A stretch of 64,000 nt of DNA from the IMG/VR virus record IMGVR_UViG_3300024520_000047, positions 181,875 through 245,874 of that record. The stretch is one strand, 5' to 3'. Positions 1 to 64,000 of this stretch are shown here, piece by piece (the first letter of the stretch is position 1; each line of letters begins with the position of its first letter). The notes below the pieces were generated by a model, which was not told the origin of the DNA, ran no database searches, and saw nothing but the letters and a program-made list of their open reading frames with translations. Both the position numbers and the translations under genes were made by a program.

Positions 1-1450
1 AGGGATTTTGTTCTAACAATATATCTGTAAAAGTTTTCTTTTCATAAAATAACACACATCCTGTGGTGGTCCCGCTAGGGATAACCACACGTCCACTATT
101 ATATCTAAATTGATTATCATTAACTATTTCAGTAATAACCGCAAAATCTTCTGGATATAAATCTGTATTAAAATCAGAATTTAAAGAATTAGTTACAGTT
201 ACAATATTACCCACTTCTTGACCGTGATTAGGATAATTAACTAACACAACACCTGATGGTGAAGCGATAGACATTGAGACACCACAAGTAATAAAATGAG
301 TATCACATGCGGTATCACCAGTTCGTATTTTTAATAATGTTTCTACAGTCCATCCACATTCTGGCCTATTGGGTAAAACTTTATAGGGGTAACCATCTAA
401 TTGGTAAAATCCTTGATAAAAACCACCATAAAGTTGTTGGTAATACCCTTCAGTTCCTCCAGTTACACTCACAATACTATAGTTGGTACGGTGTTGAGTA
501 TAACCAGTAATTTGTTTCATTTTAAATCTTCTATCATAATGGAGATGGTCATATTTATATTGGTCAGGCATCTCAACCCATAACTTTAAACTCTCTACTT
601 GACAAGGAACCTTCAAATACCCTACATTAGTTGTAGTATGTGCTGTAAAGATACCCAAATTAACACTACTTCCTGATTGAATTATTTTTGCTTTACTAAG
701 AGTTACTGTGTAAGCGCTACTACCTGTAAAAACACAACATCCAGAATATTGTAAATTATTCTTTATAATTTCAAAATTATTAGTAATTGAAGTCCCTGTT
801 GATGTTAATCCTGATACATTACATGGATATAAGAATTGAAAAGCTGTTTCGGTTGAGACCTCTGTTGGTGTTGTGGGGCTCCATGTAGCACCACTAAAAT
901 AACAAATTCCTGAGGTAGGTGTGGTAGTTCCTGTGACTGTTCCAGTAATGGCAGTTAAGGAAATGAATTCTCTCAGACACCAATCATACTCGGTGGTATT
1001 ACCACTCATATATTTAACAAGGGAGTTATCTATGCCTGTCAGTCCTACATCACAAATAGATTCTACAAAATTAGTATTTGCGGTGTAAACACTATTTTCA
1101 CATTTAGGGCATGAACATTTAGCGTTGCTAATTGTGGGTGTGTGGTTTTCCCAATATGATAAACTTAATAACGTATTATTATCATAATATTGATTACATG
1201 ATAGATTAGGTTGCCAAGTACTATTAGTATCATTTAAGTCAATCCAAAAACCTAAACAGTTAGACGAAAATGTTATTCCACTCAAATAATCATCTAAGTG
1301 GTCCCACACACATATAATGTATGGGGAATAAATTACTTCCTTATTATAGTCTTTTTCATCCGCCGCTAAAAAGAAATCGTAGTAGCTACTATAATCCAAT
1401 CTTGCGTCTAATTTATTGAAATAATAGTTATTTAAATTTTGTGGTCCCAT
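1..1450 (-). CDS. Virion structural protein, Cys/Thr/Gly-rich, truncated by window start (not in ORF track)
   Basis: Manual translation from ATG at 1450 (MGPQNLNNYYFNKLDARLDYSSYYDFFL...GGFYQGFYQLDGYPYKVLPNRPECGWTVE...) stays open to base 1; TATTTAT motif 5 nt upstream. Confidence 0.75.
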   Translation of the reverse strand, partial: MGPQNLNNYYFNKLDARLDYSSYYDFFLAADEKDYNKEVIYSPYIICVWDHLDDYLSGITFSSNCLGFWIDLNDTNSTWQPNLSCNQYYDNNTLLSLSYWENHTPTISNAKCSCPKCENSVYTANTNFVESICDVGLTGIDNSLVKYMSGNTTEYDWCLREFISLTAITGTVTGTTTPTSGICYFSGATWSPTTPTEVSTETAFQFLYPCNVSGLTSTGTSITNNFEIIKNNLQYSGCCVFTGSSAYTVTLSKAKIIQSGSSVNLGIFTAHTTTNVGYLKVPCQVESLKLWVEMPDQYKYDHLHYDRRFKMKQITGYTQHRTNYSIVSVTGGTEGYYQQLYGGFYQGFYQLDGYPYKVLPNRPECGWTVETLLKIRTGDTACDTHFITCGVSMSIASPSGVVLVNYPNHGQEVGNIVTVTNSLNSDFNTDLYPEDFAVITEIVNDNQFRYNSGRVVIPSGTTTGCVLFYEKKTFTDILLEQNP

Positions 1451-1455
1451 TTAAG

Positions 1456-1485
1456 ATAAATATTTACTATCTATTTAATATTTAT
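1456..1485. promoter_or_regulatory. Back-to-back putative late promoters (TATTTAT on each strand)
   Basis: ATAAATA at 1456-1462 serves the minus-strand gene; TATTTAT at 1479-1485 serves the plus-strand gene at 1501. Confidence 0.6.
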
Positions 1486-1500
1486 AGTAAAAACAAATAG

Positions 1501-2175
1501 ATGAAAGAATTAACACATGATGGTACTTGTAATAGGGTTCATCCCGATATTTCTCACGAAAAATGGGAAGAAAAAGAACAAAAAAAAGAAGAAACTAATG
1601 AAGAACAAGAATTAGATGAACTTGTTGATTATGATGGTTCACTATTAAGTTCTAAAATTCCTCTAGGGATTAATAAGACGAATAAAATAAGTAGAAGTAC
1701 TTCAGATGATGTTGTTAAAACCGCACACCAAAAAGGTAATGGTTTGGGGTATTACTATAAGCGTTACTGGGGGGAATCATATCTGGGTGGTGGATTAAGT
1801 GATGTTGAGGATATAGACACCATGTCAGCAGATGAAACAATTGACCATTTTGAAGATGAGTACGGATTAAGTCCATTAAGGGCACACGAAAAAGCGTCAG
1901 AATATGGTAAAATTGTAAATGGTAGTGAAGAAGATTTGCATGATGAGAAACAACGGATTGTAGAATTAGGTAATAATAAAATGAAAGATATGTTAGAAAT
2001 ATTATTAAGTAAGGACGCTAAAAATACAGAACGTGGGTTGGTAGACACGGATAAGCCTATAGAATTACACGATGAGAATAACGATAATCCCATACTAACT
2101 AAAATGGGTACTAAATTTAAACAAGCTTGTGATGCTCACGGAATTAATCCACAAGACATATTAAAAAATATATAA
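1501..2175 (+). CDS. Hypothetical acidic protein, probably late/virion-associated
   Basis: 224-aa ORF, first of a tightly packed plus-strand operon behind TATTTAT. Confidence 0.7.
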   Translation: MKELTHDGTCNRVHPDISHEKWEEKEQKKEETNEEQELDELVDYDGSLLSSKIPLGINKTNKISRSTSDDVVKTAHQKGNGLGYYYKRYWGESYLGGGLSDVEDIDTMSADETIDHFEDEYGLSPLRAHEKASEYGKIVNGSEEDLHDEKQRIVELGNNKMKDMLEILLSKDAKNTERGLVDTDKPIELHDENNDNPILTKMGTKFKQACDAHGINPQDILKNI

Positions 2176-2628
2176 ATGCCAGATAAAAATTTATATGATA
2201 GAACATTTGAGGTTCCTGATAAATGCATTGAACATATAAAAAATGCATTTACAAATTTTAATGGTCCAAAAACAACAGAAGGGTATGAACGTGCAAAAAA
2301 TATTTTAAAAAATCCAAATATTAGTTTACCCCTATTAAAAAAAATAAATAACTTTTTTAGAAATGAAGAAGAAGGGACTGCACCATATAATTTAACTGGT
2401 GGTGATTACGGTAAAAAAATATTTCAAAAAATGGAGGACCAAGTACGTAGAGGTGAGTCTTCTTCACGTAAAAATAAAATGAGAGGTGGTATGATGAATA
2501 CCCACTATAAAGAACATGAAAAGGACCAAAATGCTAACCCTACGGGTGTAAATGTCCCAAAAGTAGATAGCGTCCCCGCATTAATCGAACAAATAAAGAA
2601 AATTAAAAAACTTATAAACTATTTATAA
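2176..2628 (+). CDS. Hypothetical protein with C-terminal LIEQIKKIKKLINYL helix
   Basis: 150-aa ORF abutting upstream gene. Confidence 0.7.
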   Translation: MPDKNLYDRTFEVPDKCIEHIKNAFTNFNGPKTTEGYERAKNILKNPNISLPLLKKINNFFRNEEEGTAPYNLTGGDYGKKIFQKMEDQVRRGESSSRKNKMRGGMMNTHYKEHEKDQNANPTGVNVPKVDSVPALIEQIKKIKKLINYL

Positions 2629-2638
2629 AAAAAAAGTT

Positions 2639-2962
2639 ATGGCACAAGAACAACAAACAAATCCAGGTGAAAAAATGACAGAAGTTGCAAAAGCAGAAAG
2701 AGATAAGCTATTTCCAAAAAACGAGTATAGCCCAAAATCAGAATTTTATAGTCCCCAACACCCCAACGCTTTAGCGGATGGTGACGATAAAGGAAGAGGT
2801 ACTAGCGTATATTTAGGGGTACACGACACTAAAACCGGTACAAAACTAGATATTCTTACGAGAGATGATTTAGTAAAAACTAACGCTTACAACTCTAAAA
2901 ATAACTATTCTGTTCCTGACGATGAGGCTACAACAGGTACTGTTGGATTAACACCTTCTTAA
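2639..2962 (+). CDS. Hypothetical protein
   Basis: 107-aa ORF in operon, A-rich start context. Confidence 0.65.
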   Translation: MAQEQQTNPGEKMTEVAKAERDKLFPKNEYSPKSEFYSPQHPNALADGDDKGRGTSVYLGVHDTKTGTKLDILTRDDLVKTNAYNSKNNYSVPDDEATTGTVGLTPS

Positions 2963-2977
2963 TAAAGTTTTAAGAAA

Positions 2978-3340
2978 ATGAAACTTTACAACACCCTACA
3001 TTCACTTATATTAGAAGTAGCTTCTAGGGAAGACACCAAACAAGCTATTGAAAATAAATTAAGGACACTTATTTATTATGAAGGTGATACCGTTAATAAC
3101 CCAGGGTGGAGAACAATCGAACCAGTTTGTGCTGGGACAACAAAAAGAAATAATCCAGTTCTTAGAGCATGGCAAACAGAGGGGGCTACAGATACCGAAG
3201 TTCCTGGTTGGAAATTTTTTAGATTGGATAGGATTAGAAATTGGCAACCGACACTGGATGAGTTTACTGAAGCCCGTCCTGGTTACAACCCAAACGGCGA
3301 TAAAAGTATGAATCAAGTGTGGTTCAACGCAAAATTTTAA
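2978..3340 (+). CDS. Stand-alone WYL-domain-like protein
   Basis: RTIEP...LRAW...WKFFRLDRI matches the WYL signature (RxVxP...LxAx...RxFRxDRI); no HTH domain. Confidence 0.7.
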   Translation: MKLYNTLHSLILEVASREDTKQAIENKLRTLIYYEGDTVNNPGWRTIEPVCAGTTKRNNPVLRAWQTEGATDTEVPGWKFFRLDRIRNWQPTLDEFTEARPGYNPNGDKSMNQVWFNAKF

Positions 3341-3349
3341 TAAAAAGAA

Positions 3350-3970
3350 ATGGATAAACTACAACAATCTTTATTAAACGCTAAAAGATTTATGGAGCAC
3401 GATGCATTAAAAAGTGCCTCCCGAACAGCATCAACACCACGGACACAAGAACCTGAAATGGGTGAACCAATTATGGCTCACCAAGTACCAAATATGAATA
3501 TAAATGAAAGTAGTATTCCGTCAGCGGCACCAGAAATGACAATGGCACCGAAATCAAAAATGACTAAAGAATCTATTTTAAATTCCAAATTGCCCGACGC
3601 GATAAAACAAGCAATGTTAAGTAATCCAATACCTGACCCTATCCCAGATAACGCCTTATCACCCCAATTCATAAATGAAGTTAGTAAAAAAATGAATTCA
3701 CAAGACTACAGTATAAGTAATATGAGAGCAACGGCTAATTCAAACGTTAAAAAAGAAATCGTTGACCCCATACCGTCATTAATTCCAGACCCACCACCTA
3801 CCCCAGATTCAAGTTCTTTAAAAGAAACAATTAAAGAATGTTTAAAGGAAATTTTAGAAGAAGAAAATTTAATCGTTGAATCTAAAAATCTAAAAGAAAA
3901 TTTACAATTACGAGTAGGAAACAAAGTATTTACAGGAACTATTAAAAATGTAAAAACAATAAAAAAATAA
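3350..3970 (+). CDS. Hypothetical Pro/Met-rich protein
   Basis: 206-aa ORF, last gene before terminator; several LxE motifs near C-terminus. Confidence 0.7.
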   Translation: MDKLQQSLLNAKRFMEHDALKSASRTASTPRTQEPEMGEPIMAHQVPNMNINESSIPSAAPEMTMAPKSKMTKESILNSKLPDAIKQAMLSNPIPDPIPDNALSPQFINEVSKKMNSQDYSISNMRATANSNVKKEIVDPIPSLIPDPPPTPDSSSLKETIKECLKEILEEENLIVESKNLKENLQLRVGNKVFTGTIKNVKTIKK

Positions 3971-3994
3971 AATACGTTTAAATTTTGTGTTTTT

Positions 3995-4019
3995 ATGGGG
4001 ACTATTGGTCCCCATTTTT
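3995..4019 (+). terminator. Rho-independent terminator
   Basis: ATGGGGAC-TATTG-GTCCCCAT hairpin followed by T-run, after the 1501-3970 operon. Confidence 0.8.
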
Positions 4020-4020
4020 G

Positions 4021-4052
4021 TTTGACAATTTCTTTAATTATGGTTATGTTTC
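4021..4052 (+). promoter_or_regulatory. Host-sigma promoter for glycosylation operon
   Basis: TTTG-N20-TATGTTTC (near Bacteroidota TTTG/TAnnTTTG); also reads as TTGACA-N17-TATGTT. Confidence 0.6.
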
Positions 4053-4077
4053 AATGTAACAAAATTAATTTAATAGA

Positions 4078-5301
4078 ATGTCAAAATACAAAATTTTAGT
4101 TCTTCCCAGTGACAGAACAGGTGTATCCAAATTTAGGTCTGTAGACCCACACGTATGTTTACAAAAATTATATCCAGACGAATTTTGGGTCGATATAGAT
4201 TATGAACCTAAACTTAATGACGAAAATTATTTAAAAAAATATGATTTAATACATTACCATAGGTCATTACACGCCGATTATAAATTATCACAAAAAACTA
4301 TACCACTATTAAATAAATTAGGGATACCACATATTATGGATGTGGATGATTACTGGTTACCCAATATTGAACATCCCGCGTATATGTTAGTAAAAGGTAA
4401 TGGTATGGACCAACTTATAATGGATAACCTCAAATTAGCACAATATGTTACTACTACAACCCCTCTTTTTGCTAAGGAAATAAAAAGATTATGCTCTAAT
4501 GTACATGTATTGCCCAACGCTATTGACCCAAAAGAAAAACAATTTACAGCTAACCCTACAAAAAGTGACCGAATTAGGATTGGGTGGTTGGGGGGTTCTT
4601 CACATTTAGCAGACCTTCGTATATTAGAAGGTGTCGTAGATAAATTACTTCATTTTAAAGATAAAATACAGTTTGTTTTATGTGGTTTTGACACTAGGGG
4701 GACTATTACCGAATTTAACCAACAAACCAAACAACAAAAACAAAGACCCATTAAACCCAAAGAGTCGGTATGGTTTGAATATGAAAAAATATTTACAGGA
4801 AATTATAAATTGGTTGGTGATGAACAGAAAAAACAATTAATGCAATTTAAATTTGGTGAAGAGTATAAAAATTCTGACACACCTTACCGTAGAGTGTGGA
4901 CTAAACCCATCACCACATATGCCGAAAACTATAATAAATTTGATATAAGTTTAGCACCATTAAAACACCATAAATTTAATGAGGTCAAATCTCAATTAAA
5001 GGTCATTGAATCTGGATTCCATAAAAAAGCACTTATCGCACAGAATTTTGGCCCATATCAAATAGACTGTATAAACGCTTATGAACGAGGAGGCACATTT
5101 AATAAATCAGGGAACGCTATACTAATTGATGAAACTAAAAATCATAAACATTGGTTCCAACAACTTAAAAGACTTATTGAAAATCCAACATTAATTAAGG
5201 ATTTAGGCGAAAATTTATATGAGACAGTCCAAAAATATCATATAGAAAATGTAACTAAAGAAAGAGCTCAAATTTATAGAGACATAATAAATAAACACTA
5301 A
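4078..5301 (+). CDS. Glycosyltransferase, GT-B (GT4-like)
   Basis: DVDDYW, IGWLGGSSH, DISLAPL...FNEVKSQLKVIESG motifs typical of GT4-like enzymes. Confidence 0.75.
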   Translation: MSKYKILVLPSDRTGVSKFRSVDPHVCLQKLYPDEFWVDIDYEPKLNDENYLKKYDLIHYHRSLHADYKLSQKTIPLLNKLGIPHIMDVDDYWLPNIEHPAYMLVKGNGMDQLIMDNLKLAQYVTTTTPLFAKEIKRLCSNVHVLPNAIDPKEKQFTANPTKSDRIRIGWLGGSSHLADLRILEGVVDKLLHFKDKIQFVLCGFDTRGTITEFNQQTKQQKQRPIKPKESVWFEYEKIFTGNYKLVGDEQKKQLMQFKFGEEYKNSDTPYRRVWTKPITTYAENYNKFDISLAPLKHHKFNEVKSQLKVIESGFHKKALIAQNFGPYQIDCINAYERGGTFNKSGNAILIDETKNHKHWFQQLKRLIENPTLIKDLGENLYETVQKYHIENVTKERAQIYRDIINKH

Positions 5302-5315
5302 AACTAAAATAAAAG

Positions 5316-5552
5316 ATGTATTACATAGCAATTGTCGCATTTGAAACTGGGGTAATAGATAATCAAGGAAACCCAAAAATTAAAAAATTTAAATATATTG
5401 TAGAATCAGAATCAGTATATGAAGCTACTGAAAGATTAAGTCACTACTTAAGTGAAGATACTAGAGATTCCGAAATTGTTTCTTTAGTTAAAGCTCCCTA
5501 TGAAGATATTTTACACCCAACTTTAACACCAAAATATTATAGTAATGTTTAA
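5316..5552 (+). CDS. Small protein resembling Bacteroidota DUF4494
   Basis: KYIVESESVYEATERL...EIVSLVKAPYEDIL pattern recalls DUF4494 (YLVDAxSFTEAEAR...IKxAxYSEL). Confidence 0.45.
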   Translation: MYYIAIVAFETGVIDNQGNPKIKKFKYIVESESVYEATERLSHYLSEDTRDSEIVSLVKAPYEDILHPTLTPKYYSNV

Positions 5553-6231
5553 AAACATCAATAAACTACTTTTTTTAAATATGGAAACTGTTCCATTATC
5601 TAAATGTTATGAAGACTTTAGGGATGATTACCCTCACCATTATAAATTATGGGTAGAAAGTATTGGAAAAATGTCACACACTAAGGACCAATCGAATCAA
5701 AAAAATTTTGACGAGGATACTTCGTGGATACCCGAGTTTAGTAAAATAATCAGTATTAGTATCGGATTCGTAACTCCAGATGGTGAAAGACATATAAAAT
5801 CATTTATTTATCACGACGAAAAAAAATTATTATTAGAATTAAAAGAAACTTTAGAAAAAGTAGAAAAATTAGGTTTTGACATTTGTGGTCATAATATAAA
5901 AAAATTCCATTTACCTTTTATTAATAAACGAATGATTATTAATGGTATAACACCCCCTAAAATATTGCCTAAATATGACGATAAACCTTGGGAAACAAGA
6001 GTAATAGACCTTAAAGAAATGTGGAATGTTGGGTACTATAAATCTTATACAACTTTAGATTTGATAATGTTTTCATTAGATTTAGAGCCTAAAAACATAG
6101 TAAAAGCTAAAGAGACTATCTTTTCCTTATATTGGGAAGAAAAAAATACGAATAAAATAAAAGAGATTAGTGAAGATTATATATCGGCATTAATGGATAT
6201 ATCAGTAAAAATTAATACATTAAATGATTAA
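5545..6231 (+). CDS. DEDD 3'-5' exonuclease-fold protein with degenerate active site
   Basis: LFLNMETVP / GHNIKKFHLPFI / IDLKEMW correspond to LFLDIETVP / GHNxKxFDxPFI of PolB-like exonucleases. Confidence 0.65.
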   Translation: MFKNINKLLFLNMETVPLSKCYEDFRDDYPHHYKLWVESIGKMSHTKDQSNQKNFDEDTSWIPEFSKIISISIGFVTPDGERHIKSFIYHDEKKLLLELKETLEKVEKLGFDICGHNIKKFHLPFINKRMIINGITPPKILPKYDDKPWETRVIDLKEMWNVGYYKSYTTLDLIMFSLDLEPKNIVKAKETIFSLYWEEKNTNKIKEISEDYISALMDISVKINTLND

Positions 6232-6853
6232 AGAATTTAAAGAAATTAAAAACGTTGTTAAAAATCTTAATAAACTTAAAGAGTTAACGACAGATTTAGA
6301 TATTGAAAAAGGTAAATCGCTAGAAGAAGTTTTGGGCTTAGATTTACAGGATATTGAAAATATAACGACACCTTCAGAAAAACCTAAAATAGATATTAAA
6401 TTTATAAATAAAAGTGATAACGATGACCCATCCTATTTTCATGAGGGTGATAGTGGATTCGATTTTCGGGCCCACATTCCTAATTACGACCCACTCGAAA
6501 CCCCCAATATCGTGGTAGAAGTGGGAAAAGTATCTATAATACCTACGGGCCTTTACTTTGGGATTCCTAAGGGTTATGAATTACAAGTAAGGCCACGTAG
6601 TGGATTAGCAGCAAAATTTAATATTACTGTCTTAAATACACCCGGAACAGTAGACAGTAATTATCGAGGAGAAGTTAAAATAATATTAATTAATCTAGGT
6701 GAGACAGATTTTCAAATCGAAAATGGTGATAGGGTAGCTCAAGGGGTGATAACGCCTGTACTCACACCAGAGTGGTCTCAAATGGTAAAAGTAAATAAAC
6801 TAAGTTCAACGGACAGAGGAGAAGGGGGATTTGGAAGCACGGGGAAAATTTAA
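6224..6853 (+). CDS. dut: Trimeric dUTPase with ~55-aa N-terminal extension
   Basis: All five motifs: GDSGFD, RPRSGLA, GTVDSNYRGE, GDRVAQ, RGEGGFGSTG. Confidence 0.95.
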   Translation: MIKEFKEIKNVVKNLNKLKELTTDLDIEKGKSLEEVLGLDLQDIENITTPSEKPKIDIKFINKSDNDDPSYFHEGDSGFDFRAHIPNYDPLETPNIVVEVGKVSIIPTGLYFGIPKGYELQVRPRSGLAAKFNITVLNTPGTVDSNYRGEVKIILINLGETDFQIENGDRVAQGVITPVLTPEWSQMVKVNKLSSTDRGEGGFGSTGKI

Positions 6854-6858
6854 ATTAA

Positions 6859-7824
6859 ATGCAAAAAAGAATAATATTAATTACTGGTGGAGCCGGATTT
6901 ATTGGTTCTCATCTGGTTAAATATATGGTAGATAAGTATCCATCATATGAAATTCATGTGGTGGATAATCTCACATATGCTGGAAATAAAAAAAATTTAG
7001 ATGGTTATTTAGATAAAATAACTTTCCATGAAATAGATATTTCAGATAATCGTTTTATAAATGCTATTTTTAATATAAATAAATTTGACGGGGTTATTAA
7101 TTGTGCTGCTGAAACTCACGTAGATAACTCTATAGAATCACCACAGATATTTTTTACCAGTAATGTTGCTGGAACATTAAATTTAATAGAATCATCAGTT
7201 AAACATTCTGCACGTTTTTTACAAGTATCCACCGATGAAGTATACGGTGGTTTAGAATACAATGATGGTAGGACATTTTATGAATTCACACCATTTGCTC
7301 CATGTTCCCCATATGCCGCATCTAAAGCTGCTGCTGATTTAATGGTTCTTTCATTTGTGAATACCTACGACCTAAATGCTGTAATTACCCATAGTTCCAA
7401 TAATTTTGGGCCTGTACAACATTTGGAGAAATTAATACCAAAAACAATTAATTGTTTGAAGAACGATGAACAAATTCCAATATATGGAGATGGAAAAAAT
7501 ATTAGAAATTGGATTCATGTTAATGACCATGTGACCGCAATAGATAAGGTTTTTCATCTAGGTAAAAAAGGAGAACGGTATAATGTTGGTTCACCAATGG
7601 AATTAACTAATGTAGATTTAGTAAAAAAGATTTGTAATATTTACGACGCATTAAAGGGATTTAAAGCGGGGACATCTCATAGATTAATAACTTTTGTAGA
7701 AGACCGATTAGGTCATGATTTAAGATATTCCATAAATTACGATAAAATTTCCACTAAACTTAGGTGGAAACCAGAGTCTAATTTTATTTTAGCTTTAAAT
7801 GAAACTATAAAATCTTACATATAA
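6859..7824 (+). CDS. rmlB: dTDP-glucose 4,6-dehydratase
   Basis: TGGAGFIG, AAETHVDNSI, STDEVYG, SPYAASKA, DRLGHDLRY. Confidence 0.92.
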   Translation: MQKRIILITGGAGFIGSHLVKYMVDKYPSYEIHVVDNLTYAGNKKNLDGYLDKITFHEIDISDNRFINAIFNINKFDGVINCAAETHVDNSIESPQIFFTSNVAGTLNLIESSVKHSARFLQVSTDEVYGGLEYNDGRTFYEFTPFAPCSPYAASKAAADLMVLSFVNTYDLNAVITHSSNNFGPVQHLEKLIPKTINCLKNDEQIPIYGDGKNIRNWIHVNDHVTAIDKVFHLGKKGERYNVGSPMELTNVDLVKKICNIYDALKGFKAGTSHRLITFVEDRLGHDLRYSINYDKISTKLRWKPESNFILALNETIKSYI

Positions 7825-9353
7825 TGAGTATTAGTATTATATATAGCACTCGTAAAATTGACCCACACTTTAAAGTTCATGCAGAAAAAAGTTGTGGTAT
7901 CCCTAAGGTAGAAATTATTCCCATAGAAAACCCTAATGGAATTTCATTAGCTAAAACATATAATGACGCATTAAAAAAAGCTTCCTACGATATTGTGGTC
8001 TTTACTCATGATGACATAATTTTTGAAACTCGTAATTGGGGACCCAAATTATTAAAGTTATTTAAAAAAAATCCAGAGTTCGGAGTTATCGGAATAGCGG
8101 GTACTACAGACTTAATCGATGGTAGGTGGTGGACTATCAAGGAATCTATGAATGGTATAGTTAGTCACCAGCATGAAGGAAAAAAATGGACAAACACATA
8201 TTCACCCCATCAGGGAAATAAAATAACTGAAATGGTCGTATTAGATGGGTTATTTTTTGCTATAGATAAAACTAAAATTAAACATGTATTTGACGAATCT
8301 TTCGAAGGATTTCATTTTTATGAAATACCATTTTTCTTTAAAAATTATTTAGACGGCGTTAAATTAGGATTAACCACATATTTTAAAATTACACACCTAT
8401 CTATAGGAAGAACCAATGAAGAATGGGAACAAAATAAAATTAAATTTGAAGAAAAATTTAAAGACTCATTACCTGTAAGGTTAACCAATAATAAAACTTT
8501 TGACGAAAAATTAAATTTCGATAGAGATAGTATTGGTTTCGGGATGGTAACCTACAAAGCAGAGCATAGAATAAAACAAAGTGCTTTTACCGTACCTAAA
8601 TGGGTAAAAAATTTTGTTATTGTAAATGACGGAACACCGTATGACAAAGATTCCTATCCCTCTCATGCTCACATAATTCAACATGAAACCAATAAATCTG
8701 TTGGTGCTGCGAAAACAACCGCTATTAATCATCTTTTAAAAACTGACTGTGAACATATTTTCATAATGGAAGACGATATCTTAATAAAAGATGAGGGGGT
8801 GTTTGAAGAATACATAAAGCATTCTTTAATTTCGGGAATAAAGCATTTAAATTTTGCACTGCACGGTCCAGCTAATAAAAAAGGTAGTAAGGGATTTAGT
8901 ACATTAGACGATAGACAAGATGTGGATGGTGAACCAAACCCACGAATGATTATACCCTACCCAGAAAAAGATGTAAAAATAGCCTTATACCCAAACTGTG
9001 TAGGTGCATTTTCATACTATTCCAGACCGGTATTAGAAGACCTAGGTGGGTTTGACCCAGTTTTTAAAAATGCTTGGGAACATGTGGAACACACATATCA
9101 AGCCATTAAAAAAATGTATCACCCAGCATTTTGGTATTTCGCGGATATTGATGGGAGCTGGGAGTATTTAACCGACATACCAAATTCAATAGAAGAAAGT
9201 ACTATTGCTCACACACCAACATGGAATGAAAATTTTAGAAAGGGAACATTGTGGTATAAAAAGAAACACGGAGTATCCCCAACAGAAACCCCTGTTGCAA
9301 CACCAGAAATGGTTAAACAACAATTACAAGTAATATTTCAAAATAGAGGATAA
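7824..9353 (+). CDS. Two-domain GT-A (GT2-like) glycosyltransferase
   Basis: N-domain FTHDDI...LDGLFFA; C-domain VNDG...FIMEDDI; two DxD-type motifs. Confidence 0.8.
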   Translation: MSISIIYSTRKIDPHFKVHAEKSCGIPKVEIIPIENPNGISLAKTYNDALKKASYDIVVFTHDDIIFETRNWGPKLLKLFKKNPEFGVIGIAGTTDLIDGRWWTIKESMNGIVSHQHEGKKWTNTYSPHQGNKITEMVVLDGLFFAIDKTKIKHVFDESFEGFHFYEIPFFFKNYLDGVKLGLTTYFKITHLSIGRTNEEWEQNKIKFEEKFKDSLPVRLTNNKTFDEKLNFDRDSIGFGMVTYKAEHRIKQSAFTVPKWVKNFVIVNDGTPYDKDSYPSHAHIIQHETNKSVGAAKTTAINHLLKTDCEHIFIMEDDILIKDEGVFEEYIKHSLISGIKHLNFALHGPANKKGSKGFSTLDDRQDVDGEPNPRMIIPYPEKDVKIALYPNCVGAFSYYSRPVLEDLGGFDPVFKNAWEHVEHTYQAIKKMYHPAFWYFADIDGSWEYLTDIPNSIEESTIAHTPTWNENFRKGTLWYKKKHGVSPTETPVATPEMVKQQLQVIFQNRG

Positions 9354-10117
9354 TGATTAATTTTAAAGACGTTACATTTATAGTACCCGTAAGATTTGAT
9401 TCAGAAGATAGAAGAAATAATTTCCAAATATCAATGAATTATCTATTAAGGAACTTTGACACAAATATAATTGTATTAGATAGTGATAAAAAATCTAACA
9501 AAGATTTTGTTAAATCTGTTTCAGAAAAGATTAAATACGTTTTTGAAGAAAATAACGAAAAACTATTTCATAGGACAAGATTATTAAATGATATGACTAA
9601 AATGGCAGAAACAGAAATAATTGTTAATTATGATGTTGATGTTATCTTCCCAGTAGAACAATACCTAGATGCTAAGAAAAAAATAGAATCAGGATGTACA
9701 ATGTGTTTTCCGTATGCTGGAAAATTTTACGACATACCTAAAAAATTGTTTAAAAATATTAATGACGATTCATTAGATACAATACCACTAAATAATTGTA
9801 CTCTATTTAATCCAAATTCCGTTGGTGGTGCTATCTTTTTTGATAAAAAAAAATATGGGGACATTGGTTGGGAAAATGAAAATTTTGTATCGTGGGGGCA
9901 TGAAGACTGGGAAAGAATAGTTAGAGCCCAAAAAATGGGACATCAAGTATGTCGAACTAATGGGATTTTATATCATTTAACTCATTATAGAAATTTTAAT
10001 AGTTCTGACCAAAATCCATATTATAACTTTAATGGCCAAGAAATGCAAAAAATTAAAACGATGTCAAAAGAACAATTAAGTGAGCACATTAAAAAATGGA
10101 AATGGATAAAAAAATAA
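9353..10117 (+). CDS. GT-A glycosyltransferase (GT2/GT7-like)
   Basis: NYDVDV; GGAIFF...ENENFVSWGHEDWE matches the GT7-type WGxED motif. Confidence 0.8.
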   Translation: MINFKDVTFIVPVRFDSEDRRNNFQISMNYLLRNFDTNIIVLDSDKKSNKDFVKSVSEKIKYVFEENNEKLFHRTRLLNDMTKMAETEIIVNYDVDVIFPVEQYLDAKKKIESGCTMCFPYAGKFYDIPKKLFKNINDDSLDTIPLNNCTLFNPNSVGGAIFFDKKKYGDIGWENENFVSWGHEDWERIVRAQKMGHQVCRTNGILYHLTHYRNFNSSDQNPYYNFNGQEMQKIKTMSKEQLSEHIKKWKWIKK

Positions 10118-10126
10118 ATAAATAAA

Positions 10127-10906
10127 ATGAAATTAATAGAAGAATCTCTTATAAAAAATGATAAAATTATTAAAGAGTTAAAAAATAAAGCTGCCCAAGA
10201 AGGTGGAAAGAGACACCCTAACACTAAGGATATTTTTAATAGTAATACACAAAAAGGGCATTCCCAATTGGGCCAATATGGGGTAATCAAATCTATTTTT
10301 AAAAAATTGGAGGTAACCAACAAATATTATGTAGAATTTGGTGCAATGAATGGAACCTCACTATCAAATACTGCCGATTTACGAATACATGAAGGTTGGA
10401 GTGGTTTATTATTGGAGGGTACGTCACAGAGTATGCCCAATATTAATTTACATGGTAATACATGGGTTACTAAAGACAATATTAATGAAATTTTTAAAAA
10501 ACATAATGTACCACATATTTTTGATGTGTTAAGTATCGATATAGATGGTAATGATTATTGGGTGTGGGAAGCATTAAATTACGCCCCCCGTTTAGTAGTG
10601 ATAGAAACTAATCCGGGAATATCTAACGAATATCCAGTTGCCATTGAAGAGAATTGCCAAAATACAAATGAGGGTTATTTTGGGGCAAATTTACATGCTT
10701 TTTATGATTTAGCAAAACACAAAGGTTATGAATTAGTTACTACGTTAAGGTGGGATGCTTTCTTTGTAAAAAAAGAAGAATTTCATAAATTAGGGATACC
10801 ATTGATAAGTAAAAAAGAATGCATATCAGAATATTTCCACCCTTCGCCATTTTGGCTTAACTTTAAAAGTAATAAAAAATGGATACATTTAGAAAATAAA
10901 AAATAA
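10127..10906 (+). CDS. FkbM-like SAM methyltransferase
   Basis: YYVEFGAMNG...SNT, GLLLEG, VLSIDIDGNDYWVW. Confidence 0.7.
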   Translation: MKLIEESLIKNDKIIKELKNKAAQEGGKRHPNTKDIFNSNTQKGHSQLGQYGVIKSIFKKLEVTNKYYVEFGAMNGTSLSNTADLRIHEGWSGLLLEGTSQSMPNINLHGNTWVTKDNINEIFKKHNVPHIFDVLSIDIDGNDYWVWEALNYAPRLVVIETNPGISNEYPVAIEENCQNTNEGYFGANLHAFYDLAKHKGYELVTTLRWDAFFVKKEEFHKLGIPLISKKECISEYFHPSPFWLNFKSNKKWIHLENKK

Positions 10907-10940
10907 AATCGATGAAGACTATAAAAAAAATATTTTATAA

Positions 10941-11795
10941 ATGATAGAAATATATTTTGCTCCTGCGTGGGGTTTATCTAATAAAGAAATGACCGATTGG
11001 TATAAAAAGCAGACACCTAGGAATGAGGGGGTATGGGAAGATACTATTTGTGTTTATGATAAAAACGAAGCCAATTATATTATAATGCAAGACACCACAA
11101 CTGAAAACATAGATAAAACTAAAACAATATTTTTTGGAAAAGAGCCTAATCATATAGCCAAACATAGGTGTAATAACTGTATGAAAGAGTTACACCATGA
11201 AAAAGGTAATACTTGGATGCCACAAGTTTGGTGGTTAGACTTTACTTATGATGAGTTAATAAATTTAAAACCATTCAAAAAATCAAAAAATCTAAGTGTT
11301 ATAAATTCAATTAAACAGTCAACAGAAGGCCACAGAAAAAGAATTAATTTAATAAACAATTTAGTTAAAAAATACCCTATAAATGTTGATGTTTGGGGTT
11401 CTATCACTAGTGGTAGGGAAAACACAGGGCCTTATAAAACTAAGTTACCACCAAAAGATAAGAAGAATGGTATATTACCCTACAAATACCACCTAACTAT
11501 TGAGAACGGTTCTTCACCTTATTATTTTTCTGAAAAAATTGTCGACCCTTTACTATGTTGGTCAATGCCTATATACTGGGGTTGTAAAAATATAGATAAA
11601 TTTTTACCTAAAGGCTCATATATTAATATTGATATTAATAAGAAGGGGGTTGAAGATGAAATAATTAGTATTTCTAAAAGTAACATTATGGAAGAGAATA
11701 TAGATAATATTGCTGAGGCAAGAGAGTTAATGTTAAATAAATATAATTTATGGCCTACAATAAAAAAATCTTTCATCGAAGATAATTTTTTTTAA
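10941..11795 (+). CDS. GT10 family alpha-1,3/4-fucosyltransferase-like
   Basis: YKYHLTIENGSSPYYFSEKI...PIYWG is the GT10 fucosyltransferase motif. Confidence 0.8.
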   Translation: MIEIYFAPAWGLSNKEMTDWYKKQTPRNEGVWEDTICVYDKNEANYIIMQDTTTENIDKTKTIFFGKEPNHIAKHRCNNCMKELHHEKGNTWMPQVWWLDFTYDELINLKPFKKSKNLSVINSIKQSTEGHRKRINLINNLVKKYPINVDVWGSITSGRENTGPYKTKLPPKDKKNGILPYKYHLTIENGSSPYYFSEKIVDPLLCWSMPIYWGCKNIDKFLPKGSYINIDINKKGVEDEIISISKSNIMEENIDNIAEARELMLNKYNLWPTIKKSFIEDNFF

Positions 11796-11798
11796 AAA

Positions 11799-12536
11799 AT
11801 GAATAAACTATCAATCCTATCACCACTTAAAATAACGACTAAAAAACAATTTGATATTTTTGTAAGGTGTTTATCTACATATAAAAATATAATACAAAAT
11901 GAAAATACAGAATTTTTAGTGGTTAACGAATCTACCGATAATTTTAGAAATATGGTAGAAGATGAAATAAAATCTATAAAAAAAAATGTTATATTTTTAA
12001 ACGTTAATGGTATGGTAAATTCAGTTAAGGAATTAATAAAAAAATCAAAAAATAAATATATAATGTTTTTTTTAGATGATGTTGAATTATTATTTGAACC
12101 TAATACGTGTATTAATGATTGTATTTCGGTTATGGATGAAGATGATTCCATAGACCAAATAAAAATTGGCGGTGGTAAAGTACATAGCTCTAATGAAAAA
12201 CAAATAGACGTATTTAAAACAACACACCAACCAGTAAAAATTAATAACAACATTGTATGGTTAAATGAATCAAGTAAGGAAGAACCGGCATACCTAATTT
12301 CACAATGGAATAGTATTATGAGGTCTAAGTTACTTAAGAGTTTAGTTAAAAAATTAAACACTAATTTTAATAACTGGGATGCTTTTACTGTTCAATGTTC
12401 TAAAATATATAATAAAAAAAGTAAAGAAACTAAAATTGGTTGGTTAAATTTGAGCCCTGGTTTATATGCTTGGGGAAGGACCCAAGTTTCTTTTGAAAAC
12501 TACAAATTAAATTATGATAAAAACAATAGGGGATAG
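11799..12536 (+). CDS. GT2-like glycosyltransferase (divergent)
   Basis: KYIMFFLDDV DxD-like motif; glycosylation operon context. Confidence 0.5.
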   Translation: MNKLSILSPLKITTKKQFDIFVRCLSTYKNIIQNENTEFLVVNESTDNFRNMVEDEIKSIKKNVIFLNVNGMVNSVKELIKKSKNKYIMFFLDDVELLFEPNTCINDCISVMDEDDSIDQIKIGGGKVHSSNEKQIDVFKTTHQPVKINNNIVWLNESSKEEPAYLISQWNSIMRSKLLKSLVKKLNTNFNNWDAFTVQCSKIYNKKSKETKIGWLNLSPGLYAWGRTQVSFENYKLNYDKNNRG

Positions 12537-13107
12537 TCATTCAGATAGTAAATGGAGTAATTGGGCTTCAGTACCAGGTGTAGAAACCAATTGGTTGAAG
12601 GGTCAGGGTAAACTAGCTTATTCTATCGGTAGAGATGGTATTAATATAACTGATTATAATATAATGGAGGGTGATACTGTTATTTTTTGTTTTGGTGAAA
12701 TAGATTGTAGGTGTCACGTACATAAACATATAACTAAAAATAAATCGTATAAAGACGTTATTGATGGTATTGTTTTTTCTTATGTGAATGCTGTTAAAAA
12801 AAATGTAAATACCATACCTAACACTAGATTTTGTATATACAATGTAATACCACCCGTTAGAAAATTAAAAGTACACCAAAATCCAGAATACCCACATTTA
12901 GGTTCTGATAATGATAGAAAAAATTATCATGAATATTTTAATAAAAAATTAAAAGAACAATGTGTAGAAAATAATTTTGTTTTTTTTGGTGTTTATGAAG
13001 AATATTCAGATGAAGAAGGTTTTTTAAAAAAAGAAATGAGTGATAATAATGTACACCTAAGAGACCCTAAACCAAGGATTAATTTTATTAAGAAATATTT
13101 AATATAA
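12514..13107 (+). CDS. SGNH/GDSL hydrolase-fold protein (possible acetylesterase or acetyltransferase)
   Basis: IGDSH, FGEIDCRCH, C-terminal DNNVH (DxxH). Confidence 0.65.
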   Translation: MIKTIGDSHSDSKWSNWASVPGVETNWLKGQGKLAYSIGRDGINITDYNIMEGDTVIFCFGEIDCRCHVHKHITKNKSYKDVIDGIVFSYVNAVKKNVNTIPNTRFCIYNVIPPVRKLKVHQNPEYPHLGSDNDRKNYHEYFNKKLKEQCVENNFVFFGVYEEYSDEEGFLKKEMSDNNVHLRDPKPRINFIKKYLI

Positions 13108-13113
13108 GTAATT

Positions 13114-13836
13114 ATGGAACCACTAAAAAAATGGCAAGAATTAACACAAAAAGAAAAAGAAAATTTTACTTTAAATAATAAAATTAAAGTAAAACATTGG
13201 TTAATAGATGGTAGGAATAATAAAAGTAAATTAAACGGTTTTTATGATAAAAAACTGGTTAATTCAATGATTGAAAAAATAAGAAATAAGGAAGTTAGTT
13301 ATTACGGACAATCAGATAAAGAATTATATGCCCTCTTAGAAAAAATAAATCTAAAAGATAAAAATGTTGCTATAATAGGTTCTACACAACCTTGGTATGA
13401 ATCTATAGTTATACATTATGGTGGCAAACCCGTAACTATAGAGTATTCAAAATTAAAAACAAATGATGATAGATTAAAATTACTAACAGTAGAAGAATTT
13501 TATAAAAACCCAGTTAAGTTTGATATAATATTTTCAATATCGTCTTTTGAACACGATGGATTAGGTAGGTATGGTGACCCAATAAACCCTTTTGGGGATA
13601 TTGACGCTATGTCAAAAATGAAAGATATTATAAAAGAGGATGGTTTATTATTCCTAGCTGTACCAATAGGTTTAGATACTATTTTTTGGAATGCTCATAG
13701 AATTTATGGTGAACATAGATACCCTAAATTAATAGAAGGCTGGGAAATTGTTGATAAAGTGAGTTTTAATGAAGGTAGATTAAAAAAAGAAAACGGAATG
13801 TACCAACCCGTTGTCGTATTAAAAAAAAAGAAATAA
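13114..13836 (+). CDS. DUF268-like methyltransferase-fold protein
   Basis: IIGSTQPWYE...SISSFEHDGLGRYGDPINPFGD...LAVPIG. Confidence 0.7.
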   Translation: MEPLKKWQELTQKEKENFTLNNKIKVKHWLIDGRNNKSKLNGFYDKKLVNSMIEKIRNKEVSYYGQSDKELYALLEKINLKDKNVAIIGSTQPWYESIVIHYGGKPVTIEYSKLKTNDDRLKLLTVEEFYKNPVKFDIIFSISSFEHDGLGRYGDPINPFGDIDAMSKMKDIIKEDGLLFLAVPIGLDTIFWNAHRIYGEHRYPKLIEGWEIVDKVSFNEGRLKKENGMYQPVVVLKKKK

Positions 13837-13838
13837 AC

Positions 13839-14372
13839 ATGTTAAAATTACATTTAGGTTGTGGTGATAAAATATTACCAAACTTTACAAATATAGATAT
13901 AAGACCAATGAAAGGCGTTGATTTAATTGAAGATATTAGTACGCTAAAGAAGATAGAAGATAATAGTGTTGAATTGATTTATGCTTGTCATGTTTTAGAA
14001 CATTTTGGTAGGTATGAATATGTTAATGTTTTAACTAGATGGTTCAATCTATTAAAGGATGGTGGTAAATTGAGGTTAGCGATTCCAGATTTCGAAAAGG
14101 TCGTAAATTATTATAATGAAACTAAAGATTTAAAAAAAATAATGGGTTTTTTATATGGTGGGCAAACTTATGAACAAAATTACCATTACTGTACTTGGGA
14201 TTTTAATACAATTAGTGAAGACTTAAAGTCTATTGGTTTTAAAGAGGTTTACAAGTATAACTGGAGGGATACTGAACATTCTGAAGTAGATGATTTTTCA
14301 CAAGCATACTTACCACATATGGATAAAGAAAATGGTGAACTAATGAGTTTAAACATTGAAGCAATTAAATAA
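13839..14372 (+). CDS. Class I SAM-dependent methyltransferase
   Basis: LHLGCG, IYACHVLEH, LKDGGKLRLAIPD. Confidence 0.85.
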   Translation: MLKLHLGCGDKILPNFTNIDIRPMKGVDLIEDISTLKKIEDNSVELIYACHVLEHFGRYEYVNVLTRWFNLLKDGGKLRLAIPDFEKVVNYYNETKDLKKIMGFLYGGQTYEQNYHYCTWDFNTISEDLKSIGFKEVYKYNWRDTEHSEVDDFSQAYLPHMDKENGELMSLNIEAIK

Positions 14373-14379
14373 TATTAAT

Positions 14380-14931
14380 ATGGAACTAGAAGTACAACAA
14401 AATTTAAATACGGATAATTGGTTCAATTACCAAGATTTTTATAAAGTAATTTCCGAAAAGGATTTTAATGTTTTTATAGAAGTTGGCACATGGAAAGGCC
14501 ATTCTATTTGTTATTTAGGTAATTTACTTAAAAATAAGAATGTTAAGATTTATGCGGTAGATTTATGGGATGAAACATATAAATACGAAGATAACCCCAG
14601 ACTTAAAAAACAAAAAGTTATTTTACATGATATTTTTAAACAAAACCTAAAAAATAATGGTCTAAGTGATAAGATTGTAGATATTAAGAGTTTATCATGG
14701 GAAGCCGCATCAAATTTTAAAGATGGAGAAGTAGATTTTGTTTTCATAGATGCCGACCACGAATATGAGTCTGTGATTAAAGATATTAAAGCGTGGTTAC
14801 CCAAAATCAAAAAAAACGGTATAATTTCAGGACATGATTACTTTAACCCTTGTGGGGTAAAAAAAGCCGTAGATGAGATTTTCGGTGATGACGTACTGTT
14901 TAACGGCCCTTGTTGGTTTGTAGAATTATAA
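14380..14931 (+). CDS. Class I SAM methyltransferase (Methyltransf_24-like)
   Basis: IEVGTWKGHS, AVDLW, FVFIDADHEYE, GIISGHDY; start moved from 14356 to the ATG after the upstream stop. Confidence 0.85.
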   Translation: MELEVQQNLNTDNWFNYQDFYKVISEKDFNVFIEVGTWKGHSICYLGNLLKNKNVKIYAVDLWDETYKYEDNPRLKKQKVILHDIFKQNLKNNGLSDKIVDIKSLSWEAASNFKDGEVDFVFIDADHEYESVIKDIKAWLPKIKKNGIISGHDYFNPCGVKKAVDEIFGDDVLFNGPCWFVEL

Positions 14932-14934
14932 AAT

Positions 14935-15543
14935 ATGCCTATATCAGATAAATATAAATTAATTTTTGTTCACATACCTAAAAATGCTGGTACTGCGATA
15001 ACAAACACTTTAGAGATGACAGATATTGGTCATCATGGCTGGGGTTATTATAAATATAAGTACCCTAACAAATGGCAAAATTATAAAAAAATAAGTGTTA
15101 TTAGAAACCCTTGGGATAGGATTGTTTCGTGTTATGAATACGCTAAAATGGAGAAAAGTTATTGGCACGCAAAAGAAGGTAAGGCTAGAGCGGGTAAACA
15201 TTTAGATTATGATTTACTAAAAGACAAATCATTTGAACAATGTTTAGATATTTTAAAAAACACACCTCAAAAATTAAAACACCAAGGTTGGAGAAACCAA
15301 TCAGACTACATATATAAAAATAACCAACTAATGGTTGATTACACTCTAGATATGGATGAAATTAATGATAAATTAGGGGACATACTTGGTTTTGAAATTA
15401 ATATACCTAAAATCAACGTTAGTAATAATAAAAACTATAGAGATTATTACGTTAACAATAATTTAATAGATATTGTATCTAAAAATTATAAAATAGATTT
15501 AATAAATTTTAATTATGAAGAATCATTTAATATCTTATCCTAG
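14935..15543 (+). CDS. Sulfotransferase (family 2-like)
   Basis: FVHIPKNAGT (5'-PSB loop) and IRNPWDRIVSCY (3'-PB motif). Confidence 0.85.
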   Translation: MPISDKYKLIFVHIPKNAGTAITNTLEMTDIGHHGWGYYKYKYPNKWQNYKKISVIRNPWDRIVSCYEYAKMEKSYWHAKEGKARAGKHLDYDLLKDKSFEQCLDILKNTPQKLKHQGWRNQSDYIYKNNQLMVDYTLDMDEINDKLGDILGFEINIPKINVSNNKNYRDYYVNNNLIDIVSKNYKIDLINFNYEESFNILS

Positions 15544-16171
15544 GTCGGGTAATCATTGGGTTAGGTTTATTGTGGAGTGGTTTTCTGGTAAACCAACTAA
15601 AGGTATGAGCAAAGACGATAAACCCATATATATTAATTTAGTTAATAAGGATACTCTAAGTCATGTCTCTGGTACTGATTATATACTTTTTAAAAATCAT
15701 TGGTACTCAAACATTAAACCTAATGAAAACTTAATTTTAATAGTTAGAAACCCCAAGGAAGCTATTATGAGACATAAAAATAAATTTACTGATGATGATT
15801 TAAAATGGTTTATGGGTTTAATAAAATCTTTTCATAACCATAAAGGTAATAAAATGTTAATTTATTATGAAGACCTGCTAACTCAACCCGAGAATAACAT
15901 AGAAAAACTTTTAAAATTTTTAAATATTTTAGATAAAAAAAAATTAAGTATTTTTATGAGTAAGTATGAAGAATTATTTAATGAATCTATAAATGTTTAT
16001 GATAATACAGGTAAAAAAGAAATAATTTCAGGTGGTAAAGGTAGGGTTTCTAAGACTAAGGGTAAGAAATTAAATTTCCATAGTAATTCATTAACCAATA
16101 AAGATAATCAAAGATTTATAAATTATTTGAACAAGAGTGGGGTAAAAAAATACATAATTAGATATGAATAA
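15515..16171 (+). CDS. Sulfotransferase (family 1-like)
   Basis: ISYPRSGNHWVR and IVRNPKEA PAPS-binding motifs; IYYEDLL. Confidence 0.75.
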   Translation: MKNHLISYPRSGNHWVRFIVEWFSGKPTKGMSKDDKPIYINLVNKDTLSHVSGTDYILFKNHWYSNIKPNENLILIVRNPKEAIMRHKNKFTDDDLKWFMGLIKSFHNHKGNKMLIYYEDLLTQPENNIEKLLKFLNILDKKKLSIFMSKYEELFNESINVYDNTGKKEIISGGKGRVSKTKGKKLNFHSNSLTNKDNQRFINYLNKSGVKKYIIRYE

Positions 16172-17192
16172 AAAAGTTTTAATCACAGGCATCAATGGTC
16201 AAGATGGTTCATATCTTGCAGAATTATTATTAGAAAAAGAATATGAGGTGTGGGGTATCGTAAAAAGAAATTCGGTTTCTGAAACACAATCAACTAGGAT
16301 TGAACATCTATTAGAAAATACACGTTTTAATACTGAATATGCAGATTTAACTGATATGGCCTCCTTAATTAGGGTATTATCTAAGATACAACCAATAGAA
16401 ATTTATAATTTAGCAGCCCAATCACATGTTAGAATTAGTTTTGACCAACCAATTTATACCGCAAATGCAACAGGATTAGGAACACTTAATTTATTAGAAG
16501 CTTGTAGAATGGTTTCACCTAATTCTAAAATATATCAGGCATCATCTTCTGAAATGTTTGGTAATAATATTGACGAAGATGGTTATCAAAGAGAAACAAC
16601 ACCAATGAACCCCGTATCACCTTATGGTTGTGCAAAAGTATTTTCATATAACATTTGTAGAAATTATAGAAATTCATATGGGATGAAAATATGGAATGGG
16701 ATATTATTTAACCATGAGTCACCAAGACGTGGAACTAATTTTGTAACTAATAAAGTGGTTAAAGCAGCGGTTAGGATAAAATTAGGGTTACAATATAATT
16801 TACAACTCGGTAATATGGATGCAACTAGAGATTGGGGCCATGCAAAAGATTACGTTGAAGCTATGTGGTTAATGTTACAAACAAAAAATCCAGATGATTA
16901 TGTTTGTGCTACTGGTGTTTCCCACTCAGTCAAAGATTTGGTTGAATATACATTTAATTCATTAGGTTTAAATTATCAAGATTACATTCATAAAAATGCA
17001 AAACATTTCAGACCTGAAGAGTTAAAAAATTTAAAAGGTGATTCTAGTAAAATAAGAAATGAGTTGGGCTGGGAGCCTACATATACATTTGAATCTATGT
17101 TGGATGAAATGGTAGAATATTGGATTGATTATTATGGATTTGATTATTTGCGATTAGAAAACGGAAGCTTAAGATTTCAAAAAAGAAATTAA
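16164..17192 (+). CDS. gmd: GDP-mannose 4,6-dehydratase
   Basis: ITGINGQDGSYLAE, NLAAQSHV, SPYGCAK, GILFNHESPRRG, RDWGHAKDY. Confidence 0.97.
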   Translation: MNKKVLITGINGQDGSYLAELLLEKEYEVWGIVKRNSVSETQSTRIEHLLENTRFNTEYADLTDMASLIRVLSKIQPIEIYNLAAQSHVRISFDQPIYTANATGLGTLNLLEACRMVSPNSKIYQASSSEMFGNNIDEDGYQRETTPMNPVSPYGCAKVFSYNICRNYRNSYGMKIWNGILFNHESPRRGTNFVTNKVVKAAVRIKLGLQYNLQLGNMDATRDWGHAKDYVEAMWLMLQTKNPDDYVCATGVSHSVKDLVEYTFNSLGLNYQDYIHKNAKHFRPEELKNLKGDSSKIRNELGWEPTYTFESMLDEMVEYWIDYYGFDYLRLENGSLRFQKRN

Positions 17193-17195
17193 AAC

Positions 17196-18131
17196 ATGAA
17201 AAGAATATTAGTAACTGGAGGTAATGGATTAGTTGGGTCCCAATTCGTGGGTGAAAACTATGCTTATTTCTCATCAAAAGATTGTGATTTAAAAAATACT
17301 GGAGAAACAGAAAATTTATTTAAGGATGGTTGGGACGCTATAATTCATTGTGCCGCTAAAGTAGGTGGATTAGGTGGAAATATGAATTTTAAAGGAGAAT
17401 TTTTTTATGATAATATCATGATAAACACAAATGTTATAGAATCTGCTAGAAAGTTTGGTATTAAAAACTTAGTGGCATTCCTATCTACATGTGTTTTTCC
17501 CAATGATGTGGAGTACCCACTTACCGAAAAAAAGATTCATTTGGGTCCCCCACACTTTTCAAATGATGCATATGCATATGCAAAACGTATGGCAGATGTC
17601 CAAATTAGAGCATATAGAGAACAATATGGATTAAACTATAAATCTGTTATACCAACCAATATTTATGGTCCCAACGATAACTTTGATATAGAAAATGGGC
17701 ATGTTGTACCATCATTAATCCATAAATGTTATATTGCAAAAGAAACAGGAACACCTTTAACAATATGGGGTAGTGGAAAACCATTAAGAGAATTTATATT
17801 TAGTAAAGATATTGCTAAATTAACTGAATGGGTATTAGATAATTATAATGAAGATGAACCAATTATATTATCTACTTCAGAAGAAATATCAATTAAAGAA
17901 GTGGTGGAGATGGTAGTTGAGTTAATGAACTTTAGAGGTAAAATTATATGGGATAAAGATAAGCCTGATGGGCAATTTAGAAAACCTAGCGATAATAGTA
18001 AAATTAAACATTATTTACCAGATTTTAAATTTACTTCATTATATATGGGATTAGCTGAAACTATTTCTCATTTTTTAAATAATTATGATGTCCTTAGAAA
18101 AGGAAACTATACACTTTCAGACCATATATGA
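17196..18131 (+). CDS. fcl: GDP-L-fucose synthase
   Basis: VTGGNGLVG, CAAKVGG, LSTCVFP, YAYAKR, PTNIYGP, WGSGKPLREF, DGQFRKP. Confidence 0.95.
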   Translation: MKRILVTGGNGLVGSQFVGENYAYFSSKDCDLKNTGETENLFKDGWDAIIHCAAKVGGLGGNMNFKGEFFYDNIMINTNVIESARKFGIKNLVAFLSTCVFPNDVEYPLTEKKIHLGPPHFSNDAYAYAKRMADVQIRAYREQYGLNYKSVIPTNIYGPNDNFDIENGHVVPSLIHKCYIAKETGTPLTIWGSGKPLREFIFSKDIAKLTEWVLDNYNEDEPIILSTSEEISIKEVVEMVVELMNFRGKIIWDKDKPDGQFRKPSDNSKIKHYLPDFKFTSLYMGLAETISHFLNNYDVLRKGNYTLSDHI

Positions 18132-18144
18132 TTAAATTAGTTAT

Positions 18145-18723
18145 ATGAGTAAAAAAATCATTTCAATACAGATTGATGGGGTTATTAGAGATACTGTAGA
18201 TAAAATTTTGGAGATATATGAAGCAGAAAATAAAATAACTCTGGAAAGACCCCTACCTTCCTTAGACTTACAAAAAGAATTAAATTTTAATTCCAAAGAA
18301 GAGTTAATAGATTTTATTTATGTGGAATCACCTATGCGGGTATTCGGTTACGCGAAAGAAATAGAAGATGACAGTGTATTATTTTTAAATGAGATATATA
18401 AAAAATTTAGAGATACTTATAAAATTGTTCTTTTTTCTAATGAAGTAGAGAAATCTAAACCCGCAACTCTAATGTTTTTAGCTAGAATAGGTTGTCTTAT
18501 AGACAATGTACAATTTTACCCACTAGAAGATTATAAAACTATATGGACTGAAAGTGATATTATAATTTCAGCTTCAACTGAAATTATAAAAAATAAACCA
18601 AAGGATAAAATTTTTATTAAATATGAAAATTACTACAATGATGATGTAAAATCAGAATTTAATATAAATTCCCTTAAACAATTATTAGAAAATGAATATT
18701 TTGAAAGAAATGAATTCGCTTAA
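18145..18723 (+). CDS. HAD/NT5C-like protein with degenerate catalytic motif
   Basis: ISIQIDGVIRD equivalent to the IDIDGVLRD motif I, nucleophile Asp replaced by Gln. Confidence 0.5.
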   Translation: MSKKIISIQIDGVIRDTVDKILEIYEAENKITLERPLPSLDLQKELNFNSKEELIDFIYVESPMRVFGYAKEIEDDSVLFLNEIYKKFRDTYKIVLFSNEVEKSKPATLMFLARIGCLIDNVQFYPLEDYKTIWTESDIIISASTEIIKNKPKDKIFIKYENYYNDDVKSEFNINSLKQLLENEYFERNEFA

Positions 18724-19009
18724 AGATTTCCAACTCGATATCATGGGAATGAAAATGATTATCGATATGGACGAATTAATAACTCAGGTTATACTTGATA
18801 AAAAAGAAATTGATGGTAAACTTGTTGATGATTTCGCTATTAATGCCCCAAAATATGAGATTTTTAGAATACTGTTAGAAGTAATTCTAACTTCTCAAGA
18901 AGAAATGGATAATAAAATGGGATATAAAAGTCTTGATAATTCAGGATTTCCCTTTAAATTAGCATTTAATACCTTAATCGAACATAAAATTTTAAAAGAA
19001 ATTAATTAA
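18692..19009 (+). CDS. Hypothetical protein
   Basis: 105-aa ORF overlapping upstream gene in operon. Confidence 0.6.
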   Translation: MNILKEMNSLKDFQLDIMGMKMIIDMDELITQVILDKKEIDGKLVDDFAINAPKYEIFRILLEVILTSQEEMDNKMGYKSLDNSGFPFKLAFNTLIEHKILKEIN

Positions 19010-19011
19010 AA

Positions 19012-20103
19012 ATGACAGAACAAACTGAAAATGCGAAAAAAATAGAAGAAGCACTTAATATTGTTAAAAACAAAGAATCTAAAATCTATTTTCTTACACA
19101 AGACACTAAAGGAAGACCAGCCGCGTCTGTAACTTATATTTATGAATTAGTAAGTACACTAAATAATCTGGGATATAATGCTATTATTCTTCATGAAAAA
19201 AATGACTATAAATTAAAGAGTGATGATGAAGGAATGGGCATTGAAGAATGGCTAGGGTCCGAATATACAGAATTACCACACGCTTCAGTGGAAGAAGGAC
19301 AACTCACTGTTGGTCCTTCAGATTTCCTTATAGTTCCAGAATTATTTGCTCATGTTATGGAACAGACAAAAGATATGACATGTACTAAAATAGTTTTATG
19401 TCAAGCTTATGACTATATTTTTGAAATGTTACAACCCGGAATTAATTGGGCACATTATGGTTATCATAAAGCAATAACAACTTCTACTTCCACTAAAGAG
19501 TATATTAATAGTATGTTTCCAAATATTGAAGTGAGTATAATTCCAGTAAGTATCTCAAATAAATTTACACCGATTGAGAAACCTAAACAGCCTCTAATAG
19601 CTATCCACACTAGAGAACCTAGAGATACGATGAAAATTGTAAAAGCTTTTTATGCGAGATTTCCACAATTTAAATGGATTACATTTAGAGATATGAGGGG
19701 GATGACAATAGAACAATTTAGTGAAGCTTTAGAGGATGCGTGTGCGGGTGTATGGGTTGATGACGTTTCTGGTTTTGGAACCTTCCCATTAGAATGTATG
19801 AAGGTAGGAATTCCTGTTATAGGTAAGATACCAAACCTCAGACCTGAATGGTTAAGGGAAGAAAACGGTTTTTGGACGTTTGAACAAAATCAAATGGTGG
19901 ATATTATAAACGCCTTTATTAAAACGTGGTTAGAAGATAGTGTTCCTGAAAAATTATTCACAGAAATGGAAGAAACAATAAAACCATATGATAGTGAAAC
20001 ACAAAAAAAAGAACTTACCACAGTTTTTGGGGGTCTTTTTGGTAGCCTTACCACAGAATTAGAAGGGGCATTAAATAAATTTACAATAAACGAAGAAAAT
20101 TAA
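19012..20103 (+). CDS. Glycosyltransferase, GT-B (GT4-like)
   Basis: DFLIVPE; SGFGTFPLECMKVGIPVIG resembles EGFGLPxLEAMxxGxPV. Confidence 0.7.
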   Translation: MTEQTENAKKIEEALNIVKNKESKIYFLTQDTKGRPAASVTYIYELVSTLNNLGYNAIILHEKNDYKLKSDDEGMGIEEWLGSEYTELPHASVEEGQLTVGPSDFLIVPELFAHVMEQTKDMTCTKIVLCQAYDYIFEMLQPGINWAHYGYHKAITTSTSTKEYINSMFPNIEVSIIPVSISNKFTPIEKPKQPLIAIHTREPRDTMKIVKAFYARFPQFKWITFRDMRGMTIEQFSEALEDACAGVWVDDVSGFGTFPLECMKVGIPVIGKIPNLRPEWLREENGFWTFEQNQMVDIINAFIKTWLEDSVPEKLFTEMEETIKPYDSETQKKELTTVFGGLFGSLTTELEGALNKFTINEEN

Positions 20104-20104
20104 T

Positions 20105-20905
20105 ATGAAAGACATTACAATTTTAATACCAGTACACACTATTAATGATAAATTAGATGAATACTTTACCAACGCTATTACAAGCATTAAAACACAAAAA
20201 AGTATACCGTCAAATATTTTAATAGTTAGCTCAACAGACAATAAATTAACAACTTACCTAGACTCTTTTGACTTTGGGGATTTAAATGTAGAAATTATAA
20301 AAAATGAAGGAGATACTACATTTATGGGCCAAGTAAACTACGGAGTTAATAAAATACAAACAAAATGGTTTTCCATACTAGAATATGATGATGAATATTC
20401 AAATATATGGTTTTCTAATGTGGAAAAGCATTACGACTATTATAATGATGTGGATGTATTTTTACCCTTAGTGGTAGATGTTACGGAAGATGGTCAATTT
20501 GTTAGTTTTACAAATGAAGCTGTATGGGCTATGAATTTCAGTGACAAAATGGGTTATTTAGATAATGCATGTTTGTTAAGATACCCTAATTTCCAAACTA
20601 GTGGTATGGTTATAAATAAAGAAAAATTTGAGGATATTGGTGGGTTTAAACCATCTGTAAAATTAACTTTTGTTTATGAATTTTTATTACGTGCAACATA
20701 TAACGACCTTAAGGTTTTCACTATCCCAAAAGTAGGTTACAAACATACAAACATGCGAGAAGGCTCTTTATTTTGGGATTATCGATATACTGAAGGTACC
20801 AATAAAATAGAACCCCAAGAAGCGTCTTTTTGGATTGAAACGGCAAAAAAAGAATATTTTTTCACTACTGATAGAGGTATAACGTACACCCCAGAAGTAG
20901 TTTAA
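20105..20905 (+). CDS. GT2 family glycosyltransferase
   Basis: ITILIPV, WFSILEYDDE, FEDIGGF, YEFLLRA. Confidence 0.8.
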   Translation: MKDITILIPVHTINDKLDEYFTNAITSIKTQKSIPSNILIVSSTDNKLTTYLDSFDFGDLNVEIIKNEGDTTFMGQVNYGVNKIQTKWFSILEYDDEYSNIWFSNVEKHYDYYNDVDVFLPLVVDVTEDGQFVSFTNEAVWAMNFSDKMGYLDNACLLRYPNFQTSGMVINKEKFEDIGGFKPSVKLTFVYEFLLRATYNDLKVFTIPKVGYKHTNMREGSLFWDYRYTEGTNKIEPQEASFWIETAKKEYFFTTDRGITYTPEVV

Positions 20906-20906
20906 T

Positions 20907-21605
20907 GTGCCTAGACCTAAAAAAAATAAGATGTATTTTGGGGAACCCCAAGAACAGGCAGTACGTATGTTTTTAACTGCTCATACTTTTACTGAAAGAA
21001 ATAAAATTTATGTAGAGTATTTAAAGGACCCATTAAATAAAATGATAGATAGTATCATTAGAAGATACAAACTATATAGAAAAAATGAGGATTTTAGAGA
21101 TATCCACGCTGATGTCCTTTCATTTTTAATGACCAAAGCAGAAAAATTTAAACCAGAAAAAAATAAAAAAGCTTATTCATATTTTGGTACTATTTGTAAA
21201 AATTATTTAATGGGTCAAATAATAAAAGACCAAAAACTTCAAAATAGACATATTTCATATGAGGGGGTGTCCACTTTTTTGGAAAAAAGAGAAGACCTTA
21301 TTTATTATATGAATCAAGAACCGGCGGACCATAATAAAATTTTTGTTTCCCTGATTGATAAGATTGAATCTTTTATGTCAGAAACACTTTTAAATGAAAA
21401 TGAAATAAAAGTAGGAAGTGCTTTGATTGAAGTTTTCACAAATTATGATGAAATATTTATTCATGGTGATGGAAATAAATTTAATAAAAATTTAGTTCTA
21501 CTTAATTTAAGAGAGATGACAAATTTATCTACAAAAGAAATTAGAAATTCTCTTAAAAAATATAAAATGATATATAAGATTATATCTGAAGAACAATTAG
21601 ATTAA
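20907..21605 (+). CDS. Phage late sigma factor (T4 gp55-like), GTG start
   Basis: KFKPEKNKKAYSYFGTICKNYL resembles sigma region 2 of gp55-type factors; lacks region 4; immediately precedes structural genes. Confidence 0.65.
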   Translation: MPRPKKNKMYFGEPQEQAVRMFLTAHTFTERNKIYVEYLKDPLNKMIDSIIRRYKLYRKNEDFRDIHADVLSFLMTKAEKFKPEKNKKAYSYFGTICKNYLMGQIIKDQKLQNRHISYEGVSTFLEKREDLIYYMNQEPADHNKIFVSLIDKIESFMSETLLNENEIKVGSALIEVFTNYDEIFIHGDGNKFNKNLVLLNLREMTNLSTKEIRNSLKKYKMIYKIISEEQLD

Positions 21606-21649
21606 TAATCTTTAGCTACAGGTATTTATGGCTATAAAACTATGTAAAA

Positions 21650-22018
21650 ATGCCTAGACCGAAAAAAAAACAAATTACCCTCCAAAAAGAAAGTGTACTT
21701 GCGTTAATGCAAGAAATTTACAATGAATGTATAGAACAACGTAATACCGCTATTAGAATCCAAAATAAAATGTTAGGGTTTATGCATGGTCCAGAAGATT
21801 TACAACTTTTAGGACCTGTTATAAAAGAACAACAAAAAATTATAGATTCTACAATAGAAAAAAAAATCCAACTAACTAAAATTCAAAGTGCTTTAGCACA
21901 AAAACAACTAGGTGGTGAACTTGAACTCGGCACACTTAGTACTATAGACCGAGAAACAATACAAAATCTTATGTCTAAAGATGATGATAACACCACCCCC
22001 AATGAGTATAAAATTTAA
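21650..22018 (+). CDS. Helical coiled-coil protein, possibly small terminase-like
   Basis: 122 aa, two long predicted helices, TATTTAT at 21623-21629; function is a guess from architecture. Confidence 0.35.
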   Translation: MPRPKKKQITLQKESVLALMQEIYNECIEQRNTAIRIQNKMLGFMHGPEDLQLLGPVIKEQQKIIDSTIEKKIQLTKIQSALAQKQLGGELELGTLSTIDRETIQNLMSKDDDNTTPNEYKI

Positions 22019-23937
22019 TGGCTGTAGATGTTGAAAATAGTAAAACTGAAGGGTTAAAAAAGCTTCAAAATTTAAAAAGTACTAATGATGCTATTGATTC
22101 TCTAAATAAATTAGATGGACTCAACACATTAATGAGTTCTATTGATTCCACCAAAACAGAAGACTCCAACATGCTAGACTATTTCTTGGATTTACTTCAA
22201 ATTGTGGGGGGTCCAGATGTTGTAAAAAAATTAAGAAGTAAAACAGCTAAAGTTACTGATTCATTAGCAGAAGAATGTAAAGAAATTATATTTGAGGAAT
22301 TAATACAATTTATTAATTGTAATTTAGATTTTGTTATACCATCAGCGGATGGCATAATTAATTCAAATGTAACTACAGATGCTAATTTAATGACATTAAA
22401 GGTCAAAAGTTTAGACCCATTTTCAATGTTAAAAACAAATCCTACTAGTACTGTTGGGAAGGCTCTTTATGAAAAATTACAACCAGCCGTAGGTCAATTA
22501 CCATATTCTACAAATCAAGAATTATTTAATAGACTGCAAAACCCATTTTTACCACAAGATTATTTTGGTGCGTCTGGAGAAAGACTATTCACTATAGAGT
22601 TCGATGGGAATGACTCATATAATGTAAGACCTGTAGGGTTAGACAATACATTTGACGATAACTATATTACCACAAGTAATGATAGAAAAATAACTACCTT
22701 TTTAAGAGATTATTTTGATTCTATCAAAATATTTGAGGGACAAAATTTTTTAGCTAACTTATTAAATGCTTTATCTGGATTTTTAGATGTCCAAGTAGAT
22801 TTAAGTGGTGAAGAAGTGGAGTTAAATGGAAAATTTGGGGAAACTATAAAAAAAATATTAGGGTTATGTGGTGATGATGGTGACGGTTCTTCTGGTGCAC
22901 CAATAACCGCGTCGGGAATTGGTCATTTATCAGAAGATGGTATTTCATTAGAACCAGATAGTCCTTTCTGGGATTTTGGTCCACAAGAATTAAGAAATTT
23001 AGAAGAAGAAACAAATTTAAAATTAAAAGGTTTAATTAAATTTATTACATGTGATGACATTGAGGGTGAAATAAACATAGATGGATTAAATGGTCAAATA
23101 CTTTCAATAATAAATGAAAATAATGGTGTGGTAGAAGGTGTTAAAATAAATAACGCTATTGAAAATGTTATTAATGGTATGGGTACCGATGAAAATGATT
23201 TAGGGTTCAAATTACCTCAACTACAGGTCGAATTCGATTTAAACATTTTAAAAAAATTACCACAAATACTAGTAAGTCTCATCTTAACACCAAAAATCTT
23301 ACTGGGTATTGGAATTGCTTTAAAAGCTGTTGGTGAATTTTTCGAAACCAATGATATTATGGAATTAGTTAAGAAATTCTCTCGCCTCATAGTAAAAATA
23401 GTAAAAAGAATATTCAAACTTATAATTGAACTTATCTGGGAAGAAATTAAAAAGATGATAATACAATTAGTTCAAAAAATATTAGCAGAGGTTATAAATG
23501 AAAAACAAGCAAAACAATTAGCTATTATTTCTTCACTTATTCAAACACTATTAGCTGCTACTGATATCATAGATAATTTAAATAATTGTAGAAGTATTTT
23601 AGATACACTATTAAAATACTTAAAAATTCCACCAATACCTAGTGTAGATGTACCCAAAAATTTATTATTCGCATCTGCTTCTAGACCAGGTTTTAGTGAT
23701 GTTAGGGCATTCCAAAATGTATTAGAGAATTTACAAACAGCAGGCATAAATACAGAACCCCACGCTGACGGGTCAACTAATCAAACAGTAGTAATGTTAT
23801 ATAATGCCATAAAGGGAGTAGAAAAAGAAAGAACTGAAAATTCTGTAGTTAAAGTAGCTACATATGCTCAAAATGTACAAACTTCTGGGGGACCCGGTGT
23901 AACAGAAACTGGAACAGGTACAGGTGTAATTGTTTAA
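22018..23937 (+). CDS. Large hypothetical virion (baseplate/tail region) protein
   Basis: 639-aa ORF in late operon upstream of gp5-like gene. Confidence 0.55.
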   Translation: MAVDVENSKTEGLKKLQNLKSTNDAIDSLNKLDGLNTLMSSIDSTKTEDSNMLDYFLDLLQIVGGPDVVKKLRSKTAKVTDSLAEECKEIIFEELIQFINCNLDFVIPSADGIINSNVTTDANLMTLKVKSLDPFSMLKTNPTSTVGKALYEKLQPAVGQLPYSTNQELFNRLQNPFLPQDYFGASGERLFTIEFDGNDSYNVRPVGLDNTFDDNYITTSNDRKITTFLRDYFDSIKIFEGQNFLANLLNALSGFLDVQVDLSGEEVELNGKFGETIKKILGLCGDDGDGSSGAPITASGIGHLSEDGISLEPDSPFWDFGPQELRNLEEETNLKLKGLIKFITCDDIEGEINIDGLNGQILSIINENNGVVEGVKINNAIENVINGMGTDENDLGFKLPQLQVEFDLNILKKLPQILVSLILTPKILLGIGIALKAVGEFFETNDIMELVKKFSRLIVKIVKRIFKLIIELIWEEIKKMIIQLVQKILAEVINEKQAKQLAIISSLIQTLLAATDIIDNLNNCRSILDTLLKYLKIPPIPSVDVPKNLLFASASRPGFSDVRAFQNVLENLQTAGINTEPHADGSTNQTVVMLYNAIKGVEKERTENSVVKVATYAQNVQTSGGPGVTETGTGTGVIV

Positions 23938-23939
23938 AG

Positions 23940-24131
23940 ATGGATTTAAAAGAAACAATAGAAAATTATAAAAAAGCGTCAAATCAAGATTTGTATAATG
24001 TATTAGCTTTTCTTAAAGAGCGCTTTGAAAGTGACAAAAAACGTGTGGTCGAAATAACACATCAAATAGATGCTATAGAAAAAGACTATAATAAATTATA
24101 TGCGGAGTATAAAAAAAGATTAAATGGCTAA
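23940..24131 (+). CDS. Small coiled-coil hypothetical protein
   Basis: 63-aa ORF coupled to both neighbours. Confidence 0.6.
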   Translation: MDLKETIENYKKASNQDLYNVLAFLKERFESDKKRVVEITHQIDAIEKDYNKLYAEYKKRLNG

Positions 24132-25794
24132 TAAGGTTATATATTTTGGTGTTTGTGTGGATAATCAAGACCCAGCATTATCTGGAAGAATTCGTGCTGT
24201 ATTAGATTCTAACTGGGAAGGAAAAACACCAAAAGATTATGATGCCGACCAATTAGAGGCATTACTCTCTACAGAAGCGGGTAATCCTGATTTAATTAAA
24301 AAATATGGGTCTGGAGAGAGTGGTGTACAAAAACTTAAATGGTCTGAAAATGACCCACATTTGTGTTCTCCTTTTCTTCCTGCTTTTATTAATATAATTC
24401 CACAAACAAATGAAAATGTTAAAATAATTCTATATGACCCAGATAATCCTACACAAAATAAGGAATATGTCGGTCCTAGTATTTCTAGTCCTAGTAACTA
24501 CCCATACCAACAATTTGCAGGGGGCAGACAAGGAACATCTAAAGGAAATAGGGTAAAACGAGACCAAAATATAACAGATTCAGATATATCTACAAATACA
24601 TTTGCTTATCCCGATAAAATAGCTTTAGATGGAAGAAATAATTCCGATTTAATATTTGGTGATTCTGAAGTATTATTACGTGCAGGAAAATTTATCTCAA
24701 ATCCCAAAACCCCAGAATTTCCAGTATTTAACCCACAAATGTCTACACTACAAATAACTAACTATCCCAGTAAACTTACTTTAGAAGAAAAAGAAATAAC
24801 TAAAGAAATCGTCGAAGAAGTGGATATAAAATATTTGGTGGAATATGAAATATTTAATTTAGAGTCAGAAACTACATTTGATGGGAAAATCACACTATAT
24901 GAAATTTTAAGTAACCCACCATTAGTTTCATTACCTACTAGTGTTGGGGTAGGACTAACTACAGAAATTTATAATACCAAAGCACGGGTTACACTAAATT
25001 TCCAATCCCAATTTGTAAGTGGTGCTACCTACCTTATAGATAATTTTTTAAATGAGGTTGATGGGAGAGATAACACATCATTAAAAACTGGACCATTTGA
25101 GGGTATTAATTGGACAAAGAGTGCCGGTGATGGTGACGACATAATTAATATTGGTACATCAGCATCCAGTGACGAAGCTCTTAATCTATACCCCTTTTAT
25201 TTTAGACCCTCACTTGAATTTCAAAAAGAATTAGATGTGGTAAACCCTAACGATAGTGGTGTTGTACAGGAAAGGAAAAAATTAAATGCACAACAATTTA
25301 CAAAAGATATTAGATTAATAGGTGTGAATGGAGACAAACACTATGGTTTAAAAATATCCAGAGACCAGTCTACTAATGAGATAAAAAAGGAGACTACTAA
25401 AATCGATGAAGCGAAATTGGATGAGACCACAAGAGAAGGGATTATAAATGCTATTAGTAATAAAATTTTATTATACTCTCATGATAGTAGTATTGCCGAT
25501 AAAGAAAAAAGAAACCCATTAGTAGAAAACACTAATAACGCTCCAAGTGGTGACAATATGGGTGTGGACCAAAAAACTCAGATAACCCTCAATGATAAAG
25601 AAATGGAACCTGTGGTAAGAGGTGACCAATTAGTTAAAGTTTTAACTATGATAGTGGACTATCTGGGAAAACATGAACATGGTTTACCAGGAACAGCACC
25701 ATTTAATGAAACTAAATCTGGACCAACACTAAAAGAAGTGGAAAAAATATTACAAGATAAGAATTTTCTTAATCAGAATATAAGAATCAACTAG
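24124..25794 (+). CDS. Baseplate hub/spike protein (gp5/VgrG-like OB fold plus C-terminal spike)
   Basis: N-terminal GVCVDNQDPALSGRIRA OB-fold motif; C-terminal PVVRGDQL...HEH...GTAP with HxH metal motif. Confidence 0.7.
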   Translation: MANKVIYFGVCVDNQDPALSGRIRAVLDSNWEGKTPKDYDADQLEALLSTEAGNPDLIKKYGSGESGVQKLKWSENDPHLCSPFLPAFINIIPQTNENVKIILYDPDNPTQNKEYVGPSISSPSNYPYQQFAGGRQGTSKGNRVKRDQNITDSDISTNTFAYPDKIALDGRNNSDLIFGDSEVLLRAGKFISNPKTPEFPVFNPQMSTLQITNYPSKLTLEEKEITKEIVEEVDIKYLVEYEIFNLESETTFDGKITLYEILSNPPLVSLPTSVGVGLTTEIYNTKARVTLNFQSQFVSGATYLIDNFLNEVDGRDNTSLKTGPFEGINWTKSAGDGDDIINIGTSASSDEALNLYPFYFRPSLEFQKELDVVNPNDSGVVQERKKLNAQQFTKDIRLIGVNGDKHYGLKISRDQSTNEIKKETTKIDEAKLDETTREGIINAISNKILLYSHDSSIADKEKRNPLVENTNNAPSGDNMGVDQKTQITLNDKEMEPVVRGDQLVKVLTMIVDYLGKHEHGLPGTAPFNETKSGPTLKEVEKILQDKNFLNQNIRIN

Positions 25795-25819
25795 ATATTT
25801 ATAATTAAAGAAAAAAGTA

Positions 25820-27373
25820 ATGAGTAATCATAAGTCCTATTTTAGTAAAAATAACACCCTTATTTGTTTTAGTGAAACCAATACTGCAAAAAATCCAGTC
25901 ACTGAAATTTTTTACGGTGGAAACGCGTCACGTTATATTTGTCAACCTACAGGCATAAGTACAGATATATGTTTAAATGAAAATGGTGTAGCTATTACTG
26001 GACATACAAGAATTAGGATAAATAATTCTTTTAGTCGTTTCATATTTGATTTAGACATCACAGATTTAAAAGAGAAGGTTGGGGATAGGACTATCATTTT
26101 ATCTGGCGGATGTGGTAATTCTGCTACAACACATACATTAAGAATGGTGAATACTTCATTTTTTGATAAGGAACTACTAAATACATTAACATCTAAAAAT
26201 TCCAGAAGAGCGACCTCGTTCCAACTTGTTTTAGTAAAATTAACTGGAACAACAACTGGTGGTGACTGGTCTGAAGGTGTGGGTTATGACTATACAGACC
26301 AATCTAGTGACTTTGAGGGATTAAATGATAAATCTTATTCTGAAAGACCGAGTAACTGGTACGAAGCTACGACATTAGAGTCATGGAATTGTGATGGTGG
26401 ATATACGTGGAATACTTGTTCACCATCTATAATAGACACCCAAACCTTTGATAATGGTAATGAGAATATCGAATTTGATATGACCTCAGAAATTAATTCC
26501 AGATTATCAACAACCGCATCAACAGGATACGCAATTGGTTTTGTGGAAGGATTAGAGAACCTAACAGGGTTAACTGAGAGTTATTCCGTTGGGTTTTTTA
26601 CTAAATACACTCAAACATTTTTTGAACCATATCTTGATACTAACTATCATGATTATATTGACGACTCTCGTTCATTTTTCTATGAAGGGAAAACTAACTG
26701 TTTATACCTATATGTGAATGCTGGTGGATTACCGGTAAATTTAGACTCTCTACCGACCGTTGAAATTAGAGATAATAGTGGAACATTACTTAACACTTTA
26801 ACCGCTTCACAGGTCACCAAAGGAATATATTGTGTATGTTTTTCCATACCTTGTGATACCTACAGTACCCCGTGTTTATTTAATGATGTTTGGTCTAATA
26901 TTGTTATTGCTGGAGTTTGTCAAAGCTCAGTTACAAATAAATTCACATTAAGAGCTAATGAAGAATATTTTAATATTGGTACTAATGCTGGGTTACCACA
27001 AAAGTATGGGTATTCAGTTTCTGGTATTAAAAGAGACGAAAAAATAGTTAATGGTGATATTAGAAAAGTTATTGTGTCTGTAAGAAAAGAATATAGTACT
27101 GATGTCCCAGTAGCTGTTACAAATATAAAATACCGACTCTATGTAAAACAAGGTACTACAGAAGTAGAGACCACTCCATGGACAAATGTTAACAGAGCAT
27201 ATAACCAAAATTATTTTACTGTGGACACTGGCGACATGATACCTAATGAATATTATTTAGACATTCAAGCTGTTTCTAATCTAGAAGTGAACACATATTT
27301 TCAAACCTTAAAATTCCAAGTAGTTAATCAAGCTAATTATTTTGGTAACCCACCAGCAGATTATCGCCAATAA
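25820..27373 (+). CDS. Virion structural protein (beta-rich, Cys-containing)
   Basis: 517-aa ORF; TATTTAT at 25796-25802; Thr/Gly/Cys-rich like other structural genes here. Confidence 0.6.
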   Translation: MSNHKSYFSKNNTLICFSETNTAKNPVTEIFYGGNASRYICQPTGISTDICLNENGVAITGHTRIRINNSFSRFIFDLDITDLKEKVGDRTIILSGGCGNSATTHTLRMVNTSFFDKELLNTLTSKNSRRATSFQLVLVKLTGTTTGGDWSEGVGYDYTDQSSDFEGLNDKSYSERPSNWYEATTLESWNCDGGYTWNTCSPSIIDTQTFDNGNENIEFDMTSEINSRLSTTASTGYAIGFVEGLENLTGLTESYSVGFFTKYTQTFFEPYLDTNYHDYIDDSRSFFYEGKTNCLYLYVNAGGLPVNLDSLPTVEIRDNSGTLLNTLTASQVTKGIYCVCFSIPCDTYSTPCLFNDVWSNIVIAGVCQSSVTNKFTLRANEEYFNIGTNAGLPQKYGYSVSGIKRDEKIVNGDIRKVIVSVRKEYSTDVPVAVTNIKYRLYVKQGTTEVETTPWTNVNRAYNQNYFTVDTGDMIPNEYYLDIQAVSNLEVNTYFQTLKFQVVNQANYFGNPPADYRQ

Positions 27374-27374
27374 A

Positions 27375-27406
27375 TTTGGTAACTAATATTTTTTTTATTA
27401 TCTTTG
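27375..27406 (+). promoter_or_regulatory. Bacteroidota sigma-A type promoter
   Basis: TTTG-N20-TATCTTTG, perfect match to -33/-7 consensus. Confidence 0.8.
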
Positions 27407-27432
27407 TAGTATAAACTTAAAATACTATAACA

Positions 27433-27927
27433 ATGAAAAAAACAATTCTATTATTATTAACGATTTCTTTCAATATCATTTCCTACGCACAAACAGATTT
27501 GGATGTTTTATTATATTATAAAATCTGTGAATATAGAACTGAAAACGACCTTCCGTGTTGGGAATGGGATGAAAAAGCTTGGAAAGTAGCAAAAAGTCAT
27601 TCCGAATATCAAAGTCAAACTGGGTATATGGGGCATGATGGTGGGTCTAAAATTAGACGTTATGCTGGACAACGATTTACATATTATAACTTTGAATGGT
27701 CTTATGTTGGTGAAAATTGTGCTGTAGCTGATAGTAAAGGAATGGAAATGATGGAAATAGCAGATAGAATAATGGTTCTTTGGAAGGCTTCCCCATCCCA
27801 CAATAAATTACTTCTCTCCACCAATGCACGATTTGCGGGTGTAAGTTGTGTTAAAGGTACAGACTATAAATGGTCTAGTAATTATTATTATTGGACATAC
27901 GCCACACTTAATATATATAGGCAATAA
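27433..27927 (+). CDS. Secreted CAP/SCP-domain protein
   Basis: Signal peptide MKKTILLLLTISFNIISYA; HSEY...GH, GENCA, WKASPSHNKLLL. Confidence 0.8.
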   Translation: MKKTILLLLTISFNIISYAQTDLDVLLYYKICEYRTENDLPCWEWDEKAWKVAKSHSEYQSQTGYMGHDGGSKIRRYAGQRFTYYNFEWSYVGENCAVADSKGMEMMEIADRIMVLWKASPSHNKLLLSTNARFAGVSCVKGTDYKWSSNYYYWTYATLNIYRQ

Positions 27928-27955
27928 AAAAACCCCTCTTTAGGAGGGGTTTTTT
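27926..27955. terminator. Bidirectional rho-independent terminator
   Basis: AAAAAAACCCCTC-TTTAG-GAGGGGTTTTTT between convergent CAP and capsid genes. Confidence 0.9.
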
Positions 27956-27973
27956 ATTATAGATAAAGTTAGA

Positions 27974-29770
27974 TTATCTCAACTCTCTGATATCGAAAGT
28001 TCTTACACCATCTACTGTGATTGCTCCGTAGAATCTGTTGTTAACCACTTTCTTCGCGTATCTGGTCATGATACCTTTGATAGGTGCGAAGTTGAATGGA
28101 TTATACATCGTTGGTGTTAACTGAAGTGGTACATATGGTGCGTATACATATCCAGTATCAAGTAGAGATGTTCCTTTGTGTCCGATTAATATCTTATTAG
28201 CCGGGAAGTAAGGGTCTCTATATACTGTGTAACGTCCACTTAATGAACCTACTTTTTCAATACCCATGTTGTATTGGTCTTGTTCTGGTGCTGCGTTTGA
28301 CACGTGGAAGTATTCCAAATCGTCAAATATTGCAGATACCTCTGAAGAACATACAATCCAGTTAGCCCCACCTCTTAGTGTAGACTTGTGGATTTGAGCG
28401 GAAATTTGGTTGATTGCGGTAATCAGGGTTTGGTTCCAATCTTTTTGAGTATATGGAGCCTGACCAGCTGTAAACCTTTTCCAACCATTATAATCCCACC
28501 TTAATGTCCAAGATGCGGCAGCTCTTAGGTCTCTTAAGATTTCCCTGTCAATTTCTGCAGCGATTTCTTCAGATAATAGAGCTGTCAATTCAGCTTCGGC
28601 ATCAATGTTGTGGAATGCACTAACATCTTGTGCTAATTCTGGTGACCATTGTGCTCTTAATTTTCTTTCTGTCACTGAAACAGTTACTGCTTCAAGGTCG
28701 AAAGAAACTTCAGCCAATTCAGTTTCAAATTCAAGGTCTTGGTAGATTCTATAAGTTCCACTGAATACTGGTGCGACACCACCTGGTATATTTATTCCCA
28801 TGTAACCATCAGGTGAATTACAATCTATACAAGCGGGACATGTTAAATCCAGTTCAATAAAGATTACACCGTTTGAGTCACAAATATCGTGGAATGACCC
28901 ACCAGGGAATACAGTTGAGGTAGTTGTACCATATTGTACAATTCCAGAACCATATTTTTGAGTAACTACCCTAAATGGAATATGTGTTGTGTTTGCTACA
29001 ATATGTGTTTTACCTGTAGCGGCACAACAAGCTAAATCCGCACTGGAAGTGTAAATCAATCCAGATAAGAATTCTTCAGTATCCATTTCATTACCATTTG
29101 GTCCAATCAATTTTCCAGCTCCTGCGTTAGAGAAACCTCCCATTGAGAGAATTACACTTCGTAAACCACCATCAGTACAACCTGTAACGCCAGCTGCTTG
29201 TGCAGCAGCAACGATAGTCGAATCGATAAGTGTGTTACCCGTACTCCATGCTTGAACTGTAGTAGTTCTAGTTACAGCAGAAAAAGCTCCTTTTGACCTG
29301 TCGAATAACCCACCACCTGGTTGGTCTTCGTAAAATTGGTCATAAAGGTCAATTGGTGAGAATGTTGTATTATCATTCGCAAAAGCACCACCCACTGGGT
29401 TAGTGTGCTCTTCTAGACCTGCAATGTTTGTTCTTTCAGAAATTTTAGGTACAAAGTAGAACAATTTACCAATTGGTAAGTTCATAGCTTGTACAGAAAC
29501 GATATCGTTTGCCAATAATTTTGAGAATACTCTCCTAATGATTGGAAAAACAACCGTTTCAAATGAACCTGAAGCGTCAGCTGTTGTAGCCTCGTTAATC
29601 AGGTGTGTTGCTTGGTTTTCGTATAACTGGGCAATGTTTTCTCTTTCGTGACCTTTAAGTCCCGCAAGGAATCCAAGCTTGTCCCATTTTCCTATGGTAT
29701 CTTCGCGAATAACTTTCAGGTGTTTTAACCCTATGTTACCGACCATACCAGATTCTAATAATGCTCCCAT
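27974..29770 (-). CDS. gp23: Major capsid protein (T4 gp23-like) with Cys-rich insertion
   Basis: VSVQAMNLPIGKLFY, VTVSVTERKLRAQWSPELAQD, LSEEIAAEIDREI, YAPYVPL, GIMTRYA. Confidence 0.96.
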   Translation of the reverse strand: MGALLESGMVGNIGLKHLKVIREDTIGKWDKLGFLAGLKGHERENIAQLYENQATHLINEATTADASGSFETVVFPIIRRVFSKLLANDIVSVQAMNLPIGKLFYFVPKISERTNIAGLEEHTNPVGGAFANDNTTFSPIDLYDQFYEDQPGGGLFDRSKGAFSAVTRTTTVQAWSTGNTLIDSTIVAAAQAAGVTGCTDGGLRSVILSMGGFSNAGAGKLIGPNGNEMDTEEFLSGLIYTSSADLACCAATGKTHIVANTTHIPFRVVTQKYGSGIVQYGTTTSTVFPGGSFHDICDSNGVIFIELDLTCPACIDCNSPDGYMGINIPGGVAPVFSGTYRIYQDLEFETELAEVSFDLEAVTVSVTERKLRAQWSPELAQDVSAFHNIDAEAELTALLSEEIAAEIDREILRDLRAAASWTLRWDYNGWKRFTAGQAPYTQKDWNQTLITAINQISAQIHKSTLRGGANWIVCSSEVSAIFDDLEYFHVSNAAPEQDQYNMGIEKVGSLSGRYTVYRDPYFPANKILIGHKGTSLLDTGYVYAPYVPLQLTPTMYNPFNFAPIKGIMTRYAKKVVNNRFYGAITVDGVRTFDIRELR

Positions 29771-29810
29771 TTTAATTTTATTTTTTTTTTGTAAGCGTTT
29801 ATTTAATTTA

Positions 29811-31493
29811 TTATAACTTAGACATAATCTCTTTCATCCTAGTAATTTGAGGATTTTCATATGTCTTAGTTTCAATCAAGTTAATTGATGACCCCCGTGA
29901 AGGAGTTTTAGTAATGGTTTTTTGAACCGATTCAGTTAATGATTTTGCCTCAGCACCCAAATCACTTGAGATTTGCCTGTACAAAGATTTACTTTCATTA
30001 AGTGTTTTTACATTGTCAAAACGTCTAAGAATATTGATTTTCTCTTTTTTAGTGGTAGTGTGTTCAGTAAACAGTTTCGTTGAATACGCTAAATTAGCGT
30101 TAAAAACTGCTACTTCATTCAATTTACCTCTAAATATTTTTAAAGCATTTCTATATTCTTTATTTTTTGCTTTGTAATTGCGATTTTCATTTTGAAGTTT
30201 TTTGGATATTTCAACAATTTCGTTGATGGTTTGTTTCTGTTTCCTAGATTCACTAAGGTCTAAGTTTCTATTATTAGTAAAAGCTTTTCTTAAGCCCCTA
30301 CCTTTTTTAGAGCCAAAACCTGTAGTTCTAGAAGCTTCATCAACCTCTTGTTCTTTGGAAGCCACACCCTCTAAAGGATTGTTCTTATCTTGTTTATAAG
30401 CTGTTTCCATTGAGTTGAGGTCAGCACCAACTAATTTGTTTATAAACTGACGTGGACATTTAGGTCCCATTTGTTTACAAGCAAGAAAAGCATTCCATTT
30501 GTAATCGTTTTCGTCACAACCTTCAGAACCTTCTTGTTTACACCAGCTTTGATAATTACGTAAACTGTTATAAATTTTAAAGTCGCCCATAAATTGTTCA
30601 TTTAACGATTGGTCATTTTGATGCCCCCAACCATGTGAATGGTCCTTTTTTCTATTACCCCATTTACCATAGGATAAAGATTGGTCATCATGACCTGCTC
30701 CTAATCGCATGCCCATAGATTCATGTTCACGGTCATAGTCACCTTGACGTTCCTTAAATTCATGTCGAGTTTTTTGACTACGTCCCCTACTTCCAAAATC
30801 AGAACCTCCTTGGTCACCATGTGATGAACCACTATGTCCATCATATCCTGGGTCTGTATCTTTAAAATCAGGGTAGTCTACACCACCTTGGTCTCCTTTA
30901 TACATACCACGTTCATCGAGTTCGATTTCATATAAAGTTTCATCATCATCCCCTTCATTAAGTTCAGGTTCTATGTCAACATCTTGTTCAAACTCAATGT
31001 CTTCTTGTTCCATATTTTCTTCATTTAAATCGCCTATCCCTTCATTTATAAAAGGATAGTTTTTTAGTTTATTCTCGGCCAATTCGATTTTATATGATGT
31101 ACCAGCTTCCTGGTCTTCAATATCGATAACATTATCATCTTGTGTTACCACAATTCCGTCTTCTGCTCCCATTGATTTAAAAACTTTGAGAACTTCATCG
31201 TCTGATGCTGTTGTTAGGTCGAGTGGTTCATCCGAGTCCACTTCCATGGACACCATTGCTTCTTCTTCTTCATCAGGTAGTCCGCCTACCTCTTCTTCTT
31301 GGTCTTCATTTTCTATCTCGTCAAATTCTTCAACGTCCTCGAATTCATCTTGTTCGTTTAAAGATTCTTTAACAAGCTCTTCAATTTCTTGCTTCATTGT
31401 TGAAGCGAGTATTTCTTTTGCGTTAGATTTAACAGCCTCTTCTAATTGTTGTGCCTCTAAAAGAGCCTGTTCTAATACTGATTTTTTTTCCAT
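29811..31493 (-). CDS. Prohead core scaffolding protein with inserted segments
   Basis: Between protease and capsid genes; acidic, coiled-coil ends; many LxE motifs. Confidence 0.8.
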   Translation of the reverse strand: MEKKSVLEQALLEAQQLEEAVKSNAKEILASTMKQEIEELVKESLNEQDEFEDVEEFDEIENEDQEEEVGGLPDEEEEAMVSMEVDSDEPLDLTTASDDEVLKVFKSMGAEDGIVVTQDDNVIDIEDQEAGTSYKIELAENKLKNYPFINEGIGDLNEENMEQEDIEFEQDVDIEPELNEGDDDETLYEIELDERGMYKGDQGGVDYPDFKDTDPGYDGHSGSSHGDQGGSDFGSRGRSQKTRHEFKERQGDYDREHESMGMRLGAGHDDQSLSYGKWGNRKKDHSHGWGHQNDQSLNEQFMGDFKIYNSLRNYQSWCKQEGSEGCDENDYKWNAFLACKQMGPKCPRQFINKLVGADLNSMETAYKQDKNNPLEGVASKEQEVDEASRTTGFGSKKGRGLRKAFTNNRNLDLSESRKQKQTINEIVEISKKLQNENRNYKAKNKEYRNALKIFRGKLNEVAVFNANLAYSTKLFTEHTTTKKEKINILRRFDNVKTLNESKSLYRQISSDLGAEAKSLTESVQKTITKTPSRGSSINLIETKTYENPQITRMKEIMSKL

Positions 31494-31596
31494 AGTGCTT
31501 TACTGTTATCAGTTTTTGCTAAGTTTATTTGTTAATAAATATTATGAAAGCTCTAAAAATTCTATTTTAGAGAGAATTGTCTAATAAAAATTGAAA

Positions 31597-32307
31597 TTAA
31601 TACCCAGAAATAAAATTATCTAGTTTATTCATTAAATTAAGTGACCCAGATAACGCGTTAGATGTTAACTCTTCTTGGTCCTTTTCATGTGTTAATGATT
31701 CATCATAAAGTTCTTTTTCTTCTAAAGTTTTAAACAGATACGCACCAGGAGTAGATGGAGAAGAAACCAAGTCAAAACAAATTAATTCAAAATCATCTTG
31801 AACCACATTTTGATTTCCCTCTCGTTGTAAGGACCCCACTCCTCGAGAGGAAATTCCTAACGTTACGCCATAACGTAATAAGTTTGCTGCAATATCCCCG
31901 ACACAATCTATATTTCCAGTTTTGTGATAAGCGGGAGAAGTTAATATTTCTAACTTACCCATTAACACATTTCCGTCCCAATAAGTTTCTAATACCCTAT
32001 GTGAACTTCTTTCTAAATCTACTAAAGAAGATTCGGGGTGATTAAGTTCGGAAAGCGCACTTCCCATGTCTATCAGTTTTTGATAGTTTTGTACTTCTCT
32101 TTTTAAAATTGCTTCTGGATAAATTCTGCCGTTTCTGTTTTCTACTCCGGCTTTTTGTAAAATGGCATGAAATATTATTGGCCCTTCTTGTATAGACCTG
32201 TCTTTCATTTCTTTAATGACTTTGGTATTGTCTGATGGTGAAATTCTCCCCGCGTCGTACTCAATTAAAATACCCGTTCCTATTTCATTGGGTTTTAATA
32301 TTTTCAT
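31597..32307 (-). CDS. gp21: Prohead protease (T4 gp21-like)
   Basis: NRNGRIYP, LSELNHP, SHRV, GISSRGVGS, DLVSSPSTPGAY. Confidence 0.93.
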   Translation of the reverse strand: MKILKPNEIGTGILIEYDAGRISPSDNTKVIKEMKDRSIQEGPIIFHAILQKAGVENRNGRIYPEAILKREVQNYQKLIDMGSALSELNHPESSLVDLERSSHRVLETYWDGNVLMGKLEILTSPAYHKTGNIDCVGDIAANLLRYGVTLGISSRGVGSLQREGNQNVVQDDFELICFDLVSSPSTPGAYLFKTLEEKELYDESLTHEKDQEELTSNALSGSLNLMNKLDNFISGY

Positions 32308-32354
32308 ATTTTACTTTTAATATAAATAGTAAAATACTAATAAAACTTCTGGGA

Positions 32355-32786
32355 TTATTTTTTGGTGGGATAGAATTTAAAATCTGTAAATTTATTTAAG
32401 GTATCATTAATAATGGTATTTAGTACTTTACCCGCGTTACCTTCTATAATTTTAGATTTTATACTTTCTTCTTTTTTTAAGAATAGAGTTATTTCACAAC
32501 TCATATAGCTTCTTTTATTTTCTCTTATGCCACTAGTTCTAATATCTAGGTCTACTATATGTTTGTTTGATATAAATAAATCTGTACTGGTAGTTTCTAA
32601 AATATTGTATTTTATTTTTCTTTTTAATTTGCCTACCACCCTATCCCAATTTTCCGATTCATGGTTTGGAGAAAACCATGATGATATATTCAAATATATG
32701 GATTTGGGTTTTTTATAGTCTACACTTCCGTAATAGGTTCTGAATTTTGAATTTAGATTTAATTTAAATTGTTTTCCTGTCTTCAT
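32355..32786 (-). CDS. Hypothetical protein
   Basis: 143-aa ORF in head operon. Confidence 0.65.
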   Translation of the reverse strand: MKTGKQFKLNLNSKFRTYYGSVDYKKPKSIYLNISSWFSPNHESENWDRVVGKLKRKIKYNILETTSTDLFISNKHIVDLDIRTSGIRENKRSYMSCEITLFLKKEESIKSKIIEGNAGKVLNTIINDTLNKFTDFKFYPTKK

Positions 32787-32844
32787 AAAAATTTTATTAT
32801 AAATTAAATATAAACCTATTATATCTAATTGTCAAAAATTTCAA

Positions 32845-33117
32845 TTAAACATCTTCATCACCAACATCATACTCTTGTTTAATTGGTGTTTTTGGTGTTT
32901 TATTATCTCCGTTGGGTGAGAATTGTTCTGAAGCGGTAAAACCAAGTCCTACCATTACAATCCACTGCATAGATTCGTAGATGTTTTTAGAAACTTCTAA
33001 ATCAGTAAATAAATCTACGACAAAACCCAACATCATTAAAAGAAAAGCAATAAAAGTAACCACCCTCTTACTAGAGACCTTACCCTCCTTACTTAACATA
33101 TTTTTCCAAAAAGACAT
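32845..33117 (-). CDS. Small two-TM membrane protein (holin-like)
   Basis: Basic N-terminus then two hydrophobic segments (VVTFIAFLLMMLGFVV; MQWIVMVGLGF). Confidence 0.5.
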   Translation of the reverse strand: MSFWKNMLSKEGKVSSKRVVTFIAFLLMMLGFVVDLFTDLEVSKNIYESMQWIVMVGLGFTASEQFSPNGDNKTPKTPIKQEYDVGDEDV

Positions 33118-33848
33118 TAGAGAATAGTTTTATTTAATTCTTTTATTTTTAATAATGAATTTTTAGAAAAATTACCTTCGTTAATTTTATGTTTAGTTTC
33201 TTCTAATTTTAAAGTTAACTTAGAATCTGAAGTTTCTTTAATTAAACTATCTAATTTTGTTATAGCTTCATTAATATTTTCTTGGTATTCTTCATACAAC
33301 TCTTCTTTTCCTTTAGAATATAATTCTTTAAACTTTTTCTTATCACCACTAGAAAGATTATCAAACCGTTCATTAAATTTTCTAGTAGCTACATTTATAA
33401 GTAATGAGTTTGGTACATTAGATTCTTTTAACTGGATAGATGATTTACGTGTTAAATGATTTAGTAATTCTTTCCTGCCTTTAACCATACTATCTATTCG
33501 TTTTACACTTTCGTTAAAAACTAATAAATCTAAATGATTATAAATTTTATTGGTGGTTTCAGTAATATATGGTTTAAATTTACTAATAGTGTTATTTACA
33601 GTATTAGTTTTTAAATTCTTTTTCTTACTTTTTAAAATTTTAATTACTTGTGTGAGATAAGCTTCAGCTAATGATTTATCGTCAAATCTTTTATTTTCAA
33701 CTTGGGAATATAAAATAAAAAATTCTCTACTTTGTTTGTTTTCTTTTAATGCATTCATAAGGGAATGGAATGCGTTCTTAAAAACAGGTTTGTTATTAAA
33801 AGTATTAACTAATACAGTATCTAAATTATTTTTAACTTTACCAAACAT
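33117..33848 (-). CDS. Hypothetical basic helical protein (prohead core region)
   Basis: 243-aa ORF downstream of portal; TATTTAT motif at 33864-33870. Confidence 0.6.
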   Translation of the reverse strand: MFGKVKNNLDTVLVNTFNNKPVFKNAFHSLMNALKENKQSREFFILYSQVENKRFDDKSLAEAYLTQVIKILKSKKKNLKTNTVNNTISKFKPYITETTNKIYNHLDLLVFNESVKRIDSMVKGRKELLNHLTRKSSIQLKESNVPNSLLINVATRKFNERFDNLSSGDKKKFKELYSKGKEELYEEYQENINEAITKLDSLIKETSDSKLTLKLEETKHKINEGNFSKNSLLKIKELNKTIL

Positions 33849-33874
33849 AATAATTGTTTGATAATAAATATCTA

Positions 33875-35683
33875 CTACTTTAATAAATTTTCTAATTCTG
33901 ATGCTACATCCTTCAAATTAGAGTTACCTTTTTCTAAATTAAAATTATTGTTATCTATTTTTTCAAGAATTAATGGTAATTCAGACTCATCTACAGAAGC
34001 TAATTCAAGACCTTCACCACCTAGTCCTTCCCCACCTAGGTCTTCTGGAGGAGTTTCCTCACCACCCATTTCTAAACCAGTGTCAGCTGGTTCTTCTATT
34101 TCACCTTCAGCTTCAGCTCCTTCTTCAGCTCCACCAGCGTCGGGTACCGTTTCCCCATATAATTTATCTATATTTGCAAATAAACCAGTTTTCTTTATAA
34201 TTGTAGCTGTTTGATTAAGTTCTTCACCTACAGCTTTTTCTATTCTTTGTTGTTGTAAATCAAGTTTAATTTCTTCATCTGAAAATCCTAATACATTCTT
34301 TTTAGCCCATGTTGCTGAGGCTGGTAATATACCACTACCTGGGTCTGTAGTCACTTCTCTATAAAGGGCAACTTTCTCTTTCCATTGCTCAATTTTTAAT
34401 AACTCAGATTGGGTTGATGGGTTGGTCAGACCTAAAGTAAAATTACCCAATTCATCTTCAAAACCTAATAAATAAAGATGTATTATTGCAATTTTATTTA
34501 ATTCTTGAATCATTGCTTTTTGTATTCTATTAATGCTTCTAGCAAATCTAATGTCTTGGATGGCTAAATTTTTACCTTCCCCAACGACATCTTCAAACCC
34601 TAAAAATGCTTTAGGTATTCGTAATGCGGCTAATAATTTTTTCTGTATATATTCGATATCTGCTATTTCTGCAAGATTTTGAGCTCCCGGTAACGTATCT
34701 ATTGGGTTGGGTGCATTTAAATCTCTTACTGGGATAAAAAAGTCTTGGTCAACTGCCATTTGATTATAACGTAAATCCACATTTCCAGTATCTTTATCTA
34801 CAATAGGGTCACGCTTAAATTTATTAGCTACTCGTTGGACATACGCTTCAACATCTTTGTCATCCATATTTCCCACATATACTTTAAATACTCGTCTTTC
34901 TGGAGCTCTAGATGTCCTATAAATTAACATAGCATCTTCAGCTAACAATAATTGTTTCCAAATTCTACGTGCTTTTTCCAACATGGAAGTACCATATGGG
35001 AGTCTCCTATCATCAGATAATAATCTAAAATGAGCCATTTCCCATGTGTTAAATTCCATATTTTTATTTTTCCAAATAAATTTTACTTCTCGCTCTTCTT
35101 CTCCAGTATCGTGTTGGTAAAGTTTCATTCCTCTCTCAACCCTTTCAATTTCGATGTTAGGTAATTGGCTGGCTCCCACTATACCTTTTTTGGGGTCTAT
35201 TTTTAAATAAACAAAATCGTCTCCGTACTTTGCAGTATTACGAGTCCACATAGGTAAATTGGTTTCTATATCTAAAACATTGTTGAATAGGTCACCTAAA
35301 ATACTTTTTATTCTTTTAGATTCGGAATATATATTCAACATAAATCCTCTTTCAGATATGGTACAGCATTCTTCCGCCACTATATCTAATGCAGCAGAAA
35401 GTTCTGGAGTAAACTCCATTGACTCGTAATCATAATAAGCCGCTAATCTAGTTGGCTCATAATAAACCGCTTGAGAATATAACTGACTTTCTATTTTTTG
35501 CCATTGATTGGCTAAATATTGTCCTTGTTGTAATTCTAATTTCGACTTATCAAAATCAGCCTTGGACGTAGTCCGTAAAATTTGTTTTTTATCAACAGTA
35601 AAACTACGTTTATCAACAGTTGGACCTTCCGCACCAAACATAGCGGTAAGTCTTTGGAATATTGTCATTTTTGGTTCAGCCAT
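33875..35683 (-). CDS. gp20: Portal protein (T4 gp20-like) with acidic C-terminal tail
   Basis: YRTSRAPERRVFKVYVGN, DFFIPVR, IDTLPG, DIEYIQKKL. Confidence 0.95.
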   Translation of the reverse strand: MAEPKMTIFQRLTAMFGAEGPTVDKRSFTVDKKQILRTTSKADFDKSKLELQQGQYLANQWQKIESQLYSQAVYYEPTRLAAYYDYESMEFTPELSAALDIVAEECCTISERGFMLNIYSESKRIKSILGDLFNNVLDIETNLPMWTRNTAKYGDDFVYLKIDPKKGIVGASQLPNIEIERVERGMKLYQHDTGEEEREVKFIWKNKNMEFNTWEMAHFRLLSDDRRLPYGTSMLEKARRIWKQLLLAEDAMLIYRTSRAPERRVFKVYVGNMDDKDVEAYVQRVANKFKRDPIVDKDTGNVDLRYNQMAVDQDFFIPVRDLNAPNPIDTLPGAQNLAEIADIEYIQKKLLAALRIPKAFLGFEDVVGEGKNLAIQDIRFARSINRIQKAMIQELNKIAIIHLYLLGFEDELGNFTLGLTNPSTQSELLKIEQWKEKVALYREVTTDPGSGILPASATWAKKNVLGFSDEEIKLDLQQQRIEKAVGEELNQTATIIKKTGLFANIDKLYGETVPDAGGAEEGAEAEGEIEEPADTGLEMGGEETPPEDLGGEGLGGEGLELASVDESELPLILEKIDNNNFNLEKGNSNLKDVASELENLLK

Positions 35684-35726
35684 AATTAATTATAAATTTA
35701 CTAATTTTTTTACTCATGTAAATGAA

Positions 35727-35987
35727 TTATTCAACATAGTCACACATAACATAGGCGGCAGTTATGGGAGGGCTACATTTCCCACCATATACGTAAGTAA
35801 CACAATTATCTACGATTTTATCATCACACGTTTCACAACATTCTACAGTAGGTTTTATTTTCTTAGATTTAAGAATAGGTTTATTAAATTCTGGAGGGAA
35901 TGGTTTCCAAGCATAGACATCTTGAAATAAAGCTTGTCTTAATAACTTTCCACTTTTTTTTCTACTACTTCTCCCAAAGCCTGGCAT
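35727..35987 (-). CDS. Small Cys-rich protein
   Basis: 86 aa, six Cys in C-terminal half; between terminase and portal. Confidence 0.6.
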   Translation of the reverse strand: MPGFGRSSRKKSGKLLRQALFQDVYAWKPFPPEFNKPILKSKKIKPTVECCETCDDKIVDNCVTYVYGGKCSPPITAAYVMCDYVE

Positions 35988-36008
35988 ATAACTTAATTTA
36001 ATTATTGT

Positions 36009-37727
36009 TTATTTTAATCCTGTATATAACCATAAATAGTCATTGGGGTCATTTGATTTTGGTGGCAATACATGAGATGTAGCTCTTCCTGGTGTAAAAA
36101 CAGGTTTTCCGTTGTTTTTGGGTAACTTTCTTTCATCCATTGTCCAACTATCAATCATAGCTTTAGCTTGTGCAATATTGTTTTTTAATTGTGTAAAAGA
36201 ATTTTGTGCAACATATAAGGCCATAGACATAGACATAATCAAATCATCATGTTGTCCTCTCATGTGGTCAGGTCTGCCATTAATATATACAAATGTTTTT
36301 AATTCATTAAATAACCTTCTAGAATAAATCTTAAATCCAGTTCTTAATTGTTCCTCTAATGCTTGGACAATTTGAGCTCGTTTACTGTTAAAATTTATGC
36401 CTGGTACTTTGGTATCTGGGTTAAATTTCCACATTTCTGTGGCCTTAATTCCATCGTAATATAAGTCTTTATATCCAAGTTCTATCATTTTACGTGAAGT
36501 GGCTACACCCATTCCTCCAGTAATATCTATCACCACAAAACAACTATATTTGGTGGCCCATTTATGTGCCAAATCAGCGGCAATATCTGGTGGTAATTTT
36601 CCTAAATATTCTACTACTTGTTCTCTCTCATCAAAATCTATTATCTCAAAGCCAGTTGAATCCTCACTATCTCCTCGTGACACATCTATTCCCATTATAT
36701 ACTTATGCCCCACAATGGGTTCTTTCCACACCCACAAACCATTCCCCACCCATTTTTCTATAGGTTCAGTTAATTTTTCTTTTATTTTTTCCGTAGTTTC
36801 TATGGGTATAACGTTATCTCCGGACCCTAAAAACGCACATTCTAATTCCTGTGATATTTTTCTCCTATCAAACTTTAATTTCTTACACATTTCTTCAAAC
36901 CAAAAAGAAAAGGGTTTATATCCGGTTTCTATTAAAGACTCAAAATCCTCTTCTTTTTGATTAGATAATATTTTAATTTCAACATACTCTTCTCTATTTA
37001 AAAGAAAATGAACAATATCTTTAGTTTTTATCCACTGTAAATTTTTACTAAATCTAGGGTCATAATACCAACTCAAAGTACTAATTTGGAAATTATTAAT
37101 TTCTCTAATTGCTTGGTCATACACCTCATAATATATTTGGTCAAATCCGTTTGGTGTAGAGATGACAATAACCTTACCTCCTGTCGCAAGTGAGGCCATA
37201 CAAGCCGCCCATAAATTGGAACCAGCTTCGATATATGCAGCTTCATCAAAAATTAATATGGTTGGTGTATATCCACGTAACGCATCTACCGAGGTGGCAA
37301 CTGCTTTAACCTCTGAACCATTATTTAACTTATAATGTTTTTGTGAATTTTTATCTTTATCAAATCCAGAATTTACCCAATCGGGCCATTGGCGAAGAAA
37401 AGTTTTTATTTTATTTGCCATTTCCGTAGCAGTATCTAATTTATTAGCTAAAATAAGTACTTTTTCTGGACTATCTTCGGATGCAAATTGAAGTTTTTTG
37501 GATATCCAAGCTGAAGTAGCGGTAGAGACACCGGCTTGTCTATATTTGAGAACTATATTATCATCATAATTTTCAAAATCATGAATCATATTTTGTTGTT
37601 CAGGAAATAATTCAAATGGAACGTGTTTATTTTGGGTATTGTCGTATGTTTCTAAATAAGTTTTTAAGGCATAGTAGGTATCCTTATGGCATTTCACATA
37701 TTCTTGTATGAGTTCTTGTCTAGTCAT
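36009..37727 (-). CDS. gp17: Terminase large subunit (T4 gp17-like)
   Basis: LKYRQAGVST (Walker A), LIFDEAA (Walker B), ISTPNG, QELECAF, GIDVSRG, HDDLIMS. Confidence 0.95.
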   Translation of the reverse strand: MTRQELIQEYVKCHKDTYYALKTYLETYDNTQNKHVPFELFPEQQNMIHDFENYDDNIVLKYRQAGVSTATSAWISKKLQFASEDSPEKVLILANKLDTATEMANKIKTFLRQWPDWVNSGFDKDKNSQKHYKLNNGSEVKAVATSVDALRGYTPTILIFDEAAYIEAGSNLWAACMASLATGGKVIVISTPNGFDQIYYEVYDQAIREINNFQISTLSWYYDPRFSKNLQWIKTKDIVHFLLNREEYVEIKILSNQKEEDFESLIETGYKPFSFWFEEMCKKLKFDRRKISQELECAFLGSGDNVIPIETTEKIKEKLTEPIEKWVGNGLWVWKEPIVGHKYIMGIDVSRGDSEDSTGFEIIDFDEREQVVEYLGKLPPDIAADLAHKWATKYSCFVVIDITGGMGVATSRKMIELGYKDLYYDGIKATEMWKFNPDTKVPGINFNSKRAQIVQALEEQLRTGFKIYSRRLFNELKTFVYINGRPDHMRGQHDDLIMSMSMALYVAQNSFTQLKNNIAQAKAMIDSWTMDERKLPKNNGKPVFTPGRATSHVLPPKSNDPNDYLWLYTGLK

Positions 37728-37769
37728 CTCTTTATAATAAATAGTGAAAAGACTTAAATGATTCTAATG

Positions 37770-39158
37770 TTAGGATTGTCTTCTTAGGAAAGCTAATTCT
37801 TCTTGGGTTAGAGACGCCATTCCACTTTTACCTATTTTATCTAGTATAACGTCAACACTCATTTCTTCTTCAGATTCTTCTTGTGGGATGTCTAACGACC
37901 CTAAAACATCACCACCTTCAGGTTCTATAGTAGCAACTCCTTCGTCCCCTCCTTCATCATCATAATCTGTAGGTAAAGATTCTTCATAATCTTCTTTAGA
38001 TATTTGGTTAATAATTTCTTGGGTAATTCTTTGTAATTCTTCCTTACCTTCATCATTACCAGCTAAAATATTTTTAGTAAGTCTAAACATATCTTTCGCA
38101 TCCATATTAGCAAACTCACTAAATAGATAATTTTGTATTTCAGTTTTATCGTCTTGCATTAAATCCATAGGATAAGCCTCCCTGAATTTTTCCCATATAA
38201 TTGGCCCTAACCTTAAATCCCACACCTCAGCTGTTAGAGTATCTTCAGCGTCCATGACCCGTTGTGCTTGGTTGGGGTCATCTGGTAGACCTTGAGTGGC
38301 TAGTATTTCCATAACACCTTTTATTAATTCATGTACCAAAACTGGAAAAGTAATGCCTCGTGCAATGATGGTTGGTGGGTCCGTGTCTGGGTCTATCTCT
38401 TCTTTTCCTGCCATGCTTTCTCCACTTTCCGCCATCATCATGGTAGTTTGGTCTGGCATTATCCAATATACCAAATCATTTATAGACATCATAACACCGT
38501 ATAAATTAATAAGATTTGGGTCTATATTATTTAATTCCTCTTCTACCATATGAAAAAGATAATGCCCTTTTTTGGAAGCTCCTTGAATTAATTGGTTTAA
38601 AAACCTTCTTTTTTGTTTTTCAATATCAAAATCTTCAAATTCTTCCATCGCTTCTTCTTCCCCTTCTTCACTAGGTGGCTCTTGTTGCATTCCCTCCATA
38701 TCTATCTCACCCATCCCAACTATTTTCGCATCAAATTGAAGAGCGTCATCGGGAATGGCCATCTCCTCTTTTACTATTTTAACTGCTAATTCTTCTAATT
38801 CTTCTTTATGGGCAGCTTCAATTCTAAATATTTCTTGGACTGATTGCATTAACATCTGTTGTAATTGCATCATACTTTGGGGGTTTAATTGCTCAATTCC
38901 AGTATAACGTTTTACATTGTCAATTACTTGTTTAAACCTATCGGAAGCAACTAATTCTTCGAATGTGCTTGGTATGCCCTCTTCGGGAACTTTAGGGTAC
39001 GCTTGAGAACCCGCACCAGGAAATTCCCCACTTTCTATTTTTGATTGTATACTGGGATGCATTCTTTCTGGGCCCTCATAACTGATAGGTGCTTCATATA
39101 AGTTAGTCTTAATTTTTTCTATTTGGGATTTACTATACTCTTTTACTTTTTTACGCAT
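37770..39158 (-). CDS. Conserved-looking hypothetical morphogenesis protein
   Basis: 462-aa acidic ORF directly upstream of terminase. Confidence 0.65.
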   Translation of the reverse strand: MRKKVKEYSKSQIEKIKTNLYEAPISYEGPERMHPSIQSKIESGEFPGAGSQAYPKVPEEGIPSTFEELVASDRFKQVIDNVKRYTGIEQLNPQSMMQLQQMLMQSVQEIFRIEAAHKEELEELAVKIVKEEMAIPDDALQFDAKIVGMGEIDMEGMQQEPPSEEGEEEAMEEFEDFDIEKQKRRFLNQLIQGASKKGHYLFHMVEEELNNIDPNLINLYGVMMSINDLVYWIMPDQTTMMMAESGESMAGKEEIDPDTDPPTIIARGITFPVLVHELIKGVMEILATQGLPDDPNQAQRVMDAEDTLTAEVWDLRLGPIIWEKFREAYPMDLMQDDKTEIQNYLFSEFANMDAKDMFRLTKNILAGNDEGKEELQRITQEIINQISKEDYEESLPTDYDDEGGDEGVATIEPEGGDVLGSLDIPQEESEEEMSVDVILDKIGKSGMASLTQEELAFLRRQS

Positions 39159-40560
39159 AATCTTGGTGATTTATAAAAAGTGAATCAAAATCTAACCATG
39201 ACGGTAATTCATGTTTAGCGTCTTCTACATTGTTATCTATAGCTTTGGGTCGTGGGTTTGGTCCAGGTTTGGGTTTATATGGATTTCTTCGTTGTGGTTT
39301 GTGTGGTGTTTTAGTAGGTGTTTTAGTAGGTGTTTTAGTAGGTGCCGGTGAATCCATAACAGCAATTTCATTAATGGTTCTTAAAAGGTGGCCCTTAGAC
39401 ATAAATGGTCTTTCATATTTTTCCACTAATCCCATCAACCAATTTTCCACCATCTCTTTATCAATTGATTCTTTCTGATATCCAGTAGATTTTTTAACAC
39501 CCATTACACAGGCTTCAAAATCCTTTTCTTCTTTATCGGTATAAGTGTCCTTTTTTCTTCCAGTTAATCCTAATTTAGATGTACATATGGCCCATGGATT
39601 ATTACCGTCCTTAGCTTTTTCCATTAATTCTTTTTTGGTTATGGTTTCGAACATGGCCATACCATCATCTGCGTTATCGTCATTATCTGGTCCTTTTTGT
39701 GGTGCGTCTTGGTCAGTATCCATTCCCGCTACGTCTTTTTGTACGTGTACTAATTCATCATCTTCATGTAAACCACTACTATGAACTCTAGGTCCTTCTG
39801 ATTGGTGTCCTCCCTCTTTAGGGTTTGAAAATGAATATCTAGGTTCGGGAGCTCCACCAAGCTCATTTAATTCTCCAGCAAACCCCCCCTCATCGTAGTC
39901 ATTACCAGCATAAGAATCACGAGGACCTTCAGAGTCAAAACCTCGAGCGTCAGGATTATTAAATGATGGTGTGTCTAAATATTTTGCATTTCCACTGTAT
40001 TGCCCTTCATCTTGGTCGGTTCCAGCACCTATTAATGTTCCTTTATTGTTAGTAGAATAGTAAGAATCCATAGGTCCTTGAGATGTTGAAAAACCACCAG
40101 CATCTTTATTATAAAAGGAAGTAGCGTCAAAATCACCAGCCCCACCATACATTATAGTTTCATACATTTCAAATTCATTTACATCACCAGAACCTAATAG
40201 CGTAACCTGCTTACCATCTTTATCATAATCTATAATAGGTTCATTATTAGGTGTTAATTCCTCTTCTTCAGACATACTAGTAGTGACAGTTGCTTTATCG
40301 TTTTCAATACTAAGGTCTTCTGGTTTTAATTCTAATGTGTCGTCTGTAACTTTTTCTGCAAAAGCTTTCTTATCCGACTCCACACCTAAATTATAAACAT
40401 TTTCTTCTTCTTGTTTAGTTACTACCTCATTAAGAATTTTGGTGTGTAATGTGTGTAGCTGTTGGTCTGTAAATTTAAGTAGGGTACTTAATGTAAATCC
40501 CTCTTTAACTAATTTTGAGTATATGGATACTCTATCTAATTTTGTATTCTGTCTCTTCAT
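39151..40560 (-). CDS. Hypothetical low-complexity protein with internal peptide repeats
   Basis: 469 aa; three SFxNxxxxGxxS(E/Q)GP repeats, PTKT repeats, NPWAICT...ACV segment, multiple LxE sites. Confidence 0.7.
   Translation of the reverse strand: MKRQNTKLDRVSIYSKLVKEGFTLSTLLKFTDQQLHTLHTKILNEVVTKQEEENVYNLGVESDKKAFAEKVTDDTLELKPEDLSIENDKATVTTSMSEEEELTPNNEPIIDYDKDGKQVTLLGSGDVNEFEMYETIMYGGAGDFDATSFYNKDAGGFSTSQGPMDSYYSTNNKGTLIGAGTDQDEGQYSGNAKYLDTPSFNNPDARGFDSEGPRDSYAGNDYDEGGFAGELNELGGAPEPRYSFSNPKEGGHQSEGPRVHSSGLHEDDELVHVQKDVAGMDTDQDAPQKGPDNDDNADDGMAMFETITKKELMEKAKDGNNPWAICTSKLGLTGRKKDTYTDKEEKDFEACVMGVKKSTGYQKESIDKEMVENWLMGLVEKYERPFMSKGHLLRTINEIAVMDSPAPTKTPTKTPTKTPHKPQRRNPYKPKPGPNPRPKAIDNNVEDAKHELPSWLDFDSLFINHQDYA
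39305..39344. repeat. 12-bp coding tandem repeat x3.3
   Basis: GGTGTTTTAGTA x3 plus GGTG, encoding PTKTPTKTPTKTP. Confidence 0.9.
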
Positions 40561-40939
40561 TATAATTTAAAATTAAATCTCTACTATATAGTTTATCTTG
40601 GACAGAACTTTTATCTTCCCCAAATCTAAAAACTAAACGGGTTTCGTTTTGGGTCTCTTCTTCACCATATTTTTCCCAAGCTAAAGATATAACATCATCT
40701 ATAGCATCTGTAAATGAAAAATAATCCGAGTTTTGAACTAATTCAAACTCAATACCTTCTCTAGAAAACACCCCTACCTTTTCAATATACTCTAATTCGG
40801 GTGGTTGTGGTTTACCAGCTGCAGGAACACTGTCCCATTCTTCACCCCACAAGTTTTCTAATTTATTAGAAAAAATAAACTCATACACATAATTTCCTTT
40901 AAAATTAGGTCCCAATTCATTAATGTACACTAATTTCAT
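40532..40939 (-). CDS. Hypothetical protein
   Basis: 135-aa ORF in operon. Confidence 0.7.
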   Translation of the reverse strand: MKLVYINELGPNFKGNYVYEFIFSNKLENLWGEEWDSVPAAGKPQPPELEYIEKVGVFSREGIEFELVQNSDYFSFTDAIDDVISLAWEKYGEEETQNETRLVFRFGEDKSSVQDKLYSRDLILNYNEETEYKIR

Positions 40940-40941
40940 TT

Positions 40942-42306
40942 TTACGCTTTTGTTCCGTATTTAGTAATTTCTACTAAGTTTTTTCCTTTTTTAAAAACTA
41001 AACTTCCTCTTGTGTTATTTCCCATAAAATCAAAATCTTTATTTTCATTTAAAAAATTTTTAACTGTAACTTCCTGTTCATAAGTCGAAATAGAATTAAG
41101 AATATCTTTCTTTACTTTAGTTTGAGTAATTGCGTCCGAAAGTAGTTGGTTTTTTTTCTCTTCCATTAACTCTTTATTCAATTCTCTATTTATTTTTATC
41201 TTACTTTTTTCTTGTGAGGAATATTTAAAATATTTGGAAATTGTTTTATGTGTTTTTCCTTCATTAAAAATATCTGCTATAGCTTCTGCCGCGTCTAACG
41301 CTATTGCCTCATCTTCTATATCTGCTTTTAATCCTTCTTCTTCATCAAACGCCTTACGCAACCCGTAATCCATCGCGGCACCTCCCGCTGCCTGTGCGGC
41401 GGCTCTCCCAACAGTAGGCCAAAACTCCTTTAGTTCTTCTTCACTATCTAAATCAATTATGCCTTCACCAAGTTCAATATCTAAATCACTTTCTTCTTCA
41501 CCACCTAAAGCTATTTCTTCTTCTCCACCTAAGTCCATTTCTTCGTCACCACTTAATTCAACATCGAACTCACCCTCTTCAGTGTATTCCATCCCTTCAT
41601 CACCCTCAATTTTGGATATGATATCTTCCACATCTTCTTCGGATAGTTGAGCTAAATCTACTGCTGAAATTACAGAGTTTAAAACATATTTTATAAGGTC
41701 ACCATCTAATTCAGTTTCTGGGATGTCCCTTAATTTTTGACCTAATTTTCCAGTGAGCTTTTGTATCGATTTAGTAAAATTTTCTTCATCGTCTGATGTT
41801 TCTTCTACATCCATAGAAAAGTCCTCTATTTCTTCATCACCGCCTAAATCTATTTCTTCTTCTCCACCTAAATCTATTTCTTCGTCACCACCTAAATCTA
41901 TTTCTTCATCAGCTTCAGGTGTTTTTAAAACATACTTGGTGTCTTCTTCTTGCTCCCCAATAAGATTTAATTGTTTTCCCGAATTATGGTTTTCATTTAA
42001 TGGTTTCATCAATAAATTTAATTTCTTTAATGCTTTGGAAAATGAAGGAAAAATATATTTCTTATTATTTAACATACCGTCTAAATAATTGTAACCACTT
42101 TTACCTTCTTTTAATATACTATATTGTGAATTTTCTCTAATTATACCATAGTTTTTACCATCTGCCGCGGTAACTGAATATTCTAAATTTGCTGTTTTAT
42201 GTGTGGATTTTGTTTCAACCGCACCATAATTAGCTATTTCCATTATTCTTTTTAATTTTTGGTCCAGTGGTAATTTCTCACTTCCAATTGATTTTAAGTC
42301 TGCCAT
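40942..42306 (-). CDS. Acidic hypothetical protein (probable internal head/core protein)
   Basis: 454 aa, very Glu/Asp-rich centre with EEIDLGG(D/E) repeats and LxE sites. Confidence 0.7.
   Translation of the reverse strand: MADLKSIGSEKLPLDQKLKRIMEIANYGAVETKSTHKTANLEYSVTAADGKNYGIIRENSQYSILKEGKSGYNYLDGMLNNKKYIFPSFSKALKKLNLLMKPLNENHNSGKQLNLIGEQEEDTKYVLKTPEADEEIDLGGDEEIDLGGEEEIDLGGDEEIEDFSMDVEETSDDEENFTKSIQKLTGKLGQKLRDIPETELDGDLIKYVLNSVISAVDLAQLSEEDVEDIISKIEGDEGMEYTEEGEFDVELSGDEEMDLGGEEEIALGGEEESDLDIELGEGIIDLDSEEELKEFWPTVGRAAAQAAGGAAMDYGLRKAFDEEEGLKADIEDEAIALDAAEAIADIFNEGKTHKTISKYFKYSSQEKSKIKINRELNKELMEEKKNQLLSDAITQTKVKKDILNSISTYEQEVTVKNFLNENKDFDFMGNNTRGSLVFKKGKNLVEITKYGTKA
41825..41910. repeat. 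24-bp coding tandem repeat x3.5
   Basis: TCTATTTCTTCNTCWCCRCCTAAA units encoding EEIDLGG(D/E). Confidence 0.85.
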
Positions 42307-42328
42307 TTTTAATTATTTTTTACTTATT

Positions 42329-42721
42329 TTAACTATTTAAATATCCCATACCAATCAGGGTGTAGGGACTTATTGGGTTTATTACTGTAGGTTGGGTGTC
42401 GCCAGATAACCAACTTACCGCTCTCTGAGCACTACCATCAGGATTATTACAATCATGGCATGTACACACTATGCAGAGACCTTCAGGTAATGGGGAAATC
42501 CCAGTAAGTGTATTTATAACCACGTCTACAGTTCCTGAAGGTGGAACCTCAATAGTATTTCCATTAACTGTTACTGTAAGAGTTCCTCCGGTTACACTAT
42601 TGTAAACTTGGAAACATTTACCTGTTCCTGTTATGGTACCACTGCCCGTGTCCATAATGGAGTATACGTCTGCCCCACAATAAACCTCATTCCCATATGA
42701 TAATCCTGCATAATTTGCCAT
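42329..42721 (-). CDS. Small Thr/Gly/Cys-rich virion protein
   Basis: 130 aa; TATTTAT motif at 42741-42747. Confidence 0.6.
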   Translation of the reverse strand: MANYAGLSYGNEVYCGADVYSIMDTGSGTITGTGKCFQVYNSVTGGTLTVTVNGNTIEVPPSGTVDVVINTLTGISPLPEGLCIVCTCHDCNNPDGSAQRAVSWLSGDTQPTVINPISPYTLIGMGYLNS

Positions 42722-42773
42722 ACTATAATCTATTTTTTATATAAATATTCGTTCTATGATAAAAAAAACCTAT

Positions 42774-43538
42774 TTAGTCCAGACTTAAACTTAAATCTTT
42801 AACTTTATTTTTTAAATCAAATAATTTCTTAATATACCCAGTTCTTCTTAAAAATTTAAAAGCTAAGTTTTCGTATGAAAACTCACCACCCACTTCGAGA
42901 CCCGATTTACGGAATTTTTTTAATCTTTCTTTTATTTTTTCAATAGTTTCGAGTGTTTCCTCACTGTTCATTTGATAAGCTTTATATTGTATATTGTCAA
43001 TAATTTCCATCCACCCAGTAGCTTTATCAAGTACCTTTTCAATATCAACCCCAGGGTCACCAGCGACAGGTTTTTTTAACCATTTATTAAATAAAACTGA
43101 ATATACCCCACTTGCAAAATGAATTTCTTCGGTATTTTGTACGTATACTTCCACATCATATCCTTTTATAGTGATATCGTGTGACGCATTCCATAAATTT
43201 TTCTTAGTATTAAGAATATTTGTAACTAGATTTTCATTTCCATCGATATCACCAAAATTCACTAAAATATGAAGGTCTATATCGGAAAATCTGGACCAAT
43301 TATAATTACTTATACTTCCAGTTATTACAATATCTTCAATAGTACAGTCTTTAGTTTCAATATCACAATCTAAATTATCTATATCTACAAAATCTAAAAA
43401 ATCATTTGCTATAATTAATAATTTATCTGCTATATCGGGCCGTAAAACATATTCTTTATTGTTATCTAATGTCCAAATATGTGGGTTAAGTGTTTTTTTT
43501 ACTTCAAAACTCTGTAAAATATTTTGTGCAAGATTCAT
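42774..43538 (-). CDS. Pol-beta superfamily nucleotidyltransferase
   Basis: ITGSISNYNWSRFSDIDLHI fits hG[GS]x9-13DhDh; third acidic residue in DVEVYVQ. Confidence 0.75.
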   Translation of the reverse strand: MNLAQNILQSFEVKKTLNPHIWTLDNNKEYVLRPDIADKLLIIANDFLDFVDIDNLDCDIETKDCTIEDIVITGSISNYNWSRFSDIDLHILVNFGDIDGNENLVTNILNTKKNLWNASHDITIKGYDVEVYVQNTEEIHFASGVYSVLFNKWLKKPVAGDPGVDIEKVLDKATGWMEIIDNIQYKAYQMNSEETLETIEKIKERLKKFRKSGLEVGGEFSYENLAFKFLRRTGYIKKLFDLKNKVKDLSLSLD

Positions 43539-43568
43539 AACAATAAATACTTCTTAATGATATTAAGA

Positions 43569-43814
43569 TTAGTTAAGTAATTTATATTTATATTTTCTTG
43601 CAATTTCTTTATTAAAGAAAACACCTTGACTTTTAGCTCTTCGTAAATTAGCTGCTACTACATCTGAAATATCCTCATAAAGATATTTCCGCCCCCCATT
43701 AAATTCTATTATTAATTCTCCAGTTTCTCTATCGTATGTAGAACCTTTAATGTTAGAAGATTTATAAATATTTACTATCTTTTGTCCTTGATAAATTTCT
43801 GATATTACACTCAT
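43569..43814 (-). CDS. KTSC domain protein
   Basis: SSNIKGSTYD...LIIEFNGGRKYLY...AKSQGVFFNKEI; start moved to ATG 43814 because the longer frame runs into the terminator. Confidence 0.85.
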   Translation of the reverse strand: MSVISEIYQGQKIVNIYKSSNIKGSTYDRETGELIIEFNGGRKYLYEDISDVVAANLRRAKSQGVFFNKEIARKYKYKLLN

Positions 43815-43837
43815 TATTTTTATTTTATATATATGTA

Positions 43838-43860
43838 AAAACCCCCACAAGGGGGGTTTT
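43838..43860 (-). terminator. Rho-independent terminator after dnaK
   Basis: AAAACCCCC-ACAAG-GGGGGTTTT hairpin. Confidence 0.8.
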
Positions 43861-43861
43861 A

Positions 43862-45727
43862 TTATTTTACTTCTTCATATTCTACATCTGTAGTTTCAGG
43901 GTCATCTTCAGGTGGTGGTGTTGTGTCACCTTCAGTTTGTTCGTATAACTTACTAGAAATAGTTTGCCATTTGGAATTAAGGTCGTCCATATTAACTTTA
44001 ATTTCATCTAAATCTTCATTTTTGTGAGATTCCCTTAACTTATTAACTGATTCTTGGAGTAACTGTTTATCGTCGTCATTTAATTTTTCATCAAACTCAG
44101 TAATTTGTCTTTCCGTTTGAAAAATCATGGAATCCGCCTCATTTAGTTTATTGATTTTTTCTAACTTTTCTGAATCCTCTTTAGAGTTTTTCTCAGCTTC
44201 CATTTTCATTTTATTAATTTCTTCCTCATTGAGACTATTACCAGATTCGATTCTAATTTTTTGTTCTTTATTAGTTCCTTTATCTTTAGCACTAACACTT
44301 ATAATACCATTTGCGTCAATATCAAAAGTGACCTCAATTTGGGGAATACCTCTTTGTGCAGGTGGAATATCAGTTAATTGAAAATTACCTAATTTTCTAT
44401 TATCCATAGCCATTGGCCTTTCTCCTTGTAGTACATGAATATCTACTGCGGGTTGATTATCTATAGCTGTAGAAAATACTTGGGATTTACTCGTTGGGAT
44501 TGTAGTGTTTGCATCTATAAGTTTAGTCATAACACCCCCCATAGTCTCAATACCTAATGAAAGTGGTGTTACATCTAAAAGTAATACGTCATTAACATCT
44601 CCCGTAAGAACACCCCCTTGTATTGCAGCACCCATAGCTACAACTTCATCTGGATTTACACCTTTAAATGGTTTCTTTTTAAAAAATTTCTCAACAGATT
44701 TTTGTATAGCTGGAATTCTGGTAGACCCACCAACTAAAATAACCTCATCAATGTCTCCAATAGTTAAACCACTATCTTTAAGTGCTTTTTTACATGGGAC
44801 CATTGTTTTCGTCACTAATTTATCAATCATAGATTCGAACTTAGCTGTAGTTAGTTTTTTAACCAAGTGCTGGGGTCCTGTACTATTAGCACTTAAATAT
44901 GGTAAATTGATATCTGTGGAATTTGAAGACGACAATTCTATTTTAGCTTTTTCAGCCGTATCTTTCAATCTTTGTAAAGCGATAGCGTCTTTACTTACAT
45001 CTATTCCAGTATCTGATTTAAATTCATTAATTAACCAATCAATTATAATTTCATCAAAATTATCTCCCCCAAGATGTGTGTCTCCATTAGTAGAGAGTAC
45101 TTCAAATACACCACCACCTATTTCAAGAATAGAAACATCAAATGTTCCACCACCCAAATCGTAAACCACAACTTTTTTGTCTTGATTTTCATCTAAACCA
45201 TAAGCTAATGCCGCTGCGGTAGGTTCGTTTATAATACGTAAAACATTTAACCCAGCAATTTCACCAGCTTCTTTAGTAGCGTTTCTTTGGGAATCATTAA
45301 AATAAGCGGGTACTGTAATAACAGCATCCGTTACCTTAGTTCCTAAATACTCCTCTGCCGTTTTTTTCAAATTTTGTAAAACTATAGCTGAAATTTCTTG
45401 TGGTATATATGACTTTCCATCCACACTAATTTTAATACTATCATTAGTGCTTTTTTCTATTTTATATGGAATTTTACTTATTTCTTTTTTTATTTCACTG
45501 AATTTACTTCCAATGAATCTTTTTACCGAATAAATGGTATTTTCTGGATTAGTTACTGATTGTCTTTTTGCCGAGTCACCAATTACTCGTTCATTGCTTT
45601 TAAAAGCAACAATAGAAGGTGTTGTTCTTTTACCTTCTAAATTTACTATGACTTCAGGTGTACCACCTTCAATTACTGAAACGCATGAATTTGTGGTTCC
45701 TAAGTCAATCCCTATTACTTTTGACAT
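43862..45727 (-). CDS. dnaK: Hsp70 chaperone DnaK
   Basis: [42 protein letters not shown]; C-terminus DVEYEEVK. Confidence 0.98.
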
Positions 45728-45763
45728 ATTTTTATTTTTTTTATTGTCTTTTATTGTTTTATG

Positions 45764-45791
45764 AATATAAATTCGTTAATCTTATTGTCAA
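45764..45791 (-). promoter_or_regulatory. Putative dnaK promoter
   Basis: TTGACA-N16-TATATT on minus strand. Confidence 0.5.
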
Positions 45792-45814
45792 TAAGTATAC
45801 CGTTTAATTATTTA

Positions 45815-45848
45815 TGACATACTGTCACCATATACTGACATATTGTCA
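45815..45848. promoter_or_regulatory. Tandem palindromic operator-like sites between divergent dnaK and clpC
   Basis: TGACA-TAC-TGTCA (45815-45827) and TGACA-TAT-TGTCA (45836-45848), 21 bp apart. Confidence 0.65.
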
Positions 45849-45897
45849 CTACTTGATTTTAAAAGGTATTAATGTATTATTTATAATAAAAAATGTT

Positions 45898-47949
45898 ATG
45901 ATAGAACCGACAGGAAGTTTTGCAGAATTTGAAAAGGGTAAACCCCAAAATTTACCTAAAAAAGAATCACTTTCATCGAAAAGTGGAACACCAGTACTAG
46001 ATAATTTTTCAAGAGATTTGATAAAATATGCGGAAGAAGGAAAATTAGACCCCGTGGTTGGGAGAGAAAAAGAAATTAATAGAATAGCCCAAATTTTATC
46101 ACGAAGAAAAAAAAATAATCCAGTATTAATAGGTGAACCAGGGTGTGGAAAAACCGCACTAGTAGAAGGGTTGGCTATGAAAATAAATGAAGGTAAATGT
46201 CCTCGTAATTTATTAGATAAAAGAATTGTGGGATTAGACCTAACATCCATCGTAGCTGGTACCAAATATAGGGGTCAGTTTGAAGAAAGAATGAAAGCTA
46301 TAATTGATGAATTAGTAGAACATGAAGAAATTATAATTTTTATTGATGAGATTCATACCGTCGTTGGAACCGGAAATGCTTCTGGTTCATTGGACGCCGC
46401 CAACATATTTAAACCCGCATTAGCACGGGGGGAGGTACAATGTATTGGAGCAACCACCATAAATGAATATAGAGAAAATATTGAAAAGGATGGTGCTCTA
46501 GAAAGAAGGTTTCAAAAAATAATAGTCGAACCCACAACTGTAGAAGAAACATTACAAATACTTAAAAATTTAAAAGAACGTTATGAAGAACACCATAAAG
46601 TTAATTATAGTGATGAGTCTTTAGAAGCTTGTGTGTTATTATCTGAAAGATATTTGACTCACAGAGAATTTCCAGATAAAGCTATAGATATTATGGATGA
46701 AGTGGGAGCTAAAGTACAAGTAGAATTAGAATACCCTAAAGAAATTGAGGATTTAAGACGAATACTTAGTGATTTAAAAGAAGAAAAGGTAGAGGTGGTA
46801 AAATCACAAAAATATGAAAAAGCCGCGGAATTAAGAGATAAGGAACGCACAGTTTTAGGTACTCTTGAAGAAAAAAAATTGGCGTGGGAAATGGAATTAG
46901 AAGATAGTCGTAAACCAGTAACGGAAGATGATATATATGATGTAGTTTCCCAAATAACAAAGATACCCATATCTAGATTAGACACTAATGAAACAAAAAC
47001 ATTACTGAGTTTAGAGAGCTCTCTTCAAAAAATTGTAATAGGTCAAAATGAAGCTGTCAAGAAAGTTGCAAGAGCCATCAGGCGTAATAGGGTTGGGATT
47101 AGAGATAATAAAAAACCAATTGGTTCTTTCATGTTTTTAGGTTCCACGGGTGTTGGTAAAACTCACTTAGCTAAAGCGATTGCACGTGAGGTGTTCGGTA
47201 ATGAAGATTCTTTAATACGGTTAGATATGTCAGAATATAAAGAAAAATTCAATTCAACAAGATTGATTGGTTCACCACCTGGATATGTTGGTTATAATGA
47301 AGGGGGTCAACTAACTGAAGCTGTTCGCAAAAAACCCTATTCGGTAATATTGTTAGATGAAATAGAAAAAGCTCATTCCGATATTTATGACCTATTATTA
47401 CAAATATTTGATGAAGGGCATATAACTGATAGTTTAGGGAGAGTCATTAATTTTAAAAATACCCTTATCATTATGACCTCTAATGTGGGAGCTAAACAAA
47501 TGGGTGAATTTTCAAACCCTTTAGGGTTCACAACGAAAGATTCTGAATCAAGAACAGAGGAAGCGGTATCACAAATATTGAAAAAAGCACTAAAAAATAC
47601 CTTTAAGCCAGAATTTCTAAATAGGGTAGAACATAATATAATATTTAAAAGTTTAGAAAAAAAATCTATTAGTAAAATAGTAAGGTTGGAACTGAATCAC
47701 TTACAAGAAAGATTAAAAGAAAAAAAATACCACATGACTTTTGATAAAAAGGTAACTGATTTTATTGTAAAAGAAGGGTATGACGATAAATTCGGTGCAA
47801 GACCAATAAAAAGAGCAATTCAAAATAAGTTAGAAGATTTTATTTCTGAAGAAATATTAAAAGGAAATGTCGTGGAACACAATACCTACACTATGAGAAT
47901 TAATAAAGATAATGAAATTACTATAAACGAAGAAAGTGATAATGAGTAG
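45898..47949 (+). CDS. clpC: ClpC-type AAA+ unfoldase lacking the N-terminal Clp_N domain
   Basis: Two Walker A motifs ([16 protein letters not shown]), UVR coiled coil ([10 protein letters not shown]), ClpP-binding LGF loop; start moved from 45814 to 45898 as the extra 28 codons cover the operator. Confidence 0.88.
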
Positions 47950-47953
47950 TTTA

Positions 47954-50341
47954 TTAGGCAATAACTGCTCCATATGAACCAGTAACTATCCAACCAGCAT
48001 CTGCATCCCAAAGTAAATCAATCGAATCTCCCGCATCTGTTAGTGTAAAACTACTATATGGGCTAGTCCACGTATTAATGGTCATGGAACCAGTAAGTGA
48101 ATCGTCATACACATAAATAGTCAATCTTTGTCCCTGACTACCATTAGGTAAAGACCCCGGAGCCGGGGACGAACCTATTTGTGCTATTCTCCAAATAGAT
48201 TTTTTACTTATAGAGGGTGAAACATCGGCATCTGTAGTTACTATCCCTGTTTTATGTATTTGAGCTTCTGCGATTAAAGTATCACCTATGTAAGTAGTAC
48301 TTAATGTAGTTACCCCTGTGCCCGTTAAATCACCATCAACAACAGCTTCAGGGCCTATTGTAACGGGTGAACAACCAGTTATGGTAGACACGTATAATGT
48401 TCCACCAAACTCACATAAATCTACATTGGGCATATAAACTGTATCGTCGGCATTTCCTGTAATGCCAAACCCACCAAGTACTGCACTTCTATCTCCATTG
48501 ACTATGGAGTTAAAAGAATGTGCAAATGAAGTTAAACCTGAAGCTGTGGAACCACTACCCCCCGCGTGGGAACCTGAACCAGCCGCTACAGTTTTAATAT
48601 TTTGAGCATGAGACGCGTCTCCTGACGCTATGGGCCCAATATCGGTTGGTCCTGGGATGCCTATCTCAATATTTGGTCCTCCTTCTGCATGTGCCCACTT
48701 ACCACTAGCAATTGTATTATGTCCTTGAGCGTGAGAACCATAATTACCACTTGCAATCGTATAACCACCTTCAGCGTGAGAACCTGTACCTGAGGCTAGA
48801 GTATTATATCCTTCAGCGTGACCTACTGCCTCTGTTGTTGCAGAGGTTTGGTATCCCTCAACGTGTGAATAATCAGCGTCTGCTGTAATAATTGTCTGAT
48901 ATCCTTCACCATGTGAATAATTACCTATAACTGTAGTGTAAAATCCTTCCGCGTGAGAATAATCACCATGAGCTTTTGTTCCTCTTCCTTCCGAGTGTGC
49001 TGTAACTCCAGTTGCTTCTGTTTGGAATCCTTGAGCGTGACAATAATATTTTGCTCCACTGCCCGCTAATGTCCCATATCCTTCTGCGTGAGACATATGA
49101 GTCATAGCAGATGTTTGGGCCCCTTCAGCGTGAGACCCAATACCTAAAGCATACCCACCAATATAGAGACTAGCCCCAGGAAGTATATAACCACCTTCAG
49201 CGTGAGAACAAGCTCCTATAGCTAGTGACCCATATCCTTCTGCGTGAGAAACTTGTCCACTAGCTAAGGTAAAACCACCTTCTGCGTGAGCACCCATTGT
49301 AGTTGCTGAAGTAGGTGCTATTGTAGGTAAGTCTCCAGTTTTTATTGAGCCACCTTCAGCGTGTGAAGCAGTACCACTTGCGAGATTCCCCCACCCTTCA
49401 GCGTGAGAATAGTTTTCTATTGCTCTTGTATAAGACCCTTCAGCATGGGACGACAGTCCACTAGAAATTGTAGTGTGTCCTTCAGCGTGTGAAGCTATAC
49501 CATACGCTTTAGTATCTATGCCTTCAGCGTGTGAACCATAACCTATCGCTGTCGTATCTTTACCTTCAGCGTGAGATGTGTCTCCAGTTGCCCACGAACT
49601 GTCTCCCTCCGCATGAGAATAGTTCCCTTCAGCTTGTGTACTTATACCTTCCGCATGTGAACTATTACCATATGCTTGAGTGTCTGTACCTTCAGCGTGT
49701 GAACCCTGTCCTGTTGCTATAACACCAGTTTTCCACCCATAACCTTCCGCGTGAGCACCTCTACCGATAGCTATATTAGTCGCCAACCCACCATCACTGT
49801 ACCCCTCAACGTGTGAACCATAACCTATCGCTGTCGTATCTTTACCTTCAGCATGAGATGAAGTTCCCGTCGCCCAAGTGTTTTCGCCTTTAGCGTGAGA
49901 ATAGTTCCCTTCAGCTAATGTGGTACTTCCCCACGCTATAGAATTAATGCCTGTTGCGGATGAAGTAATATGTTGGATAGGACTATGTTCTGTAACAGCA
50001 TCTAAACACGCGTATCTATTATTTATATATAAATTAGTTATACAACTACCACTTCCACCACTAAATACAGTATCTGCGGGGTCTAATAGACCAAACATTA
50101 TCGTATCTCCCGAAATAAAGGTTGTAATTCCGCTGGTTCCTTGAAGTCGTCTAAAATTTAATGCCCCATCATTAGGGTTAGCTGTCTTACTCACATAGAG
50201 ACCTATACCACCAGAACCTAGATTATTTCCAATGGTATTATCTATTTTTTGACTTAAAATACTAAGATTACCATCTAACTCACCATGAGTTAATGCGTTA
50301 CTTTGGCTTAATCTTAAATAAAATGGAATTGGTAATGGCAT
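47954..50341 (-). CDS. Tail fibre/adhesin with ~30 SHAEG beta-roll repeats
   Basis: 14-aa xxTxAxGxxSHAEG repeats (YadA-head-like); N-terminal LTHGELDGN; TATTTAT at 50359-50365. Confidence 0.75.
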   Translation of the reverse strand: MPLPIPFYLRLSQSNALTHGELDGNLSILSQKIDNTIGNNLGSGGIGLYVSKTANPNDGALNFRRLQGTSGITTFISGDTIMFGLLDPADTVFSGGSGSCITNLYINNRYACLDAVTEHSPIQHITSSATGINSIAWGSTTLAEGNYSHAKGENTWATGTSSHAEGKDTTAIGYGSHVEGYSDGGLATNIAIGRGAHAEGYGWKTGVIATGQGSHAEGTDTQAYGNSSHAEGISTQAEGNYSHAEGDSSWATGDTSHAEGKDTTAIGYGSHAEGIDTKAYGIASHAEGHTTISSGLSSHAEGSYTRAIENYSHAEGWGNLASGTASHAEGGSIKTGDLPTIAPTSATTMGAHAEGGFTLASGQVSHAEGYGSLAIGACSHAEGGYILPGASLYIGGYALGIGSHAEGAQTSAMTHMSHAEGYGTLAGSGAKYYCHAQGFQTEATGVTAHSEGRGTKAHGDYSHAEGFYTTVIGNYSHGEGYQTIITADADYSHVEGYQTSATTEAVGHAEGYNTLASGTGSHAEGGYTIASGNYGSHAQGHNTIASGKWAHAEGGPNIEIGIPGPTDIGPIASGDASHAQNIKTVAAGSGSHAGGSGSTASGLTSFAHSFNSIVNGDRSAVLGGFGITGNADDTVYMPNVDLCEFGGTLYVSTITGCSPVTIGPEAVVDGDLTGTGVTTLSTTYIGDTLIAEAQIHKTGIVTTDADVSPSISKKSIWRIAQIGSSPAPGSLPNGSQGQRLTIYVYDDSLTGSMTINTWTSPYSSFTLTDAGDSIDLLWDADAGWIVTGSYGAVIA

Positions 50342-50388
50342 ATCTACTTATTTACTATATAAATATCGCCAGTATAAAAAAGAGAAGT

Positions 50389-51210
50389 TTAAAAGAGTAA
50401 TTGGGAATAATCTTTTTCTTGGTGTTTAAATGTATGTCTAGTATTCCCCAGCTTTTTAAGAATATTTTTTCCTAGTAAAATTGCATTACTAACATCTTCT
50501 ACTACAACATATTCATTTTTTGTGTGGTATCTATAATAACCAGTTGCAAAATTTAAACATGGAAAATCAAAATTTTTCTTTAACATCATTGTGTCGGTAT
50601 ATGGATGATATAACCATTTAATATACCCGTGATTTAATATAATATCCTTAACTGATTCAAAAAACAAACTTTTTTCTTCATACAGTTGGACACCCATTAA
50701 AGTTTTACTCATTGTATCATTTTCTGTAGAGTCAAATTGTATTGCGTAGCCCACATTTTTAAAAAACTCTGGGTCTGCTTGTTTTGAACCGTGACATCCA
50801 GTTTCTTCTGCAACGGGAAAGAAAACTTTACACGTGTCTACTTCTCGAAGAATTTCCATACATGTAAACACCCCAGCTTTATCGTCTCCACCAATACCTG
50901 TTGGTTCTCCAGTTTCTTTTTCATAAGCTTTTAAAGCAAATTTAGGTTCATTTTGTGCATTTAACCTATATTCCTCCTCTATAACCATATCAACTTTTGG
51001 GTGAACAGTATCTAAGTGAGCAACCAAGCAAGGATAAATCTCACTCTGGCCTTTGGTAATATAAAGACACCCCAAGTCGTCTTGATAAAAGGACACACCA
51101 TTTATTTGTTGTAACTCATTTATCAAAAATTCAATTAGGTCGTCTTCCTCCCAAGTATAGGTCGGAACGGCTAACAAATTTTTTAATCGTTGTAATTGTT
51201 TATTTTCCAT
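50389..51210 (-). CDS. M20/M28/M42-type zinc metallopeptidase
   Basis: VAHLDTVH, GGDDKAG, AEETGCHGS metal-ligand motifs. Confidence 0.8.
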   Translation of the reverse strand: MENKQLQRLKNLLAVPTYTWEEDDLIEFLINELQQINGVSFYQDDLGCLYITKGQSEIYPCLVAHLDTVHPKVDMVIEEEYRLNAQNEPKFALKAYEKETGEPTGIGGDDKAGVFTCMEILREVDTCKVFFPVAEETGCHGSKQADPEFFKNVGYAIQFDSTENDTMSKTLMGVQLYEEKSLFFESVKDIILNHGYIKWLYHPYTDTMMLKKNFDFPCLNFATGYYRYHTKNEYVVVEDVSNAILLGKNILKKLGNTRHTFKHQEKDYSQLLF

Positions 51211-51214
51211 AACA

Positions 51215-51246
51215 CAAAGATAATACTATTTTCTAATAAAACCAAA
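51215..51246 (-). promoter_or_regulatory. Bacteroidota sigma-A type promoter
   Basis: TTTG-N20-TATCTTTG on minus strand just before peptidase ATG. Confidence 0.8.
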
Positions 51247-51251
51247 TAAAT

Positions 51252-51398
51252 TTAATTAATAATTGTTTTAAGTTTAATTAATAATTGTTTTAATCTATTT
51301 TTATACCATTTTTTAGACCACCCATCTAAGTACCCATGCATTACCAATTCTGTTTTAACTTTAAGAATTTCTTCTTTTAATTTTTCTACTTTTTTCAT
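51252..51398 (-). CDS. Small 48-aa protein (below ORF-track cutoff)
   Basis: MKKVEKLKEEILKVKTELVMHGYLDGWSKKWYKNRLKQLLIKLKTIIN; TATTTAT at 51414-51420. Confidence 0.5.
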   Translation of the reverse strand: MKKVEKLKEEILKVKTELVMHGYLDGWSKKWYKNRLKQLLIKLKTIIN

Positions 51399-51442
51399 AA
51401 ACTCTTTTTTTAAATAAATATTTCATTTATATTTGTTTTCAT

Positions 51443-51516
51443 GCTCCCGTAGCTCAACTGGATAGAGCAACAGCCTTCTAAGCTGTAGGTTATAGGTTCG
51501 AGTCCTATTGGGAGTA
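51443..51516 (+). tRNA. trnR: tRNA-Arg (UCU)
   Basis: Full cloverleaf: GCTCCCG/TGGGAGT acceptor, ACAGC-CTTCTAA-GCTGT anticodon arm, ATAGG-TTCGAGT-CCTAT T arm; CCA not encoded. Confidence 0.95.
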
Positions 51517-51599
51517 CGTAAAAAATTTTGTAATATTCTTTGTATTGTCAAGTATTTATATTACATTTATAATTAGTTCTTTGAAAATATTTAAAATAT

Positions 51600-52013
51600 G
51601 GGGGTGACTGGAATTGATTGGCATACACCGATAAAAGTCAGCACGTCGAGGCTAAACTAACCTTGGAAAACTGGTTTAACTTTCTAAAACGGCAACGTAT
51701 TAGATACCATGACAACTCTTGGACTTATCCATGACGAGTCAACTGTGACTGTAGCGTAACTAGGTTACGACTATTTTTAGTCCCGTTCTTACTATAGAAT
51801 TTAAGATTTGTTTCTTTAGTTTGTAGAACGTCATAAGACAAATCGAACTCACCGTAGTCATTTAGGTGATTAAAATATTAAATGACTGGGACTCTGGATG
51901 GTTGTTTATTCTATGAAAGATTAGTCCGAGGATAAAAGAATAAACTAAACGTGTAGGATAGATTTCTATAGTTGATGAGCAAGACGCGGGTTCGAATCCC
52001 GCCACCTCCACCA
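51600..52013 (+). ncRNA. ssrA: tmRNA
   Basis: 5' GGGGGTGACTGGAATTGA; 3' GCGGGTTCGAATCCCGCCACCTCCACCA; G3-U Ala identity pair; internal tag ORF 51691-51759. Confidence 0.93.
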
Positions 52014-52026
52014 TATTAAATTAATT

Positions 52027-52137
52027 AAGTGGGTACCTGAGACGGACGCTTCGTAGCCTGTAATGGATAGAATGGGTAAGACCATTTAGGGTATTAATCT
52101 CCATTGAGACCCGCGTTCTTGGAGAACCCACTTTTTT
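52027..52137 (+). ncRNA. Putative structured RNA downstream of tmRNA
   Basis: Closing helix AAGTGGGT/ACCCACTT plus nested helices AATGGA/TCCATT, AATGG/CCATT, ACGG/CTGT, then T-run. Confidence 0.4.
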
Positions 52138-52981
52138 ATTTTCCTAAATTTTGGGTGAATTTACCCATATATTTTTGTAGTAAGTCACTCATGATGCCTC
52201 CACCATCTGACTTACTCTGTTGGTATGAAGCCGCGGTATCTGTTGGTGGTTCCTCAACCTTTTCACCGTACTTCACTTTTTCTTTTCCCTCTTTTTCTTT
52301 ATCATCAAGTACGCCCTGTACCTCATCTTTCTTTTGTTTTAATTTACCACATAAAACCTCTTTTACTTTTCCTTCTATTTCTTGATATATAGCACTATTG
52401 TCCCCTATATCAGTTAAACTATTACGTAATACCTGTTCAAAAGTACCGTCAAGCCCTATAGTAGATTCACCTAATTTAAAAGCTCCATATTCTATAATTC
52501 CTTTTGTTAGAAATGGTGCTAAAAAGTTACAATCAAGTAATTTGGGGATGTCCCATATTGGTACGTTTCCTAATGCAATCCCTACAAATTTTCCTAACTC
52601 TCCTGTTATTCCAAAAGTCCCTAATAACCACCTCCATAACTTTTCTCTTACGGTACCCCATAAAGAACCCAAAATACCTTGATTCTGGGACATCGTGAAC
52701 TCCTGTTCTGACAAATATTTTTTATTATGTTTTAAAGAATAAGAAATTTCATCTAATGTAAATCCCCTACTTGTAAGACGATGCATATCTCTAACAAAAT
52801 TTTCACATATAACATCAGGTGATTTCCCAATATTTTTACGTTCAAATCGGTCTGCCCAATTAATTAATCTTATGTTTTTGGATTCAGATAACACTGGTTG
52901 TTTGGGTATCGACATTTCAGATTGTGCTACACTCTCAATAAATTCAACTAATTCTGACTCTGTAAATTTAATTTTTGACAT
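52136..52981 (-). CDS. Putative internal head protein with amphipathic/hydrophobic helices
   Basis: N-terminal KIKFTESELVEFI leader, LSE sites, Gly/Trp-rich hydrophobic middle. Confidence 0.65.
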   Translation of the reverse strand: MSKIKFTESELVEFIESVAQSEMSIPKQPVLSESKNIRLINWADRFERKNIGKSPDVICENFVRDMHRLTSRGFTLDEISYSLKHNKKYLSEQEFTMSQNQGILGSLWGTVREKLWRWLLGTFGITGELGKFVGIALGNVPIWDIPKLLDCNFLAPFLTKGIIEYGAFKLGESTIGLDGTFEQVLRNSLTDIGDNSAIYQEIEGKVKEVLCGKLKQKKDEVQGVLDDKEKEGKEKVKYGEKVEEPPTDTAASYQQSKSDGGGIMSDLLQKYMGKFTQNLGK

Positions 52982-52988
52982 TTCTTAA

Positions 52989-55271
52989 TTATTTTTTTCT
53001 ATTTCTTCGTTTATTTTGACGTGCTCTACGTTTTTCTTTTTTGGTTGGTTTTGGGTCTCCTTTTCCCGTCAATCCATATTCAGATTTAACTTTAGAACTT
53101 CCACCCCCAATAAAATTAAAGTCATCATAACAGTGAGATAAGGCTTGATATACATTTTTACCACCTTTTTTAGGTAATAATTCAGCACTATAACTAATTA
53201 AATCCTTACACCCTTCTTTTGTTGGTGCTAATTTAACCTCATCTTCTAATGTCTTCGTAATGTTTTTCATATCTTCTTGGGTCCCTTTAAATTCGGGTAC
53301 TTTAACTTCTTGATTGGAGGAAGCTACGTCCTCTTTAGGTGTGGACATTGCTTTTAACATAAAAGAAGCGGTTTCTGGGCCAATAACTCCGTCAACCTTT
53401 AATCCGTTAGTCGATTGATAATTTTTAACAGCAGTGTGGGTTGAATCATCAAATACGCCGCTTTCATTCATTCTTAAAAATTTCTGTATTCTATTGATTG
53501 ATGTCCCTTTTTGTCCTTTTTTAATTAATCCGTTTCCCGCTGCGGCATCTTCTAATGATGGAGCAGTGGTTGCACTTGGTGTAGATTTTTCTTTCTTTTC
53601 TTTACTACTACTATTGTCATCCCCACTTCTTCTTCTGCTAATTTTATGTCTGTCATCATCAGAGTCATATTTTACAGTATACTTACCTTCACTAACTAAT
53701 TGACTTTCATTTAAAACTTTTCTTAAATCATGAATAGACTCTTCTAATACCTCAAAATCATTAACCCCCATTGCCATAGATATCGCGGCACCTTGTATAA
53801 CACTTGGTTTTCTTTTTGCTGTATTTGGGTTATCCTCCACTAAATCATCTATATATTCATCAGCTGTTCCTTCAGGTCCTTCTATCATATCTAAGGTTTC
53901 ACCTTTTTCATAAACCACACCATTAACCTCTATATCATCACTTAAAGTCATTAAATCACTACCTTCGTCAGCCTTATTAAATATTTTCATTACTTTAGCT
54001 TTATCTTCATCATCTTCTATAACAAATGTTTCACCATCTAAAGTCCTAAAGTATACTTTATCTTCAGAATTTTCAATATATTCAAACATTCCCATATAAT
54101 CTTTACTACCAGCACCAAAAACTATTGCAGTATTAGACGCCCCTGCTGTGTCTACAAAGACATCCACAGTCTGACCACCAAAAAGAGTTTTAAATGTTAT
54201 TCGATAGGCTGGTAATCCTTCTGGTCTTTCAAATAAATCCTTAGACAGGTCTTCCATCTCTTTTTCTAAATCTTCTATAGTATAAATTCTTTTTCCGTTA
54301 ATTATACATAAAGGTTTATCTTGTAATATAGTTAAAATGGGTTGGAAATCTGATTCATTTAATTCGTCACCCAATTCTTCTATTAAAGAACCATATTTTA
54401 AATCATAGATTCCTGTTAAGTGAGAACAATCATATAATGTAGCTACATTTCTAAAGGCATTGTATATACTTTCTTCATCTGTACCCGCACCTTCAGTAGC
54501 ACCAAACGAAATAAAATCCACTAATCCTTTACCGAAATATTTTTCACCACCTTCTGTAGCGTCTTGAATCATGTCAGCTAACCCCGCTAATTGTGCTTCG
54601 CTTTGAAAGGTAAATGGGATTTCTTCAGTTAATCCCTGCTTTTCAGCTTCGTCATATACCGCAGGATTAAAAGCAATTGCTAATATGTCTTCTTGACTTA
54701 GTGTACCACCATTTGCCCATTGTTCCATGGATGCTGCCGCGTCTCCCGGTCCCTTTCCAGACATATTACTAGCTGCCAGATATCCTCCGCCCCCCAATAC
54801 GGTTAAAGCTTTTAACCCTCCTAAAACACGTGCATTTAAAATAGATTTACTTTGGGCGGCAGTTAATGTTTTTGCTCCACCGGGTAATTTTCCTAAACTT
54901 AATCCACCAGAAGCTATTTTACCAACATTCTTGGTCCCTAAACCAGCTTTAGCTAACCCACCTGTTGGTACTTTGGTAATCCCCCGCATAAATTTAGGTA
55001 AAACACGTGCTCCACCTCGTGCAATCCATGGTCCTAATCTTGCTAATCCACCTACAATAGCCCCCCAAAACTCTAGTTGTAATTCCCCATCAATTGGTGG
55101 TGTATCGGTGATAATTTCTTTGTTTTCTTTTATAACTTTAGGTTTTATTCTACTGTCATTGGTATTTCCCAACAATACCTTTTTAGTTTTTGATGGAAAA
55201 TCCTTACTGTAACTCTCCAAATAGACCATTTTTTTTAATTCTTCCTCAAGTGTTTTTTTTGGTTTTTTCAT
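52989..55271 (-). CDS. Multidomain virion protein: Gly-rich membrane helices, annexin repeat, peptidoglycan-binding domain
   Basis: GAGTDEESI...LGDEL annexin repeat; LIKKGQKG...VKNYQSTNGLKVDGVIGPET PG_binding_1 motif. Confidence 0.75.
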   Translation of the reverse strand: MKKPKKTLEEELKKMVYLESYSKDFPSKTKKVLLGNTNDSRIKPKVIKENKEIITDTPPIDGELQLEFWGAIVGGLARLGPWIARGGARVLPKFMRGITKVPTGGLAKAGLGTKNVGKIASGGLSLGKLPGGAKTLTAAQSKSILNARVLGGLKALTVLGGGGYLAASNMSGKGPGDAAASMEQWANGGTLSQEDILAIAFNPAVYDEAEKQGLTEEIPFTFQSEAQLAGLADMIQDATEGGEKYFGKGLVDFISFGATEGAGTDEESIYNAFRNVATLYDCSHLTGIYDLKYGSLIEELGDELNESDFQPILTILQDKPLCIINGKRIYTIEDLEKEMEDLSKDLFERPEGLPAYRITFKTLFGGQTVDVFVDTAGASNTAIVFGAGSKDYMGMFEYIENSEDKVYFRTLDGETFVIEDDEDKAKVMKIFNKADEGSDLMTLSDDIEVNGVVYEKGETLDMIEGPEGTADEYIDDLVEDNPNTAKRKPSVIQGAAISMAMGVNDFEVLEESIHDLRKVLNESQLVSEGKYTVKYDSDDDRHKISRRRSGDDNSSSKEKKEKSTPSATTAPSLEDAAAGNGLIKKGQKGTSINRIQKFLRMNESGVFDDSTHTAVKNYQSTNGLKVDGVIGPETASFMLKAMSTPKEDVASSNQEVKVPEFKGTQEDMKNITKTLEDEVKLAPTKEGCKDLISYSAELLPKKGGKNVYQALSHCYDDFNFIGGGSSKVKSEYGLTGKGDPKPTKKEKRRARQNKRRNRKK

Positions 55272-55314
55272 TATTATTCTTTTTTTTATAAATATATTAT
55301 TTTTTCTTTAAAGT

Positions 55315-56259
55315 TTATTGTCCTTGCATGGCACCAACCATTTCTTCTTGGTCTTTAATATTTAACGAATCAAAAGCTTCCTCACCTTCTTTTGAACCTA
55401 AAAATTCTTTAAATTTACTATTCACATCTCCCTCTGACATGGTGTCTATTGCGGCACTTCCACCCGCAATACCTGTTAACCACCCAATAAATTTAACCCA
55501 TAGTTTAGTTCTATTCAATAATCCCTTACGTTGCATTCTCGTTAAAATACCCCCACTTCTAAATATTCTTATATTTTTTACCCCTTTAGCTGATAATTCC
55601 GCAGCTTCTCTAAAAACTCTACTATACGTTTTTACATCTTTGGAAAATGTCTTTAAAAATGGTACTTTACCTAATTTTGCTGCGGTTTTTGCTAAAAATC
55701 CAGTAACTTTAGAATCTCCCATTGCTCCCAAGACAGCTTTTCCTTCTTTAGTTTTTCCCATATTTTTTGCCACCTTAAGTGCATCACCAGTTTTTAATCC
55801 AGCATTAATTGCTGTTTTATTAACCTTCCCCAATTTCATAATACCAATAAATGGTTTGGCTATTAAATCTCCAACGTAAGGCACAACAGAAATTAAACTT
55901 AACATACCATATAACATATCACCCTGTCTAAAATAAGATACAGCATTAACTGTATCCGCTATTCCGGTTGGGTCTACAATACCAACCACATCTAACATTG
56001 TATTATACCACCTACTTTCTTGTAGTGGGTTTGCCTTTCCTCTACTAATAGAATATGTGTCAGCCCAGTGAGTTACCCCACCAGCGGGATTTGCCGGTCC
56101 TCTTGTTAACCCAGACTCCCATTGTTTAGCTCCTGTTCCACCAGCATCTGAAACACCAGTTTCTACACCAGCACCTTCAGTGCCACCTTCAAGTTCTTGT
56201 TCTTCAAGTGAGGTTCGTATAATAGATATTAGTTCTGTTTCACTGAGAAATACCTTCAT
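55315..56259 (-). CDS. Putative internal head protein with pre-toxin TG-like domain
   Basis: LDVVGIVDPTGIADTVNAVSY...GDMLYGMLSLISVVPYVG; N-terminal KVFLSETELISII leader. Confidence 0.6.
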   Translation of the reverse strand: MKVFLSETELISIIRTSLEEQELEGGTEGAGVETGVSDAGGTGAKQWESGLTRGPANPAGGVTHWADTYSISRGKANPLQESRWYNTMLDVVGIVDPTGIADTVNAVSYFRQGDMLYGMLSLISVVPYVGDLIAKPFIGIMKLGKVNKTAINAGLKTGDALKVAKNMGKTKEGKAVLGAMGDSKVTGFLAKTAAKLGKVPFLKTFSKDVKTYSRVFREAAELSAKGVKNIRIFRSGGILTRMQRKGLLNRTKLWVKFIGWLTGIAGGSAAIDTMSEGDVNSKFKEFLGSKEGEEAFDSLNIKDQEEMVGAMQGQ

Positions 56260-56261
56260 TA

Positions 56262-56561
56262 TTAACCATTCATTTTAACATCAACAGTGACTGTTACACC
56301 GACTTTACCATCATTTGTCTTCCACTTCCATGTTTTCTTTAGCTTATCGTCTTCTAAGGTTTCAGTCATACTTTTATTACGAAGACTAAAAGCTCCTTTA
56401 GTTGCTTCCAAATGACCAACAACATCCTTAAAAGTTTTTTCTGCTGATGGATGTGATTTTGTTGGTGTTGGTTCGTCTTGTTTTTCTTCTTGTTCCTTTA
56501 AAGTCGTTTCTATTACTTTAATTAATTCACTTTCAGTAAGTCTAATTGTTTTATTTTTCAT
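56262..56561 (-). CDS. Small protein with RLTESELIKVI leader
   Basis: 99-aa ORF in operon. Confidence 0.65.
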   Translation of the reverse strand: MKNKTIRLTESELIKVIETTLKEQEEKQDEPTPTKSHPSAEKTFKDVVGHLEATKGAFSLRNKSMTETLEDDKLKKTWKWKTNDGKVGVTVTVDVKMNG

Positions 56562-56878
56562 AATGTTACTTTATCGTTTATCCATTCTTTCAGATATTCC
56601 TTTGATACCTGAGTAATTTTTTTATTTATTGTTGGGGACAAGTAATCTTCCTCATCCGACATCTCACAAACAGCTTCACTTATTAATTCTTTTTGAAATT
56701 TTTCTTTTATAAGACTAATAGAATTATAAACCTTGAAACCGTTATGCTCATATAAAAAATCTAGGTAATTAAAAATTTTTTCACGCAAGGCTTGTTCTGG
56801 TATTGATTCATATCTTTCATTTAAAATATCATTTACAATACTATTTAAATAATAGTTAAGCCTAAATTTTTTACCCAT
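56558..56878 (-). CDS. Hypothetical late protein
   Basis: Start moved from 57052 to 56878 (MGKKFRLNYY): TATTTAT at 56895-56901, and the longer frame overlaps the plus-strand lipoprotein. Confidence 0.6.
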   Translation of the reverse strand: MGKKFRLNYYLNSIVNDILNERYESIPEQALREKIFNYLDFLYEHNGFKVYNSISLIKEKFQKELISEAVCEMSDEEDYLSPTINKKITQVSKEYLKEWINDKVTL

Positions 56879-56901
56879 GACTTTATTTTTATTAATAAAT
56901 A

Positions 56902-56933
56902 TTTGTAAAGGTGCTAATAATTTATTACTTTTG
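56902..56933 (+). promoter_or_regulatory. Bacteroidota sigma-A type promoter
   Basis: TTTG-N20-TACTTTTG. Confidence 0.75.
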
Positions 56934-56960
56934 TAGTATAAACTAAAAAAACCCATAACA

Positions 56961-57866
56961 ATGAAAAATATATTAACTACAGTACTTTTAATTATATGTA
57001 TCTTATCATTTAATAGTTGTAAGAAATATGAATTTGATGAGCCGTTGCCCACTATTGAGAATAATGAATGGATATTACAAAGTGGTAGGGTTTACGTGGA
57101 AAATTTAGATAATGGTGAACTTAAATATTATGACCATTTTGGTCCTAATAGAACTACTAGTAATTTAGACATTTTTGGTGGTTCACAGAGTGATATAGAT
57201 AATATTAACATTTCTCAAACCTCTTGGTATTTTTCAGATGGTAATTTTATTTTAGATAACTCGGTTTATTATGGATATACATCTATGGGTAGTGGTATAA
57301 ATGTGCAATATACAATAATTGGAGTGCCACCATTTGGGTCTTCACGTAATATTGGTGTTTTAGAATTAAACGACAATATTCTTACTATTATTGTATATGA
57401 ATCTAATGAATCCCATAATGGGGTTAACTACCATTATTTTTCTACATTAACATTTAAACGTATAGGTACAACGTGTTCTACATGCACTACAGAATCAATA
57501 AATGGTTATACGTATTCTGGTATCGTGGGTACAGTTATAGAAGAACCCACCACTTTAGATGGTACTTCGTGGATAATTACTCGTTATGATGAAGGAATGG
57601 CACCATATTACCCTAATGATACACTAACATTTATAAGTCAGGTGGTTTATACCTTAAATAATACTGGCGGATATACTTATTCCCTATCTAATATCGCTGG
57701 TAACAACATGCATAGTTTAACATTATATGATTGTACCACTTTTGGTGGTAACTATAGTGGTCAATTATCTCTTTCATTTATTGAAGCTGGAGAAATTAAT
57801 AATGTGACTATGACTGGTGTGTTTGGCACAAACGGTACTATCCAAGTGTGGATGGAGAAATTATAA
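56961..57866 (+). CDS. Lipoprotein with two beta-rich (lipocalin-like) domains
   Basis: Signal peptide II ending FNS-C followed by KKYEFDE (K/D/E-rich Bacteroidota lipoprotein export signal). Confidence 0.75.
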   Translation: MKNILTTVLLIICILSFNSCKKYEFDEPLPTIENNEWILQSGRVYVENLDNGELKYYDHFGPNRTTSNLDIFGGSQSDIDNINISQTSWYFSDGNFILDNSVYYGYTSMGSGINVQYTIIGVPPFGSSRNIGVLELNDNILTIIVYESNESHNGVNYHYFSTLTFKRIGTTCSTCTTESINGYTYSGIVGTVIEEPTTLDGTSWIITRYDEGMAPYYPNDTLTFISQVVYTLNNTGGYTYSLSNIAGNNMHSLTLYDCTTFGGNYSGQLSLSFIEAGEINNVTMTGVFGTNGTIQVWMEKL

Positions 57867-58019
57867 TTAATGTTCTTCTGAGTTAGTAAAATAATTATCT
57901 AGAGACCCGTCATTTAATTCATACGCGTTTTCCATTTTTTTAACACAATCAGACACTAAGCCCCAATCAGTTTCTTCTATTGCTACATTTAAAAGTTCTA
58001 TGATTTCATCTATTTCCAT
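57867..58019 (-). CDS. Small acidic 50-aa protein (below ORF-track cutoff)
   Basis: MEIDEIIELLNVAIEETDWGLVSDCVKKMENAYELNDGSLDNYFTNSEEH; abuts lipoprotein stop. Confidence 0.55.
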   Translation of the reverse strand: MEIDEIIELLNVAIEETDWGLVSDCVKKMENAYELNDGSLDNYFTNSEEH

Positions 58020-58112
58020 AATTTTAAAAAGTTTTTGTGAATAAGTATTATATATTTTTAGAAAAGACTAAAAACCAGTTTCCTTTTTACAAATTTATAA
58101 GTAAATTATTTT

Positions 58113-59126
58113 ATGAAAAAGAAGGAATTAAAAGCTAACCACCCCGAGTTGGACATACATTTAGTTGACGTACTTAATCTTTTAGACCCATCTCAAACTA
58201 ACAAATACACCCAATTTTTAATTAAAGAATTTAAAAAAATTTATTCTAATTTCGAAAAATCAGAAAGGATACATCCAACCCTACACACCCCAACCATAGG
58301 TAAACTTTTTAAAAGTGGTTCAGTTTTAGAACACCACATTCTAGATTTTATTATTGAAATTTTAGGTAAAGAAAATATACACGCTTTAATAGATTTTAAT
58401 ACACATTTAGAAAATAAAAGAACTCAAATTACCGATATATCTAAACTGGAATCTTTTGGTGATGTACATGAACAACTTGTACTAGCAGAATTAAAATATA
58501 GTAATAATAAAATTAAAAAAGAAGTTAGTACGTTATACGACGATGGTGTGTGGTTAATAATAAAACCATTAACTTATGAATCCTCTAAAGTTTATGGTGC
58601 TTCTACCAAATGGTGTACGTCACAACGAGATAACCCACGACCATTTTATGAATACTCTAAAGAAGGCATATTTTTATATATTATTAATAGAGTAACAAAT
58701 AAAAAAATTGCAGTTAACTGGACTATTGATGGTTCACATATAGAGTTATCGTGGTGGGATGAGGTAGATAATCGGTTAGATTCAATGCAAACTCAACTAC
58801 CAAAACACATACTAGAAAAAATAAAAGAATTACTAAAAAGTGAAAACTTACCTAACCATAATTTTTTTAATAAAAAAGAAAAAAATAAATGTGAAGATGT
58901 TTTAAATAAATATAGTTCTGTAATACCGTCACCAGACGCGTGGGCTGTGTATAATCGTAATACTGAAACAAATGACTGGTATTCTATGAGTGATGGTAAT
59001 AATTGGACTATTAGTGATGAATCAGATGTACACTCTATGGGTGTAGATGAAGTTATTAATAAAACTTTAGAATATAATTACACCTATAAATCACTTAAAA
59101 AGTCATTAGAGGATTTAAACGATTAA
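58113..59126 (+). CDS. Hypothetical protein with YGxxTKWC motif (PcfJ-like fold possible)
   Basis: IKPLTYESSKVYGASTKWCTS...FYEY...LYII, a motif frequent in large-phage proteins. Confidence 0.5.
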   Translation: MKKKELKANHPELDIHLVDVLNLLDPSQTNKYTQFLIKEFKKIYSNFEKSERIHPTLHTPTIGKLFKSGSVLEHHILDFIIEILGKENIHALIDFNTHLENKRTQITDISKLESFGDVHEQLVLAELKYSNNKIKKEVSTLYDDGVWLIIKPLTYESSKVYGASTKWCTSQRDNPRPFYEYSKEGIFLYIINRVTNKKIAVNWTIDGSHIELSWWDEVDNRLDSMQTQLPKHILEKIKELLKSENLPNHNFFNKKEKNKCEDVLNKYSSVIPSPDAWAVYNRNTETNDWYSMSDGNNWTISDESDVHSMGVDEVINKTLEYNYTYKSLKKSLEDLND

Positions 59127-61624
59127 CCCCAATAATGTTTATATGTATTCTCGTTTAAGGGTTCTGGGGTATCTATAGGGTTACTTTCAAACCCCACTTC
59201 TTTAGTAGAAAAAGGACTTTGTCCTTCATTTTTAAAAATTAATACCTCACCTTTATTACTAGGCCCAAACACAAAATAATCTACATTAGATGGATTATAA
59301 TACTTTAACCCGGTAGACTTAACAACGTGTTGATTTTTTCTTTTATAAAAACCATATAGGGGTTTGGCTTGGTACGTATGCATCTTACCACTCTCTTTAT
59401 TTTTAACCTCAATATCAACCCCGCTCACCGCATCTCGTCTTAAACCAGGATTTGCCTTCCAAATAACTTCATACCCATCTCCGTACCAGTCTTTTAAATA
59501 GTTCGACGCTCCAGTTTCATTTTTAATTCCGTACCCCCACGTACTATGATTTGCAGCTGTTAATTTTTTAAGAGTATCACTATTAGGGTGAAATAAATCC
59601 TTTTTATTGTAATATATAAAATCCACAAATTCATCTATATTAAAATTAAGGGGTAAATTATTCTGAGTTAAATACGATTCATAACTCTCAAGTAATATAT
59701 TTCTAACTACTGGATTAGTGTTAAAAAAATTCAGTATAGACCACCCATAATCACTTCCTTTGGCTACTTCAAAATTTAGAATTCCTTCCATGTGCTCATC
59801 GGTTGGCTTACCCCAACTATGATTAATATTTAGGTCCTTATCCTTGTATATTTCTTTTAAAGAATTATCAATAACTTCTTTAACTTTCCCCATCCAAGTT
59901 TTAGGTCCTCTATGTTTCCATTGGTAGTCACTTTTTATGGTATCTAATTTAAAATTATCTGGAATAAGGTGTTGGAGTGTTGGTCTTGTTTCTTTATTTA
60001 ATACAACATATAACCCCCCTCTTTTAGAGGTTCTAAAATTTCCTGCTTGTACTTCAGCCCATTTATTTGGGTCATCTTCATTTCTTAATGTAATGAATTG
60101 TGTGTCTGGGTCAGGTAGACCGGAAGTACCATTAAAAAATAAAATATGGTTAAATTTTCCACTCCCTAAAGCAGCCTTTTTGTACGTAATTTCTTTATAT
60201 TCTTCTTCTTTCAATATATTTTCTTTTGTTTCTGTAGGTGGTCCTAGTTTACGGTAAACATCCACATCTGGTAATAAGGGCATATTTTTAAATTGTTCGT
60301 TTTCTGGGTCGATAATCCACCTTACAAGGATTTTTTCACCCAATGCAGGCATACTCTCAAAACCCATAACAACACCCTTAGTTGCAACGGGAATGGGGTT
60401 CCATGGGTCTTCCATGTGAAGTAATTGAATGACATCTCCTATCTCTACTGGGGGGTTAGTACCCTTACTTTCATTAAGTCTTCTACGCTCTTGGGCATCT
60501 TCTAAAAACTTTCCACTTAAAATAAATGTATATAAACGACGAGCAATAGATTTAAAAACAGCATTAACATTTTCCATTGACATGTCACCATCTGAATTTT
60601 CTATTGTACTTAATGCACTCCGTGTCAATGCGTCTCTCACACTTTGGGCATTTTCCCATAAATAAAGTAAATCTTCATTTCCATATTCATGAAAAAATTT
60701 ATCGTAATCTGGGGGAAAGGCATTATTTTCTTCGGCCCATCTTAATATTTCCCCCGCGTATTCTCCCTTTAAATTAGATTCAGCGTCAGTTAAAAATGGA
60801 GATAAATCAGTCATGATTGGATTATAACGGCCCCAACTTCTAAGTCTCTCTACAAAATCGGCCACCAATATTCGGTCATTTCCTCTAAGGGCTTTTAATA
60901 AATCCACATTACCTAATAATCTTTCCATATCATCAGCCATTGCTTCTTTTAATATTCTACTTTCGTCTACTTCCCCTCGTCCCGATGATTTTAAATTATA
61001 CCCATCATCTGGATTATCAGTTAAATTAATTTTTTCTAAATGCCTTGGAGTTAATAATTCTTCTACCGGTATACCTGCACTTTTTAACTCCATCATAAAA
61101 TTATATAATGTGTTATAATCTTTTTTAAGATTTTCGTCGAGACATTTACCCACACAATCTGGGTCTATACCGTAGTCACCACAATAACATCGGAATTCCA
61201 TTACAATATCATAAAAAACGTCGAATAATAAAATTGCAAATACCCAGTCTAGGTGAACACCCTTTAATATTTGTAATTTATTATCTAATGTTGGGTAAAA
61301 TTCGAAAAACTTAGAACTACGTTGGTGGAATCCTTGTGCCTCCCTTGAAGTGGCAGGTGGGATATCACCTAATATTTCTGAAAAGTCAGGAGTTTCAAAA
61401 TCGGGATTAAGTAGCCCTAGCTTGGTCCCTTCTTTTACCGCGTCATCTAGAATGTATAGGGCATCATCAAAATTTGCTGAGGGGTCAGTAAAACTTTCCG
61501 CGTAAGTACTGGGGTGGTAAGTTTTATATAATTGTCTATATAAATTACCCTTATGTGGTTTCCAAAATTTCTTTAAAAAATATTTGAAGGGTTCTATGGG
61601 TGGTAGTGTCTCGTATTCTTCCAT
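59123..61624 (-). CDS. Multidomain protein with DUF4314-like and C-terminal PD-(D/E)XK nuclease-like domains
   Basis: GDVIQLLHMEDPWNPIPVATKGVV (DUF4314-like); E...D...GVD...TYQAK nuclease-like motif; domains separated by ILKE/LNE. Confidence 0.6.
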   Translation of the reverse strand: MEEYETLPPIEPFKYFLKKFWKPHKGNLYRQLYKTYHPSTYAESFTDPSANFDDALYILDDAVKEGTKLGLLNPDFETPDFSEILGDIPPATSREAQGFHQRSSKFFEFYPTLDNKLQILKGVHLDWVFAILLFDVFYDIVMEFRCYCGDYGIDPDCVGKCLDENLKKDYNTLYNFMMELKSAGIPVEELLTPRHLEKINLTDNPDDGYNLKSSGRGEVDESRILKEAMADDMERLLGNVDLLKALRGNDRILVADFVERLRSWGRYNPIMTDLSPFLTDAESNLKGEYAGEILRWAEENNAFPPDYDKFFHEYGNEDLLYLWENAQSVRDALTRSALSTIENSDGDMSMENVNAVFKSIARRLYTFILSGKFLEDAQERRRLNESKGTNPPVEIGDVIQLLHMEDPWNPIPVATKGVVMGFESMPALGEKILVRWIIDPENEQFKNMPLLPDVDVYRKLGPPTETKENILKEEEYKEITYKKAALGSGKFNHILFFNGTSGLPDPDTQFITLRNEDDPNKWAEVQAGNFRTSKRGGLYVVLNKETRPTLQHLIPDNFKLDTIKSDYQWKHRGPKTWMGKVKEVIDNSLKEIYKDKDLNINHSWGKPTDEHMEGILNFEVAKGSDYGWSILNFFNTNPVVRNILLESYESYLTQNNLPLNFNIDEFVDFIYYNKKDLFHPNSDTLKKLTAANHSTWGYGIKNETGASNYLKDWYGDGYEVIWKANPGLRRDAVSGVDIEVKNKESGKMHTYQAKPLYGFYKRKNQHVVKSTGLKYYNPSNVDYFVFGPSNKGEVLIFKNEGQSPFSTKEVGFESNPIDTPEPLNENTYKHYWG

Positions 61625-61675
61625 CTTCTATAAATAGTTATAGACTTATTTAAAAAAATATAGTATCTTATTCAT

Positions 61676-62020
61676 ATGAATAAAGAAATGATTATATGTA
61701 TATTACTTTTTTTGGTTGGGCAATCTATGGTGTGGTTCCAATTAAATGGGCAATTTCTGTGGCCTGTTTTTAAAAAATATGAAGGTTTAATTATTCTATC
61801 TGGGATTCCTATAACTTGGGTGTTTTTAATAGCGACGAGATACGGTTATTCCGCGTTTGGTGGTTTATTATGGCCTCAAAGATTTTTAGCCTTTGTGGGG
61901 GGAATTATTATTTTTAGTGTCTTTACCTGGTTATTTAAGGGTGAGGGCATTTCAGCCAAAACTTTTGTATGTTTAGCGTTAGCAAGTAGTATTTTATTCA
62001 TACAAATTTTATGGAAGTAA
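61676..62020 (+). CDS. Small four-TM membrane protein (SMR/DMT-like)
   Basis: 114 aa, four hydrophobic segments. Confidence 0.55.
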   Translation: MNKEMIICILLFLVGQSMVWFQLNGQFLWPVFKKYEGLIILSGIPITWVFLIATRYGYSAFGGLLWPQRFLAFVGGIIIFSVFTWLFKGEGISAKTFVCLALASSILFIQILWK

Positions 62021-62100
62021 TGAAATTTACACAATTTAAATGATATTTATAATCGTGACTAGTGACATAAATTAAAGTAAAAAAAAGGAGGAAAGTAATT

Positions 62101-62131
62101 AAAAAAAAGGGACCCTAAGGTCCCTTTTTTT
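62101..62131. terminator. Bidirectional rho-independent terminator
   Basis: A8-GGGACC-CTAA-GGTCCC-T7 between convergent genes. Confidence 0.9.
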
Positions 62132-62216
62132 GTGAAGTGGAAAGTAAAAGAAAGTAATTACCGAGTAGGTAATACAAAGATAAATATCACACTAATTACG
62201 ATAAGTTACTTTTTTT

Positions 62217-62534
62217 CTATTTTTTTTCCTTTTTAAGTAGTTCTACCCACTTTTCTGAAACTATTTTATAATAAAATTTGTCATTTGCAAAATATAAGGA
62301 TTCACCAAACCCTTTATTAATTAATTGTCCTATTAGTGGAGCTTTGTCGTCACCCCACCCAATACTGATGGTGGTGTACTTATTAGTTTTTTTATTTGGT
62401 AGGTCCGATTTAATAGGGTTCATTAAGCGATTAATTAGTTGTGGCTTAGTACCAGATACTTTTAATCCTTTTTCTTTACAAAGGGATTTTAATCCTTTTA
62501 CTGTCATTTTTCTATATTTTTTCTCTGTATTCAT
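62217..62534 (-). CDS. SAP-domain DNA-binding protein
   Basis: MTVKGLKSLCKEKGLKVSGTKPQLINRL is a canonical SAP motif. Confidence 0.8.
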   Translation of the reverse strand: MNTEKKYRKMTVKGLKSLCKEKGLKVSGTKPQLINRLMNPIKSDLPNKKTNKYTTISIGWGDDKAPLIGQLINKGFGESLYFANDKFYYKIVSEKWVELLKKEKK

Positions 62535-62538
62535 AATA

Positions 62539-62569
62539 CAAAGATAAACAAAAAAAATTAAACTACAAA
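62539..62569 (-). promoter_or_regulatory. Bacteroidota sigma-A type promoter
   Basis: TTTG-N19-TATCTTTG on minus strand. Confidence 0.8.
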
Positions 62570-62587
62570 ATTAAATGAAAAATATTT

Positions 62588-62893
62588 TTAAAAATCGTCT
62601 TCGTTAAATGGGTTCATTTGACTTTTAAGTTGGACCATTATCTTAGAATAGTCATTCATGGGACCCACGAAATCATTTCTTACCTTACCTAATTCGTGTT
62701 TCAACCTATCTTGTACCAGTATTCCCTCAACTAATGAAGAAAACACATCCATCGAATCTCTAAATTTCATATAATTTTCGAATAGGGTCTTCATCATGGC
62801 TTCCTCATCCTGTGCTCCTATATTTGGGTCGTCATACCCACCCACCTCATTAAGTAGTTTTTGATATTGTGAATTATTTAATTTAACTTTCAT
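62588..62893 (-). CDS. Hypothetical late protein with KVKLNNSQYQKLLNE leader
   Basis: 101 aa; TATTTAT at 62898-62904. Confidence 0.65.
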   Translation of the reverse strand: MKVKLNNSQYQKLLNEVGGYDDPNIGAQDEEAMMKTLFENYMKFRDSMDVFSSLVEGILVQDRLKHELGKVRNDFVGPMNDYSKIMVQLKSQMNPFNEDDF

Positions 62894-62918
62894 AATAATA
62901 AATATATCTTAAAATTGT

Positions 62919-62950
62919 TTTGGTAATTACAATATTTTTATTTATCTTTG
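62919..62950 (+). promoter_or_regulatory. Bacteroidota sigma-A type promoter
   Basis: TTTG-N20-TATCTTTG, 4 nt before ATG 62955. Confidence 0.8.
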
Positions 62951-62954
62951 TATT

Positions 62955-63410
62955 ATGAAAAGATTACCAAAGAAAATACAAAAAATAATTAAAAGAGAAA
63001 GATTTACTCTGGATACCACCACACCCAATGACCGTTACACAAAGGGGGTTAAAGTCACCTATCGTATTAGTGGAATTACAACTGCTGACGCAAAATGGTT
63101 TAAGGAAAGTACACCAATGGATAAAAATTTGTGTCAGGATATTTGGGTGAATATAAAAGTAAGTGGGGTGGCTGAGACTGGTAACTATCAAGACTTAGAA
63201 AAGAAGCTACGGCCTATCGGTGATGTAGCAAAATGTAAAAGAAGTTCTAGATGGGGGTATAATTCTTTATGGGGTTACCAATACCACAAAAAAATTAGAG
63301 TACACCTTCGCCGTCACACTAAATCTGAAATTGAGAATTTTCTAAAACTAGTTGGGATTCAGGCCCAAGGATGGGTTAATTTAAAAATTAAAACTATCGG
63401 GTGGGAATAG
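62955..63410 (+). CDS. Hypothetical basic protein
   Basis: 151-aa ORF with its own host-type promoter. Confidence 0.65.
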   Translation: MKRLPKKIQKIIKRERFTLDTTTPNDRYTKGVKVTYRISGITTADAKWFKESTPMDKNLCQDIWVNIKVSGVAETGNYQDLEKKLRPIGDVAKCKRSSRWGYNSLWGYQYHKKIRVHLRRHTKSEIENFLKLVGIQAQGWVNLKIKTIGWE

Positions 63411-63411
63411 A

Positions 63412-63759
63412 TTAACGATTCTTTTTAATGTAAGACATTCTATCTTCCATTTCATTTACATCTTGAACAAACTTGTGAACCTGCTCTTCATCTATAAACT
63501 TACTAACTTCATTTAAGTGGTCAACCACCAAACCATGTCTATCATCTGATAAGGCGTGGTTTTCTGGTTGCATCTTTAATTGACCTTGTTGTGAACTTAG
63601 AGTACCCTGCATTCTCCACTCATTTAGTGAAGTTTTTTCTTCCTCAGTATGAAGATTTCTAATTCGTTTAGTTTCAGCAGAAGAGTTATTATAATGTCTG
63701 GGGTCTTCTTTCCTTCTATTATATTTGTGCCCTTCCCAACGTGGATGATTTAAGTTCAT
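63412..63759 (-). CDS. Hypothetical late protein
   Basis: 115 aa; TATTTAT at 63771-63777. Confidence 0.6.
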   Translation of the reverse strand: MNLNHPRWEGHKYNRRKEDPRHYNNSSAETKRIRNLHTEEEKTSLNEWRMQGTLSSQQGQLKMQPENHALSDDRHGLVVDHLNEVSKFIDEEQVHKFVQDVNEMEDRMSYIKKNR

Positions 63760-63812
63760 AGTTTTTATATATAAATAGTGACAAAACCGTTAAAATTGTT
63801 TACATTTATTAA

Positions 63813-64000
63813 ATGGCAGAATTTAGAGAAATTTTAGTAAAAGCTTATACAAGACTCGATGGAACATTAGTTTGTTCACATTTACGAACTATAAAGGCTA
63901 TCCCTAAAAAATCCCCTAAAAAAATCCAGACAAAAAAAATAATAGACCCAAATCAATTATCTTTGGATTTAGAAAAACCTTTAAATAAAAATCATATGGA
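63813..64000 (+). CDS. Hypothetical basic protein, truncated by window end
   Basis: MAEFREILVKAYTRLDGTLVCSHLRT... open to the end of the window. Confidence 0.5.
   Translation, partial: MAEFREILVKAYTRLDGTLVCSHLRTIKAIPKKSPKKIQTKKIIDPNQLSLDLEKPLNKNHM

What the first reader, a model, noticed from the sequence alone, without database searches (positions are those of the whole stretch)
54330..54600. Canonical annexin repeat in a phage protein that also carries a peptidoglycan-binding domain
Seen: GAGTDEESI followed by LGDEL with the acidic cap exactly 39 residues after the GxGT threonine. Known: this is the spacing of the annexin type II Ca2+ site (annexin A5 repeat 1 reads GLGTDEESI...LKSEL). The same 760-aa protein has Gly-rich hydrophobic helices after an LEF site (WGAIVGGLARLG...) and a PG_binding_1 domain near 53365-53530. 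Inference: a Ca2+-dependent phospholipid-binding, peptidoglycan-anchored protein that could help build a trans-envelope DNA conduit. Annexins are mostly eukaryotic with sporadic bacterial examples, so a phage one would be unusual.
Basis: partly seen in the sequence, partly recalled or inferred. Interest (0 to 1): 0.78.

Follow-up and report, generated by a model that had tools for sequence, protein, structure and literature searches.

The report
Divergent annexin repeat in a jumbo-phage protein
A 760-residue protein of an uncultured marine T4-like jumbo phage really does carry one divergent annexin repeat (the animal-type calcium/membrane-binding module) next to a cell-wall-binding domain, so it most likely works at the host's membrane/cell-wall interface; this use of annexin by phages turned up in none of my searches of the held paper library.

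Summary
GAGTDEESI (aa 261-269) and the acidic cap E303, 39 residues after T264, lie at window 54360-54491 on the minus strand, in a 760-aa ORF (52989-55271).

It is homology, not chance:
- The motif residues are invariant in 18 homologues.
- A family profile finds only annexins in the PDB.
- In 1.84 billion proteins it recovers multi-repeat proteins; 10 of 10 tested are Pfam Annexin.
- hhalign against those repeats gives 99.0 % probability, E 4.6e-18.
- The AlphaFold model superposes on single annexin repeats (Z 7-8, rmsd 2-3 Å).

"Canonical" is too strong. Pfam's own model does not match the sequence, there is one repeat rather than four, and the A-B loop holds a conserved 20-residue aromatic insertion.

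PG_binding_1 is confirmed. The genome is a T4-like jumbo phage, and the family is essentially confined to viral contigs.

New here: the three flanking genes share an N-terminal tag ending in [L/I]xE, which resembles T4's capsid-targeting sequence.

My best reading, inferred and not shown: a virion-packaged, protease-matured protein, ejected into the periplasm, that bridges membrane and peptidoglycan. The trans-envelope conduit idea remains untested.

The parts
52989..55271 (-). 760-aa multidomain protein (g760): propeptide-like N-terminus, basic Gly-rich region, helical domain with one annexin repeat, beta-rich domain, PG_binding_1, C-terminal helical domain, basic tail
   Evidence: ORF. 22 full-length homologues, aligned. 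Full-length model.
55071..55271 (-). aa 1-67: conserved charged N-terminus (M1, K5, L8, E10, E11 invariant; a one-residue-shorter variant of the neighbours' tag), ending at invariant E67 (L-x-E followed by W/F in most homologues). Proposed propeptide.
   Evidence: The cleavage is an inference.
54747..55070 (-). aa 68-175: basic glycine-rich amphipathic region (23 % Gly, no Asp/Glu, net +15). The shorter relative P0143 has a segment here that weakly matches Pfam Gly-zipper models, just below their cut-offs.
54237..54746 (-). aa 176-345: helical domain made of three N-terminal helices (invariant F201, P203, Y206), the annexin repeat and a beta-hairpin (K319, P320, I323 invariant; I324, G326 nearly so)
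   Evidence: Domain model with pLDDT 83 and pTM 0.80. ESM Atlas viral clusters match the whole unit at TM 0.54-0.65.
54315..54608 (-). aa 222-319: single annexin repeat (helices A-E)
   Evidence: hhalign 99.0 %, E 4.6e-18. Profile against the PDB: top 19 hits all annexins. Foldseek top 50 all annexins or annexin A2 fusion constructs. VIA Z 8.0, rmsd 2-3 A. Search independent of Foldseek: 72 of the 73 residues of annexin I domain 1 aligned at rmsd 2.1 A.
54492..54551 (-). aa 241-260: family-specific insertion in the A-B loop (GGEKYFGKGLVDFISFGATE). It is highly conserved, aromatic and low-pLDDT, and resembles a partial copy of the following ATEGAGT motif.
   Evidence: Absent from the shorter relatives P0143, P0077 and P0082.
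54474..54491 (-). aa 261-266: GAGTDE, the endonexin / type II Ca2+-loop motif
54363..54368 (-). D302-E303: acidic cap, E303 at T264+39
53592..54236 (-). aa 346-560: beta-rich domain(s) of unknown fold
   Evidence: No convincing match.
53328..53558 (-). aa 572-648: PG_binding_1 domain
   Evidence: Pfam 39.1 bits. VIA Z 10.8 to the SleB N-terminal domain and 10.2 to phiKZ gp144.
52992..53294 (-). aa 660-760: C-terminal helical domain with invariant C688 and C714, followed by a strongly basic tail
56262..56561 (-). g99: first gene of the conserved module, carrying the N-terminal tag (MKNKTIRLTESELIKVIE...)
55315..56259 (-). g314: tagged neighbour with Gly/Lys-rich amphipathic segments
52136..52981 (-). 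g281: tagged downstream neighbour with Gly-rich hydrophobic segments
31597..32307 (-). gp21-like prohead maturation protease, the enzyme proposed to process the tags. It lies between the portal (33875-35683) and the major capsid protein (27974-29770), as in T4.
   Evidence: phrog_207, E 1.5e-43. Portal, capsid protein and terminase.

Best explanation
g760 is a phage-specific envelope-acting protein built around one divergent annexin repeat.

Shown:
- Residues 222-319 are homologous to annexin repeats. They keep the GxGT(D/E) loop and the acidic cap that form the type II Ca2+ site.
- Three extra N-terminal helices pack against the lone repeat, and a conserved aromatic insertion extends its membrane-facing A-B loop.
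- With no hydrophobic segment in between, the chain continues into a PG_binding_1 domain.
- The protein belongs to a conserved three- or four-gene module whose other products share an N-terminal tag.

Inferred:
- Annexin sites need high-micromolar to millimolar Ca2+, and peptidoglycan is periplasmic. So both domains should act outside the cytoplasm, where seawater supplies about 10 mM Ca2+ (general knowledge). The annexin loop would hold phospholipid head groups while PG_binding_1 holds the wall.
- The protein has no Sec signal and no strong transmembrane helix. I therefore propose it reaches the periplasm from the virion.
- The shared tag would act like T4's capsid-targeting sequence and load the module's proteins into the prohead core.
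- The gp21-like protease would cut at [L/I]xE sites. In g760 the site is the invariant E67. Cleavage would leave a glycine-rich basic N-terminus free to insert into membrane once the protein is ejected ahead of, or with, the DNA.
For: Annexin homology:
- Invariant motif residues.
- PDB profile search in which the top 19 hits are all annexins, best E 2.3e-5.
- 516 hits at E<=1e-3 in 1.84e9 proteins. The non-family hits carry 2-9 repeat matches, and 10/10 tested are PF00191.
- hhalign 99.0 %, E 4.6e-18.

Fold:
- Domain model pLDDT 83.
- Foldseek top 50 all annexins or annexin A2 fusion constructs.
- VIA Z 8.0.
- In an independent search of 48,161 chains, annexin is the second fold after PG_binding_1.

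PG_binding_1.

Recurrent architecture (tag or N-terminus, Gly-zipper or TM, one annexin repeat, PG_binding_1):
- Seen in the distant relatives P0143 and P0077.
- P0082 has the tag, the TM segment and the repeat. Its downstream gene is an M23 peptidase carrying the same tag.

Phage setting:
- T4-like head module with gp21-like protease.
- Family found in 12 IMG/VR loci, but only one partial hit in 185,579 species genomes.

Tag:
- Present on g99, g314 and g281, and on their counterparts in every related locus examined.
- Also on otherwise unrelated proteins, Fe-SOD and M23.
- 26 of 30 non-redundant tags contain [LIM]xE ending at aa 10-30, against 29 % of other ORFs.
- E67 is invariant and lies directly before the hydrophobic segment. 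An [L/I]xE also lies within about 10 residues upstream of the Gly-zipper or TM segment in P0143, P0077 and P0082.

T4 precedent: diverse internal proteins share only a capsid-targeting sequence, and gp21 removes their N-terminal peptides (PMC3012670, PMC9958956). Giant-phage ejection-protein paralogues share propeptides that contain cleavage motifs (PMC5694885).
Against: - No virion, cleavage, Ca2+ or lipid data exist. The phage is uncultured, and no deposited phage has a homologue.
- Pfam's Annexin model does not match this sequence.
- The A-B loop insertion is modelled with pLDDT below 50, so the Ca2+-site geometry is unverified.
- The tag HMM does not score g760's own N-terminus. In the window's own protein the site before E67 reads LQLE, with Leu at P4 and P2 rather than P3.
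- The [LIM]xE enrichment partly follows from the tag's own Glu/Leu-rich composition.
- Small phage proteins with a real TM helix plus one annexin repeat and no tag (P0127, P0156) show that this domain is also used by proteins presumably made and inserted in the infected cell.
- The module is about 17 kb from the head genes.
Confidence: 0.45

Rival explanations
1. The domains are the same, but the protein is made late in infection and stays in the infected cell. The glycine-rich segment anchors it in the inner membrane with N-terminus in and C-terminus out. The periplasmic annexin and PG_binding_1 domains then tether or remodel the envelope, as a lysis accessory, a membrane-wall tether, or a block to superinfection.
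For: Small phage relatives consist of one true TM helix plus one annexin repeat with no tag (P0127, P0156). P0143, P0077 and P0082 have strongly hydrophobic Gly-zipper or TM segments before the repeat. P0082 lies next to an M23 peptidase, and an SLT gene lies near P0143. PG_binding_1 is commonest in endolysins.
Against: g760 has no segment reaching a TM-like hydropathy (maximum 1.29). There is no catalytic domain and no lipobox. This reading does not explain why soluble g99, a SOD and an M23 peptidase share the N-terminal tag, nor the invariant Glu before the hydrophobic segment.
Confidence: 0.3
2. It is a tail or baseplate-associated cell-puncturing accessory, like a tape-measure or hub protein that carries wall-binding and membrane-active segments, rather than a head-internal protein.
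For: Glycine-rich hydrophobic segments and wall-directed domains are common in tape-measure and hub proteins (general knowledge). A PG_binding_1 hit lies in a Vibrio phage protein annotated 'baseplate hub subunit and tail lysozyme'. A YadA-repeat fibre-like gene (47954-50341) is nearby.
Against: No similarity to any tail protein family in PHROGs or in the structure searches. The protein is not the long helical type typical of tape measures. The shared N-terminal tag is unexplained.
Confidence: 0.1
3. The annexin-derived repeat survives only as a structural or protein-binding helical module and no longer binds Ca2+ or phospholipid.
For: It is a single repeat with a long insertion next to the Ca2+ loop. 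The x of GxGT is Ala, not the hydrophobic or Trp residue linked to membrane binding in PMC3894181. Pfam does not match.
Against: The Ca2+-ligand signature (G261, G263, T264, D/E265, E266, D302, E303) is invariant or nearly so across lineages only 40 % identical. That is hard to explain without selection on the site. The repeat is always paired with a membrane-active segment.
Confidence: 0.15
4. The motif is a chance resemblance in an unrelated helical region.
For: A single-sequence phmmer search of the PDB gives only E 0.03, and Pfam gives nothing.
Against: The profile, profile-profile and fold evidence all converge on annexin.
Confidence: 0.01

Closest known systems
Annexin repeat (Pfam PF00191), especially the single- and multi-repeat bacterial annexins described by Kodavali et al. 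2014 (PMC3894181)
   Same: A five-helix repeat with the GxGTD loop and an acidic cap 38 residues on. The nearest sequence relatives are bacterial-type repeats. Bacterial annexins, like this protein, can be single-repeat and fused to TM segments or other domains.
   Different: Below Pfam's threshold. A 20-residue conserved aromatic insertion sits in the A-B loop. A three-helix N-terminal extension stands in for a partner repeat. The repeat is fused to PG_binding_1. The family is encoded by phages and essentially absent from cellular genomes.
T4 internal proteins (IPI, IPII, IPIII, Alt) with their capsid-targeting sequence, processed by gp21
   Same: Adjacent, otherwise unrelated genes share only a short N-terminal amphipathic tag ending in [L/I]xE, in a genome with a gp21-like protease and T4-like head genes (PMC3012670, PMC9958956).
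   Different: No sequence similarity to the T4 tag was shown. Packaging and cleavage are untested. T4 internal proteins are small and act in the cytoplasm, whereas g760 is 760 aa with domains suited to the periplasm.
Ejection proteins of T7 (gp14/15/16, where gp16 carries a lytic transglycosylase domain) and of phiKZ/SPN3US-type giant phages
   Same: As a concept: capsid-internal proteins that leave with the DNA, engage peptidoglycan and membrane, and (in giant phages) carry shared propeptides cut at x-E motifs (PMC5694885; T7 from general knowledge).
   Different: No homology was detected. g760 has a wall-binding domain but no wall-cleaving domain. T7 has no contractile tail.
Phage lysins carrying PG_binding_1, e.g. 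phiKZ gp144 (3bkh) and Burkholderia AP3 endolysin (5nm7)
   Same: The PG_binding_1 fold, Z 9.9-10.2.
   Different: No catalytic domain was found in g760.

Membership tests
Annexin (PF00191 / annexin superfamily) | Repeat of about 70 residues with five helices A-E | tested here: met
   Model helices 225-240, 266-274, 279-293, 296-303 and 306-317. VIA rmsd 2.0-3.0 A over 71-82 residues with Z up to 8.0. 72 of the 73 residues of annexin I domain 1 aligned.
Annexin (PF00191 / annexin superfamily) | [quoted passage not shown] | tested here: met
   GAGTDE at aa 261-266. G263, T264 and E266 are invariant, G261 nearly so.
Annexin (PF00191 / annexin superfamily) | Acidic residue 38 residues after the motif's Thr (type II Ca2+ site cap) | tested here: met
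   E303 is T264+39. D302 and E303 are invariant.
Annexin (PF00191 / annexin superfamily) | Score above Pfam's gathering threshold for PF00191 | tested here: not met
   No hit for the whole protein at E<=1 or for the segment at E<=10. The distant relatives P0077 and P0143 reach 21.6-21.7 bits against a cut-off of 25.
Annexin (PF00191 / annexin superfamily) | Statistically significant profile-level homology to certified annexin repeats | tested here: met
   hhalign 99.0 %, E 4.6e-18 over 64 columns. hmmsearch of the PDB gives E 2.3e-5 with annexins as the top 19 hits. 10/10 tested non-family hits are PF00191.
Annexin (PF00191 / annexin superfamily) | Core of four (or eight) repeats, as in eukaryotic annexins | tested here: not met
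   One repeat only. Single-repeat annexins are known in bacteria (PMC3894181).
Annexin (PF00191 / annexin superfamily) | Ca2+-dependent binding to acidic phospholipids | not testable with these tools
   Needs biochemistry.
PG_binding_1 (PF01471) | Sequence match above the curated cut-off, and the three-helix fold | tested here: met
   39.1 bits against 23. Z 10.8, rmsd 1.5 A to the SleB N-terminal domain.
PG_binding_1 (PF01471) | Binding to peptidoglycan | not testable with these tools
   Needs a pull-down assay.
T4-type capsid-targeted internal/ejected proteins | A short N-terminal tag shared by otherwise unrelated, often adjacent, proteins | tested here: met
   Tag HMM hits at the N-terminus of g99, g314 and g281, of their counterparts in every related locus examined, and of SOD and M23 proteins. 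g760's own N-terminus is only a loose variant and is not scored by the HMM.
T4-type capsid-targeted internal/ejected proteins | gp21-family prohead protease in the genome and [L/I]xE sites at the end of the tag | tested here: inconclusive
   Protease is phrog_207, E 1.5e-43. 26/30 tags have [LIM]xE against 29 % background, but the tag's composition biases this. The protease's specificity is unknown.
T4-type capsid-targeted internal/ejected proteins | Presence in the virion, N-terminal processing, ejection | not testable with these tools
   Uncultured phage. No homologue in deposited phage genomes.
Glycine-zipper membrane segments (PF13488 / PF13441) | Match to the Gly-zipper models | tested here: inconclusive
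   No Pfam hit in g760. P0143 scores 24.7 bits against a cut-off of 25. g760 aa 68-175 is Gly-rich, but basic and only weakly hydrophobic.

The most novel reading that the evidence does not exclude
Marine T4-like jumbo phages package a conserved set of tagged proteins. The largest uses an annexin repeat (Ca2+ and phospholipid), a peptidoglycan-binding domain and a protease-unmasked glycine-rich N-terminus to bridge wall and inner membrane. That would help a contractile-tailed phage get its DNA across the periplasm. It would be the first viral use of annexin chemistry, and a new, sequence-recognisable capsid-targeting signal for loading cargo (including enzymes such as SOD and M23 peptidase) into phage heads.
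Probability: 0.25. Interest if true: 0.8.

Novelty: new variant of a known kind. Interest (0 to 1): 0.6.

Why it matters
Annexins are treated as eukaryotic membrane-repair and trafficking proteins with a few bacterial outliers. Here a divergent single repeat serves as a building block of phage proteins. It is always next to a membrane-active segment and often next to a wall-binding domain. Hundreds of unannotated viral relatives sit in metagenomic clusters.

If the repeat binds lipid with Ca2+, three things follow:
- Phages gain a previously unrecognised way to grip host membranes.
- Data are added to the open question of where annexins came from.
- The poorly understood step in which myovirus DNA crosses the periplasm and inner membrane becomes testable.

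The shared N-terminal tag, if it is a capsid-targeting signal, would allow ejected-protein repertoires to be predicted from sequence in uncultured T4-like phages.

Tried and rejected
- Pfam on the whole protein and on the isolated segment gave no Annexin hit. Profile methods were needed.
- PHROGs matched only the PG_binding part, as 'endolysin' families, with no catalytic region.
- tblastn against 50,697 deposited phage records found nothing beyond PG_binding_1. Queries were g760, its annexin segment, g314, g281, P0156 and P0143. So no cultured relative and no proteomics can be borrowed.
- The T4 late-promoter motif TATAAATA is not enriched (23 observed, 18 expected) and not informative upstream of the module.
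- Hydropathy scan found no TM-grade segment in g760. I therefore rejected 'integral membrane protein' as the default reading.
- The beta-rich domain (aa 346-560) and the C-terminal helical domain gave no meaningful structural or feature matches. The 'IpIV internal head protein' row (score 0.48) and the 'PT-TG' row for g314 (0.84) are below the tool's own noise guidance and were not used.
- Source names for family members are uninformative: 'hypothetical protein' or 'peptidoglycan hydrolase-like'.
- Four literature searches, three of them on annexin in phages, found nothing on a phage annexin.
- I could not inspect model coordinates. The Ca2+-site geometry and the C688-C714 distance were therefore not measured.
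Full report

The finding lies in a 760-codon ORF on the minus strand, 52989..55271.
- GAGTDEESI is residues 261-269 (54491..54465) and LGDEL is residues 300-304 (54374..54360).
- E303 is exactly 39 residues after T264, leaving 38 between them. This is the spacing of the annexin type II site.
- Across all six reading frames of the window, G.GT[DE]-x37-[DE] occurs once.

**2. Is it an annexin repeat or a look-alike?**

Single-sequence methods are weak.
- Pfam gives no Annexin hit, even for the excised segment at E<=10.
- phmmer against PDB sequences finds only annexins IV/A4 and V, at E 0.03-0.25.

Twenty-two homologues exist in metagenomes. In the 18 full-length ones I aligned (41-78 % identity), G263, T264, E266, E298, E299, L300, D302 and E303 are invariant.

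A profile of residues 218-332 (alignment A2) gives much stronger evidence.
- Against PDB sequences its top 19 hits are all annexins, best E 2.3e-5.
- Against 1.84 billion representative proteins it finds 516 proteins at E<=1e-3. Outside the family these typically match 2-9 times, over profile positions of about 40-105.
- All ten that I tested are Pfam Annexin, E 5e-12 to 2e-78.
- hhalign between the family profile and 37 repeats cut from those certified annexins gives 99.0 % probability, E 4.6e-18, over 64 columns. The aligned region runs from the GxGT loop through helix E.

Structure agrees.
- An AlphaFold2 model of residues 176-348, built from family sequences only, has pLDDT 83 and pTM 0.80.
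- Its 50 best Foldseek matches in the PDB are all annexins or annexin A2 fusion constructs. Most have probability above 0.9, and E-values of 0.05-0.5 are as expected for a 70-residue unit.
- VIA-align gives Z up to 8.0 with rmsd 2.0-3.0 Å over 71-82 residues.
- A search of 48,161 chains that does not rely on Foldseek, run on the full-length model, ranks PG_binding_1 first. Annexin is the next fold found. The 73-residue NMR structure of annexin I domain 1 aligns over 72 residues at 2.1 Å.

I conclude the repeat is a true, divergent annexin homologue with its Ca2+-site signature under selection.

**3. In what ways is it not canonical?**

- There is one repeat, not four.
- The sequence is below Pfam's threshold.
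- Between helix A (225-240) and GAGT lies a 20-residue insertion, GGEKYFGKGLVDFISFGATE. It is among the most conserved stretches of the family, yet it is modelled with pLDDT below 50.
- The insertion is aromatic and begins like a second copy of the following ATEGAGT. The shorter relatives P0143, P0077 and P0082 lack it and have an ordinary A-x-x-G-x-G-T-D-E junction.
- Three helices precede the repeat, carrying invariant F201, P203 and Y206. A conserved beta-hairpin (K-P-h-x-I-I-N-G-K) follows it.
- ESM Atlas clusters of 153-179-residue, mostly viral (57-93 % Uroviricota) proteins match this whole unit at TM 0.54-0.65. One cluster carries PF00191 in 23 % of its members.

So a 'phage annexin-like domain' of about 150 residues exists as a unit. 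I infer that the extra helices replace the partner repeat against which annexin repeats normally pack.

**4. The rest of the protein**

The full-length model (pLDDT 62) shows the following:

| Residues | Feature |
|---|---|
| 1-139 | disordered |
| 176-345 | helical domain with the annexin repeat |
| 346-560 | beta-rich domain(s) |
| 572-648 | PG_binding_1 |
| 660-735 | helical domain with invariant C688 and C714 |
| 741-760 | basic tail |

- Residues 68-175 are 23 % Gly, have no acidic residue and carry net charge +15. Their best 19-residue hydropathy is 1.29, below a transmembrane helix.
- No catalytic domain was found.

**5. Genomic setting**

- The window is from a phage. It holds a gp23-like major capsid protein (27974-29770), a portal (33875-35683), a large terminase (36009-37727) and a gp21-like prohead protease (31597-32307). 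The head genes are in T4 order.
- The capsid protein is nearest to those of Flavobacterium, Microcystis and Rhodothermus myoviruses and of huge uncultured phages.
- The source contig is 246-293 kb.
- The family occurs in 12 IMG/VR loci. In 185,579 bacterial and archaeal species genomes it gives one partial hit, on a small MAG contig.
- No deposited phage genome has it.

**6. A conserved, tagged gene module (new)**

g760 sits between g99 (56262-56561) and g314 (55315-56259) upstream, and g281 (52136-52981) downstream.
- These three begin with the same roughly 18-residue tag, K-x-[IV]-x-L-T-E-S-E-L-x-x-[IF]-I-E.
- The same arrangement holds in all eight loci scanned that carry a full-length g760-family gene. 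This includes a clade only 40 % identical, where the module is 199 aa, 767 aa and 260 aa.
- An HMM of the tag also finds it at the N-terminus of otherwise unrelated proteins in these phages. Examples are an Fe-superoxide dismutase (weakly, E 0.39), an M23 peptidase directly downstream of the annexin protein P0082, and P0077 and P0082 themselves.
- g760's own N-terminus (K-x-L-x-E-E-L-x-K) looks like a one-residue-shorter variant. It is invariant at M1, K5, L8, E10 and E11, but the HMM does not score it.
- Most tags end in [L/I/M]xE: 26 of 30, against 29 % of other ORFs. This comparison is biased by the tag's composition.
- In g760 an invariant Glu (E67; L-x-E in most homologues) directly precedes the hydrophobic, glycine-rich segment. 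An [L/I]xE also lies within about 10 residues upstream of the Gly-zipper or TM segment in P0143, P0077 and P0082.

**7. How it most likely works**

Shown: the domain identities, their order, their conservation and the module.

Inferred:
- Annexin type II sites need far more Ca2+ than bacterial cytoplasm holds, and peptidoglycan is periplasmic (established knowledge). With no hydrophobic segment between them, both domains should act in the periplasm, which in seawater sees about 10 mM Ca2+.
- The protein has neither a signal peptide nor a TM-grade helix.
- In T4, diverse internal proteins share only an N-terminal capsid-targeting sequence that loads them into the scaffolding core. gp21 then clips their N-termini, and it removes 65 residues from gp23 (PMC3012670, PMC9958956).
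- Giant-phage ejection-protein paralogues likewise share propeptides with cleavage motifs (PMC5694885).

The tagged module, the [L/I]xE sites and the gp21-like protease fit that scheme. I therefore commit to this sequence of events: packaging into the head, maturation at E67, ejection at infection, insertion of the freed glycine-rich N-terminus into membrane, Ca2+-bridged binding of the annexin loops (lengthened by the aromatic insertion) to phospholipid, and anchoring to peptidoglycan.

My confidence by tier:
- about 0.9 that it is an annexin homologue;
- about 0.7 that it acts outside the cytoplasm at the membrane-wall interface;
- about 0.4-0.45 that it is delivered by the virion.

Whether it forms part of a DNA conduit is not addressed by any evidence here.

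**8. Rivals**

- An inner-membrane-anchored protein made in the infected cell, acting as a lysis accessory, a tether or a superinfection block (0.3). Small TM-plus-annexin phage proteins without a tag support this.
- A tail or hub accessory (0.1).
- An annexin-derived module that has lost Ca2+ and lipid binding (0.15; independent of where the protein acts).
- Chance (about 0.01).

**9. Comparison with the known, and novelty**

- By homology it belongs to the annexin superfamily. It fails Pfam's threshold and the four-repeat architecture.
- It is closest to the bacterial single- and multi-repeat annexins, most of which come from marine Bacteroidetes (PMC3894181). That paper reports TM regions and toxin or protease fusions, but does not mention phages or peptidoglycan at all.
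- My searches of the held library found no paper on a phage annexin.
- I rate it a new variant of a known kind.

**10. Verdict**

Interest is 0.6. The homology is solid, the context is new and recurrent, and the tag module is a useful lead. The function rests on inference, and the phage is uncultured.

Noticed in passing
window 52136-52981, 55315-56259, 56262-56561 (all minus strand); L003, L011-L019: The three genes flanking g760 share an N-terminal tag of about 18 residues (..RLTESELxxIIE..) that ends in [L/I]xE. The module is conserved in every related phage locus examined.
   Followed up: yes
L003 1783-2430; L009 7886-8527; L009 2215-5255: The same or a similar tag (K-I-T-x-x-Q-L-R-x-I-I-R-E) heads unrelated proteins in related phages. 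These include an Fe-superoxide dismutase (weak match, E 0.39), an M23 peptidase and several small ORFs, as expected of a cargo-targeting signal.
   Followed up: partly
ESM Atlas clusters; P0127, P0156 (L023, L024): At least four mostly viral clusters (60-262 members each) of 153-179-aa proteins share the fold of residues 176-325. The examples I read are one TM helix plus one annexin repeat, and none is annotated.
   Followed up: partly
window about 4078-20905 (+): A long run of glycosyltransferases and three nucleotide-sugar epimerase genes, i.e. a polysaccharide-synthesis gene block carried by the phage.
   Followed up: no
window 43862-45727 (-) and 45814-47949 (+): Phage-encoded DnaK/HSP70 and a ClpB-like double-AAA protein, syntenic with the annexin module in related contigs (L003, L006, which also has HSP20 and KTSC genes).
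   Followed up: partly
window 47954-50341 (-): A 795-aa protein with YadA_head repeats. Its N-terminus (MPLPIPFYLR...) is shared with a 1105-aa protein in L001, so it is probably a fibre or adhesin.
   Followed up: no
window 56961-57866 (+); L003 7208-8119: A conserved ORF with a lipoprotein-type signal (hydrophobic stretch, then SFNSC / FTSC), on the opposite strand next to the module.
   Followed up: no
window 51443-51517 (+); 50389-51210 (-): tRNA-Arg(TCT), and an M20/M42-like peptidase gene just downstream of the module. The peptidase is syntenic in L003 and L001.
   Followed up: no
window 29590-29770 (MCP residues 1-60): The major capsid protein has ..HLINE|ATT.. at residue 60. This is close to where T4 gp23 loses its 65-residue propeptide and fits an [L/I]xE-specific protease.
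   Followed up: no
L005 584-1810 (P0031): A 408-aa metagenomic protein combines PG_binding_1 with three canonical annexin repeats. The annexin plus wall-binding pairing therefore also exists outside this phage family. The contig is too short to tell whether it is phage or bacterium.
   Followed up: partly

Follow-up and report, generated by a model that had tools for sequence, protein, structure and literature searches.

The window, the whole 64,000-nucleotide stretch of DNA that was analysed, belongs to an uncultured seawater T4-like jumbo phage, and its minus strand carries an 833-aa open reading frame, P0001. The frame, its parts and the two associated features are listed below; translations use genetic code table 11.

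61629..61636, minus strand: the TATTTATA motif, a candidate promoter element common to head genes, ending 4 nt before the ATG.
59123..61624, minus strand: the whole ORF P0001, 833 aa with an ATG start; the coordinates include the stop codon.
60944..61624, minus strand: module 1 (aa 1-227), helical, with its C-terminal end at L225-K-E227.
60470..60943, minus strand: module 2 (aa 228-385), all-helical, ending at L383-N-E385; pLDDT 70-89.
60206..60469, minus strand: module 3 (aa 386-473), a DUF4314-like SH3/Tudor/KOW-type beta-barrel, ending at L471-K-E473.
59150..60205, minus strand: module 4 (aa 474-825), with beta, helical 'GWSILNFFNTNP' and PD-(D/E)XK-fold sub-domains, ending at L823-N-E825; pLDDT 79.5.
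59150..59551, minus strand: the predicted PD-(D/E)XK nuclease-fold sub-domain of module 4 (aa ~692-825), from Foldseek, VIA, Atlas and BFVD.
59126..59149, minus strand: the octapeptide NTYKHYWG at the C-terminus, beyond the fourth motif; pLDDT below 50.
31597..32307, minus strand: the gp21-like prohead protease (Peptidase_S77), proposed to carry out the processing; Pfam PF03420, 82.6 bits; phrog_207.

The head proteins encoded by the phage include a gp23-like capsid protein, a gp20-like portal and a gp21-like Peptidase_S77 prohead protease. The head module is of the T4 type and keeps the T4 gene order, with the portal (PF07230), the protease (PF03420), a 560-aa acidic scaffold-like protein and the MCP (PF07068). 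Peptidase_S77 is also encoded on four of the five related contigs, the remaining contig being 56% complete. The P0001 gene is located ~27 kb from the S77 protease and the head module, and its neighbours are genes of unknown function. The RNA runs searched for this stretch contain it in no case.

The initial annotation placed a TATTTAT motif 5 nt upstream of the start, and the motif is present as quoted. The 7-mer occupies positions 61630-61636 on the minus strand and is followed by AGAAG and then the ATG. On the coding strand, TATTTAT recurs ahead of the genes for the protease, TerL and the core and is conserved in front of the P0001 orthologs, a recurrence that is compatible with co-regulation of P0001 and the head genes. 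The T4 late promoter, TATAAATA, was also considered and was rejected as not enriched (23 vs 18 +/- 4.5).

Full-length homologs of P0001 have identities of 37-86%. In the search for a named function, Pfam hmmscan (E<=1) gave a weak DUF4314 match alone, and two PHROGs families, both without a known function, matched at E ~0.05. PDB sequence searches with the P0001 protein and its profile returned no match or spurious ones. In tblastn searches of 50,697 cultured-phage records, neither P0001 nor the module-4 family member P0060 had a match, and the dismutase fusion P0148 matched phage records through its dismutase part only. No paralogs of module 2 or of the module-4 core were found in the phage's own genome, the record of which is 77% complete.

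The division of P0001 into four modules by LxE motifs, made in the initial annotation, agrees with the homologs, in which the modules are separable by presence or absence and by shuffling. All of the quoted strings are found, namely RILKE-AM (L225-K-E227), RRLNE-SK (L383-N-E385), NILKE-EE (L471-K-E473) and PLNE-NT (L823-N-E825). Module 1 has the conserved cysteine motif EFRCYCGxxGIDPxCxGKC and, at aa 75-123, an insert that is variable and modelled with low confidence. It is common to P0001 and P0012-16, with the invariant residues beginning at A6, and a search of the five related contigs, run with no positive control, gave no match to it. Module 2 is the most conserved module. It is missing from P0012-16 and reappears in P0017-29, an unrelated family of ~585-aa proteins, with 55-64% identity and again behind I-R-E|S. 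Modules 1 and 2 have no credible fold match (best Foldseek E 0.13; Atlas TM < 0.4; VIA wide rows for module 3 only), and no enzyme fold was found in them by Foldseek, Atlas or VIA wide. Since both were folded solely inside one 472-residue model, a new fold is not claimed for either.

Module 3 had been described as resembling DUF4314, and this resemblance is upheld by both sequence and predicted structure. The match of P0001 itself to DUF4314 (PF14192) is weak and sub-threshold (aa 396-426, E 0.0084, 16.5 bits, with a gathering score of 27 bits), while the ortholog P0015, aligned over the same place, attains the cut-off with 27.3 bits; P0009, P0012 and P0014 score 16-19 bits. The model of module 3 is an SH3-type barrel, with Foldseek matches to PetP/Tudor proteins (prob 0.98-1.0) and VIA Z of 6-7.5 over aa 388-465. 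DUF4314 was not found mentioned in the literature. In related phages, module 3 forms the N-terminus of ~200-aa proteins that also have a module-2-like helical domain, and one such protein has, as judged by eye, a polyphosphate-kinase-2-like insert. In distant homologs the identity to P0001 is 52-62% for module 2, 49-83% for module 3 and 34-38% for module 4. Modules 2 and 3, which evolve most slowly of all parts of P0001, may be head-assembly or targeting domains and not host-directed effectors.

S77-family proteases cleave after Glu within an x-X-E motif (PMC5694885, PMC10052503). The count of [LI]xE in P0001 is at chance (10 vs 10.0 +/- 2.9 in shuffles), and it is the position and conservation of the junction motifs, not their number, that are above chance. 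In ungapped homologs, the junction motifs are kept in 9/10 (first), 10/13 (second), 11/11 (third) and 9/10 (fourth) cases, and the remaining 3/13 homologs carry the second motif one column off. Five of the other six [LI]xE of P0001 persist in just 4-9 of 10-14 homologs; the sixth, I663-D-E, lies within a helix and is kept in 12/14, comparable to the junction motifs. All four junction motifs fall in stretches with pLDDT<50 in the AlphaFold models, where the segments below this value are aa 203-245, 385-387, 463-472 and, in the model of module 4, the final ~10 residues. They are the sole conserved elements in the variable, disordered linkers of the P0001 homologs.

In the scaffold-like protein and a 243-aa core-like protein of the phage, L (z 4.4) and I (z 2.2) are the only residues enriched at P3, two positions ahead of Glu; A, S and G are not enriched there. 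Amphipathic helices could be partly responsible for the L-x-E enrichment in the scaffold-like proteins. The MCP has the motif HLINE|A at aa 57-60, which is kept in five phages. The targeting leaders of T4 span 10-20 aa, while giant-phage propeptides span 111-254 aa and receive several cuts (PMC5694885, PMC10052503). P0001 begins MEEYETLPPIEPF; a short (10-20 aa) N-terminal leader ending [L/I]-x-E was sought there and none was found, the first [LI]xE being at aa 162.

Module 4, previously viewed as a single module, consists of three sub-domains: a beta domain (aa ~474-542), a helical domain (~547-714) and an alpha/beta nuclease-fold domain (~692-827 in the structural alignment). Structure prediction, proposed at the outset as a check, gives a nuclease fold at the C-terminus by Foldseek, VIA, Atlas and BFVD. 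The best Foldseek PDB match of module 4 is 2ost (E 2.8e-4, prob 1.0), followed by the SPARDA nuclease and Hjc. VIA wide also places 2ost, the structure of I-Ssp6803I, first, with 117 residues aligned at rmsd 3.5 and a Z of 8.8 that barely exceeds the level the tool calls common. It is followed by Hjc (Z 7.9/7.6/7.3) and HhaI (Z 7.3), and almost every one of the top 35 rows belongs to the PD-(D/E)XK superfamily. The Atlas (PDDEXK_5) and BFVD searches likewise matched PD-(D/E)XK clusters.

The description of module 4 as a PD-(D/E)XK variant with QxK thus stands for the predicted fold and for the invariant E...D...QxK set, but it has no counterpart in Pfam, where no nuclease family, including PDDEXK_5 (PF11645), matched P0001 (hmmscan E<=1) or ten homologs. 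The quoted C-terminal string reads DAVSGVDIEV...TYQAKP in P0001 and contains D731, D737, Q752 and K754. Together with E703, these residues are invariant across 24 sequences, down to 23% identity (codons ~59363-59518). The expected middle acid of (D/E)-x-K is an invariant Gln (Q752), and E800 is near-invariant. Catalytic activity is not assured because Gln stands for the second acid of (D/E)xK; D731 or E800 could replace the missing acid. The most likely role of the module-4 family would be that of a phosphodiesterase that depends on metal and attacks nucleic acid. The pattern of the C-terminal octapeptide, xxYxx[YF]W, is kept in the full-length homologs and is absent from the shorter ones.

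The module-4 core defines a large viral family, uncharacterised and without annotation, that takes in at least 424 protein clusters. Its members are built from the helical 'WSILNFF' domain and the PD-(D/E)XK-fold domain with the invariant E/D/D/QxK residues, and the nuclease-fold domain is always preceded by the helical WSILNFF domain of ~150 aa. The family is present in all five of the related contigs searched, with 1-2 genes in each. In P0031-33, module 4 is a standalone protein behind a 10-11-aa leader ending IKE, and this leader, MNIIKKIIKE|E, aligns column for column with the third junction of P0001. Further standalone leaders include MKTLIKKILVE and MKIVITESQYKLLSE; the standalone leaders span 10-17 aa and end in [LI]xE. 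An [LI]xE whose end falls within aa 5-22 occurs in 68% of the M-start family members vs 43% of the neighbouring ORFs (p 1.5e-7). The density of [LI]xE just upstream of the family core is ~2x the average at -20..-11. This peak is not decisive, as there are similar peaks inside the domain. In genomes whose MCPs are 73-75% identical, the nearest family member has 27-38% identity to module 4. The rapid divergence of the family beside a conserved MCP parallels that of the T4 internal proteins as described (PMC3012670).

The family also includes eight fusions to an Fe/Mn superoxide dismutase. In these proteins a multi-motif leader precedes the enzyme and an [LI]xE followed by Ser/Ala (mostly K-L-T-E|S) comes after it, and in seven of the eight a second [LI]xE lies ~10 residues further on. 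The leader strings LTESEL and ITESQY were not found in the relevant literature.

Based on these sequence and model features, namely four separable modules, conserved Leu/Ile-x-Glu junctions and a nuclease-fold end, P0001 looks like a capsid-packaged polyprotein. Its modules would be gene-sized units, which stand separate or recombined elsewhere in this clade of marine T4-like jumbo phages. Each of the flexible linkers keeps an [L/I]-x-E, the signature at which gp21, the prohead protease of T4, cuts, and the phage encodes a gp21 homolog. On balance, we consider it probable that P0001 is a fusion of modules that is packaged in the prohead and cut by the S77 protease at the four junctions, with the module-4 fragment injected together with the DNA. 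In the proposed sequence of events, the P0001 gene would be expressed alongside the head genes and its product would enter the prohead core. The S77 protease would then cleave after E227, E385, E473 and E825, and the fragment of aa 474-825 (~41 kDa) would remain with the packaged DNA and pass into the host at infection. The initial annotation, which proposed a cut, packaged polyprotein with a nuclease effector, is partly supported as a whole. Against this explanation, [LI]xE is a common motif, is at chance level in P0001 and occurs near the N-terminus of 43% of the neighbouring ORFs. P0001 also lacks a short leader that would account for its entry into the prohead. A nuclease packed beside the phage's own DNA would also require a restraint.

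An unlikely alternative, though one that shares the packaging step, is that P0001 enters the prohead with modules 1-3 (473 aa) acting as a long propeptide, which would be cut and then expelled or degraded so that only module 4 remains as an ejection protein, in the manner of the giant phages SPN3US and phiKZ; P0001 would then be no string of several effectors. The ejection proteins of SPN3US have propeptides of 111-254 aa with several internal cuts (PMC10052503). The absence of a detected enzyme fold from modules 1-2 agrees with such a role, and the higher conservation of modules 2 and 3 is that expected for domains touching a conserved head (MCP 73-75%). However, the known propeptides are shorter and contain many internal sites, whereas the modules here are without conserved internal sites. 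Modules 1-3 are also folded and conserved (pLDDT 70-89) and are independent proteins elsewhere.

It is improbable that P0001 is an uncut multidomain nuclease of the cytoplasm, with a role such as recombination, repair or the breakdown of host DNA, and with L-x-E as an ordinary feature of linkers and domain ends. The chance-level count of [LI]xE, the lack of an N-terminal leader and the distance of 27 kb from the head module, amid genes of unknown function, would all fit an enzyme of this kind, and SH3/Tudor-like domains often accompany nucleic-acid enzymes (RecD2, Pif1, UvrD, Hpy99I). Yet it leaves unexplained why the standalone relatives have 10-17-aa [LI]xE leaders that align on an internal junction, why a cargo as unrelated as superoxide dismutase is attached by the same K-L-T-E|S linker, and why the motifs alone are conserved in variable, disordered linkers. 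It is very improbable that the PD-(D/E)XK domain is a selfish homing endonuclease inserted in frame into various phage genes: free-standing homing endonucleases are numerous in T4-like phages, the best structural match is the intron-encoded I-Ssp6803I and the domain is found in varied architectures, but the family is conserved and not sporadic (5/5 related contigs, 1-2 genes each), the nuclease-fold domain is always accompanied by the helical WSILNFF domain, no intron or intein context is seen, and in-frame fusion, linkers and leaders are conserved.

The putative packaged, S77-cut polyprotein may belong to a wider arrangement, which we put forward tentatively. In this clade of marine T4-like jumbo phages, capsids might be loaded with 'cargo trains' of unrelated enzymes, strung together or single, each behind a shared short leader of the K-[LI]-T-E-S type. 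The cargo would comprise the PD-(D/E)XK-fold protein, the Fe/Mn superoxide dismutase, a polyphosphate-kinase-2-like enzyme and pentapeptide-repeat proteins. The leader would double as a capsid-targeting signal and a prohead-protease site, and with a leader in both roles, gene fusion and fission could freely re-sort the injected cargo.

If these proposals are true, the T4 internal-protein idea would extend from single small proteins to multi-module polyproteins cut in trans, and a family of at least 424 unannotated protein clusters would gain its first role. A leader or linker ending [L/I]-x-E would become a sequence rule for predicting the packed and injected proteins of uncultured marine jumbo phages, including unexpected cargo such as superoxide dismutase. 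The leader may also serve for loading foreign proteins into such capsids, as the T4 leader already does.

Among known systems, the T4 proteins IPI, IPII, IPIII and Alt, which are capsid-targeted, processed by gp21 and injected, are like P0001 in their T4-type head machinery. Their short leaders ending in hydrophobic-x-Glu are matched by the standalone relatives of P0001, and their rapid divergence and delivery with the DNA parallel the divergence and the presumed fate of the module-4 family. By means of the T4 leader, a foreign nuclease has even been loaded into heads (PMC3012670). Each T4 internal protein is a single unit that receives one cut, at its N-terminus. P0001 lacks a short leader and would have to be cut four times, at three sites that separate folded modules and at one close to the C-terminus, and its sequence resembles that of no T4 internal protein.

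The giant phages phiKZ, 201phi2-1 and SPN3US are also jumbo phages with an S77-family protease cutting after Glu. Their ejection proteins have long N-terminal regions that are removed by several cuts, and their head proteins form paralogous families. Giant-phage proteases prefer A/S/G at P3, whereas only L/I is enriched here, as in T4. No homology of P0001 to giant-phage ejection proteins was found in PHROGs or by tblastn against the 50,697 phage records.

The polyvalent proteins, known from phages and conjugative elements (Iyer et al. 2017), are multi-domain proteins that are predicted to travel with DNA and proposed to be cut into units (PMC5512222). Like P0001, they combine several unrelated domains in one polypeptide, and nuclease domains are common among them (PMC5512222). 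Their processing is ascribed to a zincin-like peptidase domain of their own, and they have hubs such as MuF, whereas in P0001 the head protease would make the cuts in trans. Pfam detects no MuF or zincin-like MPTase domains in P0001 or its homologs.

The nuclease-fold domain is closest to the I-Ssp6803I / Hjc type (PDDEXK_5). The core fold is the same, the restriction-endonuclease-like alpha-beta-beta-beta-alpha-beta core, with E703 in the first helix, D737 at the start of the second strand and the x-K lysine (K754) in the third strand. The putative catalytic set is spaced by 34 and 15 residues, which we take to be close to the spacing in Hjc. The P0001 domain differs from these enzymes in having Gln for the second acid (QxK), an extra invariant D731 and the preceding helical WSILNFF domain.

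P0001 is encoded on the minus strand at 59123..61624, starts with ATG and has 833 amino acids; the ORF and every string quoted in the initial annotation are present in its sequence. Translation followed genetic code 11 throughout. That annotation had split the protein into four modules (aa 1-227, 228-385, 386-473 and 474-825) at Leu/Ile-x-Glu ([LI]xE) motifs, the signature of the T4 gp21 prohead protease. The number of these motifs in P0001 is at chance (10 vs 10.0 +/- 2.9 in shuffles), and the annotation had therefore chosen four of ten. Their conservation was scored as [LIVM]xE over ungapped sequences in an alignment (A1) that comprises 14 homologs of 37-86% identity.

Junction motifs of P0001 and their conservation
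Junction 1: L225-K-E227, then AM; kept in 9/10 ungapped sequences
Junction 2: L383-N-E385, then SK; kept in 10/13, the remaining three off by one column
Junction 3: L471-K-E473, then EE; kept in 11/11, with Q-[LI]-D-E alongside in three gapped sequences
Junction 4: L823-N-E825, then NTYKHYWG and the stop; kept in 9/10 ungapped sequences

Five of the six non-junction motifs survive in just 4-9 of 10-14 sequences; I663-D-E is the exception, kept in 12/14 but lying inside a helix. The junction motifs coincide with low-confidence stretches of the AlphaFold models, and the non-conserved motifs are located in helices or hairpins. The model of aa 1-472 has a mean pLDDT of 65, with 70-89 in the folded parts and <50 at aa 203-245, 385-387, and 463-472. 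The model of aa 473-833 has a mean of 79.5, and confidence falls across the final ~10 residues. The octapeptide that follows motif 4 at the C-terminus is conserved and could, speculatively, be a regulatory tail.

The claimed modular build is borne out by the homologs, in which modules 2, 3, and 4 are each missing, alone, or recombined. Module 2 is absent from the orthologs P0012-16. It is found at 55-64% identity in P0017-29, metagenomic proteins of ~585 aa that are otherwise unrelated to P0001; this second multi-module family has no Pfam match. In P0017-29, I-R-E^S (^ marks the proposed cut) directly precedes module 2, a conserved L-x-E follows it by ~25 residues, and the N-terminus is a 10-residue leader, MK(R/K)xI(K/R)NI(K/Q)E. 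Module 3 had been likened to DUF4314, which is the sole Pfam match of P0001; the match is weak (aa 396-426, E 0.0084, 16.5 bits) and falls under the cut-off of 27, which the ortholog P0015 passes at 27.3 bits. Module 3 adopts a barrel of the SH3/Tudor/KOW type: Foldseek matches it to PetP and to UHRF1 Tudor (probability 0.98-1.0), and VIA gives Z 6-7.5 over aa 388-465. It also forms the N-terminal part of ~200-aa proteins in phages of the clade that are more distant; in three of four, [LI]xE comes next and then a helical domain akin to the latter half of module 2. A 541-aa protein (L031, G003:C1, around 132816-134423) combines a DUF4314-like module with a helical domain resembling module 2 and carries an insert between them; by eye, the insert resembles polyphosphate kinase 2 (GKGSTI..., FDRSWYNR), with I-N-E^S before it and V-N-E^N after it. 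Module 4 stands alone as proteins of 378-379 aa (P0031-33), whose leader MNIIKKIIKE^E matches ...ENILKE^E of junction 3 column by column (A9). What is a leader in one phage is thus found as an internal linker in another.

Searched against 1.84 billion proteins, a profile of the module-4 core (aa ~546-820) retrieved 424 cluster representatives at E <= 1e-3, of which 269 pass E <= 1e-10. Members are mostly 240-400 aa long and the core begins 15-30 residues into the protein, typically behind leaders such as MKIVITESQYKLLSE, MKYFLSEKQLKVIEE, MNIILNEQQYISLLE, MKNLIKMIIKE, and MKSLIRNILRE. Of the Met-start members, 68% carry an [LI]xE whose end falls in aa 5-22, vs 43% of 367 neighbouring ORFs (p 1.5e-7), a background that is itself leader-rich, with the same leader on 33 of these 367 ORFs of related contigs. 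Plotted against the start of the core, motif density shows a weak two-fold peak, with comparable peaks within the domain.

The longer members include one pentapeptide-repeat fusion and eight fusions of the core with Fe/Mn superoxide dismutase (P0057, P0103, P0125, P0148, P0151, P0162, P0163, and P0166). Seven of the dismutase fusions have, in front of the enzyme, a leader that contains two or three [LI]xE and ends ...[LI]-x-E^MKKIGIE(K/R)LPY; in the eighth, P0103, the leader motifs lie ~ten residues further upstream. Behind the enzyme, all eight have [LI]xE with Ser or Ala next to it, in most cases as K-L-T-E^S; seven have another [LI]xE ~ten residues beyond. P0057 apparently has two copies of the core, and a string resembling HExxH (HEWVHxHQ) occurs in an extra N-terminal region of P0103 and P0125. 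Each related near-complete genome has two family genes, one standalone and one of ~520 aa; the latter (G002:C1:54099-54800, G004:C1:12725-13516, and G005:C1:168605-169312) are probably dismutase fusions, judged by length only. In genomes with capsid proteins 73-75% identical to that of the window, the closest family member is just 27-38% identical to module 4.

The viral record has 245,874 bases and an estimated completeness of 77%; the window is its final 64 kb. The stretch is present in seawater metagenomes of several studies, a protein identical to P0001 is also encoded on a 293 kb contig, and homologs of P0001 were found in metagenomes only. The head genes are of T4 type and in T4 order.

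Head genes of the window
27974-29770, minus strand: gp23-like major capsid protein (PF07068)
29811-31493, minus strand: acidic scaffold-like protein, 560 aa
31597-32307, minus strand: prohead protease, Peptidase_S77 (PF03420, 82.6 bits)
Head gene cluster, minus strand: small core-like proteins
33875-35683, minus strand: portal (PF07230)
36009-37727, minus strand: large terminase

The closest cultured capsid proteins, those of Flavobacterium phage immuto and Microcystis phage Mel-JY01, are only ~41% identical. Peptidase_S77 is also encoded in four of five related contigs. [LI]xE occurs at about twice expectation in the scaffold-like protein (18 vs 8.7) and in a 243-aa core-like protein (10 vs 3.9). 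When all twenty residues were compared at P3, two before the Glu, only Leu (z 4.4) and Ile (z 2.2) were enriched in these two proteins, and the A/S/G preference of phiKZ-like proteases was not seen in them. Part of the L-x-E enrichment could reflect helix periodicity in helical scaffold proteins. Five phages keep HLINE^A at aa 57-60 of the capsid protein, where a variable stretch separates it from the conserved core; we take it to be the counterpart of the LTE^A maturation site in T4 gp23. The S77-family proteases studied so far all cleave behind the Glu of an x-X-E motif, and the targeting leaders of T4 have 10-20 residues (PMC5694885, PMC3012670).

The leader carried by 33 of the 367 neighbouring ORFs, of the type MK..(h)(T/S)E(S/T)EL(I/V)..I...LxE, is likewise present on the adjacent window genes 52136-52981, 52989-55271, 55315-56259, and 56262-56561 and on 62588-62893, all on the minus strand. 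One product, of 760 aa, has a PG_binding_1 (peptidoglycan-binding) domain and an endolysin-like domain; such enzymes are usually virion-borne. The genes with this leader may represent a set of capsid-targeted proteins. Other features of the window are as follows.

43862-45727, minus strand: full-length Hsp70/DnaK (855 bits)
45814-47949, plus strand: two-AAA+ Clp-like ATPase (phrog_4871)
51443-51517, plus strand: tRNA-Arg(TCT), found by ARAGORN, adjoining the tmRNA
51600-52013, plus strand: full-length tmRNA (Rfam RF00023, 103 bits vs a gathering score of 47), missed by ARAGORN
51862-52014, minus strand: ORF call, probably the mere antisense of the tmRNA 3' end
62217-62534, minus strand: small SAP-domain protein

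The TATTTAT reported 5 nt upstream of P0001 was found there, 5 nt before the ATG. Of 70 ORFs, 15 have TATTTAT upstream on the coding strand, at 11-27 nt from motif start to ATG, and the opposite orientation is rare. The genes it precedes include those of the protease, the 243-aa core-like protein, the terminase, a YadA-like fibre, the 760-aa lysin-domain protein, and P0001. The 795-aa product of the YadA-like gene (47954-50341, minus strand, TATTTAT upstream) contains YadA-head repeats and is probably a fibre or adhesin. The fuller motif is [A/C]TATTTAT[A/T] (e.g. 32321-32328, 50358-50365, 55287-55294, 61629-61636, and 63770-63777), which is conserved upstream of family members on other contigs (L002-L025). 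TATTTAT is found 13 nt upstream in all five P0001 orthologs examined; among nine distant standalone members of the family, seven have it 11-35 nt upstream. For this phage clade the motif is a promoter candidate; because it lies so near the start codon, mRNA leaders would be very short or absent. Its occurrence before P0001, the orthologs, and head genes supports a putative co-regulation of P0001 with the head genes, and we infer the 'late' timing of the genes it precedes. The T4 late promoter TATAAATA was rejected as regulator, as it shows no enrichment in the window.

The nuclease-like end proposed for P0001 is modelled as a PD-(D/E)XK fold (aa ~692-827), on which two independent structure searches agree. 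Foldseek ranks I-Ssp6803I first (2ost; E 2.8e-4, probability 1.0), ahead of SPARDA nuclease subunits and Hjc resolvases. VIA-align (48,161 chains) gives 2ost at Z 8.8 (rmsd 3.5 A, 117 aligned), by itself close to its 'common' level, Hjc at Z 7.9, 7.6, and 7.3, and HhaI at Z 7.3; its 35 best rows are almost all from the PD-(D/E)XK superfamily. ESM Atlas and BFVD matches are PDDEXK_5-type clusters, plus a dismutase fusion (A0A6J5L953, E 1.8e-12). Pfam nuclease families are unmatched by sequence in P0001 and in ten homologs. The assignment is made because the methods agree, the matches are uniform in family, and the residues fit. The string DAVSGVDIEV...HTYQAKP contains four of the residues that never vary among 24 sequences (A5) with identities as low as 23%.

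Invariant residues of the module-4 family
W628, S629, I630, N632, F634: helical domain before the nuclease fold
E703: on the long helix preceding the sheet
D731: in the nuclease-like string
D737: in the string, at a strand start
Q752-x-K754: in the string, on the strand after that of D737

The spacings (E to D 34, D to Q 15 residues) presumably resemble those of Hjc, and the second acid of the classical motif is replaced by Gln in the P0001 family. Nuclease activity of the modelled domain is plausible but unproven; it is plausible because the superfamily includes members with catalytic residues relocated within the fold (PMC3384342). A gene run at ~6859-21605 (plus strand) has N-termini resembling sugar-nucleotide enzymes and glycosyltransferases (e.g. 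GxxGxxG Rossmann starts at 6859 and 16164). It could be relevant to surface sugars or DNA modification, and hence to shielding phage DNA from a packaged nuclease.

P0001 is best read as a fused string of units that are separate leader-bearing proteins in sister phages, its linkers being retained leaders with the prohead-protease motif. The initial annotation had proposed cleavage into separate effectors. Modules 2 and 3 fit this part poorly and appear better candidates for head-assembly or targeting domains, because they are the slowest-evolving parts of P0001. P0001 has no short N-terminal leader and may enter the prohead via module 1 or module 2, by analogy with the long propeptides of giant phages, which mediate prohead entry (PMC10052503). 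For the full chain, in which P0001 is packed, cut at four sites, and a nuclease-fold protein is delivered, we put the chances at slightly better than even. The reading of P0001 rests wholly on comparative and structural prediction.

Among known systems, the closest are the T4 internal proteins and Alt, giant-phage ejection proteins, and polyvalent proteins (PMC5512222). P0001 differs from the first in being multi-module, from the second in protease specificity and the absence of homology, and from the third in having neither a peptidase of its own nor the hallmark hub domains.
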